Part shown: piece after piece, positions 1 through 64,000 of the stretch
How the letters are laid out: each line of letters starts with the position of its first letter
How positions within the stretch are numbered: position 1 is the stretch's first letter
Source of the DNA: an uncultured Candidatus Saccharibacteria bacterium
GTDB taxonomy: Bacteria; Patescibacteriota; Minisyncoccia; Phycocordibacterales; Zambryskibacteraceae
DNA: 64,000 nucleotides
Direction of reading: 5' to 3'
NCBI GenBank assembly: GCA_964642835.1
Contig: CAZXQA010000002.1
Span: 11,875 to 75,874 of the forward strand
Notes under the pieces: model-generated
Seen by the model: the letters and a program-made list of their open reading frames with translations, nothing else
The model's database searches: none
Told to the model about the DNA's origin: nothing
Made by a program: the position numbers and the translations under genes

Positions 1-88
1 TTCGTGGCATATGCGTACGTGTTAACAAAGGATAATCCTTTGCATTGTAGGGGAAAGGAGGTAAAGAAAAATTAAAGATTTAAGCGCA

Positions 89-116
89 CAAAAAGCCCCC
101 TTGCGGGGGCTTTTTG
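89..116. terminator. Rho-independent terminator, bidirectional hairpin (GCCCCC-ttgc-GGGGGC flanked by A-run and T-run)
   Basis: Perfect GC hairpin with flanking A/T runs, immediately downstream of the stop of the minus-strand gene 164..2062. Confidence 0.7.
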
Positions 117-163
117 TTGGTCTTCGCTAGCTTACGCTAGTTCTGAACCCTTTAGTAGTCAGA

Positions 164-2062
164 CTACGGGAGGGTAACAGTCGAAGTCCTCCATTCAGTC
201 CTGCCAGCCATGAAGGTGGAAGACGAGGAGTCATTACCAGTCCTAGACCACGTGATCGACTGGAGGCCGACAGCGTAGGTGTTGGTCGAAACCAATGCAC
301 CTGCAGTCGTGCGGCCTTCGAAGATGAAGTGAGCCGGGAGATCGATCGAAGCACCTTCCTGGAGCTTGAACTGGTTTGCACCAGTCATGCCTGCAGTGAC
401 AACGCCAGCACCAGAGGACGGAACGTCGTAGGAAGTGGACGAAGCTACGAGGAGCGTCGTTGCAGAACCACCGACGTAGGTCTGGAAGCCGAAGGTCGAG
501 GAAGCAGACTGCGAACCGAAGTAGAGGTCACCACCAACGGCCGTAATGCGGACTACGAAGTCAGCAGAAACAGTCGAAGTAGAGGTGTTGTTCTGGTTCG
601 AGGTAGCAGACTTGCTGATCGACTTGGAAACGAGCGTGAACTGAGGACCAACCTTGCGGACGGTCAAAGTGTTGCCCGAAACCGAACCACTGACACTTGC
701 GGCATCACCTTCAGAGTTCTCAGCAGTGATGGACACAGCGGAGATCGAGAAGGTAGTTGCGGAGGTAGCAGCATCGCGGACATCAACCTTGAGGGTGATG
801 GTCTTGGTGCTGTTCTCATCAATGGTGTAATCGATGTCATCGAAGACAGCCGAAGTACCAGAAACACTGGCGCTACCGATCTGAGTGCTACCTACGAAGA
901 GGTAAGCAGTCGTGGTCGTAGCAGAACCGGAGTTGCTGATAGTTGCGGTAACGTCAGTGATGGTTACATCGTCGTCTTCAGCCTTAGCGTCGAAGGCAAC
1001 GAGAGTAAGACCATCGAGTTCATCTTCATCAGAACCGTTCGAAGCGATAACTTCGCCAGTGAGAGGAGAGGAACCGGAGACGGAAACCGTGAGGCTTGCA
1101 GACTCGGACGAAGCGGCCTTCGTTTCGAAGGTGCGAGCGTACGTAGCGTTAGCAGAGCTGTACTGGTTTACACCAGCGCCGTCAGTACCGCGGATACCGG
1201 AGTTCGGGATCGTGACAGTCCAGGTATCACCGTCCAACAACGTGGAGTCGATGCTGTCCTGAGCGTCAATTGCGATAGTAAGGGTCTTCTTCGTATCCTT
1301 GCGGATGACGTAGTTGAGACCAGTGATAGTGACGTAGTACTCACCGGAGGTCTCTTCTACGACAGTGTCGGAGTTGAGATCAACCGAAGCGAGAACAGTC
1401 GAGCCATCCATGACGTACATTCTGTCCGCGATGTCGCGGTAGAACTTCTTGTCGCTGGTTCCGCCAGTCGTCTGATCGAGCTTGATCTTAACGCGCTCAA
1501 TCTTGATGTCGGAGAGCTTAGCCTCGAGTTCAACACCGAGGACAGCCTTCTTCATGTCACCTTCGCGAACGGTCGTGGACGAGCCAGGGACCGGAGCGAG
1601 AGTGGCAGTAAGAGTACCTTCAACACCTGGGGTGCTGATGCCGGTGGTAGAACCAACGGTGGTGCCCGGAACGGTGGTCGTCGCAGAAGTGTTGAGCTTA
1701 GCGCGAGACATCGGACCGAAGAAACCGGTCGAAGGGAGACCAACAGCGGCCTGCCACTTCATAACTGCGGACTTAGTAAGAGCACCGAAGTAACCCATCG
1801 ATACGCCAGCAGGCATGGTCAGATGGCCCTGGGAGACGAGGAGCTGCTGAAGAGCAGACACCTGTGCGCCAGTGGAACCAATCGTGAGGTCCATGGTGAA
1901 GGTCGTGCCGGTCGACACAGAGCTGCCCTGGAGGGAAGCGAGCTGTGACATAAGTGCATTGATCTGAGCCTGGAGTTCGGCAACAGTCACGGCGCTAGCC
2001 GGAGCGGCTGCACCGAGAACGAGTGCCAAGCTGAGGCCGATCGTTGCGAATTTTGCTTTCAT
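164..2062 (-). CDS. Secreted cell-surface protein: signal peptide, peptidoglycan-binding-like domain, long Thr/Ser/Gly/Val-rich low-complexity region
   Basis: N-terminal MKAKFATIGLSLALVLGAAAPASA signal. A PG_binding_1-like segment (TGAQVSALQQLLVSQGHL...KSAVMKWQAAVGLPSTG). About 450 aa of T/S-rich repeats. Confidence 0.6.
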   Translation of the reverse strand: MKAKFATIGLSLALVLGAAAPASAVTVAELQAQINALMSQLASLQGSSVSTGTTFTMDLTIGSTGAQVSALQQLLVSQGHLTMPAGVSMGYFGALTKSAVMKWQAAVGLPSTGFFGPMSRAKLNTSATTTVPGTTVGSTTGISTPGVEGTLTATLAPVPGSSTTVREGDMKKAVLGVELEAKLSDIKIERVKIKLDQTTGGTSDKKFYRDIADRMYVMDGSTVLASVDLNSDTVVEETSGEYYVTITGLNYVIRKDTKKTLTIAIDAQDSIDSTLLDGDTWTVTIPNSGIRGTDGAGVNQYSSANATYARTFETKAASSESASLTVSVSGSSPLTGEVIASNGSDEDELDGLTLVAFDAKAEDDDVTITDVTATISNSGSATTTTAYLFVGSTQIGSASVSGTSAVFDDIDYTIDENSTKTITLKVDVRDAATSATTFSISAVSITAENSEGDAASVSGSVSGNTLTVRKVGPQFTLVSKSISKSATSNQNNTSTSTVSADFVVRITAVGGDLYFGSQSASSTFGFQTYVGGSATTLLVASSTSYDVPSSGAGVVTAGMTGANQFKLQEGASIDLPAHFIFEGRTTAGALVSTNTYAVGLQSITWSRTGNDSSSSTFMAGRTEWRTSTVTLP

Positions 2063-2289
2063 TTTTGTAATTGTTTTTCTAATGCGTTTACGCCTTCCGA
2101 ATTAGTTTCTAAATGCGTTGGAAGACGGAAACGTCTACTAATTTGCCGGGAACGGTTGTGCCTTTCACGGCAAGAACTGCTAATTTTATGCACACCCTTA
2201 GATTATAAGGGCGAAGCCTGCCACGTGCTAAAAGCACTGTGGATAACCGCCATATTACGCCTTTTTAGCCATTTTTGCAAGCTAAACTG

Positions 2290-3000
2290 TTAGTGAGTGT
2301 CGGCCTGAGCGAGGGTATACCTCGTCCAGCGTTTCTCCCCCATTTTCTTAAGGATACCAGCGGTGACCATTTCTGAGAGTTCTCTCTGGATTGTCTTTTC
2401 GCTGCAACCGCTGATAAGAGGAGAGACGTCCTTTATCATGATTTCTTTCTTACGTTTCAAAAGGCCAATAATGACGCTTTGACGGCTATTTTTCTTGACC
2501 GATACAGCTCCGAATTCCTTGAGGGTCTGCAGACGTTCCACGGGAACTTTGGCCTTTATATCTTCAACGGAAGGCAACATGTCCTTTACCGCTTCAGACT
2601 TTGACTCTTCCGGCTGTGAGTGAATTACGGGCTCGGCTGCTTTTTGGATTGGAGCAGAAACAGGAGTTGGGGCCGCGGAAACAGGTGCCGACGCCATGGG
2701 AAGAGCGACAGTCGGAGTAGAGAGCATTGTCTGGACGTTACCTGCTTCAGCCGAAAGCTTGCCGAGCTCGTTGGCTAAAATGTCGTGATTAATTTCAGAG
2801 ACAAGCCCCGCGGCACGGGCTACACCGAAGAGCGAGACGATGTCTCGCGCGGCAGTGAGTTTATCCTTGGCTCCGTCCGAAACAAGGTCAGCGGAAAGGC
2901 CGCGGAGGCGCCATTTAAGAGGCTCTTCGTTGCCGAAAAAGCTCGTAATGAGGTAGATCGCGGAGGCAAGCTTCTGATATTTCTGTTCTGTATCGGACAT
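2290..3000 (-). CDS. Hypothetical DNA-binding protein with C-terminal winged-helix/HTH (DeoR-like)
   Basis: C-terminal segment EIMIKDVSPLISGCSEKTIQRELSEMVTAGILKK is HTH-like; the rest is unrecognised. Confidence 0.5.
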   Translation of the reverse strand: MSDTEQKYQKLASAIYLITSFFGNEEPLKWRLRGLSADLVSDGAKDKLTAARDIVSLFGVARAAGLVSEINHDILANELGKLSAEAGNVQTMLSTPTVALPMASAPVSAAPTPVSAPIQKAAEPVIHSQPEESKSEAVKDMLPSVEDIKAKVPVERLQTLKEFGAVSVKKNSRQSVIIGLLKRKKEIMIKDVSPLISGCSEKTIQRELSEMVTAGILKKMGEKRWTRYTLAQADTH

Positions 3001-3167
3001 ATTGTTTAACGGCCAATTTACTCGTTATTTTTACTGTCCTTTAATTCTACCATCTTTTGTCCTTTATTGCAAGTCCCGTCCATTATGTGCCTCAGAGACA
3101 GATCTTGCAAGAGCCTCTGTGGACAAAAAGACCCTGAGAGGCGTGTGGTAGAATATGAGAGCTCTAT

Positions 3168-5348
3168 ATGGCTAAGAAAAAGAAATCTTCTCGAGACGAC
3201 CAGGGCGCCTCGTCCATCCCCTCCTTACAACTCATCTCCCGTGAGACGCTTAACACTATTTTGGGCATCTTTTCTATCGTTGTCTCTGTCTTCTTCCTCC
3301 TCGCCGCCTTCGGCGCGGGTGGGCGCGCTGGCGCCTTCTCTTATGAGATCCTCGACTACCTTACTGGCGTCGGATACTACCTCCTCCCGGTGGTCTTCCT
3401 CTTAGTGGCCCTCTCTCTTCTCCATGAGCGCGAGCGCAAGTTCGCCCTCCCGCAACTCATCGGCTCTTCCCTCCTCTTCCTCTCAGGTCTCGGCCTCGTC
3501 AACCTTCTTTCCGCGAAGGGCGGCGTCGTAGGCGCTCTTATATCAGAGCCTTTGGTGAACCTTTTTGATGTCTACGTGAGCGCCCTCGCTCTTCTCGCCT
3601 TCTCGACGATTGCCGTTCTCGTCATCTTTGATATCCCTCTCAAACTTAACCTCGGCAAATTCTTCTCTAAAGAGAAGCCGGCGATGGGTCCTGATTCCGT
3701 AAAGGAGAACGCGGCCGTTGAAAAAGCCCTTGAGAAAGTCGCGGAAAAAGAACCCCGCGAGCGCGTGCCAGAGATTCGCGACATGAAGACGAAGAAAGAA
3801 GAGACCGAGCCCTCCTTCCGCCCCGTCTTTACCCGCAAATCCGGCAAGGTGTGGACGCCTCCTCCGATTTCTCTTTTGGAAAAGGATTCCGGCAAGCCAG
3901 GCGTCGGCGACATTAAAGCGAACGCGAACCTTATTAAGAGAACGCTTCAGAACTTCGGCATCGTCGTTGAAATGGATGAGATCTCGATTGGTCCTTCCGT
4001 CACTCGCTACGCCATGAAGCCGGCCGAGGGCGTGAAGCTCTCCAAGATCTTGGGCCTCCAGACAAACCTCGAGCTCGCTCTCGCCGCCCACCCCGTTCGC
4101 ATCGAAGCTCCCATCCCCGGCAAATCTCTCGTTGGTATTGAAGTGCCAAACACCGCAAAGACTACCATCGGCTTAGGTTCTCTCCTCACGGAAGCCACAT
4201 ACACGAACTCCGATAAGCCGCTCCTCGTTGCTGTCGGCAAGGACATTACCGGTGAATCTATCTTTGCCGACATCGCTAGGATGCCGCACCTCCTCGTCGC
4301 CGGCGCCACCGGATCCGGTAAGTCCGTCACCATCCACGCCTTTATCAATTCTCTTTTGTATAGAAATCCGCCAGAGAACCTCAAGTTCATCATGATCGAC
4401 CCCAAGCGCGTCGAACTCACTCTTTATAACGGTATCCCCCATCTCCTTACTCCCGCTATCACCGATCCTAAGAAAGCCATCATGGCCTTGAAGTGGCTCG
4501 GCAAAGAGATGGATCGCCGCTACGACGTACTCGAGAAAGCTTCTGTTCGCGACATTGGTTCGTATCACAAGACGATCTACTTCCCCGCTCTCGAGAAGGC
4601 CAAGGAGGGTGAGGAGCTCCCGTCCGCCATGCCTTACATTGTCGTCGTCATCGACGAGCTCGCTGACCTCATGCAGAGCTATCCGCGCGAACTCGAATCC
4701 TCAATCGTGCGCCTCGCCCAGATGTCACGCGCCGTAGGCATCCACCTCGTGATCGCCACCCAGCGTCCGTCGGTAAACGTCATCACCGGTCTTATCAAAG
4801 CGAACATTCCAAGCCGTCTCGCTCTCCAGGTCGTCTCTCAGATCGATTCACGCACCATCCTCGACGCTCCAGGCGCGGAAAAGCTCCTCGGCGCGGGCGA
4901 CATGCTCTACCAAGGTGGTGATATGGCGAAGCCTACTCGTATCCAGTCGGCCTATATTCGTGAAGCAGAGGCGAAGTCGGTTGTGAAGTATTTGAAGGAA
5001 GCCTACGCTGACGAGCTTCAGGATGAGATCAACTTCTCCGTTGAGAATACCTCAAACGCGATCTTCTCTTCGGGCATCGGGAGCGAGGGTGGCGACGGCG
5101 ATGATGACGATCTCTACGAGGAGGCTCGCAACACCGTCATGGAGGCTGGCAAGGCCTCGACCTCATTCCTCCAAAGGAAGCTCCGCATTGGGTATGCCCG
5201 CGCCGCCCGCCTCATGGATATGCTCGAGGAGCGCGGCGTGATCGGCCCTGGTTCTGGTGCCAAGCCTCGTGATGTGATCGGCGCTTCCCCGGCGGGCGGC
5301 GCGGATGCCGAGTTCGCTGAAGCGGCTGACGAGACATATGTCGGGTAG
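3168..5348 (+). CDS. ftsK: DNA translocase FtsK/SpoIIIE
   Basis: N-terminal TM segments, Walker A GATGSGKSV, and a C-terminal gamma/winged-helix domain (FLQRKLRIGYARAARLMDMLEERGVIG). Confidence 0.92.
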   Translation: MAKKKKSSRDDQGASSIPSLQLISRETLNTILGIFSIVVSVFFLLAAFGAGGRAGAFSYEILDYLTGVGYYLLPVVFLLVALSLLHERERKFALPQLIGSSLLFLSGLGLVNLLSAKGGVVGALISEPLVNLFDVYVSALALLAFSTIAVLVIFDIPLKLNLGKFFSKEKPAMGPDSVKENAAVEKALEKVAEKEPRERVPEIRDMKTKKEETEPSFRPVFTRKSGKVWTPPPISLLEKDSGKPGVGDIKANANLIKRTLQNFGIVVEMDEISIGPSVTRYAMKPAEGVKLSKILGLQTNLELALAAHPVRIEAPIPGKSLVGIEVPNTAKTTIGLGSLLTEATYTNSDKPLLVAVGKDITGESIFADIARMPHLLVAGATGSGKSVTIHAFINSLLYRNPPENLKFIMIDPKRVELTLYNGIPHLLTPAITDPKKAIMALKWLGKEMDRRYDVLEKASVRDIGSYHKTIYFPALEKAKEGEELPSAMPYIVVVIDELADLMQSYPRELESSIVRLAQMSRAVGIHLVIATQRPSVNVITGLIKANIPSRLALQVVSQIDSRTILDAPGAEKLLGAGDMLYQGGDMAKPTRIQSAYIREAEAKSVVKYLKEAYADELQDEINFSVENTSNAIFSSGIGSEGGDGDDDDLYEEARNTVMEAGKASTSFLQRKLRIGYARAARLMDMLEERGVIGPGSGAKPRDVIGASPAGGADAEFAEAADETYVG

Positions 5349-5682
5349 CCTCCATCCCCGGCACTGGCTCCTCATCATTCTAGGCATCCTCTTTGCGGGC
5401 TACTGCCTCTTCCAGGCCCGCTTCCTCGTCTTCGGACCAGGTATTACCATTGAGAGCCCCTTGGACGGGGCCGTGGCCACGAGCTCAAGCCTGACCATGG
5501 TCGGCCGAGCGAGAAACGCAGCTTGGATTTCCCTGAACGGTGCTCAGATCTTTACCGACGAGCGCGGACACTGGCAAGAGAAATTGATCCTCTCTCCGGG
5601 CACGAGTATAATGACGGTGCTCGTCCGTGACCGCTTTGGTCGCGAAGTCGAGAAACAGGTGCGTATTACGTTCACTAATTAA
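5338..5682 (+). CDS. Hypothetical membrane-anchored protein
   Basis: ORF with one N-terminal TM helix ([16 protein letters not shown]). It overlaps the ftsK stop by a few nt. No recognised domain. Confidence 0.5.
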
Positions 5683-5690
5683 ACAGCCAT

Positions 5691-6719
5691 ATGCCTAAAG
5701 CGAAACCGCAAGAAGAAAAGTCAGAAACCCCGTCCGAGAAACGCACCGGCAATATCGAGAACACGCTCGACGCGATCCGCACCAAGTTCGGCGAAGACTC
5801 TATTATGAAATTGGGTGACAAGCCGAAGGTTGGCGTTGATGCCATCCCTACTGGCTCGATCGGCCTCGACTCCGCTCTCGGCGTCGGTGGTCTCCCCCGC
5901 GGTCGCATTATCGAAATTTTTGGTCCCGAATCATCCGGCAAAACTACCCTCTCTCTCCACGTGGTGGCCGAAGCTCAGAAGATGGGCGGCATCTGCGCCT
6001 TCATCGACGCCGAGCACGCCATGGACCCGGAGTATGCCAAGCGCTTGGGTGTAAAGATTGATGAGCTCCTCATCTCTCAGCCTGACACCGGCGAACAGGC
6101 TTTGGAAATTGTCGACTCTCTCGTGCGCTCCGGCAAGCTCGACGTCATCGTCATCGACTCCGTGGCCGCTCTCACCCCGAAGGACGAGATCGAGGGTGAT
6201 ATGGGCGCTCACCACGTCGGCAAGCAGGCTCGTCTCATGTCTCAAGCCCTCCGCAAGCTCACGGCGATCGTCGCGAAGACGAAGACCGTCGTCATCTTTA
6301 TTAACCAGATCCGCATGCAGATCGGCGTCATGTTTGGCAACCCTGAGACTACTCCGGGCGGCAAGGCGCTCAAGTTCTACACCTCCGTGCGTCTCGACAT
6401 CCGTCGTATCGCCCAGATTAAAAAGGGTGAAGAGGTCATGGGCGGCCGCACGCGCGTGAAGGTCGTGAAAAACAAGGTCGCTGCCCCATTCAAGCAAACC
6501 GAGTTCGATCTCATGTACAACGAGGGCATCTCCAAAGAGGGCGAAATGATTGCGCTCGGTGAGAAGTTTGGCTTCATTCAGAAAGCCGGTTCGACCTACA
6601 AGTACAACGGCGAGAAGCTCGCGGTCGGCTACGATGCCACCCGCACCTACCTCCGTGAGAACAAAAAGATCTCCGATGAGATCATGAAAGAAATCAGAAC
6701 GAAGTTGAAGGAAGTCTAA
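5691..6719 (+). CDS. recA: Recombinase RecA
   Basis: [10 protein letters not shown] Walker A and full-length similarity to RecA ([17 protein letters not shown]). About 20 aa basic N-terminal extension. Confidence 0.95.
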
Positions 6720-6758
6720 GCTTTGCCTTTAGCTCTATTCTGTGTAGAATAGCCGCCT

Positions 6759-7319
6759 ATGTTGGACTACAGCGAAGTTAAGGAACGCAAATACATCATC
6801 TACGAGAACGAGCCGTGGGAGGTGCTCTCTTCTCATGTCTTTAGAAAGCAGCAGCGCAAGCCCGTGAACGCCACGAAGTTGAAGAACCTCATGACGGGTC
6901 GCATCACCGAAGTCTCCTTCCACGTCTCCGACAAAGTCGAAGAAGCCGACATCGACAAGAAGGAGGTGAAGTATCTCTACGTGAACCGCGGGGAATACTG
7001 GTTCTGTGACGCCAAAGACCCCTCAGTGCGCTTCCAGATTGCCGAGGAGATGATTGGCTCCCCTGCCAAGTTCTTGAAGCCAAACATCGTCGTCGACGCC
7101 ATGCTCTTCGACGAAAAGATTATCGGCTTGAAGCTCCCGATCAAGATGGAACTCAAGGTAGTCGAGGCCCACGAAGCCACCAAGGGCAACACCGCTCAAG
7201 GTGCTACCAAGTCAGTTAAGCTCGAGACCGGCGCCGAGATCCAAGTCCCTATGTTTATCAAAGAGGGTGATATCGTCCGCATCAACACTGAGGAAGGCAT
7301 GTATACGGACCGCGTTTAA
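6759..7319 (+). CDS. efp: Elongation factor P
   Basis: Full-length EF-P similarity (KPVNATKLKNLMTGRI...VPMFIKEGDIVRINT). Confidence 0.92.
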   Translation: MLDYSEVKERKYIIYENEPWEVLSSHVFRKQQRKPVNATKLKNLMTGRITEVSFHVSDKVEEADIDKKEVKYLYVNRGEYWFCDAKDPSVRFQIAEEMIGSPAKFLKPNIVVDAMLFDEKIIGLKLPIKMELKVVEAHEATKGNTAQGATKSVKLETGAEIQVPMFIKEGDIVRINTEEGMYTDRV

Positions 7320-7337
7320 CGCGGGCGCAAATATTAT

Positions 7338-7646
7338 TTAACCGTTGGAGGAAGAGACTCGAGCGGAGTCTCTTTTTTTCGGCAACCACATGTCGCACGC
7401 GAGACCAATAAGAAAGCCGATCGCCGCCCAGTAGAGAAAGACAAAGAGCACTTCCTGACCATTGGGATCCGGCACGTGGCCGAAGATCCGATACATGGCG
7501 ATAAGCGGCAGGAACACAGGCGTGGCAAAGGAGTCTGCAAAACACGCCGCCCCTACCCCGACGGGACAGAAGGCCTTGAGAATGAAAATGAGGCCCACGA
7601 GCGCCGGGGCGAAAATCGTCGCTTGAACAGCATACGGAATACGCAT
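7338..7646 (-). CDS. Hypothetical small membrane protein
   Basis: ORF with 2-3 predicted TM helices. Its 3' end overlaps the efp terminator, so the exact extent is uncertain. Confidence 0.4.
   Translation of the reverse strand: MRIPYAVQATIFAPALVGLIFILKAFCPVGVGAACFADSFATPVFLPLIAMYRIFGHVPDPNGQEVLFVFLYWAAIGFLIGLACDMWLPKKRDSARVSSSNG
7353..7381 (+). terminator. Rho-independent terminator after efp
   Basis: AGAGACTC-gagcgg-AGTCTCT hairpin followed by TTTTTTT. Confidence 0.75.
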
Positions 7647-7685
7647 GCGCTTATTATATACGAGTTATCTGGATGTTACGCGATG

Positions 7686-7886
7686 TTAGCGCGAAACATA
7701 CGGGAGAAGTCCCATGAAGCGAGCGCGCTTGATGGCCATGGCAACCTGACGCTGGTTCTTGGAAGGCGCGGCAGAGCGACGGCGGGACTGAATGCGGGCG
7801 TGAGGGGTCAAGAAGAGCTTTAAGGTCTCCGTGTCCTTGTAATCCACATAGTCGACGTTATTTTCTTGGAAGTAATTCTTGGTCAT
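7686..7886 (-). CDS. rpsR: 30S ribosomal protein S18
   Basis: Sequence similarity to S18 (FLTPHARIQSRRRSAAPSKNQRQVAMAIKRARFMGLLPY). Sits in rpsF-ssb-rpsR synteny. Confidence 0.93.
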   Translation of the reverse strand: MTKNYFQENNVDYVDYKDTETLKLFLTPHARIQSRRRSAAPSKNQRQVAMAIKRARFMGLLPYVSR

Positions 7887-7910
7887 GTGAGCGGGGCTAT
7901 CTTACCTTAT

Positions 7911-8375
7911 TTAGAACGGAATGTCATCTATATTGATATTTTCTTCAGGATACTCAATCGTCTCACCCCCTGGCTCTTGAGGTTCAGGCGCTTGGGCTCC
8001 GGCCTTTGACGTCTGTGCCACCGGGCTCGCAGCGCTGGCCCCGCCAGTACTGCGAGGGCCGAACTGGATGCGGTCGGCGATGATTTCGGTGCGGTACTTC
8101 TTCTGACCAGAGGCATCATCCCAGGAGCGGGTCTGCATGCGGCCCTCAACGAGGAGGCTCGCCCCTTTGCGCAAGTACTGAGCGGTTGTTTCCGCCTGGC
8201 GGCCGAAGACAACGACGTTGTGGTAATCGGTCGATTCCTGCTTGGCTCCGTTCTTATCCTTCCAGACGCGGTTGGTAGCCAAGGAGAGAGAGGCTACCTG
8301 GATGCCGGAAGGCAACGAGCGAAGCTCCGGGTCACGGGTCAGGTTGCCAATAAGAATCGCTCGGTTGAAGTACAT
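7911..8375 (-). CDS. ssb: Single-stranded DNA-binding protein
   Basis: OB fold (NRAILIGNLTRDPELR), Gly/Ala-rich linker and a C-terminal DDIPF tail. Confidence 0.93.
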   Translation of the reverse strand: MYFNRAILIGNLTRDPELRSLPSGIQVASLSLATNRVWKDKNGAKQESTDYHNVVVFGRQAETTAQYLRKGASLLVEGRMQTRSWDDASGQKKYRTEIIADRIQFGPRSTGGASAASPVAQTSKAGAQAPEPQEPGGETIEYPEENINIDDIPF

Positions 8376-8379
8376 GCGG

Positions 8380-8811
8380 TTATTCTACCACGGCCTCTGT
8401 AGGGGTGCTCACAACCTCTTCAGCAGGAGCGGCAGCGGCCTCAAGAGCGGCCTGAGCCTTAGCGAAGGTGAAAGCGCTTTCGCGAGGAGCCTTCACGAGG
8501 AGAATGCGGACAATCTCATCCATGCGGCTGATCTCCTCCTTGAGAGCGGTCACGGCAGCAGGCTCAATCTCAAACTTCATCCAGCCCAAGTAGGCGTCAT
8601 TGACGACGTAGCGGGAAGCACCCACCACCTTGGTCATTTTGTAGGAAAGGTCGATTTTAACGGCAGATTCCCCGTCAAACTTAGTGCCTCCAGCGGCGGC
8701 CACAGCCTTTTCAAGCTTGGCTTCCACTGCTTCAACCGCGTCCTCGGCAATGCTCGGCAAAATAAGATAGCCGAGTTCGTAGACCTCTCTTTCTGATGTA
8801 TTCTCTGTCAT
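8380..8811 (-). CDS. rpsF: 30S ribosomal protein S6
   Basis: S6 similarity (YELGYLILPS...EISRMDEIVRILLVK); gene order rpsF-ssb-rpsR. Confidence 0.9.
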   Translation of the reverse strand: MTENTSEREVYELGYLILPSIAEDAVEAVEAKLEKAVAAAGGTKFDGESAVKIDLSYKMTKVVGASRYVVNDAYLGWMKFEIEPAAVTALKEEISRMDEIVRILLVKAPRESAFTFAKAQAALEAAAAPAEEVVSTPTEAVVE

Positions 8812-8820
8812 AAGTGCTCA

Positions 8821-9591
8821 CTACCCTACCATACGGAGGGCATTCTCGACAAGGGCTTTCCGAAGCGCCTCAGGGTCCTCGCCCCGCACCTCCGCCAGCC
8901 GCTTGTAGACCTCCTGCACATAGGCTGGCTCGTTCCGCTCACCACGATACGGCTTTGGCGCGACATACGGAGCATCTGTCTCCGCGTGGATCATGCCGAT
9001 GGGAGCGTTTTTGATCACCTCATCGTACTCCGAGGCGAATGTAATGACACCTGTAAATGAGGTCGAGAAACCAAGAGCCCAGAAGCGCTTCGCCTCCTCA
9101 AGCGTCCCCGCGAAGAAGTGAATATTGCCGCGGAGTTTGTCACCGTGAGTAACCTTCAACTCTTCAAGAAGCGCGATCTGCTCGGGATACGCGGCGCGGG
9201 AGTGGATCATAAGCGGCTTGCTATGACGGATGGCGAACTCAACCTGCGCGAGGAAGAGTTCTCGCTGGCGTTCGAAATCCGCCATCTTATTACCATGGAA
9301 AAAGTCGAGACCGCACTCCCCGATCGCCACCGTCTTCGGGTGACGGGCCAAGGCTTCAAAGTCCTCGGGATCAAATTTCCTCAACGGATTGTCGACCGGG
9401 TGCACGCCGACGCAGGCATAGATTTCCGGATACATCTCCGAGAGTTCGACGGCCCGTTTCGACGTCTCCAAATCAGTTCCGACCACAATCGTATGCGTTC
9501 CTGTTTCGCGCAAACGCGCGATCACGGCCTCAAAGTCCGCCTCGTACCCAGGCAGGTTAAGGTGCGAATGAATATCAAAATATTTAGGCAT
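8821..9591 (-). CDS. tatD: TatD-family metal-dependent hydrolase / DNase
   Basis: FDIHSHLN start and HxH..E..H..D TIM-barrel hydrolase motifs typical of TatD. Confidence 0.88.
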   Translation of the reverse strand: MPKYFDIHSHLNLPGYEADFEAVIARLRETGTHTIVVGTDLETSKRAVELSEMYPEIYACVGVHPVDNPLRKFDPEDFEALARHPKTVAIGECGLDFFHGNKMADFERQRELFLAQVEFAIRHSKPLMIHSRAAYPEQIALLEELKVTHGDKLRGNIHFFAGTLEEAKRFWALGFSTSFTGVITFASEYDEVIKNAPIGMIHAETDAPYVAPKPYRGERNEPAYVQEVYKRLAEVRGEDPEALRKALVENALRMVG

Positions 9592-11002
9592 TGAGACGAG
9601 GGAACAGTGGTTGCTCAGGCTTCTGGTTCGCCTTAATAAGAGCCTTAATCTTTGCGGATGTCTCGGGCATGAAGGGGTTAATAAGTCGAGCGATGGAATA
9701 AAGCTCGAGCACGAGAGCCGAGATCACTGCCTGATCCTTTGTCTCCCACGGCTTACTGTCTTGAATCTTTTTGTCCAGGGACCAGATTCTCTTCCAGACA
9801 TACTCGAGAGCGTTCTTTACTTCATAGGCATTGAGGTAGGCAAAATATTCCGACATATCTTCTCTCTCGGGAACCGGTACCGGCGCGGAGAGGTTCGCCT
9901 GAGCCAACGTCATGATGCGAGAGGTAAGATTCCCCAGACCGTTCACGAGGTTCGAGGTGTAGGCAATATTAAAGCTCTCGATACTGACGTCGGTGTCTTC
10001 GAACTGGTTCACCCCCGCCATGAGCACGCGGAACACTTCCCGACCGAAACGCGTCACCATCTCATGCGGCGTAATAAAGTTGCCGAGACTCTTCGACATC
10101 TTTTGTCCGCCAACATTGAGGAAGCCGTGAATAACAATCTGCTTCGAAGGGGTGAGGCCAGCCGAGAGAAGCATCGCCTGCCACATGGCCGCCTGTTGGC
10201 GCACCTGGTCCTTGCCGGCAAATTGCACTACCGGCCACCACTTCTGGAAGTTCGCCGTGTTGTCGGGCCAACCGATGGTCGAGATGTAGTTGGTGAGCGC
10301 GTCGAACCAGACGTACATGACGTGCTCTTCATCATCCGGCACCGCGACACCCCAGGGCATCTTGGACTTCAAACGAGAGATGGAGAAATCTTCGAGTCCC
10401 CTCTCGACGAACTTAATAATTTCGTTAAAGCGGAAATCAGGAATAACGAACTCAGGATTTTCCCGATACAACTTCAAGAGAGGGTCCTGATACTTCGAGA
10501 ACCGGAAGAAATAATTTTCTTCCTCGCGGATCTCAAGATCTTTGTTCGGGTGGAGTGGGCAAACACCATCCACAAGCTCGGAATCCGTCTTCTCGAGTTC
10601 GCAGCCGTTACAATACTTGATCGTGTAATTCTTTTTATAAATATCCCCCGCTTCTTTGCAACGCTTCCACATTTCCTGCGCCGCCATCTTGTGATGCGAA
10701 TCAGTGGTGCGGATAAAGTGAACAATCTCTTCATCAATACCGAGGAGCGCAATGAGTTCCCGGAACTTCGCCGCGTACTCATCCGTATACGCCTGCGTAT
10801 CTTGTCCGGCTTCTTCGGCCTTAGTGTAAATCTTTACTCCATGCTCATCGGTGCCTGTGTTGAAGAAAACTTCTCTCCCCTGGAGCCTCATAGCCCTTGC
10901 CACAACATCGGCGTGAATAAGCTCCATGGCAAATCCGATATGTGGCTCCGCATTCACATAGGGTAACGTCGTCGTGATGTAGAAAGGTTTCTGCTCAGAC
11001 AT
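9584..11002 (-). CDS. metG: Methionyl-tRNA synthetase, minimal form without a C-terminal tRNA-binding domain
   Basis: LPYVNAEPHIGFAME (HIGH), KMSKSLGN, and a CxxC...CPLH zinc knuckle. Confidence 0.93.
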   Translation of the reverse strand: MSEQKPFYITTTLPYVNAEPHIGFAMELIHADVVARAMRLQGREVFFNTGTDEHGVKIYTKAEEAGQDTQAYTDEYAAKFRELIALLGIDEEIVHFIRTTDSHHKMAAQEMWKRCKEAGDIYKKNYTIKYCNGCELEKTDSELVDGVCPLHPNKDLEIREEENYFFRFSKYQDPLLKLYRENPEFVIPDFRFNEIIKFVERGLEDFSISRLKSKMPWGVAVPDDEEHVMYVWFDALTNYISTIGWPDNTANFQKWWPVVQFAGKDQVRQQAAMWQAMLLSAGLTPSKQIVIHGFLNVGGQKMSKSLGNFITPHEMVTRFGREVFRVLMAGVNQFEDTDVSIESFNIAYTSNLVNGLGNLTSRIMTLAQANLSAPVPVPEREDMSEYFAYLNAYEVKNALEYVWKRIWSLDKKIQDSKPWETKDQAVISALVLELYSIARLINPFMPETSAKIKALIKANQKPEQPLFPRLNA

Positions 11003-11008
11003 AGGGGT

Positions 11009-12076
11009 CTAGTGCGCCTCGGTCGCCAAGGAATGCTTGCGCTCTTCGAGGTCATTCAAAAACTCCATAAGGATGACCGCGACGGGCACCGAGATGAGAA
11101 TACCGAGGAAGCCCGCCAACTCTCCGCCGATCAAAAGTGCCATGATAGAAACCAGAGGCGGCACTCCCACCACCTTCTTGACCACCATTGGGTAGATGAG
11201 GTGATTCTCCAACTGCTGCACGAAGAGGTAGAGACCAGCCACAATAAGTGCGTCAGAAGCTCCAAGCGCGCTATAGGCAGTAAAGACAGCGGGAATAGCC
11301 GAAATAATCGGCCCAAAGATCGGGATAAGCTCAAAGAGACCCGTCAGCACGGCGAAGAGAAGCGCGTTCGGCACTCCTATGATAGTAAGCCCAATATAGA
11401 CCATGACCGCGACAACCAGCCCGAGAAGAAGCTGTCCTTGCATCCAGAAACCAATCTTCACTTGAGAGCGCTTCCAGAGACCGACGGCGTATCCTTCATG
11501 CTGGGCTGGGACGATGACGCGAAGGAACCGCTCCATACCATCTTCCTGCACAGTCAGATAGAACGAGAGAACGATGATAAGAAGGAATCCAAGCGCTCCG
11601 CCAAAGAAGAGGGATGCCGTTGAGAAAAGACCTTGTGAGAGGAACTGGGAGAAGTCAGTAAGGTAGTTCGAGAGTTCGCTCATGAGCGCCGGGGTTTGAA
11701 TCCCGCCGAAAACATGCTGATTCGCGAACATGTTCGAAAGAATGTTGTCGTTTACGACAGAATTCGAATAGATGGTGAGAGTATTCACGAAAGCCTTTAC
11801 TTCGTCGACAAGCGGTAAGAACAGGAAATAGAAGCAGACGGAGAGAATGCCGCCCGTGAGCGCGTAGAGGCCAATAACCGTCGGCAAACGTGGAATGTGG
11901 AATCGTTTCGTGAAGCGCAAAGCCGGTTCCACCGCGGCGGAAATCACCAGCGCGGTGAGAAAGATGAGAATAATGCCCGAAATCTTGAAGAGCATGAACG
12001 CAAGGAAGACGATGAGCAAGGCTCTCGCCCAACTCCCGAGCGTAATGGACAACCGGCGATGTGAAGTCTCTGACAT
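11009..12076 (-). CDS. AI-2E family transporter (UPF0118/PerM)
   Basis: About 8 TM helices and typical AI-2E family similarity. Confidence 0.8.
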   Translation of the reverse strand: MSETSHRRLSITLGSWARALLIVFLAFMLFKISGIILIFLTALVISAAVEPALRFTKRFHIPRLPTVIGLYALTGGILSVCFYFLFLPLVDEVKAFVNTLTIYSNSVVNDNILSNMFANQHVFGGIQTPALMSELSNYLTDFSQFLSQGLFSTASLFFGGALGFLLIIVLSFYLTVQEDGMERFLRVIVPAQHEGYAVGLWKRSQVKIGFWMQGQLLLGLVVAVMVYIGLTIIGVPNALLFAVLTGLFELIPIFGPIISAIPAVFTAYSALGASDALIVAGLYLFVQQLENHLIYPMVVKKVVGVPPLVSIMALLIGGELAGFLGILISVPVAVILMEFLNDLEERKHSLATEAH

Positions 12077-12091
12077 GGGGTTATAGTATCA

Positions 12092-13363
12092 TTATTTAAA
12101 AGTGAGAACCTTTCGCAAGCCCTTTTCGTCGGACAAATCACCAACCATGGCGACGCTAAGATTGTTGTCGGTAAAGAGCGCTTTGGCCACGCGACGCACA
12201 TCCGCGGCCGTCACCTTTCTCATTTCTGCCTCCAGAGCGCTCGGCACGCGCACTTCGCCGTGAACAATCTCTTCTCCCACGCAGTAGTTCGCGAGCGCGT
12301 CGGTTGTCTCCAAGGACATTGAGAGGTGGCTGGCCATGTAGTCCTTCACTTTCTGAAGTTCACTGGCCGAGACTTCTTCGAGGGTCAGGCGTCGGCACTC
12401 CTCGAGCAGAGCCTGAATAACCTCGGCGGCGCGCGCCTTGTCGATCCCCGTCGCGATACTCGCGAACCCATGGTCCGTTGCCACGCTATGAGAAGCGCTT
12501 ACGTAGTAACACGCTCCCATCTCCTCGCGCAGACGCTGGAAGAGGCGTGAGGACATGCCAGCTCCCAAGATGCCCATGAGCACAGCCGCCTTCATAGCCC
12601 TCGGATCTCCCGCGCGGTAACCATGGAAAGCCATAACCATGTGCGTCTGATCGCTTGGTTTACGTTTGATACGGAGAGCCGGAGCCTCCTGCTGCACCCG
12701 CACCTTCTCCTTCCCCACTTTCTTCTTCTTGAGTTGCGACGAGAAAATCTTTTTAACCTCCTTGAGAACCATTGCGGGTGGAAGGTCACCAGCAATCACC
12801 ACTATCGTCTTTGCTGGCACATAATGCTTGGCATGATACGCGAGAAAGTCCTCTCGGGAAAAGCTTTTCACATTTTCCTTTGTGCCGATAGTTGAGCGAC
12901 CAGCCGGAGTATCCCCGTACAGCAATGCCCCCAACACCTCCCAGACGTATCGCTGCGGCAAATCCTCGTACATGCTGATTTCCTGGAGGATAACTCCTCG
13001 CTCTTTCTCTAAGTCGTTGGCCGGAAAAACGGGATGAAGATATATATCCGAAACAACGTCGAGCAATTTCTGCCAATGTCGTTTCTCTGACTTCGCATAA
13101 TACGCTGTTACTTCCTCCGAAGTGAACGCGTTCGACTCGGCACCAATGGCATCGAGCTCGGTAGATATTGCCAGAGCCGACGTCCTGGTCGGCGTACCCT
13201 TAAAGAGCATGTGTTCAAGGAAGTGTGCGAGGCCGTTCTCGACCTTCGACTCGTACTTCGACCCTGTTTCGCACGCGACCATGACCGTGGCCGACGGGTT
13301 GTCCCTCGTGGGCACGAAAATAACCCGAGTACCGTTGGGAAGAATGGTTTTCGTGTATTTCAT
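12092..13363 (-). CDS. M16-family zinc peptidase (insulinase-like)
   Basis: Inverted zinc motif HFLEHM near the N-terminus; both M16 domains present. Confidence 0.85.
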   Translation of the reverse strand: MKYTKTILPNGTRVIFVPTRDNPSATVMVACETGSKYESKVENGLAHFLEHMLFKGTPTRTSALAISTELDAIGAESNAFTSEEVTAYYAKSEKRHWQKLLDVVSDIYLHPVFPANDLEKERGVILQEISMYEDLPQRYVWEVLGALLYGDTPAGRSTIGTKENVKSFSREDFLAYHAKHYVPAKTIVVIAGDLPPAMVLKEVKKIFSSQLKKKKVGKEKVRVQQEAPALRIKRKPSDQTHMVMAFHGYRAGDPRAMKAAVLMGILGAGMSSRLFQRLREEMGACYYVSASHSVATDHGFASIATGIDKARAAEVIQALLEECRRLTLEEVSASELQKVKDYMASHLSMSLETTDALANYCVGEEIVHGEVRVPSALEAEMRKVTAADVRRVAKALFTDNNLSVAMVGDLSDEKGLRKVLTFK

Positions 13364-13404
13364 AGATAAGGGAAGCCTACCCTATCTCAAGACGTAATCC
13401 AAGC

Positions 13405-14622
13405 CTATCTTATGAGAGCGGCGAGGTCTGAGATATGAACGCGCTTCTGTTCCCCACTGTCGCGGTCGCGAAGGGTGACAGTATCTTTCTGCTCGGGGAT
13501 TTCTTCACCTAAGGTACCGAAGTCGATCGTAATGCAGAATGGCGTGCCGATCTCATCCTGACGGCGATAGCGCTTGCCAATATTGCCGTTGTCATCAAAC
13601 TCAATATTTGGAATTTCTTTTTTGAGCATTGCGTAAACCTCACGAGCCTTCTCAACGAGAGCGGGCTTATTCTTCAAAAGTGGAAAGACAGCTGCACGTA
13701 CGGGAGCCACATGTTTATGCAATTTCAAATACGCACGAGTCTCTCCTCCCAACTCATCTTCGGTATACGCGTCCGAAAGTACAGCCATGACGAGACGATC
13801 GACACCCATCGTCGGCTCAATGCAGTGCGGCACAAAACGCTCTTTGGTTTCCTCATCGTAATAAGAAAGGTCCGCGCCGCTCTTTTCGGAGTGGGCGTTA
13901 AGATCGTAATCCGTACGATACGCGATACCAAGAAGTTCCTTCTGGCCAAATGGGAAATCGAACTCCGTGTCGACACTGCGTTTGGAGTAGTGAGCTCGAT
14001 CTTCGGCAGGCACGTCGATTTTGTGAATCTTTTCTTTGGAAAGACCGATCTCATCCAAGAATTCCATCTGAGCGGCATGGAGTTCGTCAAAGATCTCATG
14101 AACTTTCTGTTCGTCACGAGGATCGACGAAGTATTCGAGTTCCATCTGCTCGAACTCGCGCTGACGAAAGATGAAGTCACGCGGAGAAATTTCGTTTCTA
14201 AACGACTTCCCAATCTGCGCGATACCGAACGGCAGCGTCGGGTGGAAAGAGTCGAGAATGTTTTTGAAATTGACGAACATGCCCTGCGCGGTCTCTGGTC
14301 GCAAGTGAGAAGTAGTGGCCTCTTCCCCGGTACCCACGCTCACCGCGAAGAGTTCGTTGCCGAAATTGCCAACATGACCAGAGGCCTCAAGGACGCGCGG
14401 ATTACTAATGATCGACGTACTCACCGGGTAAACATCTTCACGACCGGAGACGAATTTGTTCCAGAAGCGCTGCTTAATGTTATGCCTCAGCTCAACGCCT
14501 AAAGGACCGTAATCCCAGAAGCCGGCAATACCTCCATAGATCTCAGAGGACGGGAAAATAAACCCCCTTCTTTTGCAGAGGGATACGATCTTTTCCATCA
14601 GATTTTCCTTATTCTCAGCCAT
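13405..14622 (-). CDS. glyQS: Glycyl-tRNA synthetase, alpha2 (archaeal/eukaryote-like) type
   Basis: Class II aaRS motifs and full-length similarity to alpha2-type GlyRS (CKRRGFIFPSSEIYGG...). Confidence 0.9.
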   Translation of the reverse strand: MAENKENLMEKIVSLCKRRGFIFPSSEIYGGIAGFWDYGPLGVELRHNIKQRFWNKFVSGREDVYPVSTSIISNPRVLEASGHVGNFGNELFAVSVGTGEEATTSHLRPETAQGMFVNFKNILDSFHPTLPFGIAQIGKSFRNEISPRDFIFRQREFEQMELEYFVDPRDEQKVHEIFDELHAAQMEFLDEIGLSKEKIHKIDVPAEDRAHYSKRSVDTEFDFPFGQKELLGIAYRTDYDLNAHSEKSGADLSYYDEETKERFVPHCIEPTMGVDRLVMAVLSDAYTEDELGGETRAYLKLHKHVAPVRAAVFPLLKNKPALVEKAREVYAMLKKEIPNIEFDDNGNIGKRYRRQDEIGTPFCITIDFGTLGEEIPEQKDTVTLRDRDSGEQKRVHISDLAALIR

Positions 14623-16538
14623 TACTTCACCACTATATCATCTCCACGCACAAATGCAGGATCGGAAGGCATCATGGTCGTAAGAGGACCGTTAGTGACG
14701 GTCAAAGGCTTCCCGGAAGCATCGAGCGCGGAGAGCGTAATCCCGGTGACGAGAGTCGGCGTCGTGCCGGCCTGGGAAGCGGCTGGCGTGATGGAAACTT
14801 GGAAGGCCGCTTCTCGCATCTCGTCGCTAAAGCCCGTGCCGGAAGTGACAGTGCCCATGGTCCAGGTCACGGTATTGGTCTTTTCATCATATGTTATGTC
14901 CTCTTCCTTGACGCTCTTTGCGCCCACCCACTTCACGCCAGGTCCCAGGCGCGCAGTGACTTTAGCATTGGTAACATTGCTTTGAGTGTTCCCGACCGAC
15001 CAGAGTACCGCGTACGTGGTGGTTGTTTGCACTTTCGGCGGAGTAGGCCCCGTATTTACAAAAGGTCCCGTCGAGTGAAGCACTTTAGAGCCAAGAGATA
15101 CCTGTGAAGCAATCTTTACCGTGCGCGTCTGCGTAACCTGCACCGGAGTATTGGTGCCTCGCGGGGTGCCACTCATCGTGACGGAGAGTGTGATGCCGCG
15201 ACTGATTTGAAGAGCGGTGAGTTGCGGGAATGAGCTGAAACGGAAAGAGAGTAATCTGCCATCACCAGGCAAGAGGTCATCGAGACCTTCTCCACCGCTC
15301 CAGGTAATCTTCCCACTCGAAGCATCATAGAAACCGCCAGACAACGTCAAGACTGAGCTCGAGTCAAGGGCACTACCGGAGAGCGTGGCTTCGATTCGAG
15401 GATTAAGGAGTTCTTCTGAAAGATTGTTAGCAAAGGAAATCGAAGCGTTAATCGGTTGTCCCGCTGGAGCGATGTAGGTAGTCGAGCTGTCACCGTTCAA
15501 CTTCACAGCCAGAGAAAGAGCTGGGCGCTCAATGGCCACAGTGGTCTGCATAGAGATAAGCACGGTTTTAAAGTTGGCGGATGGCGCGCTGCCGTCGGCC
15601 ACTCCGGCGTAAAATCGAATCGTGCGCTCATCATTATTCTCCCCAGAGAGCGAGCCTGCGATCTGAATTTTCTTCGCGACACCCGGCGAAAGATCCCCGA
15701 GAGCCCAAATATTATTGTCGGCATACGGCGCTGGCGTCGAGGCATTCGACGAATAGCCGTATGGGTACTCCGCTCGAAGCATGACATTCTTCAAAACATC
15801 GGTGGAGTTGAGAGTAATGGTCACCGTGGTGGTGAATGGATCGCCAGAAGCAACCACCGTAGGAGCTTCAACCGTCACAGACAGTGGCGAACTACCAATC
15901 ACGATATTGTAAATTTTATCTTTATAGAACGTAGCGTTCGAACCCGCTACTTTATACTCAATCGAGAATTTAAGCTCCTTTACCTCCCCTGTCTGGCCGA
16001 CGAGTGAGAACTTCACGTTCCGCACAATACTCTGCCCCGCCTTCACCACTCCCAAATCGTCCTTGGCGAACGTGAGCTGCTTGGTGGAATCGAGAGCATC
16101 ACGAGCACCTGAAGGATATTGCACGGAGAAATTGGCGGTCTCAAGGTCCGCGTTGTTGCCATTCTCAATCGTTACTTGAAGTTCGACAACATCCCCCGCT
16201 GGAGAACTGGCTGGCCCCGTCACTTCCAAATTCACGTTCTTGGAAGAAATGAAGTTAGTCCCTCCGAAGAAGACAATGCCCGCCACCGCCACCGTAGCCG
16301 CGAAGAAAAGCGTGGCAAAGACGAAAAACTTCTTGATAAACGGCATCCCACTCGTATTCGTGCGCTCCCGCGCGAGAATGTCGTCGAGCTTCGGCGTCTG
16401 CCAACTCTCAGCCACCCCTGCCGACTCCGCTTCCCGACTGCCGGTCACTGGTCGTGTCCGGTTGAGCGGATCCTCGTACCGCGTGCGCGAATAGAGCGTG
16501 TTATCGAGTCGATCGACCTTGCTCGTGTCGTTGGTCAT
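14622..16538 (-). CDS. Large membrane-anchored surface protein, hypothetical, with Ig-like/CARDB-like repeats
   Basis: N-terminal TM anchor (FVFATLFFAATVAVAGIVFF) then about 560 aa of T/S/V-rich beta-repeat sequence. No catalytic motifs. Confidence 0.6.
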   Translation of the reverse strand: MTNDTSKVDRLDNTLYSRTRYEDPLNRTRPVTGSREAESAGVAESWQTPKLDDILARERTNTSGMPFIKKFFVFATLFFAATVAVAGIVFFGGTNFISSKNVNLEVTGPASSPAGDVVELQVTIENGNNADLETANFSVQYPSGARDALDSTKQLTFAKDDLGVVKAGQSIVRNVKFSLVGQTGEVKELKFSIEYKVAGSNATFYKDKIYNIVIGSSPLSVTVEAPTVVASGDPFTTTVTITLNSTDVLKNVMLRAEYPYGYSSNASTPAPYADNNIWALGDLSPGVAKKIQIAGSLSGENNDERTIRFYAGVADGSAPSANFKTVLISMQTTVAIERPALSLAVKLNGDSSTTYIAPAGQPINASISFANNLSEELLNPRIEATLSGSALDSSSVLTLSGGFYDASSGKITWSGGEGLDDLLPGDGRLLSFRFSSFPQLTALQISRGITLSVTMSGTPRGTNTPVQVTQTRTVKIASQVSLGSKVLHSTGPFVNTGPTPPKVQTTTTYAVLWSVGNTQSNVTNAKVTARLGPGVKWVGAKSVKEEDITYDEKTNTVTWTMGTVTSGTGFSDEMREAAFQVSITPAASQAGTTPTLVTGITLSALDASGKPLTVTNGPLTTMMPSDPAFVRGDDIVVK

Positions 16539-16553
16539 GATTGTTTTATTATA

Positions 16554-17060
16554 TCATTCTCCGGCCAGCTGGCTCTGATGCAATCCCTCATTAATCGCTT
16601 TGACGAGATCTGTTTTCTCGAGAGTAAGATCCTTTTCCTTCAAATATCCCAAGTGGTAGAGCATCGTCGCGACAAAACGCGGCTCAAAAAGCTCATCCTC
16701 AATCTCTGCACTTGTGAGAAACACTTCCACCGCGTCAAAAAGTTCGGCGTGGACCGCCTCACCTTGCACGAGCCTCTCGAGCAAGACGAGTGGTCGCAGC
16801 AAAGCCGGTCTCGCCTTAACGCGAACGTGGGCCTGCGCTGAAGTGATGCGCCAATACTCTTTACCACGTACCAAGGACACGTTTGCAAAGGCCACCGGTT
16901 CCAAGGAGCCGCGTAATTTGGAAGTGCTCTTACGTACGCCTGTCGCGGTCGCTCGCACGAGTCCTAGATCACGAGTAAGGATGGAGTACACTCGGTCTGC
17001 CTCCCGTAGCGGACGCTCCGAGAGCACGAGACCCTTGGTGGTGTAGATGTGGTACGACAC
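16554..17060 (-). CDS. recO: DNA repair protein RecO, short form lacking a zinc-finger tail
   Basis: N-terminal OB-fold similarity to RecO (YTTKGLVLSERPLREADRVYSILTRDLGLVRATATGVRKSTSKLRGSLEP) and a C-terminal LYHLGYL helical region. Confidence 0.72.
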   Translation of the reverse strand: MSYHIYTTKGLVLSERPLREADRVYSILTRDLGLVRATATGVRKSTSKLRGSLEPVAFANVSLVRGKEYWRITSAQAHVRVKARPALLRPLVLLERLVQGEAVHAELFDAVEVFLTSAEIEDELFEPRFVATMLYHLGYLKEKDLTLEKTDLVKAINEGLHQSQLAGE

Positions 17061-20000
17061 TAGAAGTCGATATTGCCCGCTTTCTTGATTTCAAGAGCGT
17101 GAGCGGCAAAGAAGGCTTCTTCACCTGCCGGCACCGTGTACGCCGCCCTCTCTCCCGGTTTCAAGTTATTTGTTTTCCTCCATTCCTGAACCGAGCGGAT
17201 CACGTCACGCACCTTCCCCTCTTCGATGAGCGCAGGGGTGAGCGTCGTATCCAAGAACACCTCTTCCACAAGAGACGGATCGCTCACCACTTCCTTCACA
17301 TTGATCTCATCTTTAATGATGTCTTGGTATTCTGCGGCGAGCTGCAAACTCTTCACTGCCAGCTTTGCTAAAGGTTGGCGCACTTTGATATTGGCCTTAG
17401 AGCGTAGTTCCAAGGCGAGTGAGACGAGGCGGCGAGTTTCGGCCATGTGTTCGAGCACAACGGGTTTCTTTTCTGATGTGAAGCGAGCAAGGAGAGATTT
17501 CTTCTTTTCTGTCCACGTGGTGAGGTGCACACTCACAGGCTCATTGTCTTCTCTGACCTTTTGATATATTTCCTCGGCCATAAACGGCATAATCGGCGCC
17601 ATGATCTTCGAGAGCTCCTTGAAGACATATCGCGACGTCGCGAGAGCGTGCTGCTTGTCTTCTTTATCCTCTCCCTTAAACCTGTCACGAGAACGCCTGA
17701 CGTACCACGTCGATAGATCGGCCACGAAGTCCTTGATCGGCCGACTCGCACGCACGAGATCATACGCCTCGAGCGCCTCCGTCACTTCCTTCAATAATTC
17801 TTCCAAGCGAGCCAAGATCCAACGATCAAGCACACGCGGGCTCTTCTCGCCATTCGCAGGCGTGCCATCAGCGTAAAGCTCGTAGAAGGTGAAGGTGTTG
17901 GCGAGGATATTGAGCAGACGGTTATGAACGTCTTTCACCTCTTCGTCCTTAAACGACGCGTCCTCGGCCTGCATGACGACGGAAGACATGAGGTAGTAAC
18001 GGAAGGCGTCGGCCCCGATGGTGTCGAGAAGAATAAGTGGGTCGGTGTAGTTCCCTTTCGACTTACTCATCTTCGAACCATCCTTCGCCAAGATGTTACC
18101 GGTCGTGATGACGTTCGTGAATGCCGGTTTGTTGAAGAGCATAACCGCGACGACATGCATGTAGTAGAACCACGTGCGCGTCTGAGCGATATACTCCGCC
18201 ACAAAGTGGCCAGGGAAATGATGCTTGAACGCTTCCTCGTTCTCGAAGGGATAGTGGTATTCGGCAAAGGGCATGGACGCTGACTCCACCCAGCCGTCGA
18301 TCACTTCTGGAATACGCTTCAAGGGCTTACCCTCTTCTGTCACAAGCTCTACTTCGTCGATGTAAGGGCGATGAAGATCGAGTTCGAAGTGCTTGTTATG
18401 AGGCAAGGGCACGAACGATAATTCGCGAACCTCCGCATTCGTAAATTTCTTAAAGTCACCCACCTTAGGACTCTGATTTTCAGGACGATACCACTCTGAG
18501 TGCTCCGCGCCCATAGACTGCCCTAACCCGATCATGGTGAGCATCCATGCGGGAGTGCTATGAGTGCTGATAAGGATATTTTTGCCTTGGTATTTCTTTT
18601 CAAGATCGTAAAGGAATTCTCCTACGCGGCCACGAATGTCGGTCAATGATTCACCCTCCGGCACAGATGCCGTGAGAGGGTTTTCCTTCGTGTGTTCTGC
18701 TAAGCCGAGGTGATATTCCTTATAAGATTTGCCGTTGTAGATACCTGCGTTGATTTCTCCGATCCGAGAATCATATACAACAGCATCCTTTGGAAGTCCG
18801 AACACATCGGCCGCGATCTCTGCCGTTTCTTTAGCACGTACAAAATCTGAAGTAATAATTACGTCGATGTTATTCCCCGCAAGTTGAGCCGCCGCTTTTC
18901 TCACCTGCTCTTTCCCCACATCAGATAGGCGGTCATATTCATGACCTACGGTATTGGCAACAATCTCTTTTGCATTACTGAGACTTTCTCCATGTCTTAT
19001 AGCAAAATAGCGGTTCCCTGATTTCTTGGCATATTTCTTAAAGTCGTCGAGAGAGCCAACGACTGTCACCTTGCCGTTTTCGTCCTTCCAGATTGGCAGA
19101 GGCGCCGCCCAGTAGCGGTTACGGGAGATCGTCCAGTCCGGCGCGTTCTCGACAATGTTCAAGAAGCGGCCGTGCTTTAAGTGAGCCGGGAACCAGTTCA
19201 CCTCTTCATTGAGAGCAATCATGCGATCTTTCACCTTCTGAATATTGAGGAACCACGAAGAGATCGCGTTATAGAGAAGTGCCGTACCGCAGCGGTGACA
19301 ATGCGGATACGAGTGGGTATGCATCTCACGCTTATAGAGCAAGTGTCTTGTTTCCAGATCTTCCTTCACGAGCTTCTCCGCTTTTTTGAAGTATTGCGTG
19401 CGGATAAATTCCGGCGCAAGCGCGTTAAAGTGCCCCGCTCCGTCGAGCAGCTGAATCATCGGTAAATCGTTCTTCAATCCCAGAGCATAGTCGTCTTCAC
19501 CATAAATCACGGCGGTGTGCACGAGTCCCGTGCCGTCGGTAGTCGTCACGAAATCGGCTTCCGTTACGTACCAGCCCTTCTTCCCCGTTTCGCGAGCAGC
19601 CGGAATTTCATAGAGCGGCTCATATTCCATGCCGATCATCTCGCTTCCTTTGTGCTCGGCCACTACTTCATACGGCTCAGTAAGCACGGAGAGGCGCTCT
19701 TTAGCGAGAACGAGAATTTCCTTCCCTACTTTGGCCTCCACATAATCAATATCTCTCCCCACCGCGAGCGCCACGTTCCCCGGCAAGGTCCACGGCGTCG
19801 TTGTCCACGCGAGGAAGTAGGCATCCGGGAACGCTTTGATTTTAAATTTCACGTAGACCGACTCTTCGGTGACGTCGCGGTAACTGTTGTCCATCGCCAC
19901 TTCTGCCTTGGCGATTGGCGTCTGGCAGTGCGGACAATAGAGCAAAACTTTTTTACCCTCATAGAGAAGACCCTTCTCGTCCATCTTCTTCAAGGCATGC

Positions 20001-20485
20001 CAAACGCTCTCGATGTACGTGTTGTCCATCGTCTTGTAGGCGTTGTCGTACTCGACCCAGCGACCGACGCGGTCAACATATTTCTTCCACTCATGCGCGT
20101 ATCGCATGACAGAAGCGCGGCACGTTTCGTTAAAGGCTTCGATACCGATCTTGCCTTCGATCTCTGTCTTATCTTTAAGACCGAGCTCTTTCTCGATCAT
20201 GTTCTCGATTGGCAAGCCGTGGCAGTCCCAACCCCAGCGACGACGCACATGGTAGCCTTGCATCGTCTTGTAGCGAGGGATGACGTCTTTAATCACGGAG
20301 GAAAGGAGACTCCCGGCGTGAGGCAACCCCGTCGCGAATGGCGGCCCGTCATAGAAAGTGAATTCCCCTTTCGGCGCCTCTTTCTCGAGACTCTTTTCGA
20401 AAATGTGATTCTCCTGCCAGAACTTCAAAACCGCCTCTTCCTTAAGAGCGCGCTCGGACTTGGGATTGGTGTGGGTGGTATCCAT
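17060..20485 (-). CDS. ileS: Isoleucyl-tRNA synthetase, eukaryote-like type 2, with an in-frame histidine phosphatase (PGM-like) domain insertion
   Basis: FYDGPPFATGLPH...WGWDCHGLPIE, KMSKSKGN, and an editing domain. ATG at 20485 chosen; the ORF track's 20533 is a TTG in the leader. Residues about 507-715 contain an RHGES histidine-phosphatase fold. Confidence 0.9.
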   Translation of the reverse strand: MDTTHTNPKSERALKEEAVLKFWQENHIFEKSLEKEAPKGEFTFYDGPPFATGLPHAGSLLSSVIKDVIPRYKTMQGYHVRRRWGWDCHGLPIENMIEKELGLKDKTEIEGKIGIEAFNETCRASVMRYAHEWKKYVDRVGRWVEYDNAYKTMDNTYIESVWHALKKMDEKGLLYEGKKVLLYCPHCQTPIAKAEVAMDNSYRDVTEESVYVKFKIKAFPDAYFLAWTTTPWTLPGNVALAVGRDIDYVEAKVGKEILVLAKERLSVLTEPYEVVAEHKGSEMIGMEYEPLYEIPAARETGKKGWYVTEADFVTTTDGTGLVHTAVIYGEDDYALGLKNDLPMIQLLDGAGHFNALAPEFIRTQYFKKAEKLVKEDLETRHLLYKREMHTHSYPHCHRCGTALLYNAISSWFLNIQKVKDRMIALNEEVNWFPAHLKHGRFLNIVENAPDWTISRNRYWAAPLPIWKDENGKVTVVGSLDDFKKYAKKSGNRYFAIRHGESLSNAKEIVANTVGHEYDRLSDVGKEQVRKAAAQLAGNNIDVIITSDFVRAKETAEIAADVFGLPKDAVVYDSRIGEINAGIYNGKSYKEYHLGLAEHTKENPLTASVPEGESLTDIRGRVGEFLYDLEKKYQGKNILISTHSTPAWMLTMIGLGQSMGAEHSEWYRPENQSPKVGDFKKFTNAEVRELSFVPLPHNKHFELDLHRPYIDEVELVTEEGKPLKRIPEVIDGWVESASMPFAEYHYPFENEEAFKHHFPGHFVAEYIAQTRTWFYYMHVVAVMLFNKPAFTNVITTGNILAKDGSKMSKSKGNYTDPLILLDTIGADAFRYYLMSSVVMQAEDASFKDEEVKDVHNRLLNILANTFTFYELYADGTPANGEKSPRVLDRWILARLEELLKEVTEALEAYDLVRASRPIKDFVADLSTWYVRRSRDRFKGEDKEDKQHALATSRYVFKELSKIMAPIMPFMAEEIYQKVREDNEPVSVHLTTWTEKKKSLLARFTSEKKPVVLEHMAETRRLVSLALELRSKANIKVRQPLAKLAVKSLQLAAEYQDIIKDEINVKEVVSDPSLVEEVFLDTTLTPALIEEGKVRDVIRSVQEWRKTNNLKPGERAAYTVPAGEEAFFAAHALEIKKAGNIDF

Positions 20486-20722
20486 AGTGTGAAAAATAAA
20501 AACTCGTCGCTGAGCAGAAATAATTCTGCGCAAGGACGAGTTTTCACCCGTGGTACCACCTTGATTTTTACCCGCCTTTGGCGGGGCTTCTCATTCACAG
20601 CTATACCGGGCTTACCCGTCGGGTTCTACACAGCTTTCGCCTTTCTTCCCGAAGCTTGCCCGCCGCTCTTTCTGGCGGGCTTGGGAGTGATTAGTTCCCT
20701 TAACGCGTATGCACCCACTATA
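20486..20722 (-). promoter_or_regulatory. T-box riboswitch leader with intrinsic terminator upstream of ileS
   Basis: Minus-strand RNA contains AUCAAGGUGGUACCACGGG, matching the T-box consensus GGUGGNACCGCG. This is followed by a terminator hairpin (ACUCGUC...GACGAGU, forward 20501..20544) and a U-run. A hairpin resembling stem III (CCCGCC-aaa-GGCGGG) lies just 5' of the T-box. A candidate AUC(A) specifier is at 20689..20691. Confidence 0.75.
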
Positions 20723-22270
20723 TCACATTCGCTCAGGCGCCGGAATACCGAGCACCGTGAGGCCGTTTTTCATTACTTGTTTGAAGGCCTTGGTGACGGC
20801 GAGGTTATGCGCATCTTCTGCAATTCTCTCGTGTGCATAGAAGTTATTAAAGGCTGAGGCTAGTTCGGTGAGATAGGTCACGATGTAGTTCGGCGCGTAT
20901 TCTGCACCGGCGCGCTCAATGATTTCTGGGAATCGGTAAAGCAACTTTTCAATAAGTCGCACGTCTTCTTCCCCTCTCCTTACGTCTAGGAGAGGGGTTG
21001 GGGTGAGGTTTGATTTCTCAATCACTGAACAAGCGCGCGCATAGGCGTACTGGAGATACACCCCCGAGTCACCTTCGGTGGAAACCGATTTCTCGAAGTC
21101 GAAAATAATATCCTGCCCGATCCCTTGGCGAAGGATCATGTACTTCACCGCGGCAATGGCGACCCGCTCATCGCCCTTCACATGTTGCTTCACTTCCTCA
21201 ATGAGAGATTCCGCGGTAATGATATTCCCCGTGCGTGAGCTCATCTTCCCGGTCGGAAGGCGGAGCATGCCGTGCGGGAGGTGCTTGGTCTTTGTAGCGA
21301 GGTCTGGGTAAATCAAACCAAGTGCCGCGAGCATGACGCGGAAGTAATCCTTGATCTCATTCCCGGTTACTACTACTGAGAGATCGTACGGGTAGGTATC
21401 ATATTTGTTCTTCGCGTTCCCTAAGTCCTTCGCCTCATACGTTGGGATACCTTGGGAGTTGATGAAGACGCGAGTGTGAAGAGAGGGATCAACGTTCTCA
21501 CCCTTAAAGACGATGGCACCGTCTGACTCTTCGAAGACCTTCCCCACATTTTCTCTTACAATCTTCTCCCCGATCGGCGCCGTGTCAGATTCGAAGAAGT
21601 AATAATCGAAGTGGCTCCCGAGTCTCTTGTACATCTCTTCAAAGGCCGCGAGACTTACTTGCTTCCCTTTTTCATACACGGTATTTACCTCCGCGTCAGT
21701 GCCTGCGTAAATTGTTTTGTTAAGCGCTTCGATCTCTGCCTTGGCACTCAAGTCTTCCTCATAGGCCTTACTGCCCGCCGCGTAAGCTTCTTTCTCTGGC
21801 ACGCCTTTAAGCATCGCGTATACAGCCTTCGCCACATGCAGACCCTTGTCGCCTTGGTAGTTAGCCTGCTTCACCTCTGCCCCGTTCCACGCGATAATTC
21901 GCGCGATAGTTGAGCCGATAACGTTTGGCATCAGGTGACCGATATGAAATTCCTTAAATGGGTTAGGGTCGGTATGCTCGACCATGACCTTATATCCCTT
22001 CACGTGCGCACCCTTCCCGAACTCATCCCCCTTCTCGATAATCTCTTCCGCGCTATTTTTGAAAAATGTTTTCGAGAGATAGATATTGATAAACCGACCG
22101 CTCGCAAGTTCGAGCTTCTCGATTTCATCCACATGCGCTAGCTCGAGCTTCGCGAGGTCTTCTGCCGCCGTCTTCACGTCCGCGATAATCGTATAATCGC
22201 CATTCTTAATATCCTTGGGGTGCACCAAGGTGATCTTCCGACCTAAAATTGCTTCGAGTTTTTCTTTCAT
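20723..22270 (-). CDS. argS: Arginyl-tRNA synthetase
   Basis: HIGHLMPNVIGSTIARII HIGH region and full-length ArgRS similarity. Confidence 0.92.
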   Translation of the reverse strand: MKEKLEAILGRKITLVHPKDIKNGDYTIIADVKTAAEDLAKLELAHVDEIEKLELASGRFINIYLSKTFFKNSAEEIIEKGDEFGKGAHVKGYKVMVEHTDPNPFKEFHIGHLMPNVIGSTIARIIAWNGAEVKQANYQGDKGLHVAKAVYAMLKGVPEKEAYAAGSKAYEEDLSAKAEIEALNKTIYAGTDAEVNTVYEKGKQVSLAAFEEMYKRLGSHFDYYFFESDTAPIGEKIVRENVGKVFEESDGAIVFKGENVDPSLHTRVFINSQGIPTYEAKDLGNAKNKYDTYPYDLSVVVTGNEIKDYFRVMLAALGLIYPDLATKTKHLPHGMLRLPTGKMSSRTGNIITAESLIEEVKQHVKGDERVAIAAVKYMILRQGIGQDIIFDFEKSVSTEGDSGVYLQYAYARACSVIEKSNLTPTPLLDVRRGEEDVRLIEKLLYRFPEIIERAGAEYAPNYIVTYLTELASAFNNFYAHERIAEDAHNLAVTKAFKQVMKNGLTVLGIPAPERM

Positions 22271-22693
22271 TTATTTTCCCGTACTACCGAACCCTCCTTC
22301 CCCACGAACAGTGTCAGAGAGCTCACTCACTTCTACAATCTCCAGACTCTCCACTTTCTGAATAAGCATCTGCATCACCTTCTCTCCTTGGCGGAAGGTG
22401 TAAGGCTCGGTGCCGAGGTTCAGCACTCCCAGTATAAGCTCTCCGCGGAATCCCGCATCAATGACGCCGCCCAAAACTTTAAGCGAGTGATTCATGGAGA
22501 GCCCGCTCTTGTCCCAGCAGAGCCCCACATAACCCATGGGAATCTCCATCGCCACCCCACTTCGCACGCGGCCAACCTTCCCCGCCTCAATCGTCACCTC
22601 CTCAGCGGCATAGAGATCCATCCCCGCGTCGCCTAAGTGAGCATACGACGGCACCTTCGCCTTAGGGTGGAGTTTTTTCACATTAAGAATCAT
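22271..22693 (-). CDS. dut: dUTP diphosphatase
   Basis: dUTPase motifs (AGMDLYA, GVIDAGFRGEL, RGEGGFGSTG). Confidence 0.92.
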   Translation of the reverse strand: MILNVKKLHPKAKVPSYAHLGDAGMDLYAAEEVTIEAGKVGRVRSGVAMEIPMGYVGLCWDKSGLSMNHSLKVLGGVIDAGFRGELILGVLNLGTEPYTFRQGEKVMQMLIQKVESLEIVEVSELSDTVRGEGGFGSTGK

Positions 22694-22750
22694 GGCCCCA
22701 TCATAACAATTAAGACCGCCTCTTTCGAGGCGGTCTACGTTTAAAGAAGG

Positions 22751-23440
22751 TTACTTCCGCATCTTGTCCGCCATGAGACGGACGCGCTGCGGATCGAGTT
22801 CAGTGTGCGAATGGCTCACCCCTGTCGCCACGAGGAAGAAATCGACGTGATCGAGGAATGGGTCGACGTTCTCCGGAGTAATACCGCTTGCGATAGCAAT
22901 CGGCACGTCAGGAACAGCTTCCCGCATGGTGACTATCTTCTCGAGAGTAGGCGGACTCCCCGTGCGAGGGCCGCTCGTCGTCACAACATCTCCAAAATGA
23001 GACATTGTTTCCGTGACGCGAGACAGATTCTTCGCCGCCCGCTGATACTTGAAATCAACAGGGGCAAATGTGAGCCCTCTGTACCCCAAGGCCTTGAGGG
23101 TGCCGCGGATCTTCATGGGCGTATCGATATTGTCGATGCGCTCCGAACCACCTTCGACACACTCCATGTCATCAAACCAAATCCCCGAAGAATTCCACGC
23201 TTCCGACAGTAGGTCGATCGCCTGCAGAGGATGGATGCCAAGGAAGTTCAGCCCAATGAAGTACTGGGCTCCCATGGTTTGATCCACCTTGGCATACACG
23301 TCGACCAGCGCTTTTGCCGAAATCTCGTGATTGATGAGAAAGACGCCATGGGCTCCCTCTTGAACAGCGATAGCCACATTCTCCAAAACTTGCCGCTTGT
23401 TCACGGCATGCACAACGATAAGCAACTTATTTGTACGCAT
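22751..23440 (-). CDS. BtpA/SgcQ-family TIM-barrel protein
   Basis: C-terminal SGPRTGSPPTLEKIVTMREAVPDVPIAIASGITPENV closely matches the BtpA family signature. Confidence 0.6.
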   Translation of the reverse strand: MRTNKLLIVVHAVNKRQVLENVAIAVQEGAHGVFLINHEISAKALVDVYAKVDQTMGAQYFIGLNFLGIHPLQAIDLLSEAWNSSGIWFDDMECVEGGSERIDNIDTPMKIRGTLKALGYRGLTFAPVDFKYQRAAKNLSRVTETMSHFGDVVTTSGPRTGSPPTLEKIVTMREAVPDVPIAIASGITPENVDPFLDHVDFFLVATGVSHSHTELDPQRVRLMADKMRK

Positions 23441-23477
23441 CAGGTACCCCCTTTTCTAAAGCCAGAATACGGTTCTT

Positions 23478-23508
23478 CATAGATAAAAGCAAAGCCCCCG
23501 CGTACGTG
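23478..23508 (-). terminator. Rho-independent terminator downstream of rplK
   Basis: AAGCCCCCacgtacgcGGGGGCTT hairpin followed by a U-run on the minus strand. Confidence 0.7.
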
Positions 23509-23541
23509 GGGGCTTTGCGAATATAAAACGAGGGGGTGAAA

Positions 23542-23964
23542 TTACTTCACGTCGACACCCATGTTCCGAGCCGTACCAGCGATGATCTTTGCAGCAGCAT
23601 CGAGGTCATTTGCATTGAGGTCAGGCATCTTCTTCTCGGCAATTTCGCGAATCTTCGCCATCGAGAGCGAGCCGATCTTCGAGGTGTTCGGAGTACCGGA
23701 ACCCTTCTCCTTGCCCAAGGCCTTGAGGATAAGAGCGGAAGCCGGTTCGACCTTGTAGGTCATCTTATAGGTGCGGTCTTCGTAGACTTCGACCACGGTC
23801 GGCACGGTCTCGCCGCGACGATCCTTGGTCTCGTCGTTAAAGCGCTTTACGAACTCACCGATGTTAATGCCGGCAGAACCGAGCACAGGACCCAGCTGTT
23901 GACCCGGCACTGCCGCGCCGCCAGGGACCTGAAGCTTCAAGATTTTGGTAACTTTCTTAGCCAT
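23542..23964 (-). CDS. rplK: 50S ribosomal protein L11
   Basis: Full-length L11 similarity (KLQVPGGAAVPGQQLGPVLGSAGINIGEFVKRFN). Confidence 0.95.
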   Translation of the reverse strand: MAKKVTKILKLQVPGGAAVPGQQLGPVLGSAGINIGEFVKRFNDETKDRRGETVPTVVEVYEDRTYKMTYKVEPASALILKALGKEKGSGTPNTSKIGSLSMAKIREIAEKKMPDLNANDLDAAAKIIAGTARNMGVDVK

Positions 23965-23983
23965 ATTAGTGCGTTACAATACC

Positions 23984-24529
23984 TTACGCTTTCTTAACTT
24001 GCAAGAAGTCGAGCTCAACTGGGGTCTCGCGACCGAACATGTTGACCAAGACCTTCACCTTCCCTCTTTCCTCATCGATCTCGGAAACCTTACCCTCCAA
24101 GTCCTTGAACGGGCCATCGACAATAAGGACCGCGTCGTGCTCGGTGAGGTTAATAGTGTGGGTCACCTTGTCCGCGTTCATGCGGGCGAAGAGCGCGTCC
24201 ACTTCCTTCTTCTCGATCGGCACTGGGAAGACACCGGAGCCCACGAAACCCGTCACGCGAGGGGTATTTCTCACGACATACCATGAATCATCGGTCACGA
24301 TCATGTCGACCAAGATGTAGCCCGGGTAGATCTTCTCTTCTTCCTCGACGCGTTTGCCGCCCTTGATCTTCACCTTCTTTTCCGTCGGGACAATCACGTT
24401 GAAGATCTTGTCTTCCATACCCAAGGATTCGATGCGCTGCTTCAAATTGCGCTGGACCGCGTTCTCATAGCCTGCGTAGGTGTGAACGACGTACCAATTC
24501 CTGCCTTCGGAGATTTGCTGTTTGGACAT
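23984..24529 (-). CDS. nusG: Transcription antitermination factor NusG
   Basis: NGN domain (WYVVHTYAGYENAV) and a KOW motif; sits in secE-nusG-rplK synteny. Confidence 0.93.
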   Translation of the reverse strand: MSKQQISEGRNWYVVHTYAGYENAVQRNLKQRIESLGMEDKIFNVIVPTEKKVKIKGGKRVEEEEKIYPGYILVDMIVTDDSWYVVRNTPRVTGFVGSGVFPVPIEKKEVDALFARMNADKVTHTINLTEHDAVLIVDGPFKDLEGKVSEIDEERGKVKVLVNMFGRETPVELDFLQVKKA

Positions 24530-24544
24530 GGGCGTAAGCTAAAC

Positions 24545-24727
24545 TTAAATAATAAATTTCTGAAGAATAAGGGAGAAGAGGTAGTCGAAGAAGCCGAGGA
24601 ATACAGCCGTGAGGATAGAGACCACCACCACGACGGCGGTAAAGGCGGCCGCCTGACGACGGGTTGGCCACGACACGTGAGTAAGCTCGGCGCGCGTATC
24701 CTTGATGTAGTTGATGAACGTGTTCAT
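24545..24727 (-). CDS. secE: Preprotein translocase subunit SecE
   Basis: 60 aa with a single TM helix and a conserved N-terminus (IKDTRAELTHVSWPTRRQ). Confidence 0.88.
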   Translation of the reverse strand: MNTFINYIKDTRAELTHVSWPTRRQAAAFTAVVVVVSILTAVFLGFFDYLFSLILQKFII

Positions 24728-24747
24728 GGGGTGTGACTGGTCTATAA

Positions 24748-24778
24748 AAAAACACCTCGGGGGTGTTCTTTTATATTA
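24748..24778 (-). terminator. Rho-independent terminator downstream of the SIMPL gene
   Basis: AACACCcccgagGGTGTT hairpin followed by TTTTTTTAT on the minus strand. Confidence 0.7.
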
Positions 24779-24803
24779 CTACGAATCGGAGACTCGTGCA
24801 ACC

Positions 24804-25571
24804 TTAACGGATTTCGTACATGACCGAGACGCTCACTTTGGTCTTGTTCTCCCCTGGCACGACGGTGGCAGTCTTGGACTGATCCATGGGAGCAGCGGCC
24901 GAAAGAGCGGCCTCGCGGTAGTACATTGGTTCAGATGGATTGTTGTAGTAGTACCCAACCACCTTTACGAGACGGACGCCGAGCTGCTTCGCGATGACTT
25001 CCGCGCGAGCGCGAGCGTCAGCGATTGCCTTACCCATCGCCTCATCCGCCACCTGCTTCGAATCATCGACGGTGAAGGAGAGCGAGGAAAGGTTGGTTAC
25101 GCCACTCTGACCGGCGGCGGCGAGAGCATCCCCTGCCTTGGCGGTGTCGCGAACCTTAACCGAAACGGAAGTGCTGACCGTATAACCGTCCTGCTTCTGA
25201 GGTGGGCAGTAACCGGCCATGCACGGAGTGTAAACATACTTCGGATAGACGCTGTAGTCGGTCGTCTTGACGTCCTTCTCATCAACACCAAGATTCTTCA
25301 TGGCGGCAAGAGTGGCATCAGTCTTCTTGGTAACGGCTTCCTGAGCGGCGGCAACAGAAGGAGCCTCCGAAGAGATTGTGAAGGAGAAGGTGGCAATATC
25401 AGGCACGGCGATGGCTTCCCCTTCACCCATGACGGTGATCGAGTTATAGCTCAATTCTGGATTCCGCAAGTCTTTCAACTTACCGAGCGTTACCACGGCG
25501 AGGAACACGACGAACGTAACAAGTGCGATACGGCCCCAACGATACATCTGGCTCATGTCTTGTGTTTGCAT
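24804..25571 (-). CDS. SIMPL-domain protein (DUF541/YggE-like), membrane anchored
   Basis: N-terminal TM helix and SIMPL family similarity. Confidence 0.75.
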   Translation of the reverse strand: MQTQDMSQMYRWGRIALVTFVVFLAVVTLGKLKDLRNPELSYNSITVMGEGEAIAVPDIATFSFTISSEAPSVAAAQEAVTKKTDATLAAMKNLGVDEKDVKTTDYSVYPKYVYTPCMAGYCPPQKQDGYTVSTSVSVKVRDTAKAGDALAAAGQSGVTNLSSLSFTVDDSKQVADEAMGKAIADARARAEVIAKQLGVRLVKVVGYYYNNPSEPMYYREAALSAAAPMDQSKTATVVPGENKTKVSVSVMYEIR

Positions 25572-25596
25572 GCGCCTATTTTAGCACAAGCCTCCA

Positions 25597-26262
25597 TTAC
25601 AAATCGATCCGACTGCGCAAGGAACGGCTCTCACCGAAAGCGAGGTTGAACATAAGGATCGTAAAGCTCACCGACAGAAGACCCAACGCAATACCCGCGA
25701 GGATGTCGAGCGTCCAATGAGCACCTAGGTAAAGGCGGGAGAAAGCGGCTAAAAAGACTCCGAGGAAGGAGGTGGCGACGAGGATGATCTTGTTGCGCGT
25801 CGTCTTCACTTTATTGAAAAACGTGTACGAAAGAAGGAAGAAGAATGTCGTCGCAAGCGTTGTGTGCCCCGATGGGAAGCTCCACCCTTCCACGCTGTAG
25901 ATATCAGAAACCGGGCGACTGATCTGCAGCACGTTCTTGAGGACGGTGAGAGAAATGACGGAAACAATGAGCGAAGTGAGTAGGAGCACGGCGTCATATT
26001 TGTCTCGCTTCACAATAAGGACGATCGCGATGACGAAGGCCGCGGAGGCAAAGAGGAACGGATTGCCGATCTTCGTGATCGTCACCATGAGCGTCGTGAG
26101 AAGCGGGGTGCGAACGGCCACCATAGCGCTCTCGATTGCCGTGTTAAGTGGCAGAAGATCGCTACCCGAGAGCAGATCCTCAATAATAATCGCGAGGATA
26201 AGCCCTGAGATCATGTACACAATGAGAAACAAAATATTTTTCGCCCAGATCGGCAGTGACAT
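25597..26262 (-). CDS. PAP2-family phosphatase (phosphatidic acid/undecaprenyl-PP phosphatase-like)
   Basis: PAP2 motifs RP...PSGHT...SRLYLGAHWTLD. Start set at the internal ATG at 26262; the longer 26352 start would overlap mpg. Confidence 0.8.
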   Translation of the reverse strand: MSLPIWAKNILFLIVYMISGLILAIIIEDLLSGSDLLPLNTAIESAMVAVRTPLLTTLMVTITKIGNPFLFASAAFVIAIVLIVKRDKYDAVLLLTSLIVSVISLTVLKNVLQISRPVSDIYSVEGWSFPSGHTTLATTFFFLLSYTFFNKVKTTRNKIILVATSFLGVFLAAFSRLYLGAHWTLDILAGIALGLLSVSFTILMFNLAFGESRSLRSRIDL

Positions 26263-26281
26263 GGTATATAAGTATATCACT

Positions 26282-26803
26282 ATGCTCCCCCATTCATTCT
26301 TCGAAGACAAGACCCTCCAGGTAGCCAGGAAGCTTCTCGGCAAAACCCTCACGCGCCGTCTGGACGGGAAGCATATCCGTATGACGATTACCGAGACGGA
26401 AGCCTACGTGGGGCCTAAAGATTTGGCCTGCCACACCTCACACGGACGCACCAAGCGCAACGACCCCATGTACGGCCCGGCTGGTACGATCTACGTCTAC
26501 TTCACCTACGGCATGCACTGGATGCTCAACATTGTGACCGAGGGTGGCAAGGGCACGGCGATTCTTATCCGCGCCACCGAAGACGTGAAGGGTCCTGCCC
26601 GTCTGACAAAGGCCCTGCGAATCGACAAAAATCTAAATGGGAAAATGTTGGGTAAGAAATCTGGATTGTGGGTTGAAGAGAATCCCCACTCCAAGCGGCA
26701 AGCTAAAGGCTACAAACTCATCCGCACTCCGCGCATCGGCGTTACATATGCAAAGGAAGGTTGGGCCGAGAAGCCGTACCGGTTTGTGTTGAAAGAGAAA
26801 TAA
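26282..26803 (+). CDS. mpg: DNA-3-methyladenine glycosylase (Mpg/AAG family)
   Basis: MLPHSFFEDKTLQVARKLLGK...ETEAYVGPKDLACHTSHGRTKRN...GTIYVYFTYGMHWMLN match Mpg over the full length. The true start at 26282 lies inside the longer ORF 25937..26803. Confidence 0.88.
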   Translation: MLPHSFFEDKTLQVARKLLGKTLTRRLDGKHIRMTITETEAYVGPKDLACHTSHGRTKRNDPMYGPAGTIYVYFTYGMHWMLNIVTEGGKGTAILIRATEDVKGPARLTKALRIDKNLNGKMLGKKSGLWVEENPHSKRQAKGYKLIRTPRIGVTYAKEGWAEKPYRFVLKEK

Positions 26804-26805
26804 AA

Positions 26806-26836
26806 AAAGGCCGTCGCTTTGTGCAACGGCCCGAAT
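26806..26836 (-). terminator. Rho-independent terminator, minus-strand orientation
   Basis: GGCCGTtgcacaaagcgACGGCC hairpin followed by TTTTTTT on the minus strand. It is about 260 nt downstream of the rarA stop. Confidence 0.65.
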
Positions 26837-27095
26837 TGGGGGGGGGAAATTTGTCAGAGCGGCTCACGTTTCGCTCTCAAGCCTTTTGGCTACCCTCAAA
26901 AGAATGGGTGCAGATGGTTCCTTTTGGATCCCTGCACTGAATAAATTGTACGAGTGTGAGCCACCCGCCAACCCAAGAGGAATTCCACCTCTTGTAAACT
27001 CATGAGAGGACCATACATGGCCACTTCAGGGAGGTTCCCTGCTCACGAATATCTACACTGATACTAGCATACTCCGTTGCTATTGTCAAGGGACA

Positions 27096-28262
27096 TTATG
27101 CCTCCCCATTTTTACCCTTATTTTGAGGCTTTTTCTGCCAATACGTCTTCCCTTTCAACTTCTCGGGCAATAAATCTTCCCTGGTATATTTCTCGTAGCC
27201 TTTGTGATAGCCCAAATCTTTCATAAGTTTGGTCGGGGCGTTTCTGATCGACAGAGGGATCGGCAGATTCCCCTGCGTGCGGGCGTCTTCCATGGCCGCG
27301 AGATACGCGTAGTAGGCAGCTTTGGATTTGGGCGCGAGCGAGAGATAGATGACACCGTGCGAGAGGTTGATCCCGGCTTCGGGGTAGCCAATCGTCTCGA
27401 CCGCGCGGAAGACGGCATTCGCGAGCGGCAAAGCATGCGGATCTTCCATGCCGATATCCTCACTCGCGAAGATCACCATGCGTCGGGCGATAAATTTCGG
27501 TTCTTCCCCACTCTCAATCATGCGCGCGAGATAATAGAGAGCCGCGTCGGGTTGCGAAGCGCGCATACTCTTTATGAAAGCGGAGATGGTGTTGTAATGT
27601 TCATCTCCTTTTTTATCAAATCTAAGCCGAACATCGCCAAGCGTTTGCTCCACGCTCTTCACCGTCACTTCTCCATAGAGCTTCCGCGCATTCTCCACCA
27701 AGGCGAGGGCTTGGCGCGCGTCGCCGTTCGCGACGCGCGCGATGTACTCTCGCGTCTCCGCGGCCATCTTTACCTCCGCGCGGGAAATAATTTCTCCGAT
27801 TTCCTTCTCCGAGAGCTCGCGAAGCACGAAGACTCTCATGCGCGAGAGAAGCGCGGGAATCACTTCAAATGACGGATTCTCGGTCGTCGCACCGATAAGG
27901 GTAAGTGCGCCGCTTTCGACATACGGAAGGAGGAAATCCTGCTGCGCTTTGTTGAAGCGATGGATTTCATCGAGGAACAAAATTTTCGGCCCGAAGAGCG
28001 CTCCGCTTTTCTCGATAATATTTCTAATATCCTCCTTCCCCGCCGAGACCGCGGAGAGTTCGTGATAATCCGCGTTAAGTGACTTCGCATAGATGCGGGC
28101 GAGAGTTGTCTTGCCCGTACCGGGCGGACCCCAGAGCACGAAGGAGAAGAGATGCTTCTCCTCGATCGCCACGCGCAGGGGCTTCCCTTCGCCCACCAGC
28201 TCCTGCTGCCCCACGTATTGAGCGAGTGACTTCGGCCTCATTGTATTCGCGAGCGGTTCCAT
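27096..28262 (-). CDS. rarA: Replication-associated recombination protein A (RarA/MgsA AAA+ ATPase)
   Basis: GPPGTGKTTLA Walker A, LFLDEIHRFNK, and C-terminal MgsA helical domains. Confidence 0.9.
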   Translation of the reverse strand: MEPLANTMRPKSLAQYVGQQELVGEGKPLRVAIEEKHLFSFVLWGPPGTGKTTLARIYAKSLNADYHELSAVSAGKEDIRNIIEKSGALFGPKILFLDEIHRFNKAQQDFLLPYVESGALTLIGATTENPSFEVIPALLSRMRVFVLRELSEKEIGEIISRAEVKMAAETREYIARVANGDARQALALVENARKLYGEVTVKSVEQTLGDVRLRFDKKGDEHYNTISAFIKSMRASQPDAALYYLARMIESGEEPKFIARRMVIFASEDIGMEDPHALPLANAVFRAVETIGYPEAGINLSHGVIYLSLAPKSKAAYYAYLAAMEDARTQGNLPIPLSIRNAPTKLMKDLGYHKGYEKYTREDLLPEKLKGKTYWQKKPQNKGKNGEA

Positions 28263-28321
28263 GTCGGTATTCTACTCTTAAGACGTCTTAGCCTCTATCC
28301 CTTACTCAATAACCAACCACC

Positions 28322-28810
28322 ATGGCGAAATACAAAAACTTGCCCGACATGTTCACGATGAAGCTCCAAGCCCTCTACGATATTGAGACACATCTGGTGA
28401 AAGCGTTGCCAAAAATGGCCAAGGCCGCCATGGATCCCGTCCTTAAGGCCGCCTTTACCGACCACCTTGCCGAGACCAAGGAGCATGTGGTTCGTCTCCA
28501 GGAAGCCTTCGCTATCTTGGGTGAGAAGAAAAAGAAACTTACCGTCGATGCCATTAGAGGCCTCACCGCTGACGCGGGGTGGTGCATCGCTCATGTGGAA
28601 AAGGGCAACGCTCTCGACGCCGCTCTCATTGGCGCCGCGCGGTATGTCGAGCATTACGAAATGGCTGGCTATCTCGCCGCTCTCGAATGGTCCGATATCT
28701 TAGAGCAGAAGCCCGTCATGGCCCTCCTTGAGAAGACGCTCGCCGAGGAAGAAGGTGCCGACGACATTCTCGCCGAACTTGGCATCACGATTGCCGCAAG
28801 ACTTGTTTAA
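28322..28810 (+). CDS. Ferritin-like domain protein (YciE/YciF, DUF892)
   Basis: Full-length similarity to YciE/YciF stress proteins. Confidence 0.75.
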   Translation: MAKYKNLPDMFTMKLQALYDIETHLVKALPKMAKAAMDPVLKAAFTDHLAETKEHVVRLQEAFAILGEKKKKLTVDAIRGLTADAGWCIAHVEKGNALDAALIGAARYVEHYEMAGYLAALEWSDILEQKPVMALLEKTLAEEEGADDILAELGITIAARLV

Positions 28811-29232
28811 CCGATTTTGTTGCCGAGACCCCAGACCTTGCCGGCTTGGAACGTCGCGAGGGTGAGGAGCCCGAAGATGTAGATAATGTGCTCATCGACG
28901 AGATAGCTGTGTTCCCCAACGTACGGGAAGTTCAATACGACGAAATAGTAAAGCACCATGAGAATCGCGCCGAGCACAGCCGAGAAGCGAACGAAAATAC
29001 CGAGGATAAGAGAGACGCCGAGGAGTGTGAGACCCCATTCGTTCACAAGATTAACGAGCGGCAAGATGTTCGGCTGAAGGAACCAAGCGAAGAAACCATG
29101 GAAGGTCTGCGCGCTCCCGATATATCCTGCGGCACTCCACGAGGAGTCGAGTACTTTGGTAATACCCGCGTAGAAAAAGAGCCAGCCCAAAGAAATTCGA
29201 AGGAAAAAAAGTGAAATATTTTGTGCGTTCAT
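28807..29232 (-). CDS. DoxX-family membrane protein
   Basis: Four TM helices with a DoxX pattern. The internal ATG at 29232 is preferred over the long basic N-terminal extension. Confidence 0.65.
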   Translation of the reverse strand: MNAQNISLFFLRISLGWLFFYAGITKVLDSSWSAAGYIGSAQTFHGFFAWFLQPNILPLVNLVNEWGLTLLGVSLILGIFVRFSAVLGAILMVLYYFVVLNFPYVGEHSYLVDEHIIYIFGLLTLATFQAGKVWGLGNKIG

Positions 29233-29251
29233 GGCAATAGTATAACAGGAG

Positions 29252-29974
29252 TTAAATAAATTTTTTAAACCAAGAAACAGTTTCTTTGTAGAGCTTTTCT
29301 TGAGCGCCCACTTCCGTGAAGTTGTGGGACGCCCCCTTGATGATTGCAAGAGCCTTCTGCCCGGTAAGGGCCTTGAAAACTTTTCCCGCGGCCTTCCCAT
29401 TCCCCTTCTCCGCGCCAATCATTTTAATCGGACGATTAAATGTTTGAGCTAGTGGTATACCTTGAACTCGAGTCGATTCTTGAGCCATTTCTTCACCCAT
29501 AATAATGAAATAGCCACTATCAATGATACGCCCCTTCACGGGAGATTCAATGACCGGGAATTTCAAAAAGGCATCTTTGTACGGCAAATTCGACCCGTCC
29601 CAAGAAACCAGGGCATCGATCAATCCTGTTTTGGTGTGGAGAATCGAGGGGAAACCGTAACTGTGACCCGCGGCCATGATTTTCTTGACACCTTTTTTCT
29701 TAAGAAACTTCAATACCGTATCGATATCTTCTCCGTGCGTCTGAAGGGTGCATTCATGTAGCTTGCGGTGATTCTTTTTCCAAGAATAGAGATTGATCCG
29801 AAATACGGAGAACCCCTGTTTCGTGAAGTGCGAAACCGCATTCTGGTGAAGTGCTTCGTGCGCATAGCCAGAAAGCCCATGCACAAGTAATATGAGCGGC
29901 TTCTTCACATTGCCGTTCAGCATCCCTTCGATAAATTTCCCGTCTGGAGTCTTGATCTTGAAGGTTTGTTCCAT
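29252..29974 (-). CDS. Alpha/beta-fold hydrolase
   Basis: GHSYG nucleophile elbow and alpha/beta hydrolase topology. Confidence 0.7.
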   Translation of the reverse strand: MEQTFKIKTPDGKFIEGMLNGNVKKPLILLVHGLSGYAHEALHQNAVSHFTKQGFSVFRINLYSWKKNHRKLHECTLQTHGEDIDTVLKFLKKKGVKKIMAAGHSYGFPSILHTKTGLIDALVSWDGSNLPYKDAFLKFPVIESPVKGRIIDSGYFIIMGEEMAQESTRVQGIPLAQTFNRPIKMIGAEKGNGKAAGKVFKALTGQKALAIIKGASHNFTEVGAQEKLYKETVSWFKKFI

Positions 29975-29981
29975 GAACTTC

Positions 29982-30383
29982 TTACTCCGTCGTCACGCCA
30001 TCGAACTCGGCTTCGTTCGAGACAGCTTCTTCGCGAGTGGCGCGCACAATGCCGTCAGCGTGATGAGCTGGTGAGTAGATCGTGTAGAACTTGAGATCTT
30101 CGGTCGCCGACGTGTTCACCACATTGTGCTCGGCTCCTCTCGGCACGATTACCGCATCCCCGTCACCCACCTGGTACGTGGTAAGGTCGATCATCACTTC
30201 TCCGGTCCCGGCTTCGAAGCGGAAGAACTGGTCATTGTCTTCGTGCACCTCCGCGCCAATCTCCTCTCCTGGCTTTAGCGACATGAGCACGAGTTGCGAA
30301 CGCTCGCCAGTGTAGAGCACGTGGCGGAAGTCTGTATTCTCCTTCGTCAACTTTTCAATATTGTCTTTGTATCCTTTTTTCAT
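29982..30383 (-). CDS. Cupin-domain protein
   Basis: Cupin motifs (GAEVHEDNDQFF...GDGDAVIVPRGAEHN). Confidence 0.7.
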   Translation of the reverse strand: MKKGYKDNIEKLTKENTDFRHVLYTGERSQLVLMSLKPGEEIGAEVHEDNDQFFRFEAGTGEVMIDLTTYQVGDGDAVIVPRGAEHNVVNTSATEDLKFYTIYSPAHHADGIVRATREEAVSNEAEFDGVTTE

Positions 30384-30420
30384 GATGTAGCGAAATTATG
30401 TAGACACCTCCTCAATAATA

Positions 30421-32163
30421 CTACGATCTCTCTCCAATCTGCTGCCTCCACATCGCGTAGTAAAGGCCCTTCTTCTCGAGGAGTTCCTCGTGGGCTCCCA
30501 TTTCCGCCACCTCTCCTTTCTCCAAGACGTAGATCCGATCGGCGTGCATGATCGTCGAGAGACGGTGCGCGATGAGAACGGTAATGTGCGCGTGAAGCGT
30601 CGAGATATCGCGGACGGTCTTCCCTATTTCCGCTTCGGTAATGGAGTCGAGCGCGCTCGTCGCTTCGTCAAAGATAAGGATGTTCGGCTTGCGAAGCAGG
30701 GCGCGCGCGATCGAGAGACGCTGCTTCTCCCCACCAGAAACTTTCACTCCTCCCTCCCCGATCACGGTATCAAGCCCCTTACCACCACGCTCCAAGAGAC
30801 TCTGGCACTGTGCCTTGTTGAGCGCGTCGAGGCACTCGCTGTCGGTCGCGGCAGAGTTAACGAAGAGAAGGTTCTCACGAATTGTTCCGGAGAAGAGCTG
30901 AGTATCCTGCGTCACAAAGCCGATCTGAGAACGAAGCTCTTCTTTGTCGATCTCCGTGTACGGCATGCCGTTGTAGAGAATCGTGCCTCCTGTCGGCTCA
31001 TAGAGTCCGACGAGGAGCTTCACGAGCGAGGTCTTCCCAGAGCCAGACGGACCAACAAAGGCGATCGTCTCGCCGCGAGAAGCTTCGTACGAGATCCCAG
31101 AGAGAGCCTGAGTGGTGGCCGAGCGATAGCCGAAGGAGACATCTTTGAACGCGAGCGTCGTTACGGGCCCAAGCGTCTGTGGCGCCACGGCCTTCGGCTC
31201 AGCCGGAGTGTTCATGAGCTTCGAGTAGTTCGCGAGCGAGGCTTCGGCCTGGCGGTAAGTGCCAATGAAGCTTGTGATCTGCGACATCGGGAAGAAAAGC
31301 CAGAAGGAGTAAATGTTGAGTGAAAGATACTGACCGAAGGTAATCCGCTCGGTAAAGATGAGGTAGAAGAGGAAGAAGTAGAGACCGGCTCGGATAAAGT
31401 TTGTGACCGTTCCCTGCACGAAGTCGAGCATGCGCAGATATCTCAGCTTCTTCAACTCAAGCGCCAAGATCTTCTCCGTCACGGCGTTCAAACGATCCAC
31501 TTCCTGTGTCGCAAGACCAAGCGCCTTCACAAGCTCAATATTCCGCAAGGATTCCGTCGTCGCGCCGGCCAAGGCCGTTGTCTCGGCCACGATGGTCTGC
31601 TGGATAACCTTAATCTTTCTCGAGAAGACGAGCGTGATGGTGCTCACGATCGTGATCATGGCGATAAAGATAAGCGGGATCACCCAATACACCGATGCGG
31701 CATAGACCAAGACAAAGGCGAGAATAATAACCGACATGAACACGACGTTGATCGTGTCCGAGATAAGCTTCTCGGTATCCTGGCGAGCCTTCTGCAATTT
31801 CCCAAGCGTCTCCCCGCTCCGCTCATCCTCGAAGGTGGCGTACGGCAAGTCGAGTGAGTGGCGAACACCCTCGCGGTACATATCGGCGCCGGAGCGCTGG
31901 CTTACCGTGTTGAGGAAATAATCCTGGAAGTTCTTGGCAATGCGAGACACGAAGGCGTTGCCAATGAAGAGGAGGAGTAAGAGTCCGGTCCCTCGGAAAA
32001 ACGTGGCGCGAGAAATCTCGTGGAAGCGGAGCGCGTACTCGTCAATGACGCGCTGGAAGATGATTGGCTCGAGAAGCGAGAATACGTTGTTCACCGCCGC
32101 CAATACCAAGACTAAAGCACACAGCTTCCAATATTTCTTGAGATAGGTAAATAAAATTTTCAT
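30421..32163 (-). CDS. ABC exporter, fused permease/ATPase (MsbA-like)
   Basis: Six-TM domain, GPSGSGKTS Walker A, LSGGEKQRLSIARAL signature, and Walker B ILIFDEATSALD. Confidence 0.9.
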   Translation of the reverse strand: MKILFTYLKKYWKLCALVLVLAAVNNVFSLLEPIIFQRVIDEYALRFHEISRATFFRGTGLLLLLFIGNAFVSRIAKNFQDYFLNTVSQRSGADMYREGVRHSLDLPYATFEDERSGETLGKLQKARQDTEKLISDTINVVFMSVIILAFVLVYAASVYWVIPLIFIAMITIVSTITLVFSRKIKVIQQTIVAETTALAGATTESLRNIELVKALGLATQEVDRLNAVTEKILALELKKLRYLRMLDFVQGTVTNFIRAGLYFFLFYLIFTERITFGQYLSLNIYSFWLFFPMSQITSFIGTYRQAEASLANYSKLMNTPAEPKAVAPQTLGPVTTLAFKDVSFGYRSATTQALSGISYEASRGETIAFVGPSGSGKTSLVKLLVGLYEPTGGTILYNGMPYTEIDKEELRSQIGFVTQDTQLFSGTIRENLLFVNSAATDSECLDALNKAQCQSLLERGGKGLDTVIGEGGVKVSGGEKQRLSIARALLRKPNILIFDEATSALDSITEAEIGKTVRDISTLHAHITVLIAHRLSTIMHADRIYVLEKGEVAEMGAHEELLEKKGLYYAMWRQQIGERS

Positions 32164-32190
32164 AAGAAAATCTACTATACTACAAACCCT

Positions 32191-32589
32191 TTAGACGAGT
32201 TCACCGCAGTAGGCGCAGCGCTTGGCCTCACGCGGAATCTCCGAGAGACACTCAGGGCACTTCTTGGTAGCAGGGTCAGCCGGCGCCTCTTTATGCGAAC
32301 GGGCGATAAGAAGATTCATCGGTTTAATCACGAAGAAAAAGACCGTGCCCGTGACGAGGAGGAAGGAGATGAGCGCGTTCAAGAAGTGACCGTAGAGGAA
32401 TTCACTTCCGTTCAGGCTGAAGGTAAGCGCGCTGAAGTCAGGAAGCTTGGCAACCGCCGAGATAAACGGGGTGAGAATGTCTGAGACAAGAGCGGTAACA
32501 ACGGTACCGAAAGCCGCTCCCACCATGACACCCACCGCGAGATCTACCACGTTCCCCCGGAGGAGAAATTGTTTGAATTCTTTAAGCAT
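32191..32589 (-). CDS. mscL: Large-conductance mechanosensitive channel MscL with a C-terminal CxxC...CxxC zinc-ribbon tail
   Basis: LKEFKQFLLRGNVVDLAVGVMVGAAF matches the MscL N-terminus. The C-terminal CPECLSEI...CAYCG is unusual. Confidence 0.85.
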   Translation of the reverse strand: MLKEFKQFLLRGNVVDLAVGVMVGAAFGTVVTALVSDILTPFISAVAKLPDFSALTFSLNGSEFLYGHFLNALISFLLVTGTVFFFVIKPMNLLIARSHKEAPADPATKKCPECLSEIPREAKRCAYCGELV

Positions 32590-32635
32590 ACGACTATGGT
32601 ACACCAAATAAACGCAGGAGGAGGCAACATGCGTC

Positions 32636-33097
32636 CTAGATCGAAGGCGTGAGCTTCGCCTTGGCGAAGCCGACCGAGAAGGCGCGGCACCAAATCCACA
32701 CTTCGTTGTAGTCGAGGAGATTCACTCCCGCGGGCACTTCGTAGTTCTGGGAACCGAGGTTGCCCTTTAGTTTCCCCACTTCCGTCCCCTTCGCATACGC
32801 ACCATCCTTCCCTAACCCCACATAGAGATCCGGGCCGTTGGCAACGGCGAAGTTGTCTTCCAGCCGAATAATATATTTCTCTCCCACTTGAATAACGCTC
32901 ACGTTACCAGAACCCGTGTGAACTGCATCGAACCCTGTAAACAATCCTCGAAGCGCGAGCACGGGCTGCACTCCCTCTGACTCAGCGGTGAGATTAAATT
33001 CTTCAGAAACGCGCTTATCGATAAAGAGCGGCGAAATCGTCCAGTAACCGAACCCGAGAGCTAGAATGACAACGACTCCGATGATAAGTTTTTTCAT
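32636..33097 (-). CDS. DM13-domain secreted protein
   Basis: N-terminal TM/signal and DM13-like core (HTGSGNVSVIQVGEKYIIRLEDNFAVANGPDLYVGLGKD). Confidence 0.65.
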   Translation of the reverse strand: MKKLIIGVVVILALGFGYWTISPLFIDKRVSEEFNLTAESEGVQPVLALRGLFTGFDAVHTGSGNVSVIQVGEKYIIRLEDNFAVANGPDLYVGLGKDGAYAKGTEVGKLKGNLGSQNYEVPAGVNLLDYNEVWIWCRAFSVGFAKAKLTPSI

Positions 33098-33130
33098 AAG
33101 TAGAAAATTAATCTAGATGGCTTCTCAAAT

Positions 33131-33168
33131 GTATACCTAGAAGGGGTTAAAGAGAAGCCGGATTTTAT
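33131..33168 (-). repeat. Cassette repeat R0, truncated terminal copy (T-module 3' part only)
   Basis: gtatacctagaaggggttaaagagaagccggattttat matches the distal part of R1-R6. It marks the distal end of the array. Confidence 0.7.
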
Positions 33169-33177
33169 AAAACTTGC

Positions 33178-33699
33178 CTACTTAGCTAAATCCAACACGT
33201 TTGCCAAAACGCTCTCAATATCTTGATTCGCATCCACCACCAATGCACCCTGCTCCACCAAGCTTCTTTCTATCTTCTCTTTTCTTTCAAGAATATAGTC
33301 CTGAACTTCTGGAGATTTACCGAACCCATTATCGGTTCGAGCAAGTAATCTGCTGCGGACATTCTCTGGGCTCGCAACTAACAAAATTACTTTGCTAAAC
33401 AATGAGACTATTTCTTCTAAGTTATTCGGAGCTCCACAATAGAAAACTAATTCATTCTCCTGATTAGCAATAATCTCTTTGAGCTTATCCTTTTTATACA
33501 GCCAATACATCTTCTGGATTTTCTCCAGATCATTGTTGTTGTCATAGGGTGTAGGAAGTCCTGTCTTTTTATCCACCATGACACACAAATCTTCCACTCC
33601 ATCCATATCACGAGTTTCGTAACCTAAAGCTTTGAGTCTGCGGCTTACTTCGGACTTACCTGAGCCGCTAACTCCTGCAATAAGAATTGATTGCTTCAT
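33178..33699 (-). CDS. Cassette gene 1: P-loop NTPase / nucleoside-nucleotide kinase-like
   Basis: GVSGSGKS Walker A near the N-terminus; small kinase fold. Confidence 0.7.
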   Translation of the reverse strand: MKQSILIAGVSGSGKSEVSRRLKALGYETRDMDGVEDLCVMVDKKTGLPTPYDNNNDLEKIQKMYWLYKKDKLKEIIANQENELVFYCGAPNNLEEIVSLFSKVILLVASPENVRSRLLARTDNGFGKSPEVQDYILERKEKIERSLVEQGALVVDANQDIESVLANVLDLAK

Positions 33700-33806
33700 G
33701 CAGAAACTATACCAGAATAAGAATCGTTGGGGCCAGAGTAGGAAAATTATTCTGAGGGTGTTTTCAGATAGAGTATACCTGGAAGGGGTTAAAGAGAAGC
33801 TGGATT
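33700..33806 (-). repeat. Cassette repeat R1 (P-module + T-module)
   Basis: ataccagaataag...ttggggccagagtaggaaaattattctg...gtatacctggaaggggttaaagagaagctggatttta; the upstream gene's TAA stop is embedded in the repeat. Confidence 0.85.
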
Positions 33807-34361
33807 TTATCTCATCATTTCAACTAATCCCTCTAAACAAGGAGGTAACTGTGTCCATCCACTAGACCCGTTAAGATGCCTGCCATTTGGCACAAGAACC
33901 AACTCACCCCCCAATTCCCTTGAAAGGGTTCCGGCGTTAGACACTGGAACATTTGGATCATTGTCTCCGTGGATAATCAGAAACTTACCGCATTTTGTCT
34001 TAGCTTTTTGATAATCAAAAGGAGTTTCAAGGAACGTATCAATCTTCCTATTGTTATTCTTCTCACTGGGACCGGACACAAGCACAACCCCAGCGATATT
34101 CCTTGATTCTTCGGACTCCAAATAACGCAGAATTGCTGGGACACCCAAGCTGTGTCCTACGAGATAGATCTCATCTTCCGTATTCATATCTGCCACTCTT
34201 CTGATTTCATTTACCCAATCATTGCAAATAGGTTGAGATGGGTTGGGCATTGGTAAGGCACAAGCATAGACATCGTGCTTCTCAAGCTCTCCCATCAACC
34301 AAGGTCTCCATCCACCATTTGGGCTTCCTTCAAATCCGTGAATTATAAAAACTTTTTTCAT
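33807..34361 (-). CDS. Cassette gene 2: YdeN/RBBP9-like serine alpha/beta hydrolase
   Basis: GHSLG nucleophile elbow and IHGDNDPNVP, in an alpha/beta hydrolase of about 185 aa. Confidence 0.7.
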   Translation of the reverse strand: MKKVFIIHGFEGSPNGGWRPWLMGELEKHDVYACALPMPNPSQPICNDWVNEIRRVADMNTEDEIYLVGHSLGVPAILRYLESEESRNIAGVVLVSGPSEKNNNRKIDTFLETPFDYQKAKTKCGKFLIIHGDNDPNVPVSNAGTLSRELGGELVLVPNGRHLNGSSGWTQLPPCLEGLVEMMR

Positions 34362-34454
34362 TTCAATACTTTAATAATACCTTTAATTGCTTCGAGTTTA
34401 TTGTCTGGATTCTTAAACCGCCAAAGATACTCTTCCAAATGAGCTGCGACACTC

Positions 34455-34613
34455 GGCTTATCCTTATATGGTAACGACTATACCAGAATAAGCCACTCAC
34501 CTACCCCTTCAAGAACCTTATTCTGAACTGGGGCCAGAACAGGAAAATTATTCTGGAGGTGTTTTCGGATAGGGTTTATTTGGAGAGTCTGAGGGAAAAG
34601 CTCGATTTTATAG
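34455..34613 (-). repeat. Cassette repeat R2
   Basis: Same P and T modules. The P-module has an extra inverted copy (cagaataag...cttattctg). An 80-nt stretch with a start-less 38-codon ORF lies between the P-module and the gene 2 ATG. Confidence 0.85.
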
Positions 34614-35255
34614 CTAAAGCAGCTCCTTAAGTTCAATAAGATTATTCACTTTCTTCCACGCAACCTTTTCCAACTCAACCGCCTCAAACTCCGTTCTTAC
34701 AGCAACACCATTGCTGGTGAGACTAAACAGACCAATATCGTTAGAGCTGTCCCCCACTGGCACACATTCATTTATATTGAGCCCGTGTTTTTCTCTAAAC
34801 TGATTGAATAATTCAATCTTCTTCTCCTTATCACCAGTTACGGTTATAACGTCAGTCAAATTATCTTTTTCATCCCAGACCAATGTCGATATTGCATACC
34901 AATCTGGTATACCAAGCTCTTCTCCTACAAGTTGAGCGTAAAGATCGAAGGAGCCGGTAATCATACAAAGTTTATATCCTTTTTCTTTTAGGTAAGAGAT
35001 TATTTCCTTTGCATCCTCCCTGATGGGAATCTCTTTAAGAATCTTTGTTATATCTTTTTTATTCGCCTTGCCTTCCTTAGACCAGTTTTCAAGACAAAGT
35101 TTATTAGATTCTTGAAGAGTCAACTCTCCCCTTTTCCATCTACCATAAATTTCATCATGGACTTCTATGGATCCGCCTAATCCCAAAGTAAACCTATTCC
35201 AAGAAATATCCCGAGTAAGAGTCCCGTCTATATCAAAAACTACAGCTTTAAACAT
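34614..35255 (-). CDS. Cassette gene 3: HAD-superfamily hydrolase (phosphoserine-phosphatase-like)
   Basis: N-terminal DIDGTL motif I and other HAD motifs (GDSSNDIG). Confidence 0.8.
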   Translation of the reverse strand: MFKAVVFDIDGTLTRDISWNRFTLGLGGSIEVHDEIYGRWKRGELTLQESNKLCLENWSKEGKANKKDITKILKEIPIREDAKEIISYLKEKGYKLCMITGSFDLYAQLVGEELGIPDWYAISTLVWDEKDNLTDVITVTGDKEKKIELFNQFREKHGLNINECVPVGDSSNDIGLFSLTSNGVAVRTEFEAVELEKVAWKKVNNLIELKELL

Positions 35256-35510
35256 ATTAAAACTATACCAGAATAAGAATCGTTGGGGCGACTATCGGGA
35301 TTCGGTCACGGATAATTTCTTGCTAGAAATTTCCGCTACCCCCCGCTCGGCCCGTCGGCCTCCGCACTTCGAATCCCGTAGACGTGAATAGAAAAAGCCG
35401 CCACACGGGCGGGCCTTTTCTATTCATGGGCCAGAGTAGGAAAACTATTCTGGATGTCTTCTCAGATAGAGTATACCTTGAGGGTGTCAAAGAGAAGCTG
35501 GATTTTATTG
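35256..35510 (-). repeat. Cassette repeat R3 with a 142-nt insert (35289..35430)
   Basis: The insert begins with a tRNA-His 3'-end-like cgactatcggg. It shares a 55-nt GC-rich segment with the tRNA-Val scar. It carries a bidirectional terminator hairpin at 35386..35425. Confidence 0.85.
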
Positions 35511-36389
35511 CTAACTTTGCAGCTTAGTTTGTTGCCAAGTGATATGAGGCAAAGCAGCTGCCAACATAATCAAACTGCCGCCGACAGCAATTTGAATAGT
35601 AAGGGCTTCTTTGAAGATAAGGATGCCGAAGATAACCGCAAATACCACTTCAAGCAATGACAACAAACCTCCAACACTCGCTTCGATGTATTTATAACCT
35701 TCTATAGCAAGCCAGAATCCAAGTAGACTCACTACTGCATAAATAACCAGATACAGCCAAGTAATATTCAATACTGGCCAATGTTGCATCTCTCCTAAAG
35801 CAACTGACGCCACAGCATTTGTAATGGCGATTATGATCCAACTGAGCCATGTAATATATAAGGGAGAATAAGACCCGGTTAGTTTCTTTGAAGAAGACAA
35901 TTCAAGTCCACTCGCCAATCCATTAAGAAGAGCCATGGAAGCTGCAAGAAGCGTAAACGCCGTCAAAGAGAACGAGAAGGTGATATAAAGCCCTAAGCAG
36001 GCAAGAAGAAAAGCGAATAGCTTTATTCTTGTCACCCGCTCTCCGAGAAATATAAAGCCAAAGGAATACATCATGATAATCATGCCGACAAAGAACAAGA
36101 GAGTGGCGGTACCAATGTCCATATGATTAAACGCATAGTAGATAGGGGCCTGAGTAAGTGAAGTAGAGACAAGGAACACCGACATCCATTTCCAATCCTC
36201 TCTCTTTATTGAAACAATTTGTTTCTTGTATAAAACAATTGGCAAAAGAAGAACTGCAATTAAAAGAGTTCTCGTCCAACCTTGATAGAAAACACCAAAA
36301 CTATCCCCCATTAGTCGAGACCAGACTCCATAACTTCCAAACATAAGAGTGGAAACAAGAAGAAAACCTATTCCCTTTGAAACTTTCAT
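35511..36389 (-). CDS. Cassette gene 4: EamA/DMT-family transporter
   Basis: Ten TM helices with duplicated EamA-type halves. Confidence 0.75.
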   Translation of the reverse strand: MKVSKGIGFLLVSTLMFGSYGVWSRLMGDSFGVFYQGWTRTLLIAVLLLPIVLYKKQIVSIKREDWKWMSVFLVSTSLTQAPIYYAFNHMDIGTATLLFFVGMIIMMYSFGFIFLGERVTRIKLFAFLLACLGLYITFSFSLTAFTLLAASMALLNGLASGLELSSSKKLTGSYSPLYITWLSWIIIAITNAVASVALGEMQHWPVLNITWLYLVIYAVVSLLGFWLAIEGYKYIEASVGGLLSLLEVVFAVIFGILIFKEALTIQIAVGGSLIMLAAALPHITWQQTKLQS

Positions 36390-36700
36390 ATTAAAACTAT
36401 ACCAGAATAAGCATCCTTCCCTACCCCTTCGAAAACCTTATTCTGAATTGGGGCGACTAGAGAGACGCTACGCTATCGAACTCCTCGGAAACCCACGGTT
36501 TTCCGAATCCTTCCTCCACGGGGAACTCCCGTTCCCCGACCCCCTCCCCGTTCGATTCTCTCCAGGGCCGGAGTGAAAATAAAAAGACCCACGCGAGGCG
36601 GATCTTTTTATTTTCATGGGCCAGAGTAGGAAAATTATTCTGGAGGTGTTTTCGGATAGAGTGTACCTAGAAGGGGTTAAAGAAAAGCTGGATTTTATCT
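36390..36700 (-). repeat. Cassette repeat R4 with a 167-nt insert (36454..36620)
   Basis: The insert begins cgactagagag... This is a degenerate copy of the tRNA-His variable loop, T-arm and acceptor on the same strand as tRNA-His. It also has an AAAATAAAAAGA...TCTTTTTATTTT terminator hairpin at 36575..36615. Confidence 0.85.
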
Positions 36701-37231
36701 CTAACTTTCAGCTTTCTTCACCATCTCCATCTCGGTAAAGATAGCCCCACTTTTCATTCTAAACCGCTCGTCTTGGAACCTCCTGCCCGTATCTGTAAAT
36801 CCAATATTCTTATAGAAGTTAATGGCCCCTTGATTGTAATCAACAACTTCCACATATGTATCTTTTGTATGGTCAGTGAATTCTATCGCTTTTGACCAGA
36901 GCAGTTTACCAACGCCCTTACCTTGAAAATCAGGGAGGACATAGATTGCCTGAAGCTGGTTTCTATCTTCTTTCTTAATTACACGACACACCCCAATTAC
37001 TTCACCGCTATTTTTAGCCACCAATAAAATCTCATCCTCCTTTGACTCTAGAATTTGTTTACGTTGCTTTTCCACACCCCCTTCTTCCCTCTTCTTATTA
37101 ATCCTCTCTTGAATATCCTCAAGATAAATGCCCTTTTCTTCGTTTGGGTAAGTAGCGAGCCAAGTTATATCAAAAACATTCCGAATTCCTTCAGCATCTT
37201 CCGGCTTTGGTTTTTCAATAACAAAATCCAT
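36701..37231 (-). CDS. Cassette gene 5: GNAT-family N-acetyltransferase
   Basis: Acetyl-CoA binding motif VLPDFQGKGVGKLL and the GNAT fold. Confidence 0.85.
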   Translation of the reverse strand: MDFVIEKPKPEDAEGIRNVFDITWLATYPNEEKGIYLEDIQERINKKREEGGVEKQRKQILESKEDEILLVAKNSGEVIGVCRVIKKEDRNQLQAIYVLPDFQGKGVGKLLWSKAIEFTDHTKDTYVEVVDYNQGAINFYKNIGFTDTGRRFQDERFRMKSGAIFTEMEMVKKAES

Positions 37232-37388
37232 TACTCAAACTATATCAGAATAAGCATCCTTCTTTACCCCTTCGAGAACCTTATTCTGAATTGGGGCCAG
37301 AGTAGGAAAATTATTCTGGAAGTATTCTCAGATAGAGTATACCTGGAGGGGGTTAAAGAAAAGCTGGATTTTATTGCTAACTTCCCAA
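37232..37388 (-). repeat. Cassette repeat R5
   Basis: Same organisation as R4 but without the insert. Confidence 0.85.
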
Positions 37389-37949
37389 TCACTTATCTTG
37401 CCCGGTCCTAAATTTAAGATTTGGTGGGGTAACCTTACTTTGACCACCACCATATTGACTTTGAATCTTTTGAACTACCGGGTCTTTTAACTCCGCAAAT
37501 ACCATCATCGCAATAGGGTCCTTGAATTTAAGTTTGACTCTAAAGTTGCCTACATTTTTTATTTCAAGCACAACAACGTGAGGCATTTCAAATGTCCCAT
37601 CTGCAATAGAAGCAGTGATGTGAGTCGTTATGCCTAAACGAGCAACAGTGCTTCTACCATCTAAAATTGCCAAGATATTTGGCGGAGTTTGTATGGCTTC
37701 ATAAGTTGCTCCAAGAATAAACTGATTTGGTTCAAGATAAAATTCTTCTTTAGTAAGGTCAATTTCCTTATACTTGAGCTCTTGTGCCCCTCCAATCTCA
37801 ACTGTTTGATTTGGTTCAGGAACAAGAATTTCTTTTGCCAAATGAATGCGAAGTCCGACTGGCCTGATATTTTTCTTATCAAATTCTGGCTTGATAATTA
37901 TCTGTCCTTCGTCTATGAGTTTCTCAATTGTTTGGTGTGATAAAAACAT
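37389..37949 (-). CDS. Cassette gene 6: dCTP deaminase / dUTPase-superfamily protein
   Basis: Similarity to Dcd-like proteins (IKPEFDKKNIRPVGLRIHL...ILGATYEAIQTPPNILAILDGRSTVARLGI). Confidence 0.7.
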   Translation of the reverse strand: MFLSHQTIEKLIDEGQIIIKPEFDKKNIRPVGLRIHLAKEILVPEPNQTVEIGGAQELKYKEIDLTKEEFYLEPNQFILGATYEAIQTPPNILAILDGRSTVARLGITTHITASIADGTFEMPHVVVLEIKNVGNFRVKLKFKDPIAMMVFAELKDPVVQKIQSQYGGGQSKVTPPNLKFRTGQDK

Positions 37950-38095
37950 ACGTTAAGTATAAGTCAGAATAAGAACCTATTCCTACTCCTTCAGATAAAT
38001 TATTCGTTGGGCCAGAGTAGGAAAATTATTCTGGAGGTGTTTAGTGATAGGGTTTATTTGGAGAGCGTGGCGGAAAAACTCGATTTTATAGGTAA
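37950..38095 (-). repeat. Cassette repeat R6
   Basis: Same P and T modules. Confidence 0.85.
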
Positions 38096-38716
38096 CTACC
38101 TAGGGGTAAGTCGGTAAGTTGAAACTTGAACCAGAAGTACCAAGCAAAGCCATCCTATAGCTAATGGGGAGACAAGCCACCAAACGATCGAGGTTACCAT
38201 AGTGGCATACAAGTGGATATGCTTCATGTTTTTTCTCATTCCCAAAATGACCGGAATAGTTCTCATTCTCTCCTCCTTGTCTTTTTCCACATCACGCATG
38301 TCACCGGTTAAATTTCTGGCGAACAATACCGCCCCGACGAGATAAGGAATGTATGAGGCATACCCTGTAATTGCCCCGACAATCAGAAGGTTCTGGAGCC
38401 CTCTGCAGAATGGACTTAGCCACCCTAAATTCTTGGTTTTCTTTGTATACAAGTAACTAACAAAGATATATAAGATACCTTCTAGTCTTTTAAATAAAAG
38501 TAGGCCAAAAATAGCTAAGATGTAAGAAAAACTTACAGGCACTCTCTTTCTATAGGTGTGAGCGTGTCTATTTTCTAAATGAGCCAGGAAAGCAACGTGC
38601 AACAATAATGCTCCCCAAAACTGATGAGTTATTGCACCGACAGCAATAAGCAGAAGTACTAAATCTGCCAACGAATATAGGCGTAGCTGTCCCAAGTAAT
38701 TCAAAAACGTCTTCAT
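38096..38716 (-). CDS. Cassette gene 7: polytopic membrane protein with a UbiA-like Asp-rich motif (GDMRDVEKD)
   Basis: About six TM helices and a single DxxDxxxD motif. Function uncertain; possibly a truncated prenyltransferase. Confidence 0.45.
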   Translation of the reverse strand: MKTFLNYLGQLRLYSLADLVLLLIAVGAITHQFWGALLLHVAFLAHLENRHAHTYRKRVPVSFSYILAIFGLLLFKRLEGILYIFVSYLYTKKTKNLGWLSPFCRGLQNLLIVGAITGYASYIPYLVGAVLFARNLTGDMRDVEKDKEERMRTIPVILGMRKNMKHIHLYATMVTSIVWWLVSPLAIGWLCLVLLVQVSTYRLTPR

Positions 38717-38750
38717 ATAAAAAGCATACCAGTCAGAATAAGAAACACTA
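38717..38750 (-). repeat. Cassette repeat R7 (P-module only) joining gene 7 to tRNA-His
   Basis: cagtcagaataagaaacacta immediately 3' of tRNA-His, in the same position the P-module takes next to the tRNA-His remnants in R3/R4. Confidence 0.7.
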
Positions 38751-38823
38751 GGGCGACTAGAGAGAATCGAACTCTCGAGACCAGCTCCACAAGCTGGAGT
38801 TTTACCACTAAACTATAGTCGCC
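38751..38823 (-). tRNA. tRNA-His (GTG) with an encoded G-1
   Basis: GGCGACUA...UAGUCGCCC gives an 8-bp acceptor stem including G-1:C73. Anticodon loop UUGUGGA. T-loop GUUCGAUUC. Confidence 0.88.
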
Positions 38824-38894
38824 ATCAGGAGCACAAGCCCATTATACATTTCTGTACGAATCGAGCCCGCAATTAAGCGAGCTCGATTTCGCAC

Positions 38895-38980
38895 TGGTGC
38901 GCGGGAGAGGATTTGAACCTCCATGCCTCTCGGCGCTACCACCTCAAGGTAGTGCGTCTACCAATTTCGCCACCCGCGCA
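38895..38980 (-). tRNA. tRNA-Leu (GAG)
   Basis: Long variable arm; anticodon loop UUGAGGU; encoded CCA. Confidence 0.85.
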
Positions 38981-39003
38981 TTGGGGAAACTTTAACGTAA
39001 AAC

Positions 39004-39402
39004 TTAAGCGTTTTCAACCGGAGTCTCTTCCGCCACCACTTCATCCTTCTGCATACGGAGGTTTCTCATCTGGCGGCTGATCTCCTTCGCGGCCTTATCG
39101 CGAATGTGATAGAGCTTCGCGCGGCGAACCTGAGCGCGCTTGATCGTCTCGATGCGATCGATAACCGGTGAGTAGAGAGGGAAAATCTTCTCGACGCCGA
39201 CGCCAGAAGCCACGCGGCGAACGGTGAAGGTAGCACCAGCTTCCGTGCCGTGCTTACGAGCGAGAACGAGACCCTCGAAGGCCTGGAGGCGGACCTTACC
39301 CTTTTCCTGGATCTTCTGCCAGACACGAATAGTGTCGCCCGCGCGGAGGTCGAGCTTCTGGCGTTCTTCGATATTAACCGGTGAAATGACTCTGTTTGCC
39401 AT
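39004..39402 (-). CDS. rplS: 50S ribosomal protein L19
   Basis: L19 similarity (VGDTIRV...GKVRLQAFEGLVLARKHGTEAGATFTVRRV). Confidence 0.92.
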   Translation of the reverse strand: MANRVISPVNIEERQKLDLRAGDTIRVWQKIQEKGKVRLQAFEGLVLARKHGTEAGATFTVRRVASGVGVEKIFPLYSPVIDRIETIKRAQVRRAKLYHIRDKAAKEISRQMRNLRMQKDEVVAEETPVENA

Positions 39403-39418
39403 ATGTCTGATGTGCGGA

Positions 39419-40165
39419 CTAATCTAACACACCTCCACCCACCATGTCTACAGCGGCTTGGAAGTCGGCCGGATACGGGGCCACGAGCTCGACACGCTCC
39501 CCCGCGAGGTTCGTGAAGGCGATTTTCCGCGCATGGAGAGCCGTGCGCTCGAAGCCTAAGAGCTTTGGCTTCCCCGCGGCGTAGAGCGGATCGGAGACGA
39601 CGGGTCGCTGGAGCGCCTGGAAGTGGACGCGGATCTGGTGTGTGCGCCCCGTCTTCGGCTGAGCCTCGATAAAACTCACGTTGTGAGTTTTATCGCGCCG
39701 CAAAACGCGGAAATACGTCACAGCCTCGCGATTTTCGCCGCGCGTACTGCCCGGACGAGCCGACCATTTACGGAAGTCACCAGAGCTTCGACCAATCGGG
39801 AAGGTGATCGTCCCATGGTCATCCTTGAGATCACCATATACAAAGAGATGATAGGTCTTCTCCACTTCCCTGTTTTGAAACTGAGCCTTCAAATGCTCGT
39901 GCCCTTGAGCGGTCTTCGCCAGGAGAAGAACGCCCGAGGTGTCGCGGTCAATCCGGTGAACGATACCGGGGCGCGCGATCTCCTTGCCCTCGCGCGTTTG
40001 AATCGGCTCTCCTAGTCCCACGGCCTCTGGATACGCCGCGACAAACCAGTCCGCGAGGCTCGGCTCTTCCGTTCGTCCATCTGAATGCACGACAAGCCCG
40101 GCGGGTTTGTTGACCGCCACAATATCTGCGTCTTCGTAGAGAATCGCGTCTTTTAAATCGACCAT
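39419..40165 (-). CDS. RluA-family pseudouridine synthase (RluD-like)
   Basis: Catalytic HRIDRDTSGVLLLAK motif. Confidence 0.88.
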   Translation of the reverse strand: MVDLKDAILYEDADIVAVNKPAGLVVHSDGRTEEPSLADWFVAAYPEAVGLGEPIQTREGKEIARPGIVHRIDRDTSGVLLLAKTAQGHEHLKAQFQNREVEKTYHLFVYGDLKDDHGTITFPIGRSSGDFRKWSARPGSTRGENREAVTYFRVLRRDKTHNVSFIEAQPKTGRTHQIRVHFQALQRPVVSDPLYAAGKPKLLGFERTALHARKIAFTNLAGERVELVAPYPADFQAAVDMVGGGVLD

Positions 40166-40238
40166 GTGTCCCTGGTAGGAATCGAACCTACATCAGCGCC
40201 TTAGAAGAGCGCTGCTCTATCCATTGAGCTACAAGGAC
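40166..40238 (-). tRNA. tRNA-Arg (TCT)
   Basis: Cloverleaf with anticodon loop CUUCUAA. Confidence 0.85.
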
Positions 40239-40242
40239 AGGG

Positions 40243-40327
40243 TGGGCACGAGAGGACTTGAACCTCCAATCCCTTGCGGGAACAGCGACCTGAACGCTGC
40301 GCGTCTGCCAATTTCGCCACGTGCCCG
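40243..40327 (-). tRNA. tRNA-Leu (CAG)
   Basis: Long variable arm; anticodon loop UUCAGGU. Confidence 0.85.
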
Positions 40328-40392
40328 ACAGTGCCCATTGGGGCCCGAAGCCCGTGCAAAAACAATACAACATATGCTAGTATCTCGCTATT

Positions 40393-40468
40393 GCGGGATT
40401 AGCTCAGTTGGTAGAGCAACTCTTTTACACAGAGAAGGTCACAGGTTCGAGTCCTGTATCCCGCACCC
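40393..40468 (+). tRNA. tRNA-Val (TAC)
   Basis: GCGGGAU acceptor stem, anticodon loop UUUACAC, T-loop GGUUCGAGUCC. Confidence 0.85.
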
Positions 40469-40561
40469 GATGGACGAGAAGCGCGCAGGCCGACGGGCCG
40501 AGCGGGGGTCGCGAAAATTTCAGTAAGAAATTATTCGTGACCGAGTCCTGTATCCCGCACC
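40469..40561 (+). repeat. att-like scar downstream of tRNA-Val. A 55-nt segment related to the R3 insert is followed by a 22-nt direct duplicate of the tRNA-Val 3' end
   Basis: ...aggccgacgggccgagcgggggtcgcgaaaatttcagtaagaaattattcgtgaccGAGTCCTGTATCCCGCACC. The capitals repeat 40447..40468. Confidence 0.7.
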
Positions 40562-40954
40562 TTAGTTCGAATCGATATAGTTCTTAAGGATGATAGCCGC
40601 GGCCGAAGCATCGGTCATGCTCGTGTTGCCCTGGATCTGGCGAGCCTCCATGGTGGTAAAGATTTCCGGATGGAGAATGACTTCCACGCCATTCTTCTCG
40701 AGAGCGGCCTTGAACTCCTGAATCCGGCCGAGGATCGCGTTCGCCGAACCATCCAAGTTCCTGGATTCTCCCATAATCACCTTCTCGATCCCCTCTTTCA
40801 TCTTGAACTCAAGCACCGTCTCTAAGAGATGCTCATCGTTCGGTAAGACTAGGCGAGGCAAGGCGAAGGTGCCTCCTTCGTCTGTGGAAGCGATGCCTAC
40901 CCGCTTTTCGCCATAATCGATCGCCATTAACTTCATGAGTTCAGTATAGTACAC
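40562..40954 (-). CDS. ruvX: Holliday junction resolvase-like RuvX/YqgF (pre-16S rRNA nuclease)
   Basis: AIDYGEKRVGIA...LVLP N-terminus typical of YqgF. Confidence 0.85.
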   Translation of the reverse strand: MYYTELMKLMAIDYGEKRVGIASTDEGGTFALPRLVLPNDEHLLETVLEFKMKEGIEKVIMGESRNLDGSANAILGRIQEFKAALEKNGVEVILHPEIFTTMEARQIQGNTSMTDASAAAIILKNYIDSN

Positions 40955-40962
40955 TAAGGGCC

Positions 40963-41196
40963 ATGGAATCCCTCACCACTCTCTCGAACCTCGTTGGCCT
41001 TGACCCTATCGTTATCATCCTTATTGTCGCGTGGACCTTAGCCTGGAAGGGCTTCGCGCTCTGGCGCGCTGCCGAACTTCGCGAGAAGAACTGGTTCATC
41101 GCCCTCTTTCTCTTGAACACGCTCGGCATTCTCGACATCATTTACCTCTTTGTCCTCACGCGCGGATATAAGGTGGAAGTGGTCGAAGAAAAGTAA
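40963..41196 (+). CDS. Small hypothetical membrane protein
   Basis: 77 aa with two TM helices. Confidence 0.5.
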   Translation: MESLTTLSNLVGLDPIVIILIVAWTLAWKGFALWRAAELREKNWFIALFLLNTLGILDIIYLFVLTRGYKVEVVEEK

Positions 41197-41218
41197 GGGT
41201 GGTATTGTACAAACATCC

Positions 41219-41306
41219 GGGAGGAGTGGCGGAGTGGTCTAACGCACCTGTCTTGAAAACAGGAGGGCTCGCAAGGGTCCCGTGAGTTCGAATCTCACCT
41301 CCTCCG
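41219..41306 (+). tRNA. tRNA-Ser (TGA)
   Basis: GGAGGAG acceptor stem, anticodon loop CUUGAAA, and a long variable arm. Confidence 0.85.
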
Positions 41307-41341
41307 CAACTTATTTAATTAAATTAAGGTAAGCTAGGTTC

Positions 41342-42133
41342 ATGAACCCTGACCATATCTCTCATCGCAAATTTATCCTCGGAGCGAGTGTTGTTGCCGC
41401 TATTTTAATCTTTTCTGCGCATACCGTTTCTCGTCACACTCCCTCCAATTCTCTCCCTGAAGTCCCCGAGGAAGTTTCTGACACCACCTCTTCCCCACCC
41501 GCTTCTCTGACTGAAAGTGCTCCAGCAGAAACCTTGATCCCCACTCTCTCACTTGCGGAAGCTCTGAGTGCGATACCATCAGACGAATCGGCCGAGCCCC
41601 TTTCATCAAGTTCAAATCAAATCATCCTTGAGAAACTTGGTCTTATGTTCGATCTCCCTAAGGGGTACACGGCGTACCAGAAGGAAGGTTTTGAAGGAGG
41701 ATACGGCTTGAACGTCGTCATAACCAAGGACGTTACTCCTGGTCACGTAACGTATGCCGCTATTACTATGAGAACCTTTTACGGTGAGCAGGTCAGTCAT
41801 GAGACTCCTCACGAACCATTCTTCTCTGCGAAGAACTATCTTTCCGCTCTCGTTAAACAAATTAACCTGAAAGAAGCCGAGGCTACTCACTTTTCTTTCC
41901 ATAGTCTGTACCGCACCCCCGCGAAGACCACTCTTGCAGGAAGAGAAGCTCTGTTCTATGAATATGATGAAGTGGACTTGAGTTATCACGTGGTGACGGT
42001 TCTCTCAGGTTCCTGGTATGATTCCGAATATCTCGGATTAGAGATCAGCAGTTCCACCTACGGCACCGGCGCCCAGTTCAACCCCGCCCTCTTTAAACAG
42101 ATTGTGCTCAGCCTCCGACCTATTAACAAATAA
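41342..42133 (+). CDS. Hypothetical secreted/membrane-anchored protein
   Basis: N-terminal TM helix and a Ser/Pro-rich linker; no recognised domain. Confidence 0.55.
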   Translation: MNPDHISHRKFILGASVVAAILIFSAHTVSRHTPSNSLPEVPEEVSDTTSSPPASLTESAPAETLIPTLSLAEALSAIPSDESAEPLSSSSNQIILEKLGLMFDLPKGYTAYQKEGFEGGYGLNVVITKDVTPGHVTYAAITMRTFYGEQVSHETPHEPFFSAKNYLSALVKQINLKEAEATHFSFHSLYRTPAKTTLAGREALFYEYDEVDLSYHVVTVLSGSWYDSEYLGLEISSSTYGTGAQFNPALFKQIVLSLRPINK

Positions 42134-42134
42134 C

Positions 42135-42467
42135 ATGCGTCCCATGATCACCATCGACGACTTCGTTAAGTGCGAAATTAGGATTGGCAAAGTGCTCTCC
42201 GCCGAGAGAATTGAGGGCTCGGAGAAACTCCTCAAGCTCTCGATCGATCTCGGAGAAGCAAGTCCTCGCCAGATTCTCTCCGGTGTTGCGAAGGCTGTTT
42301 CTGATCCATCGGAACTTGTCGGCAAGGAGGTGCCAATTATCGCGAACCTCGCGCCGCGCATGATGATGGGTATGGAAAGCCAGGGCATGATGCTCTGCGC
42401 CGACGGCGATCTCCCCGTCTTTCTCCACCCCGCCAAGGACGTTCTTCCCGGCAGCCTCGTTAAGTAG
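42135..42467 (+). CDS. tRNA-binding domain protein (CsaA/Trbp111-like, EMAP/MetRS C-terminal-domain homologue)
   Basis: ITIDDFVKCEIRIGKVLSAERIEGSEKLLKLSIDLGE...ANLAPRMMMGMESQGMML matches the OB-fold tRNA-binding domain. The ATG at 42135 is preferred. Confidence 0.8.
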   Translation: MRPMITIDDFVKCEIRIGKVLSAERIEGSEKLLKLSIDLGEASPRQILSGVAKAVSDPSELVGKEVPIIANLAPRMMMGMESQGMMLCADGDLPVFLHPAKDVLPGSLVK

Positions 42468-42483
42468 TGATATAATTGGGTGA

Positions 42484-42957
42484 ATGAAAAAAGTTTCTCC
42501 CTTCACGATTGAATGGGAAGCCCCTGAACACGAGCATAAACAGCGCAGCGCTGACTGGTTCTGGGCCACGGGCATTCTCACCATCTCGGCCTCTGTTGCC
42601 GCTTTCATCTTCGGAAACGTTATCTTCGGCATTCTCATCCTTATTGCCGCCTTCTCTCTCGCCCTCTTCATCAACAGAGAGCCTGACATGATCAGCGTCC
42701 GCATGGACGAGCGCGGTATCGCGCGAGACAAGATGTATTACCCATACGAGATGCTGCAGAGCTTCTGGATCGACGTCGAGCACGCGCATCCGAAGATCAT
42801 GCTCGCTTCGAAGAAGGCTTACCTCCCTCTCATCATCATTCCCCTGAGTCACGAGACGGACGCGGAGAAGGTTGCCGACTTGCTCATGGCCCATTTGAAG
42901 GAAGAACCCCACACTCTCCCCCTCCTTGAGAGACTCATCGAATATTTAGGATTTTAA
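42484..42957 (+). CDS. Hypothetical membrane protein
   Basis: Two TM helices; no recognised domain. Confidence 0.5.
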   Translation: MKKVSPFTIEWEAPEHEHKQRSADWFWATGILTISASVAAFIFGNVIFGILILIAAFSLALFINREPDMISVRMDERGIARDKMYYPYEMLQSFWIDVEHAHPKIMLASKKAYLPLIIIPLSHETDAEKVADLLMAHLKEEPHTLPLLERLIEYLGF

Positions 42958-42961
42958 ATAA

Positions 42962-42998
42962 TAGAAAGGGCGCCGCAATATATCGCGGCGCCCTTTTC
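42962..42998. terminator. Bidirectional rho-independent terminator
   Basis: AAGGGCGCCGCaatatatcGCGGCGCCCTTTT perfect hairpin. Confidence 0.8.
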
Positions 42999-43009
42999 GT
43001 CTTACTTCT

Positions 43010-43252
43010 TCACGTCCTGATGGACTTCTGCGATCGCCGGCTCGGCGGACGGTTGTGGTACTTCTGGCGTTCCCGTTCCTGGGGGTTCATGTAGAACCTC
43101 CGGAGATGGTGCGGGACTTGCTTTCCAGAACCTGTCTGCTGAGCCTGCGCGTGCTGCTGTGCCATCCTGTTGTTCCTTTCCGAGTGGAAGAGACTTACAG
43201 TGGAGTGGGTGCTGCCGAATACCAATGTAGCGCACCTTACAGTCGCGTTCAA
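43010..43252 (-). CDS. Hypothetical small basic protein; frame ambiguous with the overlapping ORF 43002..43235
   Basis: Two overlapping minus-strand ORFs. Neither has recognisable similarity. Confidence 0.25.
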   Translation of the reverse strand: MNATVRCATLVFGSTHSTVSLFHSERNNRMAQQHAQAQQTGSGKQVPHHLRRFYMNPQERERQKYHNRPPSRRSQKSIRT

Positions 43253-43304
43253 GAGGACCTGTGCATAATGTAAAAATGTGCTAGCATGACTTTTGTTGAA
43301 GCTG

Positions 43305-43379
43305 GCTCCCGTCGTTCAATGGATAGGACACAACCTTGCGGAGGTTGCGATGTGGGTTCGATTCCTGCCGGGAGCACCA
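43305..43379 (+). tRNA. tRNA-Arg (anticodon read as GCG)
   Basis: GCUCCCG acceptor stem, anticodon loop UUGCGGA, T-loop GGUUCGAUUCC, encoded CCA. The unusual G34 should be verified. Confidence 0.7.
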
Positions 43380-43380
43380 A

Positions 43381-43416
43381 ATGAAAAATCCCCTCAATGG
43401 GGATTTTTCATTTGAG
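43381..43416. terminator. Bidirectional terminator hairpin
   Basis: AAATGAAAAATCCCCtcaatGGGGATTTTTCATTT. Confidence 0.8.
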
Positions 43417-43430
43417 GCGGAACCTTTGTA

Positions 43431-43694
43431 TTATTTAATACCTTTTACAAGCTTCGAAAGGCCAGACTTGCGGCGAGCGGCCGTGTTCTTGTTGAGAACA
43501 CCTCCCTTCACGGCCTTGTCGAGAGCCTGCTGAGCGGTGGCCATCATGGCCTGAGCGGCCTTCTTGTCACCCTTGAGAACAAGCTTCTTGAGAGACTTCA
43601 TGGCATTCGTAGCCTTCTCCTTGCGGGCGATATTAACCTCGCGACGGCGGAGCGATTGGCGGCGGGCTTTCTTGGCTGATCTAGTGATTGGCAT
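43431..43694 (-). CDS. rpsT: 30S ribosomal protein S20
   Basis: MPITRSAKKARRQSLRRREVNIARK... matches S20. Start taken at 43694 rather than the extended ORF. Confidence 0.88.
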   Translation of the reverse strand: MPITRSAKKARRQSLRRREVNIARKEKATNAMKSLKKLVLKGDKKAAQAMMATAQQALDKAVKGGVLNKNTAARRKSGLSKLVKGIK

Positions 43695-43733
43695 AAGAGG
43701 CAATATACCAGGGTTTACCCTATAATGGCAAGT

Positions 43734-44309
43734 ATGATTGCTTCGCTCAGCGGCACCATCCGACACAAGGACACTACGTCTCTCGTGATTGACGTCGGAG
43801 GCGTGGGCTACCGCGTAGCTGTCCCCGCGGACGTCTCTCTCGCCACCTCCCTCTCCCAGCCGGTCTTCCTCTGGACCCACCTGGCCGTCCGCGAAACCTC
43901 ACTCGACCTCTTCGGCTTCCTCGAGCGCGAAACGTTAGAAATCTTCGAGCTTCTCATCACCATTTCTGGCATTGGGCCTAAAACGGCTCTCGGGATCTTA
44001 AACGTCGCCTCCCCCGCCACCCTGCGTCAGGCCGTCGGCTCGGGCGACACTTCCTATCTCACTCGTGTCTCCGGTATCGGCAAGAAAAACGCCGAGAAGA
44101 TCGTCATGGAACTCAAAGATAAGCTCATCGTCACCGACGAAGAGAAGAGTATGGATACCCGCACCGAGGGTGACGCCATGGAGGCCCTCCTCTCCTTGGG
44201 CTACAGCGAACGCGATGCCCGTGATGCCTTGAAGAAGGTTGATAAAACTGTGAAGGGAGCGAGCGATAGAGTGAAGCAGGCTTTGAAGGTATTATCTCAG
44301 CATGCCTGA
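43734..44309 (+). CDS. ruvA: Holliday junction DNA helicase RuvA
   Basis: LITISGIGPKTALGILN helix-hairpin-helix motif. TATAAT at 43721..43726 sits 7 nt upstream of this ATG, suggesting a leaderless transcript. Confidence 0.9.
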   Translation: MIASLSGTIRHKDTTSLVIDVGGVGYRVAVPADVSLATSLSQPVFLWTHLAVRETSLDLFGFLERETLEIFELLITISGIGPKTALGILNVASPATLRQAVGSGDTSYLTRVSGIGKKNAEKIVMELKDKLIVTDEEKSMDTRTEGDAMEALLSLGYSERDARDALKKVDKTVKGASDRVKQALKVLSQHA

Positions 44310-45162
44310 GTTACCAGAAGTCCAAACTACCGTCGACGGGATTAACCAGACGAGCCGAGGGAAGACGATCGCGGGTGTCACTACCTCGTACAACAGCTCT
44401 CATTACGCTGGCAAGGATGAGGTGAAGAACCCAACCTTTTTCAAAGAGTTTAAGAAACGCGTCATCGGCAAAACAATTCTCAAAGCCGAGCGCCGAGCGA
44501 AAAATATTTTGATTCACCTCTCTGGCCAAGAGACCATCCTCACCCACATGAAGATGACGGGCTCCTATTTCTACAACCCGCCCAAGGACGCCAAACACAT
44601 CCGCCTCACCTTCACCCTCAACAATGGCAAAGCACTCGCTCTCGCAGATCTCCGCCGCTTCGCCAAGGTCACGGTGATTAAAACTGACAAACTCAAGGAT
44701 TCTACTCACCTCGCGAACATCGGCCCCGAACCACTCGACAAGAATTTTCAATTTCCCCGTTTCAAGTTTCAATTACTGCAAAAGCCGAAGGGGAAAATTA
44801 AACAAGTCCTTATGGACCCGAGCGTCGTCGCTGGTATCGGCAACATCTACTCAGACGAAATTCTCTGGCGCTCCTCCGTCCATCCCCTCTCGCTCGTCGC
44901 GAAGATTCCAGAGAAGAATCTGAAGCTCATGTTTAAAGCCATGAAGGAAACACTTACAAAAGGCATCCACTTCGGCGGTGACTCAACCTCTGACTACTTA
45001 AATATCGAGGGCAAGCCAGGAGCATTCCAAGCCCACCATCGCGCGTACCACATGCACAAGAAACCATGTTTGAAGAAAGGCTGCCCAGGCGTCTTAGAGC
45101 GCCTCATCATCGGCGGCCGCTCCGCGCACTTCTGCCCGGTGCATCAGAAACTGTATAAATAA
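44302..45162 (+). CDS. mutM: Formamidopyrimidine-DNA glycosylase (Fpg/MutM)
   Basis: N-terminal MPELPEV and a C-terminal zinc finger (CPGVLERLIIGGRSAHFCPVHQ). Confidence 0.9.
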   Translation: MPELPEVQTTVDGINQTSRGKTIAGVTTSYNSSHYAGKDEVKNPTFFKEFKKRVIGKTILKAERRAKNILIHLSGQETILTHMKMTGSYFYNPPKDAKHIRLTFTLNNGKALALADLRRFAKVTVIKTDKLKDSTHLANIGPEPLDKNFQFPRFKFQLLQKPKGKIKQVLMDPSVVAGIGNIYSDEILWRSSVHPLSLVAKIPEKNLKLMFKAMKETLTKGIHFGGDSTSDYLNIEGKPGAFQAHHRAYHMHKKPCLKKGCPGVLERLIIGGRSAHFCPVHQKLYK

Positions 45163-45174
45163 TAAGCGGCGCGC

Positions 45175-45480
45175 TCAGCTTTCGCTTTGCGCGCCACTCT
45201 TTTCTTCTTTCTTTACTTCGAGAATCAGGCTGCCGTCGTGGAAAAACGCTGACCCAAGAGTTCTGATCAAGGACCATCTCTTCCACAACTGATTCCGTCG
45301 TGCATCTGAGAGTCTTAGAAAAAATCCTCGACGGTAGGGGTACACCTCGTTGAAGATGGCCGCGTGATTCTCTCTCGGCTCAACTACGGCATTGTGCAGT
45401 CGCCCCAGGAACTGCCTTTCTTGTGGAGTTTCGCCTTCGAGCCGCAAGTTTCCTTCATCAGTAAGAATTGCTTTCATCAC
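45175..45480 (-). CDS. Hypothetical protein
   Basis: ORF of 101 aa with no recognisable motif. Confidence 0.4.
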   Translation of the reverse strand: MMKAILTDEGNLRLEGETPQERQFLGRLHNAVVEPRENHAAIFNEVYPYRRGFFLRLSDARRNQLWKRWSLIRTLGSAFFHDGSLILEVKKEEKSGAQSES

Positions 45481-45560
45481 ACTCTCCTTTCTTAATCATA
45501 CACCCATTTAGCCTATTTGTCAAGGAGTATTTGGTGGCTTAAGGGCTTACTATTTCGCAT

Positions 45561-46034
45561 ATGAAGACAGGCGTCCTGATTTTGGACAATTTACGAAGCG
45601 TCGAGAACACGGGCTCCATTTTCCGCACCGCGGAGGGACTTGGCGTAAGCAAAATCTATTGCATCGGCACCACCCCTACCCCACTCGACCGCTTCGGCCG
45701 CAAGCGTACCGACTTCGCCAAGGTCTCTCTCGGCGCGGAAGAAATGCTTGAGTGGGAATATGCGAAAGAAATTATGCCAGTGTTAAAAGAATTGAAATCA
45801 CAGAACTTTAAAATCCTCGCGCTCGAACAAGATGAACGCTCTATACCTCTCCAAGCCGCAGGCCCCAAGCTCTCTACCTTTGCCCTTGTCGTCGGTAACG
45901 AAGTAGATGGTGTCTCGAAAGAAGTTCTCGATACGGCGGATAAGATCCTCGAGATCTCGATGCGGGGCAAGAAAGAGTCCTTAAACGTCTCCGTCTCGAC
46001 GGGCATCGCCCTGTATTCCCTCATGCTAGAATAA
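45561..46034 (+). CDS. SpoU/TrmH-family RNA 2'-O-methyltransferase
   Basis: SPOUT motifs (NTGSIFRTAEGLGV, ALVVGNEVDGVS, LNVSVSTGIALY). Confidence 0.88.
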   Translation: MKTGVLILDNLRSVENTGSIFRTAEGLGVSKIYCIGTTPTPLDRFGRKRTDFAKVSLGAEEMLEWEYAKEIMPVLKELKSQNFKILALEQDERSIPLQAAGPKLSTFALVVGNEVDGVSKEVLDTADKILEISMRGKKESLNVSVSTGIALYSLMLE

Positions 46035-46038
46035 ATCC

Positions 46039-46443
46039 ATGCTTAACCCATTCCCAGAACTCTTGAACTACGCTCTCCTTGCCCCCTTCCTCTTGCGTGC
46101 TCTCTTGGGCCTCATCTTCCTCGACCTCGGCATCTTGAAGCTCCGCGGCGAACGCTCTCGCTGGATCACCTCCTTTGAAACACTTCATCTCAACCCAGCC
46201 GATCTCCTCGTCGGTTTCTATGCCCTTCTCCAGATTGCTGGCGCCGCCCTCCTCTTCCTTGGTCTCTACACTCAAGTCGCGGCGCTCTTCTTCGCTCTCT
46301 CGACCGGCGCGGAACTCTTTGTGGAGACGCGCGCGCAAAGTGTCCTCAAGCGCGACTACACCTTCTACCTCATCCTCTTTGTTATCTCACTCTCTCTCCT
46401 TCTCACTGGTGCCGGCGCCTTCGCTTTTGATATTCCACTTTAG
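46039..46443 (+). CDS. DoxX-like membrane protein
   Basis: Four TM helices. Confidence 0.55.
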   Translation: MLNPFPELLNYALLAPFLLRALLGLIFLDLGILKLRGERSRWITSFETLHLNPADLLVGFYALLQIAGAALLFLGLYTQVAALFFALSTGAELFVETRAQSVLKRDYTFYLILFVISLSLLLTGAGAFAFDIPL

Positions 46444-46464
46444 TTTCGGTATAGTTTCGTGGAC

Positions 46465-46537
46465 GCGTCCATAGCTCAGTCGGTAGAGCAGGTCCCTTTT
46501 AAGGACAAGGTCGTTGGTTCGATTCCAACTGGACGCA
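46465..46537 (+). tRNA. tRNA-Lys (TTT)
   Basis: GCGUCCA acceptor stem, anticodon loop CUUUUAA, T-loop GGUUCGAUUCC. Confidence 0.85.
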
Positions 46538-46542
46538 CTCAC

Positions 46543-46866
46543 ATGACTCAACTGAATCTCAAAGAAAATCCGCAGATCTCGGACTTCCAGACCTACGTTG
46601 CTAAGATGGTTGTTGAGCGCGGCTTCGGCAAAGAAACGCCTCCGGAAATGCTTATGCTTCTCGTTGAAGAAGTTGGCGAGCTAGCAAAGGCAATCCGCAA
46701 AGCTCACGGCATAAAGTCTGACGAACAGTCGGAGAAGTTTAAAATCGAACAAGAAGCAGCTGATGTTTTCATTTACCTTCTCGATATCTGCAATCATTTC
46801 GGAATTGATTTAGAAAAAGCGTTTCGGGACAAGGAAGAAATCAATAAGAACAGGACTTGGAAATAG
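46543..46866 (+). CDS. MazG-like nucleotide pyrophosphohydrolase
   Basis: EEVGELAKAIRK...EEAADVFIYLLDICNHFGIDLEKA all-alpha NTP-PPase motifs. The start was moved out of the tRNA-Lys gene. Confidence 0.8.
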   Translation: MTQLNLKENPQISDFQTYVAKMVVERGFGKETPPEMLMLLVEEVGELAKAIRKAHGIKSDEQSEKFKIEQEAADVFIYLLDICNHFGIDLEKAFRDKEEINKNRTWK

Positions 46867-46942
46867 GTTGGTTACTTTGATACTTCAATATCTAGGGGTG
46901 TTTTATTTTAAAAAGATAAGAGACTCGGAGTATACTTACCTT

Positions 46943-47320
46943 ATGATTCTTCAATATATTGCTGCTCTCGTGGTCCTCTTGGGTCTCGACGCTCTATGGC
47001 TCGGGGTGATTGCTAAAAGTTTTTACGCCAATGAACTTGGCCACCTCTTCCGAAGCTCCCCTCTCTGGCTCCCGATCGCTCTCTTCTATATTCTCTACGC
47101 TGTCGCCATTATCTACTTCGCCGTTCCAACAAGCGGCTCCCTTCTCAAAGGAGCTCTGCTCGGCGCCGCCTTGGGCTTCACGGCTTATATGACTTACGAC
47201 TTGGTTAACTACGCCACCATCAAGGACTGGCCGCTCACCGTTGTCCTCGTCGACATGCTTTGGGGCACCTTCATTACCATGTGCGCCGCGCTCGTCGCCA
47301 CCTGGATCACGAGGTTCTAA
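46943..47320 (+). CDS. Hypothetical membrane protein (DUF2177-like)
   Basis: Four TM helices. The ATG at 46943 is preceded by TATACT in a leaderless configuration. Confidence 0.55.
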   Translation: MILQYIAALVVLLGLDALWLGVIAKSFYANELGHLFRSSPLWLPIALFYILYAVAIIYFAVPTSGSLLKGALLGAALGFTAYMTYDLVNYATIKDWPLTVVLVDMLWGTFITMCAALVATWITRF

Positions 47321-47827
47321 CTAGAGTCTCAGAAGCGCCTTTTCGACAAGAGTTTCGATCTCTCCCTCTCCTCTGCGCGCCGCGTGATATCCAGATACAA
47401 GATGCGTCGAAAGTCGCTCAAGTTCGCCTGGTTTAAATCCTTTAAGAAATCCTTTCGCCTTCTGATACGGATAGGGCTTCATGTCGGTCTCGGCCACACT
47501 CTTGGTCTTCTCGGCAACAAGCATCGTCTTCACCTGCCAGACCAGTTTATAAAAGACTTCTTCGGGGGCCATCCCAGCGGCGAGGGCCTTCTGGTAGAGT
47601 ACCCATGCGTCGCGCTTCTTGCGCGCGCCGATCGCGTCGGTAAGAGAGAAAATATTAAACGCGGCGCGCGCCTTGGGGCCAATGAGATCCTCTTCCTCGG
47701 CCTTCGGCGGCACGACCACTTCCCCAAACAAGTTCGTCGCGTACATCTCCGGGTGAATTTCCACCGGCTCTATCTCAAACTCATTTTCTGTCTTTACTTC
47801 TTCTTCCATGGTTTCATTTCCCCCCAA
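47321..47827 (-). CDS. DNA polymerase III delta subunit-like protein (HolA C-terminal-domain-like)
   Basis: Weak similarity to HolA domain III; sits directly downstream of polA. Confidence 0.35.
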   Translation of the reverse strand: MGGNETMEEEVKTENEFEIEPVEIHPEMYATNLFGEVVVPPKAEEEDLIGPKARAAFNIFSLTDAIGARKKRDAWVLYQKALAAGMAPEEVFYKLVWQVKTMLVAEKTKSVAETDMKPYPYQKAKGFLKGFKPGELERLSTHLVSGYHAARRGEGEIETLVEKALLRL

Positions 47828-50202
47828 TTCTCTCCCGTGTTCGCTTCGGAAACAATGGGCACTCCATTGGCCTTCTCCGCCGGGAGCGCGTTGTTCATAA
47901 TCTCTTGAAACTTCTCGACCGTCTCATCGACGAACTGATCACGAATTTCGAACACGAGCTCGTCGTGCACCTGGAGCACCATGCGGATGTCGTGCGTTAG
48001 TTTCTTCTTCTTGATGTAGCGATCGATCTCTACCATGGCGATCTTAATGAGATCGGCCTGCGTGCCCTGGATGGGCGCGTTAATAGCCATGCGCTCCGCG
48101 GACGCGCGGATGAAGGGCAGAGGTGATTTAAAGCCCGTGAAGTAGCGTCGGCGGCCGAACATCGTCTCCGTATACCCCTTGCGCTCCGCTTCCGCCTTCG
48201 TCTTGTTGATATAGCTCGCGAGCCCCGTGAAGGTCTCGAAGTATTCGTTGTAAAAGTCCTGCGCTTCCTTCCGGTCACTCTTCAGATTGGCCTTAAGAGC
48301 GTTCACGCCCATGCCGTAGAGGATGCCGAAGTTAATCGTCTTCGCCTTACTTCTCATCCCCTTGTCGACCTCGGCTTGTGAGACCTTAAAGACGCGCGCC
48401 GCCACGCCCGCGTGAATGTCCTCACCATTTTTGAAAATCTCAATCAACTTCTCATCCCCCGAGAGAATAGCGGCGAGACGCAACTCGATCTGAGAATAGT
48501 CGAGCGAAACGAGGGTGAAGCCCTTCTCCGGCACGAAGGCCTTCCTAATGGCCCGACCAAGCTCGGTCTTGTTGGGAATGTTCTGGAGGTTCGGATTGTT
48601 CGACGCCATGCGCCCCGTCACCGCTCCGTACTGGGTGAAGGTTGAGTGCAGGCGGGAGTGCTTGTCGAGCTGGGGCGGAATAGCGTCAATGTAGGTGCCG
48701 AGGAGCTTCGAGAGTTCGCGATATTCGAGAATGAGCGAAATGATCGGGTGCTTGTCCTTCAACTTCTCGAGCTCGCTCTCCTTCGTCGAAAGTCCCCCGC
48801 TCGCCGTCTTCTTCTGACGCTTCTCGCCAAGTCCAAGTTTCGTAAAGAGAATTTCCGAGAGCACCTTCGGCGAATTCACGTTGAACTCTTCTCCAGCGAG
48901 TTTCCAAATCTCCTTTTCAATTCTTGAGAGTTCGGCATGATACGTGGTCGAGAGATGGGTCAAAACCTTAAGATCAATCTTAACCCCACACTCGTTCATC
49001 TCGGCGACGACCGGCATGAGCAGCTTCTCAATCCCTAGAAAGATCTGTTCCACTCCACGCTTCTTCAGTTCTTGCTCGATCACAGGGCGAGCTTCCTCCA
49101 AGGTCTTCGCGCGGGCGAAGCCGAGCACATCCTCGACCGTTGGGTTCGTGATATTCGAATCGATCACCCAGAGAGCGAGCGCGAGCTCCTTCTCTTCGAT
49201 AGAGGCGGGGGCGGTAGAAACAATACCCAACCCTTCCTGTACCGGCTTCGCCGCGAGCGGTTCGGCCTTCTGGCCCAGCTTCTTCACGCGCTCCGAGAGC
49301 GTACGGAACCCGAGTTCGCGGAACAGAGTGAGGGCTTTCTCCGCCACAAATCGCTCGCGCCACGGCGCACCGATCGAGAAGCGAATAGGAGCATCCGTGC
49401 GGATGGTCGCAAGCGCTTTGGAAAAGAGGGCCTCCTCTTCGTTCTCGAGCAACAAGTTCTTCACTCGCTCGGTAATCCCCCACTCCGCCAAGGCTTCGCG
49501 GGACAAGCCTGGCTTCTTTAATGCTTTATATATCTGCTCAACTGTACCTAGGGCAGTGATAAGTGAGGTGGCTGTCTTCTCGCCGATCCCCTTCACGCCG
49601 ATGATATTGTCCGAAGGGTCACCACGAAGACCTTTGTAGTCGACGAGCATCTTAGGCGGGAACCCGAAACGCGAGAGCACGGCGGCCTCGTCGTAGAGGA
49701 TGGTGTCGTTCAACCCCTTCTTCAAGGTATACACCTGCACGCGCGTGCCGTCGATAAGCTGCATCGTGTCCATGTCCCCCGAGGCGATAATGACATCGAG
49801 GTTCTTTTCTTTCTTCGTGTCATGGACGATAGTGCCAATAATGTCGTCCGCTTCGAAACCATCCGATGAGTAAACCGGGATGCCGAGTGCTTCAAAGACG
49901 TCGAGAGAACGCTTGAGCTGGAGTTCAAGATTCTCATCAGACTCTTTGCGGCCCGCTTTGTACGCTTCGTACGCTTCGTGCCGATGTGTCGGCCCAGTGA
50001 GGTCGAAACCGGCCACGATATAGTCTGGCTTCAACTCATCGATGATCTTTAGGAGCATGGCGACCAAGCCGTAGAGCGCACCTGTCGGCTCACCCGTCGA
50101 AGCGGCGCTAAATTCCGGCAACGCATGATACGCGCGGTGAATGATGGCGTGCGAGTCGAGGAGGATGAGTCGCTTCTTACGCTGTGGAACCACCTTAGGC
50201 AT
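47794..50202 (-). CDS. polA: DNA polymerase I (5'-3' exonuclease + family A polymerase)
   Basis: 5'-nuclease N-terminus (LILLDSHAIIHRAYHA) and family A motifs (DYSQIELR, QVHDELVFE). Start taken at the internal ATG at 50202, which overlaps tsaE by 8 nt. Confidence 0.92.
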   Translation of the reverse strand: MPKVVPQRKKRLILLDSHAIIHRAYHALPEFSAASTGEPTGALYGLVAMLLKIIDELKPDYIVAGFDLTGPTHRHEAYEAYKAGRKESDENLELQLKRSLDVFEALGIPVYSSDGFEADDIIGTIVHDTKKEKNLDVIIASGDMDTMQLIDGTRVQVYTLKKGLNDTILYDEAAVLSRFGFPPKMLVDYKGLRGDPSDNIIGVKGIGEKTATSLITALGTVEQIYKALKKPGLSREALAEWGITERVKNLLLENEEEALFSKALATIRTDAPIRFSIGAPWRERFVAEKALTLFRELGFRTLSERVKKLGQKAEPLAAKPVQEGLGIVSTAPASIEEKELALALWVIDSNITNPTVEDVLGFARAKTLEEARPVIEQELKKRGVEQIFLGIEKLLMPVVAEMNECGVKIDLKVLTHLSTTYHAELSRIEKEIWKLAGEEFNVNSPKVLSEILFTKLGLGEKRQKKTASGGLSTKESELEKLKDKHPIISLILEYRELSKLLGTYIDAIPPQLDKHSRLHSTFTQYGAVTGRMASNNPNLQNIPNKTELGRAIRKAFVPEKGFTLVSLDYSQIELRLAAILSGDEKLIEIFKNGEDIHAGVAARVFKVSQAEVDKGMRSKAKTINFGILYGMGVNALKANLKSDRKEAQDFYNEYFETFTGLASYINKTKAEAERKGYTETMFGRRRYFTGFKSPLPFIRASAERMAINAPIQGTQADLIKIAMVEIDRYIKKKKLTHDIRMVLQVHDELVFEIRDQFVDETVEKFQEIMNNALPAEKANGVPIVSEANTGENWGEMKPWKKK

Positions 50203-50524
50203 GGTGAGTGAAGCTGAGACGCTTGGCGTCTTCTGGAATAAGGTTGGCGACTCGCTCTGGCCATTCAATGAGAATAATGTTTTCCGGATTGGCGACGAGC
50301 GCTTCCCACCCGAGGTTCAAGAGTTCTTCTTCTCGTTCGAGGCGGTAAGCATCGATATGAATAAGTTTTTTGAGCCCACGCCAATCAATGTCATACATAT
50401 TCATGATGACAAATGTCGGAGAAGTCATAGGCTCCCTCACGCCGAGCACCTGACCGAAATGTTGGGCAAAATAAGTCTTCCCCGCTCCGAGGTCTCCTTC
50501 AAGAGTAATGACAGTGGCTTTCAT
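50195..50524 (-). CDS. tsaE: tRNA threonylcarbamoyladenosine biosynthesis protein TsaE (YjeE)
   Basis: GDLGAGKTYFAQ Walker A and the TsaE signature SPTFVIMN. Confidence 0.85.
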   Translation of the reverse strand: MKATVITLEGDLGAGKTYFAQHFGQVLGVREPMTSPTFVIMNMYDIDWRGLKKLIHIDAYRLEREEELLNLGWEALVANPENIILIEWPERVANLIPEDAKRLSFTHHA

Positions 50525-50563
50525 GGAAGCATTTTAGCATTTTGGAGTACAATAAAGGAATCT

Positions 50564-52240
50564 ATGGTGACCTTTGATGAAAGACGGCAAGATGAGCAGG
50601 TAAAGGCCCTTCACGGCCGCGAGGAAGAGGAACTGGCGGCGACGCTCGCGAGCCACTACGGCGTCCCCTACCTCGATCTCTCCGCTCACCCCATCAATAT
50701 CGACTCGCTTCGCCTCATTAAGGAAGTGGACGCCCGCGCGGCGGAGGTGGCGGTCTTTAATGCCACGGACAAGAAGGTACAAATAGCCGTTCTTTCTCCC
50801 GGCAGCGACAAGGTAAAGAGCGCTGTCGCCGAGATCGCTTCCCACGGGTATGAACCGGAGGTCTTTATGGTTTCTCACAAGAGCCTCGAGAAGGTTTGGG
50901 ATCGCTACAAGGATCTCTCCTACTCCTTCGAGACAAAGTCGGGTGCGCTCGATATTTCAAACGACGACATCCTCGGCATGACGAGCTCGGTAAAGAGCTT
51001 GAGCGATGTAAAGAAACTGATTGAAGACGTCCTCACCTTGAAGAAGTCCTACCGCATCTCGCGCATTCTCGAGATCATTCTCGCGGGTTCGATCTCTCTT
51101 AAGGCCTCCGACATTCACCTCGAGCCGGAAGACGATAAAGTCCGCCTCCGCTACCGCTTGGACGGTGTTCTCACCGACATTCTCTTCTTCGACAAAGAGA
51201 CCTTCACCCTTCTTCTCTCTCGCATCAAGCTCGTAAGCGAACTTAAGCTCAACGTCTCCGCCTCAGCCCAGGACGGCCGCTTCTCCATTAAGCTTGGCGC
51301 GCAAGAGATCGAAGTGCGCACGTCTCTTCTCCCTGGTCCGAATGGCGAATCCGTCGTGCTCCGCGTCTTGAATCCGGATTCCATTACCGTCGACGTAGGC
51401 ATGCTCGGTATTCATCCGAAGCTCCTCGCGCGCATTGAAGCTCAGATCAAGAAGCCGAACGGCCTTATCCTCACAACCGGCCCGACCGGCTCCGGTAAGA
51501 CGACAACGCTCTACGCCTTTTTGAAAAAGATTTATAGTCCGGAGATCAAAGTTATTACGATCGAGAACCCAATCGAGTATCATCTCGCTGGCATCGTGCA
51601 GACTCAAACGGACACCGAGCGACACTACACCTTCGCCGAAGGTTTGCGCTCCGCTCTTCGCCAAGACCCAGACGTCATCATGGTCGGCGAGATTCGCGAC
51701 AACGAAACGGCCGAGGTAGCGGTAAATGCCGCTCTCACTGGTCACCTCGTCTTCTCGACCCTTCACACCAACAACGCGGCTGGTGCCTTCCCTCGCCTCC
51801 TTGATCTTGGTGTGAACTATAAAGTGGTGAGCTCGGCACTTAACATCTCCATCGCTCAACGTCTCGTGCGCACTCTCTGCGAAGCCTGCAAAAAAGAAAA
51901 GCCCCTTGCCGGAGCCGACAAGGAGAAGGTGGAGCGTGTATTGAGTGGAATTACGGACCCGAGCTATCTGGAAGCTCTCCAGCGCGATCACGTCTGGGAG
52001 GCGGTCGGCTGCCCTGTTTGCAATAACACGGGGTACAAGGGCCGCGTCGGGATCTATGAAGCGATTCTTATGGATGAAAAAATTGAGAAAGCGGTGCTCG
52101 AAAACCCTTCTGAGCGCGATATTCGCGAAGCGGCGAAGTCCCAAGGCCTTCTCACTCTCGCCCAGGATGGTGTCGTGAAGGCTCTCGAAGGCAAAACAAC
52201 GCTTGAGGAATTAGACCGAATGATTGATCTCACTGTCTAG
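50564..52240 (+). CDS. pilB: Type II/IV secretion-system ATPase (PilB/GspE family)
   Basis: GPTGSGKTT Walker A, Asp/His boxes, and a C-terminal CxxC tetracysteine. The ATG at 50564 has an AAAGGAA RBS. Confidence 0.88.
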   Translation: MVTFDERRQDEQVKALHGREEEELAATLASHYGVPYLDLSAHPINIDSLRLIKEVDARAAEVAVFNATDKKVQIAVLSPGSDKVKSAVAEIASHGYEPEVFMVSHKSLEKVWDRYKDLSYSFETKSGALDISNDDILGMTSSVKSLSDVKKLIEDVLTLKKSYRISRILEIILAGSISLKASDIHLEPEDDKVRLRYRLDGVLTDILFFDKETFTLLLSRIKLVSELKLNVSASAQDGRFSIKLGAQEIEVRTSLLPGPNGESVVLRVLNPDSITVDVGMLGIHPKLLARIEAQIKKPNGLILTTGPTGSGKTTTLYAFLKKIYSPEIKVITIENPIEYHLAGIVQTQTDTERHYTFAEGLRSALRQDPDVIMVGEIRDNETAEVAVNAALTGHLVFSTLHTNNAAGAFPRLLDLGVNYKVVSSALNISIAQRLVRTLCEACKKEKPLAGADKEKVERVLSGITDPSYLEALQRDHVWEAVGCPVCNNTGYKGRVGIYEAILMDEKIEKAVLENPSERDIREAAKSQGLLTLAQDGVVKALEGKTTLEELDRMIDLTV

Positions 52241-52286
52241 ATTGCGACTCTCACCGATTAGTTCATAATGAACGATAGATCAGGAG

Positions 52287-52430
52287 CATAAATCTCTAAG
52301 CAACACTTTCAGAATGAACTAGAAGCTAAGCGATTCTCACGAGGATAGTCCCAGCGACCACAAGGGTACCAGGAACGTCCTTAAAGAAAAGCCCAAACGC
52401 CCCGAAGGGCGCGTTGCTTAGAGATTTATG
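52287..52430. repeat. 144-nt element bounded by an 18-bp perfect terminal inverted repeat (cataaatctctaagcaac / gttgcttagagatttatg). Candidate MITE or structured ncRNA
   Basis: The inverted repeat is seen directly. The interior contains a GNRA-type hairpin, cgcccCGAAgggcg. Confidence 0.5.
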
Positions 52431-52495
52431 ACCCGGATAAGCCGGAGATGAGAGGAACAACGCTTCAATATCTAGTCTAGCACAGATTATATTTT

Positions 52496-53530
52496 ATGTC
52501 AAGCACTGAGACAGGTGGCAACAAGGAGGCTCCCAAGGAAGGAGCGGGCGGCCGCTACCTCGATCACGAGCTTCGACCAGCTACCTGGGAGTCCTACATC
52601 GGGCAAAAGGCGGTCAAAGACAACCTCCACATCCTGCTGAGCGCCGCTCGCGAACGCGGTACGCCACCGGAACACGTTCTCTTCTACGGTCCGCCAGGTT
52701 TGGGGAAGACCACGCTCGCCCACCTCATCGCCAAGGAGACGGGACGCAATCTAAAGATCACTTCCGGCCCCGCCATTGAGCGCGTGGGCGACCTCGCGAG
52801 CATTCTCACGAACCTCACCGCGGGTGACATTCTCTTTATCGACGAGATCCATCGTTTGAACAAGGCGATTGAAGAAGTCCTCTACCCTGCCATGGAGTCA
52901 GGGGTGCTCGACATCATTATTGGCAAGGGGCCATCAGCTCGCACGATCCAGCTTGAGCTCCCACCCTTCACTCTCCTCGCCGCCACCACTCGTGTGGCCA
53001 TGATCTCTTCCCCACTCCGTTCACGCTTCTCGGGGGGCGTCTTCCGTCTTGAGTTCTACACCGACGAAGAGATCGCGGAGATCATTCGTCGCTCAGCTAA
53101 GGTTCTTGGTATCTCCCTCGAGGGTGGCGCCGAGACGGAAATTGCTCGTCGGGCACGCTTCACGCCGCGCACGGCGAACTACTTCTTGAAGCGCGCTCGC
53201 GACTTCTCGCAAGTGGGCTCTCGCCCACTCGACCGCGAAGCGGTGGAAGAAGCTCTCGCGCTCCTCGGTGTCGATGAAAAGGGTCTCACCCCTTCGGACA
53301 GGAAGCTCTTGGAGACGATTGCCGAGAAGTTCCAAGGCGGACCGGTGGGTTTGGGCACGCTCGCGGCCGCGCTCTCGGAAGAGGAGGCAACGATCGAGGA
53401 ATTCAACGAACCCTATCTTCTCCAACTCGGCCTCCTCGAACGCACAACGCGCGGCCGCGTGCTGACTCCCTTGGGTTATGAGCACTTGGGGAAGAAGGTG
53501 CCGGCAAATTTGCAAAAGAAATTAGTATAA
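52496..53530 (+). CDS. ruvB: Holliday junction DNA helicase RuvB
   Basis: [11 protein letters not shown] Walker A, FIDEIHRL, and a winged-helix C-terminus. Confidence 0.95.
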
Positions 53531-53534
53531 ACAC

Positions 53535-54065
53535 ATGGCAGGACACAACAAATGGTCAAAGATTAAGAGACAGAAAGCGGGCACCGATGCCGCGAAGGCG
53601 AAAACCTTTTCCAAACTCGCGCGCGCCATTACGACCGCGTCGAAACAAGTGAACGGCAACGAAACATCCCCCGTGCTTCGCGCCGCGATCGAGAAGGCGC
53701 GCGAGTTCAACATGCCAAACGACAACATCGAGCGCGCGGTGAAGAAGGGTACTGGCAGCGAAGCAGAACATTTGGACAACGTCACCTACGAAGCCTACGG
53801 TCCCGGCGGCTCCGCTCTTATTATCGAAGCTCTTACCTCGAACAGGAACAAGGCCGCGCAAGAAATTAAATTTATCCTCTCCGAGCATGGCACCTCGCTC
53901 GCCGCTCAGGGATCTGCCGCGTGGGCCTTCACCAAGGAAGGTGCCGAGTGGAAGCCAACCATGACGACTCCCCTCTCTCCCGAAGATGAGCAAGCTCTCG
54001 AAAAGCTCATCGATGCGTTGGAAGAAAACGACGAGGTGCAGGACGTCTACACCAACGCGGAATAA
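53535..54065 (+). CDS. yebC: YebC/PmpR-family protein, compact form lacking the middle domain
   Basis: MAGHNKWSKIKRQKA N-terminus plus a C-terminal ENDEVQDVYTN segment; about 65 aa shorter than canonical. Confidence 0.85.
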   Translation: MAGHNKWSKIKRQKAGTDAAKAKTFSKLARAITTASKQVNGNETSPVLRAAIEKAREFNMPNDNIERAVKKGTGSEAEHLDNVTYEAYGPGGSALIIEALTSNRNKAAQEIKFILSEHGTSLAAQGSAAWAFTKEGAEWKPTMTTPLSPEDEQALEKLIDALEENDEVQDVYTNAE

Positions 54066-54139
54066 TTTTGCTCTATACAAAAACTGGTCGACTTGCAGAG
54101 CAAGCCGACCAGAAGGTTAGAAGATTCAGAATCTAAGCA

Positions 54140-54904
54140 TTAAACCCAGACCCTGCGGGAACGGAGGCCCGAGCCGCGATCCGAAGCCTCGCACCAGCCG
54201 ACGCCGAACCCGCCGCCACACCAGTCCGCGCCCGGCACGCAGCCATCGCGATAGCGAGAACCTGAGCACAGCGTCCAGTTCTCCTGGTCGAGATGCTCGC
54301 CCTTCTCGAAGAAGTAATCTGCTTCGAGAAGCAAACGCTCGAGGAGGGTGATGCCAGGATGGCCTTCCGACATGAGAACGTTCGCCGATTTGTTGGCGAA
54401 TTCTTCGTCGGCTTCGCGGACGTCCCGCACCCAGACCGCGTAGGAGCGGTTGTGGGAATCGCGATCGTGGTGCGGAATGTCCGCATCGAGATCGTCCGCA
54501 TACTCCCAACCCGGGAAGTGCTTCTTGAGCGCTTCCTGAACGCCTTCGAGCGGCTTGTTGTCCGTCCACTCGAAAAGTTCCTTCGCGACGACGATGAGAC
54601 GCATGGGGCCAAAACCCTCGGGCTTCGAGGGGATATCGATTACCGAGAAATCAGGATCATGGCCAAAGAGCTTGTGGTACACGATCTTCCAGCGGAGGAG
54701 ATCGGCCCAATACGGAATCTCCTCTTTCGGCAAATCCTCCGCGAACGCCTTCTCCAGCACTTTCTGAAGACGCTTCGGATCACGAATGTAATTCTGCTGA
54801 TCTGCTTCCGAAAGTCTCGGAAGTTGAGCCAAGACGGATCCGGCGAACGCGAGGGTCTGCTTGTGCAGAGTTGGGGTGAGCGGGGTCTTGCCAGCTTTAC
54901 GCAT
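54140..54904 (-). CDS. Hypothetical protein
   Basis: No recognisable domain. The C-terminal 40 aa are Gly/Cys/Trp-rich, in a locally GC-rich stretch. Confidence 0.4.
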   Translation of the reverse strand: MRKAGKTPLTPTLHKQTLAFAGSVLAQLPRLSEADQQNYIRDPKRLQKVLEKAFAEDLPKEEIPYWADLLRWKIVYHKLFGHDPDFSVIDIPSKPEGFGPMRLIVVAKELFEWTDNKPLEGVQEALKKHFPGWEYADDLDADIPHHDRDSHNRSYAVWVRDVREADEEFANKSANVLMSEGHPGITLLERLLLEADYFFEKGEHLDQENWTLCSGSRYRDGCVPGADWCGGGFGVGWCEASDRGSGLRSRRVWV

Positions 54905-55023
54905 GGGTTTTCTCCCTTATGAACAGAAGCTGAAGTGCTTCATGGTCTTTCTGGATTAAGAACTTATTTGTCTTGTTTGTCAAGCACTACCCCTTCCGTC
55001 TATACCTCTATACACTTTCTGAT

Positions 55024-55509
55024 ATGACCATCATTATAAGTATCGACCCGGGCTTCGACAGGATGGGTCTTGCTGTGCTTATGCAAGAAAGCGGCAAGGT
55101 TTCTCTCCTCCACTCCGAATGTGTTGTGACCCAAGCAAAGGAGGCGCATGAGAAGCGCCTCCTCGCTATCGGCAAGCGGCTCGATGAAGTGGTGAAGGAG
55201 TGGGCCCCGAGCGAACTCGCCATCGAGAAACTCTTCTTCAACGCAAACACAACCTCCGCCATGGGTGTCGCCGAAGCTCGAGGTGTGGTACTGTTCCAAG
55301 CCGCAAGAGCCGGATTGGGGGTGTATGAATACACTCCTCAAGACGTCAAGATTGCCGTCACGGGCTACGGTAAAGCAGACAAGCCACAAGTAGAAAGCAT
55401 GGTGAGGAAGCTTGTGAAAATTGCCGAAACGGAGCGGAAACGTCTCGACGACGAGATCGACGCGGTAGCAGTGGGGATTACCCACCTTGCCAGTCGAAAA
55501 GCGATTTGA
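55024..55509 (+). CDS. ruvC: Crossover junction endodeoxyribonuclease RuvC
   Basis: IISIDPGFDRMGLAV catalytic N-terminus; RNase H-like fold. Confidence 0.9.
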   Translation: MTIIISIDPGFDRMGLAVLMQESGKVSLLHSECVVTQAKEAHEKRLLAIGKRLDEVVKEWAPSELAIEKLFFNANTTSAMGVAEARGVVLFQAARAGLGVYEYTPQDVKIAVTGYGKADKPQVESMVRKLVKIAETERKRLDDEIDAVAVGITHLASRKAI

Positions 55510-55578
55510 TAGAAATAAGGGCATTCGAAAATTGTTTGAGATGATTTTCGATTAAAAAATTAACTTAGATTTTCAAAA

Positions 55579-55776
55579 ATGGAATATCCAGAGGAACCGC
55601 GAGAGGATGAGGATCTGGTCGAACCAGATGTCGACGAGCTGAAGAAGAAGGCAGCCGGCCTCGACCCGCTCGAAGATGATTTGGCAGACGAAGACACTGT
55701 CCCCCTGAGTGAGCTTGAAGACGAGGAGCTCGACGAGGATGAGGAGGATTCCTACGAAGATACGGATGACAATTAA
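55579..55776 (+). CDS. Small, highly acidic protein (65 aa, about 45% D/E)
   Basis: The ORF is immediately followed by a strong terminator; no similarity recognised. Confidence 0.4.
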   Translation: MEYPEEPREDEDLVEPDVDELKKKAAGLDPLEDDLADEDTVPLSELEDEELDEDEEDSYEDTDDN

Positions 55777-55778
55777 CA

Positions 55779-55806
55779 AAAACCCCGCCAGTGGCGGGGT
55801 TTTTGT
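55779..55806. terminator. Bidirectional terminator (AAAAACCCCGCCagtGGCGGGGTTTTT)
   Basis: Perfect hairpin with symmetric A/T runs between convergent genes. Confidence 0.85.
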
Positions 55807-56933
55807 TATCGACGAACAATTTTAATAAACCGGTGTTTGCCAACACGATAGGTGCCTGGCTCTATTTCCTTAATCGCGCCGTCTTTCTCAAGTCTCGTGT
55901 ATTCGGTCTTTGAAGCGACGATCCCCTCTTCCAAGAGAATCTCAACGAGTAGCTTCTCTGGCGAGGCTTCGACGGTCTTAATATCTTCTGGGATACCGCC
56001 TTTGGAGAAGGTGGCTTCGAAACTCTCTTGAGCAGCCTGCGCGGCCGCTTCGCCGTGATAGATCTTTACAATCTCAAAGGCGAGACGCATCTTTGCCGTT
56101 TTCGGATGCTCGGCCATGATGGCACTGATCTCATCCAATGGAACACGGGTGCAAATTTCAAAATAATTCTTCACTTCGGCATCGACCATGCTCATAATCT
56201 TGCCGTACATATCCGCCGGAGCGTCGCTGAAGTTAATAGTGTTACCCCAACTCGAACTCATTTTGCGCCCATCGAGCCCCATGACGGGGAACGTCGTCAT
56301 GACAATCGCCTGAGGCGTTTGCTTGAAGTGCTCTTGAAGAGCGCGGCCAGCCAGCAGATTGAAGCGTTGATCAACTCCACCAAGCTCAATGTCGGCTTCA
56401 ATGGCAACGGAATCGTACCCCTGCATGAGCGGATAGAGCACTTCGCGCAACGACACGCGCTTCCCTTCTTCGAGACGGCGCCTGATATTGTCGCGCGCGA
56501 TGAAGTCGGCTACGGAGAACTGATCGGCATGCTCGCCTATCTCACGATATGTCAAAGGCTCAAGCCATTCGGAGTTATAGCGGAGCTCTGCTTTGTCGAG
56601 ATCGATAATCTTCCCGATCTGCGCGAAGTAATTCTTTTTATTTTCTTCGATCGCCTCTCGAGTAAGCATGGGGCGCTCACTGTCTTTATCAGAGGTATCT
56701 CCGATCACGCCGGTAAAATCTCCCACAATAAGAACGGCTTGGTGCCCCGCTTCCTGGAAATCGCGCATTTTAAGAAGGGGTACCGAGCGACCGAGATGAA
56801 GATTTGGGCTCGTTGGATCAATCCCGAGCTTAACGCGAAGCTTTTCGCCGTTCGCGATTCTTTCTTGAATCTTTTTTTCATCAATAACTTCGGCTACGCC
56901 GCGAGAAAGGAGAGTTTTAACGTCTGTATTCAT
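55806..56933 (-). CDS. tyrS: Tyrosyl-tRNA synthetase with a C-terminal S4-like domain
   Basis: GIDPTSPNLHLGRSVPLLKMRDFQEAGHQAVLIVGDFTGVIGD matches the TyrRS HIGH region. KMSSS(W) is a KMSKS variant. Confidence 0.88.
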   Translation of the reverse strand: MNTDVKTLLSRGVAEVIDEKKIQERIANGEKLRVKLGIDPTSPNLHLGRSVPLLKMRDFQEAGHQAVLIVGDFTGVIGDTSDKDSERPMLTREAIEENKKNYFAQIGKIIDLDKAELRYNSEWLEPLTYREIGEHADQFSVADFIARDNIRRRLEEGKRVSLREVLYPLMQGYDSVAIEADIELGGVDQRFNLLAGRALQEHFKQTPQAIVMTTFPVMGLDGRKMSSSWGNTINFSDAPADMYGKIMSMVDAEVKNYFEICTRVPLDEISAIMAEHPKTAKMRLAFEIVKIYHGEAAAQAAQESFEATFSKGGIPEDIKTVEASPEKLLVEILLEEGIVASKTEYTRLEKDGAIKEIEPGTYRVGKHRFIKIVRR

Positions 56934-56961
56934 AGGAACAATCTAACAGAAATATGATAAA

Positions 56962-59121
56962 ATGAGAATCTCAATGAAGAATCTAAAAAAGGCCCTCCTT
57001 GAGCCGAATCATCTCATGGCAGCCGCGGGTGCTGTCTTTGTTATTGGTGGTCTTTGCCTCCTCTGGGTCGCTTCGCTTCGCATCCCCGCTCTCGAGTCGA
57101 TCGAGGAGCGCCGTGTCGACAGTTCAACGAAGATTTATGACCGCACCGGGGAAATTCTCCTCTACGACTTCTCCCAAGACGTTCGCCGCGAGGTTGTGCC
57201 AATCGACCAGATCAGCGACTATGCCAAGAACGCCGCGATCGCGATCGAGGACAAAACCTTCTACGAGCACAACGGCTTCGTCTTCTCCTCCTTCGTCCGC
57301 GCCATGTGGGCAAACCTCTCTACCCTCTCTTTCAGCCAAGGTGGCTCCACGATCACTCAGCAGGTAGTAAAGAACTCTATTCTCACGACCGACAAGAGCC
57401 CGACTCGTAAGCTCAAGGAACTCATTCTCGCTCTCAAGCTTGAGCGCGTTCTCACCAAGAAAGAGATTCTCTCCCTCTATCTCAACGAAATCCCGTACGG
57501 CGGGAATGTCTACGGCATTGAGGAAGCGGCGAGCCGATTCTTCGGCAAAGATGCGAAGGATCTCGACTTGGCCGAGTCCGCGTACCTCGCCGCCATTCCA
57601 CAAGCTCCCACCCACTTCTCCCCTTACGGCTCATACGTTAACGAATTAGAGGCGCGCAAAAACTTGGTACTCAAGGAAATGAAGAACAACGACTTCATTA
57701 CCGACGAAGAATACAAAACCGCGATCAAAGAGAAGGTGACCTTCAAACCACGTGAGAATTCCGGCAGTATCAAGGCCCCTCACTTCGTCTTCTTTGTTAT
57801 CGAACAGTTAGCTCAGAAATACGGCGAAGACGCGGTTCAGAGTGGTGGATGGAAGATTATCACCACTCTCGACTACTCCATCCAAGAACAAGCTGAGGCA
57901 CTCGCCAAGAAATACGGTGAGATAAACCAGAAAACCTTCAACGCCAACAACAACGCCATTGTCGCCATTGATCCGAAAACGGGTGAGATTCTCGCCATGA
58001 CCGGTTCCCGAGACTACTTCGACCAGAAGATTGGCGGTAACTTCAACGCCTCCACCGGTCACCGCCAGCCGGGATCGACCTTTAAACCGTTTGTGTACTC
58101 GGTGCTTTTCAACAAGGGGTACACGGATTCAACGATTCTCTACGACGTGCCAATTCAGTTCAATCCGAACTGCGCGGCGGACGACTTTGTAACGCATGAC
58201 AACTGCTACGCGCCAGGAAACTATGACGACGCCTTCCGTGGTCCCATGACGGTGAGAAACGCACTCGCGCAGTCTATCAACCTCCCAGCCGTCGAAGCCC
58301 TTTATCTCGCCGGCGTGCCGAATTCCATTAGACTCGCTCAAGATCTCGGCATTCAAGGTTTGACGGAGAAGAACACCTACGGCCTCTCTCTCGTACTCGG
58401 AGGTGGCGCCGTCTCCCTTCTCGACATGACTTCAGCTTATGGTGTCTTTGCCAATGATGGTATCCGTAATCCTTATACCCCCGTGCTCGAGATCCGCGAC
58501 AACTACGGCAATGTGATTGATCGTGAGAATCTCTACCCTCAGCGCGTGCTCCCCGAACAAACCGCTCGCCTTATGAACAATATTCTCTCGGACAACGTCG
58601 CGCGCACGCCGGGATACGGCCCGAACTCCCCTCTCTACATCCCTGACCGTGATGTTGCTGTGAAGACCGGTACTTCGAACGACTACCGCGACGCTTGGAT
58701 CATCGGCTACTCTCCAAACATCGTTATCGGCGCGTGGACGGGTAACAACGACAACTCTCCCATGGAAAAGAAAGTGGCAGGTCTTATCGTCTCCCCGCTC
58801 TGGAGAGACCTTATGAATGCTGTTCTTCCTCATATCCCGGCCGATTCTTTCATCCCTCCGACTCCAGAAGATCCAGCTGAGTTGAAGCCGGTGCTCCGCG
58901 GCGAGATTTCAACCGAACCACACTCGATCCTTTACTATGTCGACAAAGACAACCCGCGCGGACCTCAACCAACCAACCCATCACAAGATTCTCAGTTTAA
59001 AAATTGGGAGTATAGTGTTCAGCGCTGGGTTTTCGGAAATGGATTCACCTCTTCGAGCCCTCTCCCTGGCACCCAGGAGCCCGCTACAGCAGGTTTCGTA
59101 CCGTTGCCGACCAACTTCTAG
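56962..59121 (+). CDS. Class A penicillin-binding protein (glycosyltransferase + transpeptidase; PBP1A-like)
   Basis: GT51 motifs (AIEDKTFYEHNGF, GGSTITQQ) and transpeptidase STFK and KTGT motifs. Confidence 0.9.
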   Translation: MRISMKNLKKALLEPNHLMAAAGAVFVIGGLCLLWVASLRIPALESIEERRVDSSTKIYDRTGEILLYDFSQDVRREVVPIDQISDYAKNAAIAIEDKTFYEHNGFVFSSFVRAMWANLSTLSFSQGGSTITQQVVKNSILTTDKSPTRKLKELILALKLERVLTKKEILSLYLNEIPYGGNVYGIEEAASRFFGKDAKDLDLAESAYLAAIPQAPTHFSPYGSYVNELEARKNLVLKEMKNNDFITDEEYKTAIKEKVTFKPRENSGSIKAPHFVFFVIEQLAQKYGEDAVQSGGWKIITTLDYSIQEQAEALAKKYGEINQKTFNANNNAIVAIDPKTGEILAMTGSRDYFDQKIGGNFNASTGHRQPGSTFKPFVYSVLFNKGYTDSTILYDVPIQFNPNCAADDFVTHDNCYAPGNYDDAFRGPMTVRNALAQSINLPAVEALYLAGVPNSIRLAQDLGIQGLTEKNTYGLSLVLGGGAVSLLDMTSAYGVFANDGIRNPYTPVLEIRDNYGNVIDRENLYPQRVLPEQTARLMNNILSDNVARTPGYGPNSPLYIPDRDVAVKTGTSNDYRDAWIIGYSPNIVIGAWTGNNDNSPMEKKVAGLIVSPLWRDLMNAVLPHIPADSFIPPTPEDPAELKPVLRGEISTEPHSILYYVDKDNPRGPQPTNPSQDSQFKNWEYSVQRWVFGNGFTSSSPLPGTQEPATAGFVPLPTNF

Positions 59122-59122
59122 T

Positions 59123-59386
59123 CTAGGCGTATAAAATCTTCCTGACGGGCAATTTATAGAGTCCTCGTAACTCGTCCATAATCCCTTCTTCTTTGAGACG
59201 GATCTCATTTTTCGCTACGGCGCTTGAGATCTCAATTTTCAATACTCCGTCCTTAAAGGAAACTTGATCTTGCGTGAGAGTAACGCGGGCTCTTGTGCGA
59301 ATCACATCAACGACAGCGCTCTTGGCGATGCCGTCACGATTAAGCGCTTTAGCAAACCGTTCGAGGAGGCTTTGAATATTGCGCAT
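59123..59386 (-). CDS. DUF721/DciA-like protein
   Basis: 87 aa immediately downstream of dnaN, with a DUF721-like pattern. Confidence 0.6.
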   Translation of the reverse strand: MRNIQSLLERFAKALNRDGIAKSAVVDVIRTRARVTLTQDQVSFKDGVLKIEISSAVAKNEIRLKEEGIMDELRGLYKLPVRKILYA

Positions 59387-60489
59387 TAGGCCTGATTCAT
59401 CGGCATAACGAGATAGAGGAAGCTCGTATCCCCTACTCCTTGGATAATAATCGGCTTGGCTTGTCCGCTGAAGGAGAGCATCAAGCTATCAGTCGTGACC
59501 GACTGGAAACAATCCGTGAAGTAGCGATGATTCACATTAATCACAATCTCTTCTCCTTCAAGAGCGGCATCAACTTTATGAACGCTTTCACCCACCGTGG
59601 AATTCTTCGATTCGATTTCAAACGTTTTCTCCGTTGGCGAGAGTTTGAGCGTAAGTTGGTTAAAGGAGTCCGAGAAAATAAGCGAAGTCTTCAAGGAGTT
59701 GATGAGGTCCTGCTTGAGGAGGGTGGCGGAGGAAGTCTTCTCCTTAGGAATAATCTGGCGATAATCTGGGAACACACCCTCGATAATACGCGAGGTGAGA
59801 TAAATACCGTGCGAGCGTAGAGCAATCTGATGCTCGGTAATAGAGATCGAGACCTCTTCCTCGCCTCGATCGAAGATCTTCACCATCTCCAAGGCATTCT
59901 TCTGAGGAATGAGGATTTGCTTAAAGTGAGGCATCTTCTTAATGCGGATCTTCTTCTCCGCCAAACGGAAAGAGTCTGTCGCCGCAAAGACAAGTGAGTC
60001 CCCTTCGTGAGTGACGCTCACCGAAGAGAGCTCAGGCTTAATGCTTCCTACGGCTGCCGCATAGATGACCGAGCGGATTCCGAAGACGAAATCGCGCACT
60101 GGCATGGTAAAGGCGTTATCCTCGCTCACTTCCGGAATAATCGGGAAATCCTCAAGTGAGAGGGTTTTGATATTGGTCTTTGTCGAAGCAGTCTTCACCT
60201 CGACAACCTGTCCTTTTACAGTGAAGGTGATATTCCTATCCTTGGTGAGCGAGGAGACGAAGGATGACGTAATATGGGCCGGGATAACGAGTTCGCCTGG
60301 TTCAACGACTTTGACCGGGATCGTGATGGAAAGCCCGATGTCGAGGTTTGTAGCCTTAATGGTGAGGCTTGAGCCGGCTGCTTCGAGTTTGAATCCCGAG
60401 AGAACGGGTAGGCTCGTATTCTTCCCCGCGATCTTGTCGGCTTTGTTCAATGCCTCCTCGAGTTGTTCCTTAACGCATTCTATCTTCAT
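59386..60489 (-). CDS. dnaN: DNA polymerase III beta sliding clamp
   Basis: Three-domain clamp similarity; the dnaA-dnaN synteny supports it. Confidence 0.92.
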   Translation of the reverse strand: MKIECVKEQLEEALNKADKIAGKNTSLPVLSGFKLEAAGSSLTIKATNLDIGLSITIPVKVVEPGELVIPAHITSSFVSSLTKDRNITFTVKGQVVEVKTASTKTNIKTLSLEDFPIIPEVSEDNAFTMPVRDFVFGIRSVIYAAAVGSIKPELSSVSVTHEGDSLVFAATDSFRLAEKKIRIKKMPHFKQILIPQKNALEMVKIFDRGEEEVSISITEHQIALRSHGIYLTSRIIEGVFPDYRQIIPKEKTSSATLLKQDLINSLKTSLIFSDSFNQLTLKLSPTEKTFEIESKNSTVGESVHKVDAALEGEEIVINVNHRYFTDCFQSVTTDSLMLSFSGQAKPIIIQGVGDTSFLYLVMPMNQA

Positions 60490-60712
60490 GGTGTGTATAT
60501 TATTTATATATAAATACTTAGTAGTAGCAGTAGAGGGTGTGGATATGTGGGTAAGTCGGCAAGTGGCTTGGTTGAGCGGAATCTAGGAAATTGTCTCCTG
60601 GGAAGCTGGGGAGAGCGAAGGATGAAATGTGTACGCTACTCCCCCTTGCCGACCCCTCTCCTGTTTCTGCCCTTCTTATTAACATTCTTTCCCGAATTTT
60701 TCCACACGTTGT
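60490..60712. promoter_or_regulatory. Candidate chromosomal replication origin (oriC) between dnaA and dnaN
   Basis: AT-rich DUE-like tract at 60491..60520. Near-consensus DnaA boxes TGTGGATAT (60538..60546) and TTTTCCACA (about 60697..60706). Confidence 0.6.
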
Positions 60713-62065
60713 TCATACATTTAATAAACCCCTGATCTGCTCAACTTCCTCAGCGAGAGACTGGTCCTCTCGAAGGTCGTTCTTCATCTTCTCGCAGGAG
60801 TGGATAACTGTTGTGTGGTCACGGCCACCCAACTTCTGTCCGATAGAGGGATACGAGATCCCGAAGTCCTCACGGAGGAGATACATAATGATCTGTCTCG
60901 GCTTAATGACTTCCTTATGGCGAGTCTTCTCGTAGATGCTCTCCTCCTTCACGTTGTAGAAGTCGGCGATAATCTTGACCACATCCTTCACCGCGATCGA
61001 CTTCTTCGGCTTCACGTTGTTCTTGATGTAGTTACGAGTATCAAGCAGAGTCGGATCCTTGCCTTTGAGCTGGATTTGCATGAGGAGCGTGTTGATAACG
61101 CCTTCCAGCTCACGAATATTGCCGTTAATTGTTTGAGCAAGGTAATCGATGATTTCGGGGGTAAGGCCGATACCCAACTGCTTGGCTTTGGCGGAAATGA
61201 TGGCAATCCGACTCTCTTTGTCCGGGGCGGGAATGTCGACGGTCATACCCGCCGCCATGCGACTCTTCAAGCGATCTTCGAGGCCGGTAATGAAGTGAGG
61301 ATGTTTGTCGGACGAGAAGATGATCTGGCGGTTGTTGTCGTAGAGAGAGTTAAAGGTGTGGAACAACTCTTCTTGGACGCGCTGCTTCTCGGAGAAGAAT
61401 TGGATGTCGTCGACAATGAGGACGTCGTATTTGCGGTACTTCTCCTTAAAGACATGCATCTTCTGGTGTTGGAGAGCGTTCATGAACTCAACTGAGAACT
61501 GTTCGGAAGTGAGATAGTAGACCTTTTTCCCTGGTGACATGGTCTTAATATGGTTCCCCACCGCCTGGATGAGGTGAGTTTTACCATGGCCGGTCGAGCC
61601 ATAGATAAAGAGTGGGTTGTACATAATCCCTGGCTTCTTGATGACAGCTTGAGCGGCGGCATGGGCTAATTCGTTGAAGGGGCCAATCACAAAGTTCTCA
61701 AAGGTGTAGCGCGGGTTGAGGTTATCCTCCTTGTTAACGCTTACTTCCGTGAGCGGAAGTTCGCGCGACATCCCTATCTCCCTTGGCTTACTATCATCTC
61801 GACGGCGAGCTTCTTCCTTATTCACCACATATTCGACACTGTGGATGGAATGTTCGATATTGCGCAGGCTGCGAAGGATAGCGCTGTGGTATTTGGTGAG
61901 GAGCCACTCTTTTACGAAGGCATTCGGTACGGAAAGAACCACTACCCCACCATCTTCCTTAACAATGCGAGTGTCTTTAAACCAGGTGGTGAAGTTTGCC
62001 TTAGAAACTCCGAGTTCCATCTCTACTAATACATGTTGCCAAAGCTGTTTGTAATCCATAGTCAA
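60713..62065 (-). CDS. dnaA: Chromosomal replication initiator DnaA
   Basis: AAA+ GSTGHGKTHL Walker A and a C-terminal DnaA-box-binding domain. Confidence 0.95.
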   Translation of the reverse strand: MTMDYKQLWQHVLVEMELGVSKANFTTWFKDTRIVKEDGGVVVLSVPNAFVKEWLLTKYHSAILRSLRNIEHSIHSVEYVVNKEEARRRDDSKPREIGMSRELPLTEVSVNKEDNLNPRYTFENFVIGPFNELAHAAAQAVIKKPGIMYNPLFIYGSTGHGKTHLIQAVGNHIKTMSPGKKVYYLTSEQFSVEFMNALQHQKMHVFKEKYRKYDVLIVDDIQFFSEKQRVQEELFHTFNSLYDNNRQIIFSSDKHPHFITGLEDRLKSRMAAGMTVDIPAPDKESRIAIISAKAKQLGIGLTPEIIDYLAQTINGNIRELEGVINTLLMQIQLKGKDPTLLDTRNYIKNNVKPKKSIAVKDVVKIIADFYNVKEESIYEKTRHKEVIKPRQIIMYLLREDFGISYPSIGQKLGGRDHTTVIHSCEKMKNDLREDQSLAEEVEQIRGLLNV

Positions 62066-62110
62066 AATATGTTGCTACATAGTATCGCCTTTTACGGAAA
62101 GTAAGAAAAC

Positions 62111-62140
62111 TTGAAAGAAGCCTCGCAATGTGTTTATAAT
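62111..62140 (+). promoter_or_regulatory. Sigma70-like promoter for rpmH-rnpA-yidC (TTGAAA-18-TATAAT)
   Basis: Consensus-like hexamers 21 nt upstream of the rpmH ATG. Confidence 0.55.
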
Positions 62141-62160
62141 GTGTTCATTCGTTAAACGCC

Positions 62161-62295
62161 ATGTCCACGACATACCAGCCCAAGAAACGCAAACGCGCGA
62201 AGACTCACGGTTTTCTCGCCCGCTCCAAGAGCTCGACCGGCAAGCGCACTCTCCAGGCTCGCCGCCGCAAAGGTCGCTCGCGCCTCGGCCTCTAA
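62161..62295 (+). CDS. rpmH: 50S ribosomal protein L34
   Basis: [44 protein letters not shown] is a 44-aa classic L34. It is not in the ORF track (under 60 aa). Confidence 0.92.
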
Positions 62296-62540
62296 TGCTT
62301 CACTTCTCCCTCCGAGTCTCTCCGGCGGAGGAGGCAGGCTTCATTATCTCGGTTTCCAAAAAGACGGCTAAACAAGCCGTGACCAGGAATCGTATCAAGC
62401 GCCGCCTCCGCGCCGCCCTCGCTCCTTATCGAGCCACCCTTAAGCCTGCCTCCTATCTCATCATCGCTCACCGTGGCGCCGAGAGTATTCGGAGCGAGGC
62501 GTTGAGACAAGAATTAGCAATACTCCTCGAAAGACGTTAA
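62295..62540 (+). CDS. rnpA: Ribonuclease P protein component, short form
   Basis: ISVSKKTAKQAVTRNRIKRRLR RNR motif. The start overlaps the rpmH stop (TAATG). Confidence 0.8.
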   Translation: MLHFSLRVSPAEEAGFIISVSKKTAKQAVTRNRIKRRLRAALAPYRATLKPASYLIIAHRGAESIRSEALRQELAILLERR

Positions 62541-62550
62541 AATAGGCCCC

Positions 62551-63267
62551 ATGTCTTTCCTCTACCACGCGTTCTTCTTCAACCCCCTCTACAACTTTCT
62601 TATCCTTCTCTTTAACCTCTTTCCATGGGCTGATGCGGGACTTATGGTGATTGTGCTCACTATTCTCGTACGCCTCCTCCTCTTCCCTCTTTCCCGGAAG
62701 GCTGTTCTTACTCAGCTTAAGATGAATAGTATCGCGCCGGAGATCGCGGAGATTAAGGCAAAGCACGCGAATAATTCCGAAGCTCAAGCCCGCGAAACCT
62801 TTGCTCTCTATAAAGAGAAGGGAGTCAATCCATTCTCTGGTATTGTCGTTATTCTTATTCAGATTCCGTTGATCTTCGCGCTGTATCGGATCTTTCTCCA
62901 TATTTCCGAGATCGACACGAGCGTCCTCTACTCTTTCATGAGTGCTCCTGCCCACATTGATACGATCTTCCTTGGGTTCCTCGACGTAAGTGGCAAGAGC
63001 ATCATCCTCGCTCTCCTCGCCGCGGTTTCCACCTTCCTCCAGCTTTATTTCTCGACCCAAAATCAGGCACCAAGCACCGCCGCCAAAGGCTCTTTTGGAG
63101 AAGGATTGGCCAAGAGCATGCAGACTCAGATGAAATACTTCTTCCCGGTCATGGTCTTCTTTATCTCCTACAATATCTCAGCTGTTATTGCTCTCTACTG
63201 GCTCACCACCAACCTCTTCAGTATCGGTCAGGAATACTTTATTAAGCGAAACGCCGTCTTAGCGTAG
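62551..63267 (+). CDS. yidC: Membrane protein insertase YidC, short YidC2/Oxa1-like form
   Basis: Five TM helices and conserved motifs (PLIFALYRIF, GFLDVS). Confidence 0.9.
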   Translation: MSFLYHAFFFNPLYNFLILLFNLFPWADAGLMVIVLTILVRLLLFPLSRKAVLTQLKMNSIAPEIAEIKAKHANNSEAQARETFALYKEKGVNPFSGIVVILIQIPLIFALYRIFLHISEIDTSVLYSFMSAPAHIDTIFLGFLDVSGKSIILALLAAVSTFLQLYFSTQNQAPSTAAKGSFGEGLAKSMQTQMKYFFPVMVFFISYNISAVIALYWLTTNLFSIGQEYFIKRNAVLA

Positions 63268-64000
63268 AAGATACGCGGCCCAGAGTGAGAGATCGGTCTT
63301 GTTTATAAATACGATATAGGATTCATCCACGGAGAGAGCGGGGCGGAAGACGTCGAGTTCAACGCCGAAGTCACCCTTCGGCTCAACGATAAGGTTCGAG
63401 ATTTGAGTATTGGCATCGAATTGCCAGATATAGTCGGAGAAATGGGTCTTCCCTGCGTACCAATCGTCAGGCTGGTTGCCAGAAAGGCCGTTCGTGGGCG
63501 TCCCACAGAAGAAGGCGGCCGTATTCTTGCTCGACCAGACGCATTTCTCGGCCAGAGTGGCAGGCGAAATCTCCTCGCTTGTTTTCTTGGTGAGGTCGTA
63601 GGTGGCAAGCTGAAGGGGGCCTGCGGCATATGAATAGAGGATGCGAGTCCCGGCGCTGTTCCCCATCACTGAGAGGCCGTTCAATGGGCCGAAAAGCTTC
63701 GTGAGCCCGCCAGCACCCGTGAGCATATAAGCATACCCTGGCACGGCATTCGAAGGCTTAGTGAATACCAGCGTGTTAGTCCCGAACCTCTGAGTGCGCC
63801 AGCTTCGGAAGCTGCTGTTCCAGAGCGTTTTGACCCCATCGCCCTGGAAGGTTGAGGAGATGATAGCCCCCGTTTCCTTAATGACATAGGTAAGGAGGTT
63901 CCCTGTTCCGGCTGCGAGGCCGTCGAGGTTCCCGCGCATCGAGGTAGCTGACACGCTCCACAAGGCTTCCGTGGAGCTCGCGGCGGGAGGTGTCAGCGTA
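63259..64000 (-). CDS. Hypothetical protein, partial; N-terminus is beyond the window end
   Basis: The open frame runs to the window edge; no recognised domain. Confidence 0.4.
   Translation of the reverse strand, partial: TLTPPAASSTEALWSVSATSMRGNLDGLAAGTGNLLTYVIKETGAIISSTFQGDGVKTLWNSSFRSWRTQRFGTNTLVFTKPSNAVPGYAYMLTGAGGLTKLFGPLNGLSVMGNSAGTRILYSYAAGPLQLATYDLTKKTSEEISPATLAEKCVWSSKNTAAFFCGTPTNGLSGNQPDDWYAGKTHFSDYIWQFDANTQISNLIVEPKGDFGVELDVFRPALSVDESYIVFINKTDLSLWAAYLLR

Follow-up and report, generated by a model that had tools for sequence, protein, structure and literature searches.

The locus analyzed here, from an uncultured Patescibacteria bacterium, raises the question of whether an isoleucyl-tRNA synthetase (IleRS) carries a second, active enzyme within its catalytic region and, if so, how this enzyme came to be there and what it does. 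The window, i.e., the entire stretch of 64,000 nucleotides that was analyzed, had been given a preliminary description, according to which a histidine-phosphatase domain is inserted in frame into the catalytic core of the synthetase. The synthetase gene and its neighbors are as follows.

17063 to 20485, minus strand: ileS, type-2 (eukaryote-like) isoleucyl-tRNA synthetase of 1141 amino acids (assigned from TIGR00392, PDB, AF2, and Foldseek)
17060 to 17062, minus strand: stop codon of ileS
20723 to 22270, minus strand: argS, arginyl-tRNA synthetase, directly upstream of ileS (assigned from the open reading frame [ORF], the Pfam domains tRNA-synt_1d and DALR_1 in the identical locus L085, and synteny)
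16554 to 17060, minus strand: short ORF downstream of ileS, for which only its position is informative (the place of recO in the related locus L081, with the gene order argS-phosphatase-ileS-x-recO)

The minus-strand ORF that encloses ileS spans positions 17060 to 20533, and the ATG at 20485 is its likely start, resulting in a protein of 1141 residues that matches P0170 of the public protein collection exactly. An identical protein with the same gene neighbors was recovered from run SRR14271366 in an independent assembly (Logan), and a mis-join is thus very unlikely. With a score of 815.3 bits (cut-off, 621.4), the protein belongs to the NCBIfam family TIGR00392 (ileS), although the insert splits the match. 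Its type-2 character, defined by a CP1 editing domain, by type-2 C-terminal domains, and by the lack of the IleRS1 zinc-binding domain, is indicated by the CP1 editing motifs, by the Pfam domains Anticodon_1 and DUF5915, and by the top PDB and Foldseek matches, which are IleRS2 enzymes. The closest PDB sequences are IleRS2 of Priestia megaterium (8c8v/8c8u) and the Thermus thermophilus enzyme (1ile), with E = 6.5e-208 at the sequence level, and the AF2 model of the full protein (pLDDT 86.8, pTM 0.80) was aligned by Foldseek to IleRS2 with E = 2e-75. The CP1 editing domain, the KMSKS loop, and the C-terminal Anticodon_1 and DUF5915 domains are shared with these type-2 enzymes, a mupirocin-resistant type of IleRS. 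The window protein differs from them in that a 212-residue phosphatase replaces approximately 4 residues, the four cysteines of a zinc knuckle are lost, and HAGS is found in place of HxGH. That the IleRS motifs on either side of the insert are intact had been claimed before, and this was borne out: the KMSKS loop (residues 805 to 809, window positions 18059 to 18073) is invariant or nearly so among 104 relatives, and the editing-domain motifs WTTTPWTLP and GTGLVH are present. The first signature motif, HAGS (H56-A-G58-S59), conforms to the H-x-G-x type; its first and third positions, His and Gly, are invariant, and at the fourth, Ser replaces the usual His in at least 90% of the 104 relatives. 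Judged from this alignment, HAGS is a non-canonical variant of HIGH. Overall, the gene is predicted to encode a functional type-2 IleRS.

The insert and the remains of the element that it interrupts were delimited as follows.

18392 to 19027, minus strand: nested histidine-phosphatase cassette of 212 amino acids, residues 487 to 698 (KKSGNRYFAIRHGES ... FVPLPHNK), delimited by the lack of a counterpart in 8c8v, Pfam, the model, and Foldseek
18515 to 19003, minus strand: match to Pfam His_Phos_1, residues 495 to 657 (converted from ORF residues 511 to 673 to the numbering of the 1141-residue protein)
19028 to 19099, minus strand: left half of the former zinc knuckle (PLPIWKDENGKVTVVGSLDDFKKYA), with CxxC or CxC in relatives and no cysteine in the window, both cysteines being lost
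18296 to 18391, minus strand: right half of the former zinc knuckle (HFELDLHRPYIDEVELVTEEGKPLKRIPEVID), with CxxC or CxC in relatives, both cysteines again being lost

The in-frame translation of positions 18389 to 19015 reads NRYFAIRHGES...PLPHNKH. In the alignment with P. megaterium IleRS2 (8c8v), residues 487 to 698 have no counterpart and stand in place of approximately 4 residues; the same alignment slice comprises 246 residues in the window protein and 37 to 61 in insert-less relatives. The search against Pfam His_Phos_1 (PF00300) that had been proposed as a check returned E = 2.3e-28 and 99.6 bits, with a cut-off of 21.7, and the assignment to the branch-1 histidine phosphatases was thereby confirmed. 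The insert modeled alone reached a pLDDT of 85.4, and in the model of the full protein the pLDDT exceeds 90 over most of the insert, including both junctions. The top PDB matches retrieved by Foldseek were PspA, CobC, GpgP, and PhoE (E = 1e-14 to 1e-11), and the superposition of the model on 4ij6, 9mmh, 6e4b, and 1h2e (TM of approximately 0.7) identifies the branch-1 alpha/beta fold. With PspA (4ij5), CobC (6e4b), PhoE/YhfR (1h2e), and the riboflavin-pathway phosphatase HFP (9mmh), the insert has in common the fold, the size, and the pattern RHG...N...R...E...H at 24 to 26% identity; unlike these proteins, it is nested in a synthetase, has a variable cap, and remains below the equivalog cut-offs. 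This applies to the mutase models dPGM_arch (73 versus 225 bits), pgm_1 (20 versus 82 bits), and GpmB (52 versus 261 bits), and equally to CobC (72.5 versus 162.9 bits), PspA (62.9 versus 350 bits), and SixA (29.6 versus 74.5 bits). Since the cut-offs of the dPGM type are missed, the insert should not be named a mutase, and since none of the NCBIfam equivalog cut-offs is reached, homology gives no basis for assigning a substrate. Of the earlier designation "PGM/CobC/SixA-like," the CobC part thus stands, joined by PspA and PhoE, whereas the mutase and SixA parts do not: by sequence and predicted fold, the insert has its nearest relatives among small-molecule phosphatases of the PhoE/PspA/CobC type.

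The domain was inserted into the loop of a zinc knuckle with four cysteines (CxxC...CxxC) in the connective peptide CP2, approximately 30 residues ahead of the second half of the Rossmann/HUP core and outside the core strands. The statement that the domain lies in the catalytic core consequently holds for the catalytic region and not for the core strands themselves. The knuckle cysteines are lost in many lineages, and the loop may be merely a permissive insertion site.

The catalytic residues and the C-terminal junction are located in the following segments.

18983 to 18997, minus strand: RHGES motif with the nucleophile His498 and Arg497
18824 to 18844, minus strand: FVRAKET segment with the second phosphate-binding arginine, Arg550
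18743 to 18763, minus strand: IGEINAG segment with the general acid Glu577
18554 to 18571, minus strand: ISTHST segment with the second catalytic histidine, His642
18395 to 18409, minus strand: PLPHN junction motif, at which the C terminus of the phosphatase leads back into IleRS

The full catalytic set of the family is kept (Arg497, His498, Asn504, Arg550, Glu577, and His642), and with it the branch-1 core of the RHG histidine, two arginines, an acid, and a second histidine. Conservation was assessed in three sets of sequences: (i) nested and free-standing relatives, all of which (45/45) share R, H, G, R, E, and H; (ii) 104 sequences, in which R497 and H498 of the RHGES motif (104/104), R550, and H642 do not vary and in which the conservation of N504 and E577 reaches at least 90%; and (iii) a more diverse set of 63 sequences, each of which has R, H, R, E, and H (63/63 for the RHGES motif). 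The catalytic motifs are thus intact, as had been supposed, and the nested domain is apparently an active histidine phosphatase, a prediction based on these residues. Its cap region varies among relatives. The cassette is bordered by the conserved junction motifs SGN-x-YF-x-RHG and F-x-PLPHN...ELDLHRPYID. The PLPHN junction (F691, P695, and H696) is at least 90% conserved in insert-bearing IleRS and absent from insert-less IleRS and from free-standing phosphatases, which end in ...E(I/L)(R/K)EL. An intein, which the preliminary description had argued against, was also rejected here, because Pfam detected no Hint or intein match and because the residue following PHN is variable, being K in the window and, among others, E, A, R, D, or G in relatives and not the required C, S, or T.

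To judge how far this architecture extends, we turned to its relatives. In total, 112 clusters at 50% identity match the insert together with its flanks at E <= 1e-30, and PF00133 and PF00300 occur together in 120/120 clusters at 90% identity among the matches listed. Comparison of IleRS orthologues in related genomes, another of the checks proposed, revealed an in-frame insert at the same site in approximately 45/80 GTDB species loci (Paceibacteria). The continuous reading frame, the His_Phos_1 domain within IleRS, and the same architecture in more than 100 clusters establish a genuine in-frame domain fusion. Six free-standing genes are the closest homologues outside a synthetase (P0001, P0002, L034, L052, L054, and L072), and all six lie between argS and ileS. 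Five of them directly abut ileS, with gaps of a few bases where these were read, and in L072 a gene of 489 amino acids intervenes; in the window, argS is followed by ileS, with the phosphatase domain inside the latter. The domain belongs to a phosphatase clade whose members are in every case linked to genes for class Ia synthetases, either as a gene between argS and ileS or as a domain in IleRS. In the domain tree, the free-standing genes group together in a single clade close to the base. The neighbor-joining trees are star-like and contradictory, and in the IleRS tree the insert-less IleRS of Staskawiczbacteria and DPANN nest among insert-bearing ones. The nested domain either descends from the free-standing gene beside ileS or is its sister, the order in the trees being contradictory. 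An origin by duplication and decay was considered because a tblastn extension upstream of the free-standing gene in L034 resembled an IleRS remnant, but this extension crosses stop codons and the end of argS and is therefore noise.

Related domains occur in a second synthetase. Approximately 25 clusters of valyl-tRNA synthetase (ValRS), from Patescibacteria, carry His_Phos_1. In the ValRS P0295, the phosphatase lies inside the homologous knuckle, between CAGCG and CEKCG, and the number of copies amounts to two in L087 and to at least four in P0109. The ValRS case could have arisen from recombination between paralogues. In addition, rare IleRS variants carry extra NUDIX, HD, or P-loop kinase domains (the Pfam scan of long representatives covered 16 of 63), which suggests a nucleotide/phosphate theme.

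The comparison of the window with its closest relative, L001, indicates how the domain has evolved. The IleRS bodies are 97% identical at the amino acid level, with a dN/dS of 0.044, and the inserts are 43% identical, with sharp breakpoints. At four-fold degenerate sites, 18/25 differ inside the insert and 79/278 outside it (Fisher p = 2e-5), and synonymous sites within the insert are saturated. The GC3 of the insert is 0.46 versus 0.67 in the rest of the gene and is lower than that of every window of the same size in the remaining gene. The divergence of insert and body is equally decoupled in other protein pairs, the domain tree conflicts with the IleRS tree, and a 20-nucleotide direct repeat is present near both edges of the insert. 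Fast evolution of the insert in situ had seemed possible, since its dN of 0.59 is near the dS of 0.52 in the flanks, which would be compatible with drift; it was rejected because the four-fold sites are saturated and the GC3 is foreign. Gene conversion from a nearby paralogue was likewise discarded, as no other His_Phos homologue is present in the 64-kb window. No donor of the window cassette was found, no examined sequence being more than 46% identical to the insert; the cassette of L001 is 77% identical to that of P0178. These sequence patterns indicate that whole cassettes are replaced by distant homologues while the synthetase body is left untouched. Because cassettes of 40% identity replace each other, their interface with the IleRS body is not finely co-adapted. 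Taken together, the insert is a module that occurs throughout the clade and is exchanged laterally, and its ancestor or sister is a free-standing gene in an operon.

The existence, predicted catalytic competence, origin, and mobility of the domain are well supported. As to its function, our main reading, to which we assign a probability of roughly 0.42, is that the domain would be an active phosphatase positioned beside the mouth of the synthetic site, would act in concert with IleRS and not as a passenger unrelated to it, and would take a phosphate monoester off a ligand that IleRS handles. Any named substrate is a guess; the leading candidate would be a nucleotide or tRNA acceptor end phosphorylated at the 3' or 2' position that otherwise blocks aminoacylation; examples might be a CCA end pyrophosphorylated by a toxSAS, once the outer phosphate has been removed, or the ends left by RNA-cleaving toxins. 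Histidine phosphatases cleave monoesters, and a pyrophosphorylated or cyclic-phosphate end needs another enzyme first. Against an RNA substrate speak the closest solved structures, which act on phosphoserine, alpha-ribazole phosphate, a riboflavin intermediate, and glucosyl-3-phosphoglycerate. Phosphorylation of the CCA end is known to block charging and to be reversed enzymatically (Kurata et al., bioRxiv 10.1101/2021.04.30.441581). The small alarmone hydrolases that counteract toxSAS (Kurata et al. 2021) are a functional analogy only, as phosphoesterases that restore tRNA charging; they differ in having an HD fold, in being free-standing, and in acting on pyrophosphate, and any action of the nested domain on tRNA is hypothetical. 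A further reading, which we consider unlikely, is that the phosphatase serves as a built-in repair or counter-defense device of class Ia synthetases; it would strip phosphates added by toxins, phage-defense enzymes, or RNA damage from the tRNA acceptor end or the synthetase and thereby allow charging, and conflict with these attackers would drive the replacement and multiplication of cassettes in IleRS and ValRS.

The main alternative is that the domain is a housekeeping small-molecule phosphatase, acting for example on a sugar phosphate, phosphoserine, or a nucleotide, that was a neighbor of ileS and was captured in a permissive loop. It would then work independently of aminoacylation, and the fusion would provide co-expression only. 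We regard this as possible, if doubtful. Its fold neighbors are metabolite phosphatases, no NCBIfam equivalog is reached, and the interchange of cassettes of approximately 40% identity on an unchanged IleRS body indicates that a specific interface is not needed. Synteny alone is weak evidence for a functional tie, because small genomes also conserve the order of unrelated genes, such as recO after ileS, and both recO and dut belong to the same conserved neighborhood. However, a mere passenger would not readily account for the restriction of the closest free-standing relatives to the place between argS and ileS (6/6), for the same kind of domain, in up to at least four copies, at the homologous site of ValRS, or for the retention of the fusion across more than 100 deeply diverged clusters; moreover, both junctions are rigid and of high confidence in the model and are not flexible linkers.

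It is improbable that the domain is a conflict module acting on proteins, in which the phosphatase would remove inhibitory phosphates from the synthetase or another translation factor and an arms race would cause the turnover of cassettes. Toxin kinases of the HipA type modify class I synthetases by phosphorylation close to the ATP site, but the targeting of IleRS or ValRS by such toxins is an extrapolation. In favor are the replacement of cassettes and the variability of the cap, both reminiscent of conflict systems, the tandem copies in ValRS, and the presence of the protein phosphatases SixA, PGAM5, and Sts-1 in the His_Phos_1 family; yet the SixA score is far below its cut-off, the nearest folds are those of metabolite phosphatases, and neither the window nor the loci showed a kinase partner.

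The invariance of the whole catalytic set, including the acid Glu and both His, at 30 to 40% identity makes it very unlikely that hydrolysis is irrelevant and that the domain is a phosphate- or RNA-binding or scaffolding fold, gripping for example the 5' phosphate of the tRNA, since binding alone has no such need; the replacement of the zinc knuckle, the cysteines of which were then lost in many lineages, does suggest that a structural role may have been taken over. Strict purifying selection on the catalytic residues also argues against a selfish or neutral mobile cassette, which would spread by recombination at conserved flanks, home to essential genes like an intein, and persist because its precise deletion is rare. 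Such a cassette would fit the sharp-edged lateral replacement with foreign GC3, the homologous conserved site in two paralogous essential genes, the tandem arrays, and the direct repeat near the insert edges, but Pfam detected no endonuclease, Hint, or transposase function in it and the free-standing versions are stable operon genes, and we hold this explanation to be highly improbable. An artefact in the form of a chimeric metagenome assembly or a spliced-out intein, finally, has nothing but the atypical composition of the insert in its favor and is effectively refuted, in agreement with the preliminary description, by the identical protein in the independent assembly, by hundreds of homologous genes in widespread relatives with the same architecture, and by the lack of intein domains in Pfam.

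Two known systems resemble parts of this architecture. The NCBIfam family NF040702 (isoleucine--tRNA ligase, N-acetyltransferase domain-containing) is a case of an extra enzymatic domain in IleRS. The added domain is a GNAT and not a phosphatase, and the window protein, with 303 bits against a cut-off of 1999, is not a member; the patescibacterial IleRS P0075 carries both His_Phos_1 and GNAT. The best NCBIfam match of the insert, at 80 bits and a cut-off of 326, is the bifunctional RNase H/acid phosphatase of the Rv2228c type (NF005567), which also combines a CobC-like histidine phosphatase with a nucleic-acid enzyme, but as an end-to-end fusion and with another partner. Word searches of the literature retrieved no description of a phosphatase-IleRS fusion, and the words "phosphatase" and "Patescibacteria" are absent from a survey of approximately 96,000 IleRS sequences and domain architectures.

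Aminoacyl-tRNA synthetases are among the best-studied enzymes, yet a whole bacterial class has an apparently active phosphatase in the catalytic region of its IleRS, and some ValRS have one as well. Coupling of the phosphatase to charging would make it a new auxiliary activity of synthetases, in the form of substrate repair, detoxification, or product removal, and the cassette-like exchange would also indicate selection by biological conflict on a core translation enzyme. Even if the domain is a passenger, it is a clean natural case of an essential gene into which a domain has been inserted and in which it is swapped as a module, useful in protein engineering and in studies of how ultra-small bacteria economize on their genomes.

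The isoleucyl-tRNA synthetase (IleRS) gene and the features next considered are listed below (window coordinates). The likely start codon is the ATG at 20485, giving a protein of 1,141 amino acids that is identical to record P0170 (P numbers denote proteins from public collections and L numbers related genomic loci).

17060-20533, minus strand: isoleucyl-tRNA synthetase open reading frame (NCBIfam ileS, 815 bits versus a cut-off of 621)
18392-19027, minus strand: insert, residues 487-698
20309-20320, minus strand: HAGS, residues 56-59, replacing H-x-G-H as the first class I signature motif
14622-16538, minus strand, downstream of the ileS region: open reading frame of 638 amino acids with a predicted N-terminal membrane segment and no recorded Pfam hit

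The preliminary description had proposed an in-frame histidine-phosphatase insert between intact IleRS motifs, and both points hold. Pfam splits the catalytic domain into two halves with a clear His_Phos_1 match between them (E = 2.3e-28, 99.6 bits), the KMSKS and editing-domain motifs are undamaged, and the translated interval 18389-19015 alone matched only histidine-phosphatase models in NCBIfam. The best solved relatives are the type 2 enzymes of Priestia megaterium and Thermus thermophilus. Residues 487-698 have no equivalent in the P. megaterium IleRS2 structure (8c8v), where they stand in for about four residues; in an alignment of 81 IleRSs, the corresponding slice comprises 246 residues in the window protein versus 37 to 61 in insert-less enzymes. 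As to the signature motif, of the 104 closest relatives at least 90% have serine in its fourth position, and other insert-bearing IleRSs have HYGH (L011, L016, and L046) or a G-x-H-H type (L020, L023, and L029).

An artefact, including an intein, is effectively excluded, in agreement with the earlier view of a genuine fusion. The identical 1,141-residue protein, with the same neighbours, recurs in an independent Logan assembly (run SRR14271366), and no intein signature was found in the insert and its junctions by Pfam or alignment. The same architecture is widespread: PF00133 and PF00300 occur together in all 120 of the most similar 90%-identity clusters among the matches listed. With the insert and 33-residue flanks as query, 1.8 billion representatives yielded 112 clusters at 50% identity (E <= 1e-30), and most of these align over all 281 residues in a single stretch. 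In one-per-species GTDB genomes, about 45 of 80 loci among the matches listed carry an in-frame insert at the same place, all of them Paceibacteria-group Patescibacteria (with labels such as Zambryski-, Nomura-, Vogel-, and Kaiserbacteria). Among the GTDB loci compared, the IleRSs of Woesearchaeota, Clostridia, Bacteroidota, Berkelbacteria, and Portnoybacteria had no insert. The IleRSs of L001, L003, L004, and many other GTDB records titled "uncultured Candidatus Saccharibacteria" group with the Zambryski-/Nomurabacteria type, so these titles look unreliable.

All family-defining catalytic residues are present in the insert (Arg497, His498, Asn504, Arg550, Glu577, and His642). Across 45 nested and free-standing relatives that share only 30 to 45% identity overall, these residues are invariant except for the asparagine, found in 43. 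The two arginines and two histidines show no variation across 104 close sequences, in which conservation of Asn504 and Glu577 is 90% or higher; the arginines, histidines, and glutamate are likewise invariant in 63 more diverse sequences. A model of the insert alone (pLDDT 85) superposes on the phosphoserine phosphatase PspA, a riboflavin-pathway phosphatase, CobC, GpgP, PhoE, and TIGAR (Foldseek E = 1e-14 to 1e-11). The insert reached no NCBIfam equivalog cut-off, by which mutase, CobC, PspA, and SixA are rejected as its identity; of the family label given initially, histidine phosphatase stands and the mutase and SixA likenesses do not. From sequence and models we conclude that the insert is a catalytically competent phosphomonoesterase, the activity of which we infer.

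The insert interrupts the loop of a four-cysteine knuckle (CxxC ... CxxC) located between the WxxPLPxW and ELDLHRPYID...EVxDxW motifs, at residues 478 to 483 in P. megaterium IleRS2 numbering. In that enzyme, residues 513 to 632 form the second part of the catalytic HUP core (Brkic et al., PMC10485003), which places the site in connective peptide 2 (CP2), just ahead of the core's resumption. The initial placement "in the catalytic core" is therefore correct as regards the two halves of the Pfam domain and needs amending for the site itself. The domain starts immediately past a conserved SGN-x-YF and the RHG strand and returns into IleRS through a conserved F-x-PLPHN linker found only in insert-bearing enzymes. 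The full-length AF2 model (pLDDT 86.8, pTM 0.80) mostly exceeds pLDDT 90 across the insert and both junctions, with disorder confined to loop 660-677. Remnants of the CP2 zinc knuckle flank the insert (19028-19099 and 18296-18391). The window protein and its close relatives lack all four cysteines, which some other insert-bearing IleRSs keep, indicating that the zinc site was lost after insertion in some lineages.

The closest free-standing proteins match the insert at 31 to 38% identity, starting at the N-terminal strand and ending at a common C-terminal ...E(I/L)(R/K)EL, and all of their genes sit between argS and ileS. The phosphatase gene directly adjoins an insert-less ileS in L054, L034, L052, L081-L083 (P0002), and L086 (P0001), separated by only a few bases where this was read off; L072 has one additional gene on each side. 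In the window, the gene directly after argS (20723-22270) is the ileS that contains the domain. The nested and argS-linked free-standing phosphatases cluster together, separately from other histidine phosphatases, in a rough neighbour-joining tree. In a rough, non-robust neighbour-joining tree of IleRSs, the insert-less IleRSs of DPANN archaea (L039-L051, L067, L070, and L074; Woesearchaeota and others) nest within the Patescibacterial radiation beside Staskawiczbacteria, which suggests a possible inter-domain transfer of ileS.

Unexpectedly, insert and IleRS body have different histories, with lateral exchange of the cassette. (i) Between the window protein and its closest relative (L001/P0171), the body is 97% identical (dN 0.023, dS 0.52, dN/dS 0.044) and the insert 43%; the flanks are identical as far as ...KKSGN, and similarity resumes at ...ELDLHRPY. 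(ii) At conserved residues, 18 of 25 four-fold degenerate sites differ inside the insert versus 79 of 278 outside (Fisher p = 2e-5), which rules out rapid local evolution. (iii) Third-position GC is 0.46 in the insert and 0.67 elsewhere in the gene, where windows of equal size range from 0.62 to 0.73 and none is as low; L001 and L006 show the same anomaly, and composition matches in most other genomes. (iv) Further protein pairs are just as decoupled (body versus insert, for example, 94% versus 42%, 92% versus 42%, and 91% versus 48%), and in some the higher similarity is that of the insert. P0178 has a cassette 77% identical to the L001 one; for the window's cassette, the sequences compared include no relative above 46%. 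The simplest reading is that recombination at conserved junction motifs imports cassettes from distant, lower-GC Paceibacteria. A 20-nt direct repeat (19026-19045 and 18438-18457; 17/20 identical, 13 nt exact, spacing 588 nt), absent from L001, encodes DFKKY just ahead of the insert and DFKKF near its C-terminal end; by our estimate about 0.006 exact 13-mer repeats are expected by chance in 900 nt, and the repeat may be a remnant of the recombination by which the cassette arrived, or a coincidence. A second low-identity patch relative to L001 (17426-17515, residues 991-1020; 60% nucleotide identity versus about 90% in neighbouring windows) lies in the linker ahead of the last C-terminal domains.

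Some Patescibacterial valyl-tRNA synthetases (ValRSs) carry such a domain as well. P0109 has at least four divergent copies (mutually 33 to 51% identical), a follow-up search found PF00300 in about 25 further Patescibacterial ValRS clusters, and in P0295 the domain lies within the homologous knuckle (...WYGHRIPVWYCAGCG...[phosphatase]...CEKCG...DTLDTWFSSG). The L087 ValRS (2609-6480) has two copies; its gene was called in three pieces, possibly owing to an alternative genetic code or frameshifts. P0290 is another Patescibacterial ValRS listed among His_Phos_1 carriers. Rare IleRS variants have other domains, nested or appended, beside the phosphatase.

Additional domains in rare IleRS variants.
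CP1: NUDIX, L046 (about 3319-3750)/P0165
Loop after WFESGS: P-loop kinase-like (AAA_18/AAA_33), P0136
Loop after WFESGS: GNAT, P0075
C-terminus: HD, L023 (about 9238-9846)
Editing region: IS200-like Y1 transposase, P0075

These data establish a conserved modular phosphatase domain with intact catalytic residues, linked to class Ia synthetases as a neighbouring gene, nested in IleRS, or nested in ValRS. We tentatively favour a phosphatase working with the synthetase (probability about 0.4): the nested domain would be active and would strip a phosphate monoester from some synthetase-bound ligand. The leading candidate substrate would be a tRNA or nucleotide bearing a phosphate at its 3' or 2' end, which would block charging; any one specific substrate is much less probable than the cooperation as such. 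The Escherichia coli CCA-adding enzyme has an HD domain with phosphatase activities thought to heal tRNA ends. As a precedent, CCA-end phosphorylation blocks aminoacylation and is enzymatically reversed (Kurata et al., bioRxiv 10.1101/2021.04.30.441581). The main rival, possible if somewhat doubtful, holds that a permissive loop took in a housekeeping phosphatase as a passenger; the domain's structural neighbours are metabolite enzymes, and swapped cassettes do not need a co-adapted interface, both of which speak for this view. Less likely readings are that the domain undoes toxin-kinase marks as a protein phosphatase, binds a partner without catalysis, or is a selfish mobile cassette.

The architecture has been in public databases since the first CPR genomes, under names such as "Isoleucine-tRNA ligase" only (P0220). 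Our literature search found no published description of an IleRS-phosphatase fusion, and neither "phosphatase" nor "Patescibacteria" occurs in a 2026 survey of IleRS domain architectures. Extra domains are already known from synthetases; what is new here is a nested, apparently active histidine phosphatase, together with its recurrence in ValRS and its cassette-like exchange. Such a nested phosphatase would surprise specialists, and the question is directly testable.

Follow-up and report, generated by a model that had tools for sequence, protein, structure and literature searches.

Outside Firmicutes, ileS is the aminoacyl-tRNA synthetase (aaRS) gene most often regulated by a T-box, class II examples occurring in Mycobacterium tuberculosis, M. 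smegmatis and Nocardia farcinica, and the translational ileS T-boxes of Actinobacteria were reportedly described by Sherwood et al. in 2015. In the Actinobacterial ileS T-boxes the codon–anticodon duplex is clamped by leader elements which stand in for the missing elbow platform. Stem I is ultrashort in such leaders, carries the specifier "mounted in an apical loop" and lacks the platform of interdigitated T-loops that contacts the tRNA elbow by stacking (PMC7583486); the form is known for translational ileS T-boxes, "mostly identified in Actinobacteria" (PMC7583486), for which structures are available (PDB 6UFG and 6UFM, as cited in PMC7583486). In the M. tuberculosis ileS T-box, importance is attached to Stem IIA/B and Stem III (PMC11297988). 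Transcriptional T-boxes are described as generally needing the distal Stem I platform, which is argued to let them capture the tRNA fast enough (PMC7583486), and according to reviews the combination of a short Stem I with a terminator should be disfavoured (PMC7583486). Published phylum lists for T-boxes comprise Firmicutes, Actinobacteria, Chloroflexi, Deinococcus-Thermus and a few Proteobacteria, and the TBDB database confined its search for short-Stem-I T-boxes to the reference genomes of Actinobacteria and to sequences already found by its class I model (PMC7778990).

Here we describe the spacer between argS and ileS in a 64-kb stretch of DNA (the window, by which we mean the whole stretch analysed). 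The spacer occupies 20486–20722 (237 nt, minus strand), between the argS stop codon (TGA, 20725–20723) and the ileS ATG (20485–20483). We read it as a tRNA-Ile-sensing T-box that would control ileS, most likely by transcription attenuation, and give this reading a probability of roughly 0.8; tRNA binding, switching, termination and the promoter are all predicted from sequence and structural elements and from covariation. Its identity as an Ile-specific T-box is close to certain. The original prediction of a T-box is thus supported, by an Ile specifier (AUC), a Stem III, a T-box bulge within an antiterminator and an overlapping intrinsic terminator.

The regulated gene, ileS (17060–20485, minus strand, ATG at 20485), encodes an isoleucyl-tRNA synthetase (IleRS) in which residues 495–657 form an inserted His_Phos_1 domain. 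Its best homologues (55–85% identity) are from metagenome-assembled genomes of Zambryskibacteria, Kaiserbacteria, Paceibacterota, Minisyncoccia and the "Parcubacteria group", all of which share the His_Phos_1 insertion. The genome had been called CPR-like from its sequence, and this was borne out, the nearest IleRS relatives all being CPR bacteria (Zambryski-, Kaiser- and Nomurabacteria, Paceibacterota). The upstream gene, argS (20723–22270, minus strand), is co-directional with ileS and has no terminator of its own ahead of the leader, so that transcripts reading through from argS would fall under the same control. DALR_1 and tRNA-synt_1d domains are annotated for the syntenic gene in two related contigs (L201/L202). 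No tRNA-Ile gene was found in the 64-kb window or in the 42 loci collected. The other aaRS genes of the window had been said to leave no room for a leader, which fits the MetRS gene (9584–11002) and a class II synthetase gene (13405–14622), both of which abut upstream open-reading frames.

All sequence features quoted in the original prediction are present on the minus (coding) strand, on which all elements below also lie. The full leader fold spans 20712–20492, is ca. 55% GC, and represents a complete form of the element, with 182 nt up to the end of the antiterminator. A basal helix of Stem I (20652–20708; ACGC at 20708–20705 with GCUU at 20655–20652) encloses a specifier hairpin and a second hairpin, and contains one C-U mismatch in the window. 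Many CPR relatives have AAGC-NNN-GA ... GA-GCUU at the Stem I base, by our own reading a K-turn-like GA motif, the window having AA on both sides. The specifier hairpin itself is only 17 nt long (20683–20699; GGGA-ACUAAUCAC-UCCC) and exposes AUCA at 20691–20688, i.e. the codon AUC (20691–20689) followed by the purine A (20688). This reduction of Stem I to a 17-nt hairpin with an apical-loop specifier means that the leader is not a canonical class I T-box.

Downstream of Stem I, the elements of a T-box follow in order. Stem II (20620–20651) has the base CGGG/CCCG, a purine strand AAGAAA, a distal hairpin GGC-GAAA-GCU and the sequence GUAGAA in the S-turn region, and the Rfam alignment places these same positions on the Stem II of the model (GAA...AGUA). 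Stem IIA and the F-box (20599–20618) consist of CGG/CCG, the loop GUAAGC, an F-box-like CCGGUAUAG, which aligns to CGguuauuucCGUUA in Rfam, and GCU. A purine-rich linker, GUGAAUGAGAAG (20598–20587), leads into Stem III (20571–20585; CCCGCC-AAA-GGCGGG), the hairpin which had been likened to Stem III from the start. The T-box core AUCAAGGUGGUACCACGGG lies at 20565–20547, within an antiterminator (20532–20562) formed by helix A1 (AAGG/CCUU), a 7-nt bulge UGGUACC (20558–20552), of which UGGU is complementary to the 3'-ACCA end of a tRNA, and helix A2 (ACGGG/CUCGU). Compared with the canonical class I sequence, the core reads ACCACG for ACCGCG, with the pair kept as A-U. The intrinsic terminator (20492–20548) forms a long hairpin, the 5' arm of which (CUCGUCCUUG) doubles as the antiterminator 3' strand; in it ACUCGUC (20541–20535) pairs with GACGAGU (20509–20503), and the stem runs directly into the U-tract UUUUUAUUUUU (20502–20492). 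The terminator had been placed with its end 16 nt before the ileS ATG, which needs correcting, as the stem ends 17 nt and the U-tract 6 nt before it.

A match to the Rfam T-box model (RF00230) was found at 20529–20672 with 38.2 bits (E = 3.9e-7 on a 401-nt region, and 6.3e-5 on the whole window against 4227 families); posterior probabilities are high for the aligned Stem II, IIA/F-box, Stem III and antiterminator. The proposed Rfam check therefore succeeded by E-value, but far below the curated gathering score of 93, and owing to this a default scan at that score reported no T-box in the window, only tRNAs. The score is low because 91 Stem I positions of the model are replaced by 7 nt, the distal Stem I being absent. 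The leader folds better than 200 of 200 shuffles (z = −5.3), and it is the only T-box in the window, both by Rfam and by a custom model (R1, below). The 12-nt core GGTGGNACCNCG was rejected as evidence by itself, as 11 of 100 shuffles of the window carry one. A simple terminator scan of 20300–20900 left the minus-strand terminator unflagged, since its stem is long with internal mismatches, and flagged only Stem III, on the wrong strand.

Leaders of the same type lie ahead of ileS in a further 20 Patescibacteria contigs, which were collected via the IleRS protein (not the RNA), or via a scan of metagenomes for the core pattern. One group, the Paceibacteria-type carriers (L001, L202/L203, L210, L007, L029/L032, L031, L033, L036, L041, L088 and L136), all possess the core AAGGUGGUACCACG. 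A covariance model built from 11 of these leaders (R1) scores the window leader at 106 bits, and recovered ten Magasanikbacteria-type ileS leaders outside its seed (L015, L022, L026, L025, L020, L021, L027, L073, L071 and L014), whose cores are mostly AAGAUGGUACC or GAGAUGGUACC. Rfam annotation at threshold would miss the window leader and all 14 relatives scanned with RF00230: six of these reached 36–49 bits against the required 93, and eight were undetected at E < 0.05. The metagenome pattern scan (AAGGTGGTACCACG...CGTCCTT) returned 120 loci, nearly all of them Firmicute long-Stem-I T-boxes of various specificities, with only L088 and L136 belonging to the CPR short-Stem-I class.

Two elements are constant throughout, across two CPR classes: the bulge UGGUACC is invariant in 21 leaders, and all 21 have a Stem I hairpin of 4–7 bp with a 5–10 nt loop ending in AUC and a purine (A in 20, G in one). 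The stem which presents this codon is highly variable (GGGA/UCCC, GGGG/CCCC, GGAG/CUCC, CUGAA/UUCAG, CCCG/CGGG, CCUG/CAGG, CUCG/CGAG and others), so the proposed Ile specifier plus purine in a 5' hairpin holds in 21 of 21 leaders whilst its stem covaries. The rest of the structure covaries likewise. In a 20-leader alignment, 92.2% of pair cells were standard pairs, compared with 70.8% in column shuffles (none of 500 shuffles reached the observed value), and 25 of 27 modelled pairs had changed on both sides; these counts come from a model-guided alignment (A3), which was fitted to the model, leans toward the modelled structure and somewhat inflates pairing. We took the counts from A3 because the variable stems came out misaligned with MAFFT alone. 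When the 3' partners were slid by 1–3 columns, pairing fell to 26–54%, and this control, together with the nine aligned leaders from outside the seed, argues that the signal is real despite the model fitting. RNAalifold, given no structure, recovered Stem I, both parts of Stem II and helices A1/A2, with compensatory changes supporting 18 of its 20 predicted pairs.

By element, the Stem I basal helix (helix 1) is paired in 91% of cells, with three of its four pairs changed on both sides; the two Stem II helices (3 and 4) are paired in 96% and 83%, with all pairs changed on both sides; Stem IIA is paired in 92%; and the antiterminator helices A1 and A2 (6 and 7) in 97.5% and 100%, again with compensatory changes. 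The Stem II purines AAGAA and UAGA are invariant in alignment A1, and UAGA is kept in alignment A2. A putative Stem IIB pseudoknot, in which the loop AGC would pair with the downstream GCU, is weakly supported, pair 170–183 being A-U in seven sequences and G-C in two. The proposed check of ileS leaders in related genomes thus found the same kind of leader in 20 other contigs, and the outcome is the reverse of that named as fatal to the original prediction (no Rfam match and no covariation), in that the Rfam E-value is significant and Stem I, Stem II and the antiterminator covary in 20 leaders.

Set against described systems, the decoding half of the leader resembles the Actinobacterial class II ileS T-boxes: ileS is the regulated gene, a very short Stem I without elbow platform holds AUC and a purine in its apical loop, and Stem II S-turn purines, a putative Stem IIA/B pseudoknot with F-box, Stem III and a UGGN bulge are all shared. 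It differs in its output, which would be a strong hairpin and U-tract, with no Shine-Dalgarno sequence in the 3' arm, in place of a Shine-Dalgarno sequestrator, and several CPR members lack the Stem IIA/B and Stem III of the M. tuberculosis ileS T-box. The CPR model R1 found no match (E ≤ 1) in three Actinomycetota ileS leaders (L055–L057). Canonical class I T-boxes (RF00230, e.g. Bacillus subtilis tyrS and Firmicute ileS) likewise have a terminator and an antiterminator sharing one strand, and Stem II, IIA/B, Stem III and F-box, with the K-turn-like GA motif at the Stem I base seen in relatives of the window leader; unlike them, the leader has no long Stem I, and no specifier internal loop, AG bulge or distal loop (interdigitated T-loops). 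The leader had originally been taken for a T-box, and this stands for the bulge, the specifier and the mutually exclusive helix, but not for the long Stem I platform, so the class is not canonical class I. A naturally reduced transcriptional T-box has a precedent in glyQS (minimal class I, without Stem II and IIA/B), though reduced in the opposite direction: glyQS keeps a long Stem I and its elbow contact and drops Stem II, whereas in the CPR leaders Stem II is retained and it is the distal Stem I that is lost. The proposal that Patescibacteria carry a widespread T-box class of their own, in which decoding is class II-like, the output is an intrinsic terminator of class I type and members go down to ca. 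115 nt, is in our judgement as well favoured as disfavoured.

In the mechanism we propose, the leader RNA would begin at or close to a −10 element that overlaps the stop codon of argS, or arise by read-through from argS. The candidate is an extended −10 element, TGaTATAGT (20717–20725, minus strand), read from the sequence, which would put the leader start a few nt before the first helix; most related leaders have a TATAAT-like hexamer 5–20 nt upstream of that helix. A consensus scan of 20300–20900 found no sigma-70-type −35/−10 pair, so the putative promoter is placed by the extended −10 element alone. The short Stem I hairpin would then present AUC and its purine in the apical loop. AUC is an Ile codon read by tRNA-Ile(GAU), and bacterial tRNA-Ile carries the discriminator A73, i.e. 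an ACCA 3' end. If uncharged, tRNA-Ile(GAU) would pair through its free 3'-ACCA with the bulge UGGU and stabilise the antiterminator, allowing read-through into ileS. If the tRNA is charged, the antiterminator would remain unstabilised, its 3' strand would be taken by the terminator, and transcription would stop at the U-tract. The predicted energies fit such a switch: alone, the antiterminator folds at −7.7 kcal/mol and the terminator hairpin at −28.8 kcal/mol (z = −7.1, with none of 200 shuffles as stable), a difference of 21 kcal/mol between two structures which both use CUCGUCCUUG. The terminator/antiterminator arrangement proposed from the sequence is thus present, with a shared strand and the stronger helix continuing directly into the U-tract.

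We consider transcription termination or attenuation to be the probable main output. Each of the 12 Paceibacteria-type leaders has a hairpin with U-tract (eleven were scored, at −16 to −32 kcal/mol, and L136 was judged by eye), and other gene ends in this genome also carry hairpin-plus-U-tract terminators (e.g. 23518–23489 and 26832–26808). The principal alternative, which we think improbable, is that the T-box acts on translation, or at both levels, with the hairpin, 6–17 nt from the ATG, blocking ribosome loading. Its appeal lies in the decoding half, which matches the translational class (short Stem I, apical specifier, dependence on Stem II and IIA/B; PMC7583486, PMC11297988), and in the position of the U-tract, which comes to within 0–6 nt of the ATG in four leaders (the window, L202, L210 and L036). 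In L041 the 3' arm of the hairpin even holds AGGAGG right before the AUG. The window hairpin, however, has the 3' arm GACGAGU and neither it nor the sequence after it (CACACU precedes the AUG) contains a Shine-Dalgarno sequence, although the lack of a visible one also means that a structure-free landing zone may matter. A sequestrator would need no U-tract, yet all 12 leaders have one, whereas the Actinomycetota leaders L055–L057 have none and possess an obvious GGAGGAG. The estimated distance from terminator to ATG is 193 nt in L007, 124 nt in L031, ca. 55 nt in L136, ca. 28 nt in L088, 19 nt in L029 and 13 nt in L033, so far upstream that the hairpins of these six leaders cannot be Shine-Dalgarno sequestrators. 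Termination thus remains the preferred output, with an additional effect on ribosome loading possible in the window.

The leader has a patchy distribution. It is absent from many equally close relatives with argS–ileS synteny, where spacers measure 5–80 nt, and amongst 12 look-ups of contigs with close IleRS homologues only L202/L203 and L210 have it, the rest having short spacers; the element is therefore dispensable. Where present it varies in content. L202 (73% IleRS identity, shared argS–ileS synteny) has an identical specifier hairpin, and Stem IIA/B and Stem III are missing there as well as in L029, L031 and L041, such that only 118 nt separate the first helix from the antiterminator end in L202 and 115 nt in L031. 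L210 has Stem II cut to GGG-loop-CCC and also lacks a Stem III hairpin, and L033, L088, L136 and L007 have Stem III hairpins which differ. The Magasanikbacteria-type leaders have a small terminator hairpin right after A1, which does not fully overlap it.

Such patchiness is what would be expected of a decaying relic, in which hairpin and U-tract merely terminate argS or insulate the genes and the T-box-like parts no longer sense tRNA. The mismatched basal helix of the window, the AA/AA in place of the K-turn-like GA/GA, and the lack of any other argS terminator point the same way. Against this, every functional element is intact in the window, the changes amongst relatives are compensatory, indicating purifying selection on structure, AUC and UGGUACC are invariant, and the nearest relative (L001, a cut contig) keeps the switch despite a 26-nt hairpin inserted atop helix A2; we regard decay as very unlikely. 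Chance resemblance, in a GC-rich structured spacer happening to contain GGUGGUACC, might be entertained from the recurrence of the core in shuffles and from a score under the Rfam gathering threshold, but it is effectively refuted by the R1 score, the covariation and the invariant cognate codon before an orthologous gene in 20 other contigs, and by the Rfam E-value on the whole window (6e-5).

A full-text literature search found no description of a T-box in CPR, Patescibacteria, Parcubacteria or Saccharibacteria, which does not in itself prove the priority suggested by the original prediction. The CPR/Patescibacteria are a very large, mostly uncultured group with tiny genomes, in which, judging from this leader, ileS at least would be T-box-regulated. 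The kinetic argument tying transcriptional T-boxes to the elbow platform (PMC7583486) finds a natural test in a leader that joins a short Stem I to a terminator, and such a leader challenges the textbook generalisation linking a short Stem I to translational control. The relatives of ca. 115 nt, which lack Stem IIA/B and Stem III and are left with the Stem I hairpin, the S-turn of Stem II and the discriminator helix, offer structural biology and engineering a candidate for a minimal tRNA-sensing module; if they work, co-transcriptional tRNA sensing would need no elbow platform, no Stem IIA/B and no Stem III, and the CPR leaders would be among the smallest natural T-boxes. The ileS T-box would then also be older or more mobile than the assumed Firmicutes/Actinobacteria/Chloroflexi/Deinococcus distribution implies, which would fit a position of CPR within Terrabacteria. 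The presence and absence of the leader amid identical argS–ileS synteny offers a clean system for the study of riboswitch gain and loss.

Finally, the second hairpin enclosed by the Stem I basal helix (20658–20680; GCCCGCC-AGAAAGAGC-GGCGGGC), between the specifier hairpin and the 3' strand of that helix, has a stem sequence identical to that of Stem III. A dispersed repeat was rejected as the explanation, since CCCGCC...GGCGGG occurs only three times in the window, two of them in the leader. A role as a substitute elbow-binding element was likewise unsupported, as the sequence is not conserved amongst leaders with a hairpin there: the position is empty in L202 and L210 and taken by unrelated hairpins in L036, L041, L020 and L071. 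We treat this hairpin as an optional, tolerated insertion.

The leader of the nearest relative (L001, a locus from another contig) is nearly identical to that of the window, apart from an additional 26-nt hairpin that extends the apical loop of helix A2 in the antiterminator (L001:56–111). The two IleRS proteins share 98% identity across the N-terminal 450 residues and 85% over the whole protein. In the window enzyme, a histidine-phosphatase domain (His_Phos_1, PF00300; 18515–19003, minus strand; residues 495–657, E 2.2e-28) with the RHG motif 'FAIRHGES' splits the class I catalytic domain and sits between its two halves. Precomputed domain annotation gives the same five-domain pattern, including this insertion, in 120 of the 120 homologues listed, all apparently Patescibacteria. 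Several metagenome-assembled loci (L014, L018, L021–L023, L026, L041 and others) bear the record title 'uncultured Gammaproteobacteria' or 'Candidatus Saccharibacteria', apparently a labelling error introduced by automated processing; their IleRS share 58–64% identity with the CPR enzyme of the window, except in L041 (45%).

Within the window leader, the stem sequence CCCGCC/GGCGGG is common to hairpin 2, the optional insertion after the specifier hairpin of Stem I (20659–20679, minus strand), and Stem III (20571–20585, minus strand), and because the stems are identical in sequence the two hairpins could exchange partners over 90 nt. The motif has three matches in the window against 0.02 expected, the third copy (55784–55798) lying just downstream of an ORF end, where it looks like a terminator stem. 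Strong intergenic hairpin-plus-U-tract terminators are also present at 23489–23518 and 26808–26832 (both minus strand), and account for the weak Rfam matches 'rnk_pseudo' (23483–23560) and 'suhB' (26794–26864).

A second set of related ileS T-boxes, the Magasanikbacteria type, has the core AAGAUGGUACC and is found in L015 (L015:1202–1400), L021, L025, L071, L073 and similar loci. Helix A2 often carries an insertion in this type, and a small GGCACG...CGUGUU hairpin with a U-tract adjoins the antiterminator without fully overlapping it; even with helix A1 extended, no more than 2–3 bp could be shared between the two. The T-box lies ~800–950 nt upstream of ileS in L022 (L022:362–1448) and L021 (L021:460–1400). 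In L022 a 307-aa ORF (525–1448) stands between T-box and ileS, so that both genes may form an operon under the control of this leader.

Another T-box (AAGGUGGUACCACG; L106:1757–1915, minus strand) precedes a proS gene of the archaeal type (TIGR00408, E 3e-165), with no U-tract between it and the proS ATG. Here a short hairpin, GCGG-UUUCCCG-CCGU, exposes CCC-G (Pro), and apical-loop specifiers may therefore exist at aaRS genes besides ileS in uncultured bacteria. In a further relative, L211, the argS–ileS spacer of 665 nt (L211:36–700) is GC-rich but lacks a T-box, any called gene and any match to an Rfam family at E<0.1; it may represent an uncharacterised structured RNA or a degraded gene.

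Positions 32001–40000 of the window have a GC content of 0.44–0.45, compared with 0.51–0.55 elsewhere, and may be an island or simply a region rich in RNA genes; this stretch adjoins a tRNA gene cluster (His, Leu, Arg, Leu, Val, Ser; 38751–41307).

What the first reader, a model, noticed from the sequence alone, without database searches (positions are those of the whole stretch)
33098..38823. Integron-like array of seven single-gene cassettes bounded by a conserved ~110-nt repeat and anchored at tRNA-His
Seen directly: seven unrelated small genes, all on the minus strand, each followed within 0-16 nt of its stop by the same ~80-nt T-module. The genes are a P-loop kinase, a YdeN-like hydrolase, a HAD hydrolase, an EamA transporter, a GNAT, a Dcd-like deaminase and a UbiA-like membrane protein. 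In transcript sense the T-module reads aATAAAATCCAGCTTTTCTTTAACCCCTTCTAGGTATACTCTATCCGAAAACACCTCCAGAATAATTTTCCTACTCTGG. Next comes a GGGG junction, then a ~25-35-nt P-module ending CTTATTCTGGTATAGTTTTAAT just before the next ATG. Copies are 85-90% identical. The distal copy (R0) is truncated. The proximal end is the 3' end of tRNA-His. The region is visibly more A+T-rich than its flanks. The gene content (GNAT, small hydrolases, transporter) and the stop-codon-embedded repeats resemble superintegron cassettes with VCR-like attC sites. Here the array is attached to a tRNA, and no IntI-like or any other recombinase is present in 64 kb. Repeats this conserved between unrelated genes are unexpected in a small, streamlined genome. 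This suggests a site-specific cassette capture system with the tRNA-His 3' end acting as the primary attachment site.
Basis: partly seen in the sequence, partly recalled or inferred. Interest (0 to 1): 0.9.

Follow-up and report, generated by a model that had tools for sequence, protein, structure and literature searches.

The report
Mobile gene-cassette array anchored at tRNA-His
Seven unrelated small genes sit in a row behind a tRNA-His gene in a tiny-genome (Patescibacteria) bacterium; each has the same start and end modules, close relatives carry different genes at exactly the same junctions, and no recombinase gene lies nearby, so it works like an integron but is not one.

Summary
Seven minus-strand genes (33178-38716) follow tRNA-His. 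They are about 40% G+C against 53% in the flanks. Six intact copies and one decayed copy of an ~80-nt "T-module" separate them, and the module occurs nowhere else in the 64 kb.

Close relatives with the same flanks (L19-tRNA-Leu-tRNA-His ... DM13) carry different cassettes. The slot next to tRNA-His holds UbiA here, another gene in L001, a kinase in L005 and nothing in L031. Gains and losses end exactly at a ...GCCC(C)| junction. That junction follows the tRNA-His 3' end, a tRNA-His-like end of a structured ~100-nt "H-element", or the T-module end. All four half-site combinations occur. One cassette sits behind two different tRNA-His genes. This fits conservative site-specific recombination, not homologous recombination.

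No recombinase was detected in the window or in any T-bearing locus. It is not an integron: no IntI and no attC consensus.

Two surprises:
- The T-module carries a protein-like conserved antisense micro-ORF (pN/pS about 0.19) that is never part of a longer protein.
- The H-element belongs to an unannotated structured-RNA family also found after other tRNA genes.

Verdict: an integron-like, tRNA-anchored cassette platform served by an unlinked recombinase. It is a new variant of a known kind.

The parts
38751..38822 (-). tRNA-His (GTG). Its 3' end ...TAGTCGCCC| is the proximal anchor and insertion point of the array.
   Evidence: ARAGORN; Rfam tRNA 66.6 bits; relatives differ immediately downstream of this end.
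38717..38750 (-). P-module of cassette 1 (TTTCTTATTCTGA...TGGTATGCT, then ATG 6 nt later).
   Evidence: Read. The same proximal part travels with the UbiA gene in L005.
38096..38716 (-). Cassette 1 gene: UbiA-like membrane protein, 206 aa.
   Evidence: Its orthologue is the second cassette in L005.
38010..38089 (-). T-module R6. The antisense peptide on the + strand reads LGQSRKIILEVFSDRVYLESVAEKLDFI.
37950..38009 (-). Long P-module, type A. It holds an inverted copy of the T end (GGAGTAGGAA) and the motif TTCTTATTCTGA.
37389..37949 (-). Cassette 2 gene: dCTP deaminase-like, 186 aa.
   Evidence: Pfam DCD 7e-28; TIGR02274 110 bits, above its cut-off.
37295..37374 (-). T-module R5.
37232..37294 (-). 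Long P-module, type B. It is an imperfect palindrome with the T end and includes an inverted fragment of T.
   Evidence: family D3; z -2.1 and -2.3.
36701..37231 (-). Cassette 3 gene: GNAT acetyltransferase, 176 aa.
36619..36698 (-). T-module R4. The antisense ORF here has an ATG start (MGQSRK...).
36576..36612 (-). Intrinsic terminator hairpin followed by a T-run. Its G-U pairs favour the minus (cassette) strand.
   Evidence: Read. The same module follows tRNA-His directly in L031.
36450..36575 (-). H-element, R4 type. It is G+C-rich and looks like a tRNA-His pseudogene: a GTG-containing hairpin and a 3' end TCTCTCTAGTCGCCCC identical to the tRNA-His 3' end.
   Evidence: It is 88% identical to the L031 copy. 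It is only a weak match to model R1.
36390..36449 (-). Long P-module, type B, of the EamA cassette.
35511..36389 (-). Cassette 4 gene: EamA transporter, 292 aa.
35429..35508 (-). T-module R3, with an ATG start for the antisense ORF.
35388..35422 (-). Intrinsic terminator.
   Evidence: stem 35398-35412 followed by a T-run.
35285..35386 (-). H-element, R3 type. It is a three-way-junction structured element whose 3' strand (CGAATCCCGATAGTCGCCCC) mimics the tRNA-His 3' end.
   Evidence: Fold z -2.98. 11 of 30 pairs show compensatory changes and one G-U pair is conserved. Model R1 scores 108 bits.
35256..35284 (-). Short P-module (AACGATTCTTATTCTGGTATAGTTTTAAT, then ATG).
34614..35255 (-). Cassette 5 gene: HAD-IB phosphatase, 213 aa.
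34532..34611 (-). T-module R2, a divergent copy.
34362..34531 (-). Type-B P-module plus about 110 nt of extra spacer.
33807..34361 (-). Cassette 6 gene: Ser_hydrolase (YdeN-like), 184 aa.
33731..33810 (-). T-module R1. The stop codon of the hydrolase gene lies inside it.
33700..33730 (-). Short P-module of the kinase cassette.
   Evidence: The same P-module sits directly behind tRNA-His in L005 and behind an H remnant in L031.
33178..33699 (-). Cassette 7 gene: AAA_18 P-loop kinase, 173 aa.
   Evidence: It is the last cassette here and in L031 but the first in L005.
33098..33177 (-). R0, a decayed full-length T-module that ends at the DM13 start codon.
   Evidence: Equivalent decayed copies lie before DM13 in L031 and L032.

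Best explanation
The locus is a hot spot where small mobile gene cassettes are added and removed by conservative site-specific recombination. The recombinase is encoded elsewhere in the genome.

Cassette anatomy. A cassette consists of:
- a P-module. It carries the motif TCTTATTCTG and an extended -10-like TGGTATAGT about 7 nt before the ATG, which suggests its own promoter and a leaderless mRNA. This reading is inferred.
- one gene, sometimes two or three.
- the ~80-nt T-module, which ends ...CTCTGGCCC(C).

Docking site and crossover. The docking site is the 3' end of tRNA-His (...TAGTCGCCC(C)|), or the identical 3' end carried by a tRNA-mimicking structured H-element. The crossover lies in or next to the shared GCCC(C). 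Two kinds of left half-site (tRNA/H core, T end) therefore combine freely with two kinds of right half-site (P-module, or ATG-terminator-H).

Reaction scheme (inferred). Recombination between the tRNA core and a T end would excise a circle whose junction is T|P. Such a circle could re-insert at a core site. This would give the head-to-tail array, with the newest cassettes next to the tRNA.

Shown here: the anatomy, the precise junctions, all four half-site combinations, the turnover between near-identical genomes, and the sharing of one cassette between different tRNA-His backgrounds.

Inferred only: the enzyme (tyrosine or serine recombinase, not identified), the circular intermediate, promoter activity of P, and any role of the antisense micro-ORF and the H RNA.
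For: 1. Turnover at fixed flanks. The interval from L19-tRNA-Leu-tRNA-His to DM13 holds different genes in each relative.
- Window: UbiA, Dcd, GNAT, EamA, HAD, hydrolase, kinase.
- L005: kinase, UbiA, glyoxalase-like, NADAR-like, a small ORF, VanW, a second AAA protein.
- L031: a small ORF, VanW, kinase.
- L032: His_Phos, NUDIX, HD.
- L001, whose L19 protein is identical to the window's: another gene comes first.

2. Precise end points. L031 and L005 are 97.6-100% identical in the backbone. They differ by two blocks, L005 1519-2958 and 3126-4119. The ends of these blocks are tRNA...GTCGCCC| against T...CTGGCCC|, and H...TAGTCGTCC| against T...CGGCCCC|. Only about 4 nt are shared at these ends, so homologous recombination is not plausible.

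3. All four half-site combinations occur: core|P, T|P, T|ATG-terminator-H and core|ATG-terminator-H.

4. Horizontal sharing. The first cassette of L001 is visibly near-identical in DNA (by my reading of the alignment) to the first cassette of the distant L010. Their tRNA-His genes differ, and the homology starts right after the tRNA. The kinase copies in L005 and L031 are 88-92% identical against a 97.6-100% backbone.

5. The H 3' strand equals the local tRNA-His 3' end. This holds over the whole aligned stretch up to the contig end in L011, over 16 nt for window R4, and over 20 nt for L025 against the window tRNA.

6. The T-module is widespread. It occurs in at least 10 further contigs, always after the 3' end of a different gene. 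tRNA-His lies 1-3 genes upstream in L010, L011 and L023. In the P0004 contig, L19 lies just upstream of the T-bearing gene; no DNA was held for that contig, so its tRNA genes could not be checked.

7. A 13-nt stretch of T (GGAAAATTATTCT) is all but invariant in 19 copies: a single substitution in one copy, even though several of its positions are synonymous in the overlapping ORF. The inverse motif recurs in P. This fits a protein-binding site.

8. Composition. Cassettes have a foreign G+C content.

9. Independent assemblies of the same strain confirm the window order.
Against: - No recombinase was identified anywhere. None is in the window and none in any T-bearing contig. The mechanism therefore rests on junction anatomy alone.
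- No circular junction or empty-site read was examined.
- The shared core is very short (GCCC). That is unusual for tyrosine recombinases, which need 6-8 identical bases.
- One junction (window tRNA-His to UbiA, GCCC|TAGTG) does not follow the rule and looks like a secondary deletion.
- L005 is a scaffolded MAG with runs of N inside the array.
- The protein-like conservation of the T-module is not explained by this model.
- The P-modules are not picked up by the simple sigma-70 scan.
Confidence: 0.6

Rival explanations
1. Ordinary tandem accretion of larger integrase-carrying elements at a tRNA gene, as in tycheposons, genomic islands or CIME-type accretion. The elements then decayed, so today's 'cassettes' are leftovers and not units of a dedicated cassette system.
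For: - H-bearing junctions are partial tRNA-His repeats of the classical attL/attR kind, with identity starting in the T-loop.
- The same H-motif, flanked by a 20-nt repeat of the tRNA 3' end, sits after tRNA-Val.
- An H-motif followed by a 16-nt repeat of the tRNA 3' end sits after tRNA-Ser.
- L031 carries a large-serine-recombinase element next to tRNA-Ser.
- Tandem integrations separated by partial tRNAs are described for tycheposons (10.1101/2020.12.28.424599).
Against: - No integrase fragment was found in any of about 15 arrays or contigs.
- Units are uniformly 0.6-1.2 kb, hold single genes, and share P and T modules.
- Most junctions (T|P) contain no tRNA repeat at all.
- The T-module is conserved across distant lineages, which decay would not give.
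Confidence: 0.17
2. The P and T modules are regulatory punctuation (promoter and 3'-UTR or terminator). Gene content is shuffled by RecA-dependent homologous recombination between these ~110-nt portable repeats after DNA uptake, as in 'minimal mobile elements'.
For: - The repeats are 79-99% identical and all in direct orientation.
- recA lies in the window, by my reading of the ORF at 5691-6719.
- Cassettes appear to have their own promoter-like sequence, and two have true terminators.
Against: - Key end points join partners that share no homology beyond about 4 nt: the tRNA 3' end against the T end, and the H end against the T end.
- One cassette begins exactly at the end of two different tRNA-His genes.
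- H copies carry the tRNA 3' end.
Confidence: 0.1
3. An RNA-level reading. The array is a tRNA-led transcription unit. The tRNA-like H-elements and T-modules are RNA processing or stability signals, a form of tRNA punctuation through RNase P and RNase Z. Differences between genomes come from unrelated indels.
For: - H has RNA-type covariation and a conserved G-U pair on the tRNA-sense strand.
- H occurs after several tRNA genes and before terminators.
- The terminator hairpins have G-U pairs on the cassette strand (read).
Against: - It does not explain the precise gain and loss of whole cassettes, the foreign G+C content, or the same cassette behind different tRNA-His genes.
- It could be true of H in addition to the recombination model.
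Confidence: 0.08
4. Assembly artefact. The repeats caused chimeric joining of unrelated contigs in the MAGs.
For: - Public contigs break at the repeats.
- L005 has runs of N inside the array.
Against: - Independent Logan assemblies reproduce the Dcd-GNAT and EamA-HAD adjacencies across the repeats. A separate contig carries the UbiA gene followed by a short antisense ORF call, as expected for a T-module.
- The junctions used as evidence lie in contiguous sequence in L001, L005, L031 and L010.
Confidence: 0.03

Closest known systems
Integrons, especially sedentary chromosomal 'superintegrons' with VCR-type attC sites
   Same: - A head-to-tail array of mostly single-gene cassettes, all in one orientation.
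- A conserved ~80-120-nt module right after each stop codon, sometimes containing it.
- One fixed insertion point at the proximal end.
- Cassette content differs between close relatives.
- Cargo of small accessory enzymes.
   Different: - No IntI anywhere in 64 kb.
- The anchor is a tRNA 3' end, not an attI next to intI.
- The T-module lacks the RYYYAAC/GTTRRRY boxes and does not fold on its own.
- The apparent crossover lies at the end of T, in GCCC(C), not in a G|TT box.
- Cassettes seem to carry their own promoter-like module.
- The module overlaps a conserved antisense micro-ORF.
tRNA-targeting integrative elements and island building by tandem integration, e.g. tycheposons of Prochlorococcus (10.1101/2020.12.28.424599) and CIME/ICE accretion
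   Same: - Insertion at the 3' part of a tRNA gene.
- Partial tRNA copies inside the island (H-elements).
- Newer units appear to push older ones away from the tRNA.
- The host has a streamlined genome.
   Different: - The units are about 1 kb and carry no integrase, replication or excision genes.
- Most unit boundaries (T|P) are not tRNA repeats.
- A second, non-tRNA site (the T end) takes part.
- The partial tRNA is embedded in a conserved structured element.
Xer-dependent modules (IMEX elements, pdif modules of Acinetobacter plasmids)
   Same: Small cargo modules that move without a linked recombinase gene and use an enzyme encoded elsewhere.
   Different: - No 11-6-11 dif-like site is recognisable.
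- All sites are in direct orientation, not alternating.
- The locus is about 22 kb from dnaA, so it is not near a terminus.
- The anchor is a tRNA.
Folded single-strand recombination sites (integron attC bottom strand; the CTX-phi forked hairpin used by XerCD)
   Same: The H-element folds so that a hairpin stem reproduces in double-stranded form the 3' end of the target tRNA gene. Its structure is strand-specific, shown by a conserved G-U (G-T) pair.
   Different: There is no evidence here for a single-stranded DNA intermediate. H may simply be an expressed RNA. No related recombinase was found.

Membership tests
Integron | IntI-type tyrosine recombinase gene next to the array | tested here: not met
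   phmmer with XerD and Cre (sequences recalled from memory) against all 445 ORFs of the window gave no hit better than E = 0.3. Pfam on 20 additional ORFs gave no recombinase family.
Integron | attC sites: imperfect palindromes with R''/L''-L'/R' boxes (RYYYAAC...GTTRRRY) that fold as bulged hairpins | tested here: not met
   T plus a short P folds no better than shuffles on either strand (z +0.6 and +0.9). The consensus boxes are absent (alignment). The type-B T|P junction (R5) is an imperfect palindrome (z -2.1 and -2.3). The type-A junction (R6) folds no better than shuffles (z -0.5 and -0.2). Both have different box sequences. Rfam gave no hit in the region.
Integron | Array of mostly single-ORF cassettes in one orientation, with variable content between relatives and insertion at the proximal site | tested here: met
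Integron | Promoterless cassettes expressed from a common Pc promoter | tested here: inconclusive
   Each cassette has TGGTATAGT-like sequence 6-7 nt before its ATG (read). The simple sigma-70 scan does not call these sites. No expression data are available.
tRNA-targeting integrative element / genomic island (including tycheposons) | Insertion at the 3' part of a tRNA gene, with a direct repeat of that part at the far boundary | tested here: met
   This is met for the H-bearing boundaries (window R3, R4; L010, L011, L025). It is not met for the T|P boundaries.
tRNA-targeting integrative element / genomic island (including tycheposons) | Element-encoded integrase (with or without excisionase) next to the att site | tested here: not met
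   None in the window or in any fetched T-bearing locus. The only recombinase seen is a large serine recombinase in L031, in a separate element next to tRNA-Ser.
Xer-dependent modules (IMEX, pdif) | 28-31-bp dif-like site: two ~11-bp arms around a 6-8-bp spacer | tested here: not met
   The window copies contain CCAGAATAA-TTTTCC-TACTCTGG, but the right arm is not kept in distant copies. The inverted CAGAATAA motifs lie 26 nt or more apart.
Known RNA families (Rfam 15), for the H-element | Match to a curated covariance model | tested here: not met
   cmscan with E up to 5-10 over the array and over five related loci found only tRNAs and chance-level hits.
Known protein families, for the T-module micro-ORF | Match to Pfam, PHROGs or PDB, or membership in a longer protein | tested here: not met
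   Pfam gave nothing, PHROGs nothing and PDB nothing. Of 5.8 billion clusters, the search returned only 42-57-aa ORFs. Of 1.84 billion representatives, all but two hits were 39-100-aa ORFs. The two longer hits were a 131-aa repetitive protein and P0007 (1125 aa, eight short stretches), which I did not inspect.
Anti-phage defence systems (PADLOC) | Cassette proteins match defence-system models | tested here: not met
   Only two marginal hits, at E = 0.004 and 0.00025.

The most novel reading that the evidence does not exclude
Patescibacteria (candidate phyla radiation) possess their own gene-capture platform, functionally parallel to the integron but unrelated to it. In this reading:
- the 3' end of tRNA-His serves as the attachment site;
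- a dedicated ~80-nt cassette-end module carries the second site and also encodes a conserved ~30-aa peptide;
- a tRNA-mimicking structured element (H) acts either as a portable docking site or as a folded single-strand substrate;
- the recombinase is unlinked and of a family not yet tied to cassettes.

This would be a main route by which these minimal genomes sample accessory enzymes.
Probability: 0.3. Interest if true: 0.9.

Novelty: new variant of a known kind. Interest (0 to 1): 0.78.

Why it matters
Patescibacteria have genomes of about 1 Mb and few recognised mobile elements. How they gain and lose accessory genes is largely unknown. A compact cassette platform at a tRNA gene would give that gene flux a concrete, testable mechanism. 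Its modules can be searched for in any metagenome. It would also show that integron-like logic (one docking site, single-gene cassettes, a recombinase acting in trans) has arisen outside the IntI/attC system.

Two by-products may matter on their own:
- an unannotated structured-RNA family placed after tRNA genes;
- a conserved micro-ORF that is never part of a longer protein.

Four literature searches found no description of such an array.

Tried and rejected
- Integron/attC reading. Folding both strands, checking for the box consensus and searching Rfam gave no support.
- T-module as the N-terminus of a longer gene such as an integrase. Two database-wide searches returned essentially only 39-100-aa ORFs. 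Two longer hits were a 131-aa repetitive protein and an uninspected 1125-aa protein matched in short stretches. There were no Pfam, PHROGs or PDB matches. About a third of the copies (7 of 19) have no in-frame start codon at all, and in several others the only start lies far upstream.
- T-module coding on the cassette strand. The alternative frame with coinciding wobble positions has stop codons in 4 of 19 copies and a worse pN/pS.
- Phage or viral origin. Three scans of IMG/VR for T and H patterns gave 0 hits.
- An exact T-module DNA pattern in JGI metagenomes gave 0 hits. Only a back-translated pattern worked.
- L006, a Lachnospiraceae MAG, was a lone 22-nt match with no T peptide. I treated it as chance.
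- Defence-island reading of the cargo. PADLOC gave no support.
- dif/Xer-like simple site inside T. The right arm is not conserved in distant copies.
- The R4-type H-element as a clear member of the R3-type H family. It scores only 12 bits in L031. By eye it looks like a decayed tRNA-His copy.
- The simple promoter scan did not call the P-modules.
- Protein comparison on the L001 cassette failed because I gave the wrong frame. A DNA alignment replaced it.

Full report
1. What is there

Between 33098 and 38823 the minus strand carries tRNA-His (38751-38822). Seven unrelated small genes follow it. Pfam assigns them as follows:
- UbiA-like, 38096-38716 (weak match)
- dCTP-deaminase-like, 37389-37949 (also above the TIGR02274 cut-off)
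- GNAT, 36701-37231
- EamA, 35511-36389
- HAD, 34614-35255
- Ser_hydrolase, 33807-34361
- AAA_18 kinase, 33178-33699

The block is 0.38-0.43 G+C. Both flanks are about 0.53.

Six intact copies and one decayed copy are present. A 23-nt piece of the repeat occurs six times in the 64 kb, all here, against 0.00 expected. Before each ATG lies a P-module with the motif TCTTATTCTG(G) and a TGGTATAGT-like sequence 6-7 nt upstream of the start.

2. Junction anatomy

Read in gene sense, every T-module ends ...CTCTGGCCC(C). Two things can follow it.
- A P-module. This is the short junction, at R1, R2, R5 and R6.
- At R3 and R4, the string ATG, then an intrinsic terminator, then a G+C-rich element of 100-130 nt that I call H, then a P-module.

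H ends ...TAGTCGCCCC. That is the same sequence as the 3' end of the tRNA-His gene.

There are therefore two kinds of left half-site: the tRNA/H 'core' and the T end. There are two kinds of right half-site: P, and ATG-terminator-H.

3. Comparison with relatives

Names attached to DM13 homologues place the organism in Patescibacteria, near Ca. Zambryskibacteria. The submitter of L005 labelled that MAG Saccharibacteria.

The flanks RluA-L19-tRNA-Leu-tRNA-His ... DM13-(LapA)-MscL recur in L005, L031 and L032. L001 shares the proximal flank and ends about 190 nt after tRNA-His. The genes in between differ.
- L005: kinase, UbiA, a glyoxalase-like gene, a NADAR-like gene (the latter by my own reading of the translation), a small ORF, VanW, and a second AAA protein.
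- L031: a small ORF, VanW, kinase.
- L032: His_Phos, NUDIX, HD_4.
- L001: its L19 protein is identical to the window's, yet another gene comes first.

L031 and L005 are 97.6-100% identical in shared backbone segments. L005 nevertheless has two extra blocks, at L005 coordinates 1519-2958 and 3126-4119.
- Block 1 runs from tRNA...GTCGCCC| to T...CTGGCCC|.
- Block 2 runs from H...TAGTCGTCC| to T...CGGCCCC|.

In L031 the tRNA-His end is joined directly to ATG-terminator-H. In L005 the same ATG-terminator-H follows a T-module. The partners share only about 4 nt (GCCC), which argues against homologous recombination.

The kinase copies in the two genomes are only 88-92% identical. The copy next to the tRNA in L005 was therefore acquired, not moved from the distal position.

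The first cassette of L001 is visibly near-identical in DNA to the first cassette of the distant L010. The tRNA-His genes of these two differ in the T-arm and the acceptor stem. The homology begins directly after the tRNA.

All four half-site combinations exist. This is the pattern expected from conservative site-specific recombination, comparable to attB, attP, attL and attR.

Independent assemblies of the window's own strain reproduce its cassette order across the repeats. The array is therefore not an assembly artefact.

4. Wider spread

A back-translated T-module pattern found true copies in eight further metagenome contigs. Micro-ORF hits led to five more places: L007, L008, L009, L011 and the P0004 contig, for which no DNA was held. 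L010 duplicates metagenome locus L012.

In each case T lies just after the 3' end of a different gene. tRNA-His lies 1-3 genes upstream in L010, L011 and L023. In the P0004 contig, L19 lies next to the T-bearing gene.

The full junction T-ATG-terminator-H-P recurs in L010, L011 (up to the contig end) and L025. The H 3' strand tracks the local tRNA-His. It is identical over the whole aligned stretch in L011.

5. Recombinase

None was found.
- phmmer with XerD, Cre and gamma-delta resolvase (sequences recalled from memory) found nothing in any ORF of the window.
- The same screen found nothing in any fetched locus held at that point, which included all T-bearing loci.
- Pfam on 20 otherwise unassigned or large window ORFs gave only housekeeping families such as FtsK, PolA and PBP.

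L031 carries a large serine recombinase in a separate element beside tRNA-Ser. That element is absent from the window.

The very short shared core (GCCC) and the ~44-bp T|P site with inverted CCAGAATAA/TTATTCTGG ends would suit a serine recombinase. The T-loop-to-3'-end identity of H would suit a tyrosine integrase. I cannot decide between them.

6. The T-module is more than a site

On the plus strand all 19 distinct copies keep one open frame, (M/W)G[QP]xRKIIL[ED][VI]FSDR[VI]YLEG[VI]KEKLDFI. Several measures point to coding:
- Variation at the third codon position is 140, against 47 and 19 at positions 1 and 2.
- pS is 0.59 and pN is 0.11.
- Serine switches between TCN and AGY codons.

Against an ordinary gene:
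- Seven of the 19 copies have no in-frame start codon at all, and in several others the only start lies far upstream of the conserved peptide.
- Two exhaustive protein searches found it essentially only as 39-100-aa ORFs. A 131-aa repetitive protein and an uninspected 1125-aa protein matched in short stretches were the only longer hits.
- It matches nothing in Pfam, PHROGs or the PDB.

Inside the frame, 13 nt (GGAAAATTATTCT) are all but invariant, with one substitution in one copy, even though several positions are synonymous. The inverse motif recurs in P. I read this stretch as a protein-binding site.

The ATG of the micro-ORF is assembled only at T|ATG-terminator junctions. What the peptide does remains unexplained.

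7. The H-element

Four R3-type copies share a three-way junction. Eleven of 30 pairs show compensatory changes. One G-U pair is conserved, which fixes the functional strand as the tRNA-sense strand.

A covariance model built from these copies finds further members outside the array:
- directly after tRNA-Val in the window (40462-40561, 60.6 bits), and at the same place in L001 and L031;
- after tRNA-Ser, tRNA-Arg and rplK in L032;
- after tRNA-Leu in L010.

Some of these are followed by terminators.

The tRNA-Val copy is flanked by a 20-nt direct repeat of the tRNA-Val 3' end. The tRNA-Ser copy is followed by a 16-nt repeat of the tRNA-Ser 3' end. In these copies the identity starts inside the T-loop. 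From memory, this is the T-loop type of tRNA att site described by Williams (2002).

H is therefore either the conserved end of a family of tRNA-targeting elements, or an expressed tRNA-mimicking RNA, or both. Rfam has no matching family.

8. Comparison with known systems

The locus works like an integron: one docking site, single-gene cassettes, and newest cassettes apparently proximal. It fails the defining tests for an integron: no IntI, no attC boxes, and no folding of T alone.

It shares tRNA targeting, and partial tRNA repeats inside the island, with integrative elements such as tycheposons. In those, successive integrations push older elements away from the tRNA (10.1101/2020.12.28.424599). 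The present units differ. They are about 1 kb, lack an integrase, and are mostly bounded by a non-tRNA site.

It shares 'recombinase in trans' with Xer-dependent modules, but has no dif-like site. It also lies about 22 kb from dnaA (my reading of the ORFs at 59386-62065).

Literature searches found no description of such arrays in Patescibacteria.

9. Verdict

The finding is real and non-trivial.
- Best explanation (about 0.6): a tRNA-His-anchored platform of mobile gene cassettes, driven by an unidentified, unlinked site-specific recombinase.
- Main rival (about 0.17): decayed remains of ordinary tandem integrations.
- Novelty: a new variant of a known kind. There is a fair chance (about 0.3) that it represents a distinct cassette-capture system of the candidate phyla radiation.

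Noticed in passing
window 40462-40561 (+), with tRNA-Val at 40392-40468: A second copy of the structured H-motif (model R1, 60.6 bits, E 3e-16) lies directly after tRNA-Val. It is flanked by a 20-nt direct repeat of the tRNA-Val 3' end (CGAGTCCTGTATCCCGCACC). The same element is at the same place in L001 and L031. It looks like a ~90-nt miniature insertion or a tRNA-mimicking small RNA. Rfam has no matching family.
   Followed up: partly
L032 4687-4787 (-), 18981-19083 (+), 2579-2703 (-); L010 2888-2988 (+): Further H-motif copies lie after tRNA-Ser (followed by a 16-nt repeat of the tRNA-Ser 3' end), after rplK, after tRNA-Arg (between two terminators) and after tRNA-Leu (followed by a terminator). 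This is a multi-copy candidate RNA family with the conserved core CCGGAG...CGAGGCGGGGU.GCG.AAAUUU...AAAUUAU.CGUGACC.
   Followed up: partly
window + strand at 33728-33823, 34529-34624, 35426-35521, 36616-36711, 37292-37387 and 38007-38102: A conserved micro-ORF of about 30 codons lies antisense to every T-module (pN/pS about 0.19 over 19 copies). Seven of the 19 copies have no in-frame start codon, and no convincing example of it inside a longer protein was found in two database-wide searches. Its function is unknown.
   Followed up: partly
window 33098-33177; L031 about 9917-10000; L032 9940-10000 and 8340-8390: Decayed T-module copies abut the start codon of the conserved DM13 gene in three genomes. 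In L032 another abuts the His_Phos gene. The old module may now serve as the 5' region of the next gene.
   Followed up: no
L031 1-5369: A separate element lies beside tRNA-Ser. It holds a large serine recombinase (Resolvase, Recombinase, Zn_ribbon_recom), a DNA methylase, a DnaA_C/sigma-like protein and several unknown ORFs. It is absent from the corresponding place in the window (41220-42133).
   Followed up: no
L032 7337-8023: A 228-aa ORF with a faint LAGLIDADG_3 hit is inserted between L19 and tRNA-Leu. It may be a free-standing homing endonuclease. It is not present in the window.
   Followed up: no
window 38823-38894 compared with L001 3029-3120: The spacer between tRNA-Leu and tRNA-His is entirely different in L001, where it includes a terminator-like hairpin. 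Yet the L19 protein and the tRNA-His sequence are the same as in the window.
   Followed up: no
window 59386-62065: dnaN and dnaA, judged by their N-terminal sequences, lie about 22 kb from the array. The locus is therefore near the replication origin.
   Followed up: no
L005 5130-5235 and L031 9320-9370: Short remnants of the H 3' end (ATTAGCGA(A/G)GCGTC...TAGTCGCCCC) lie after the VanW gene. In L031 the remnant serves as the left junction of the kinase cassette.
   Followed up: partly
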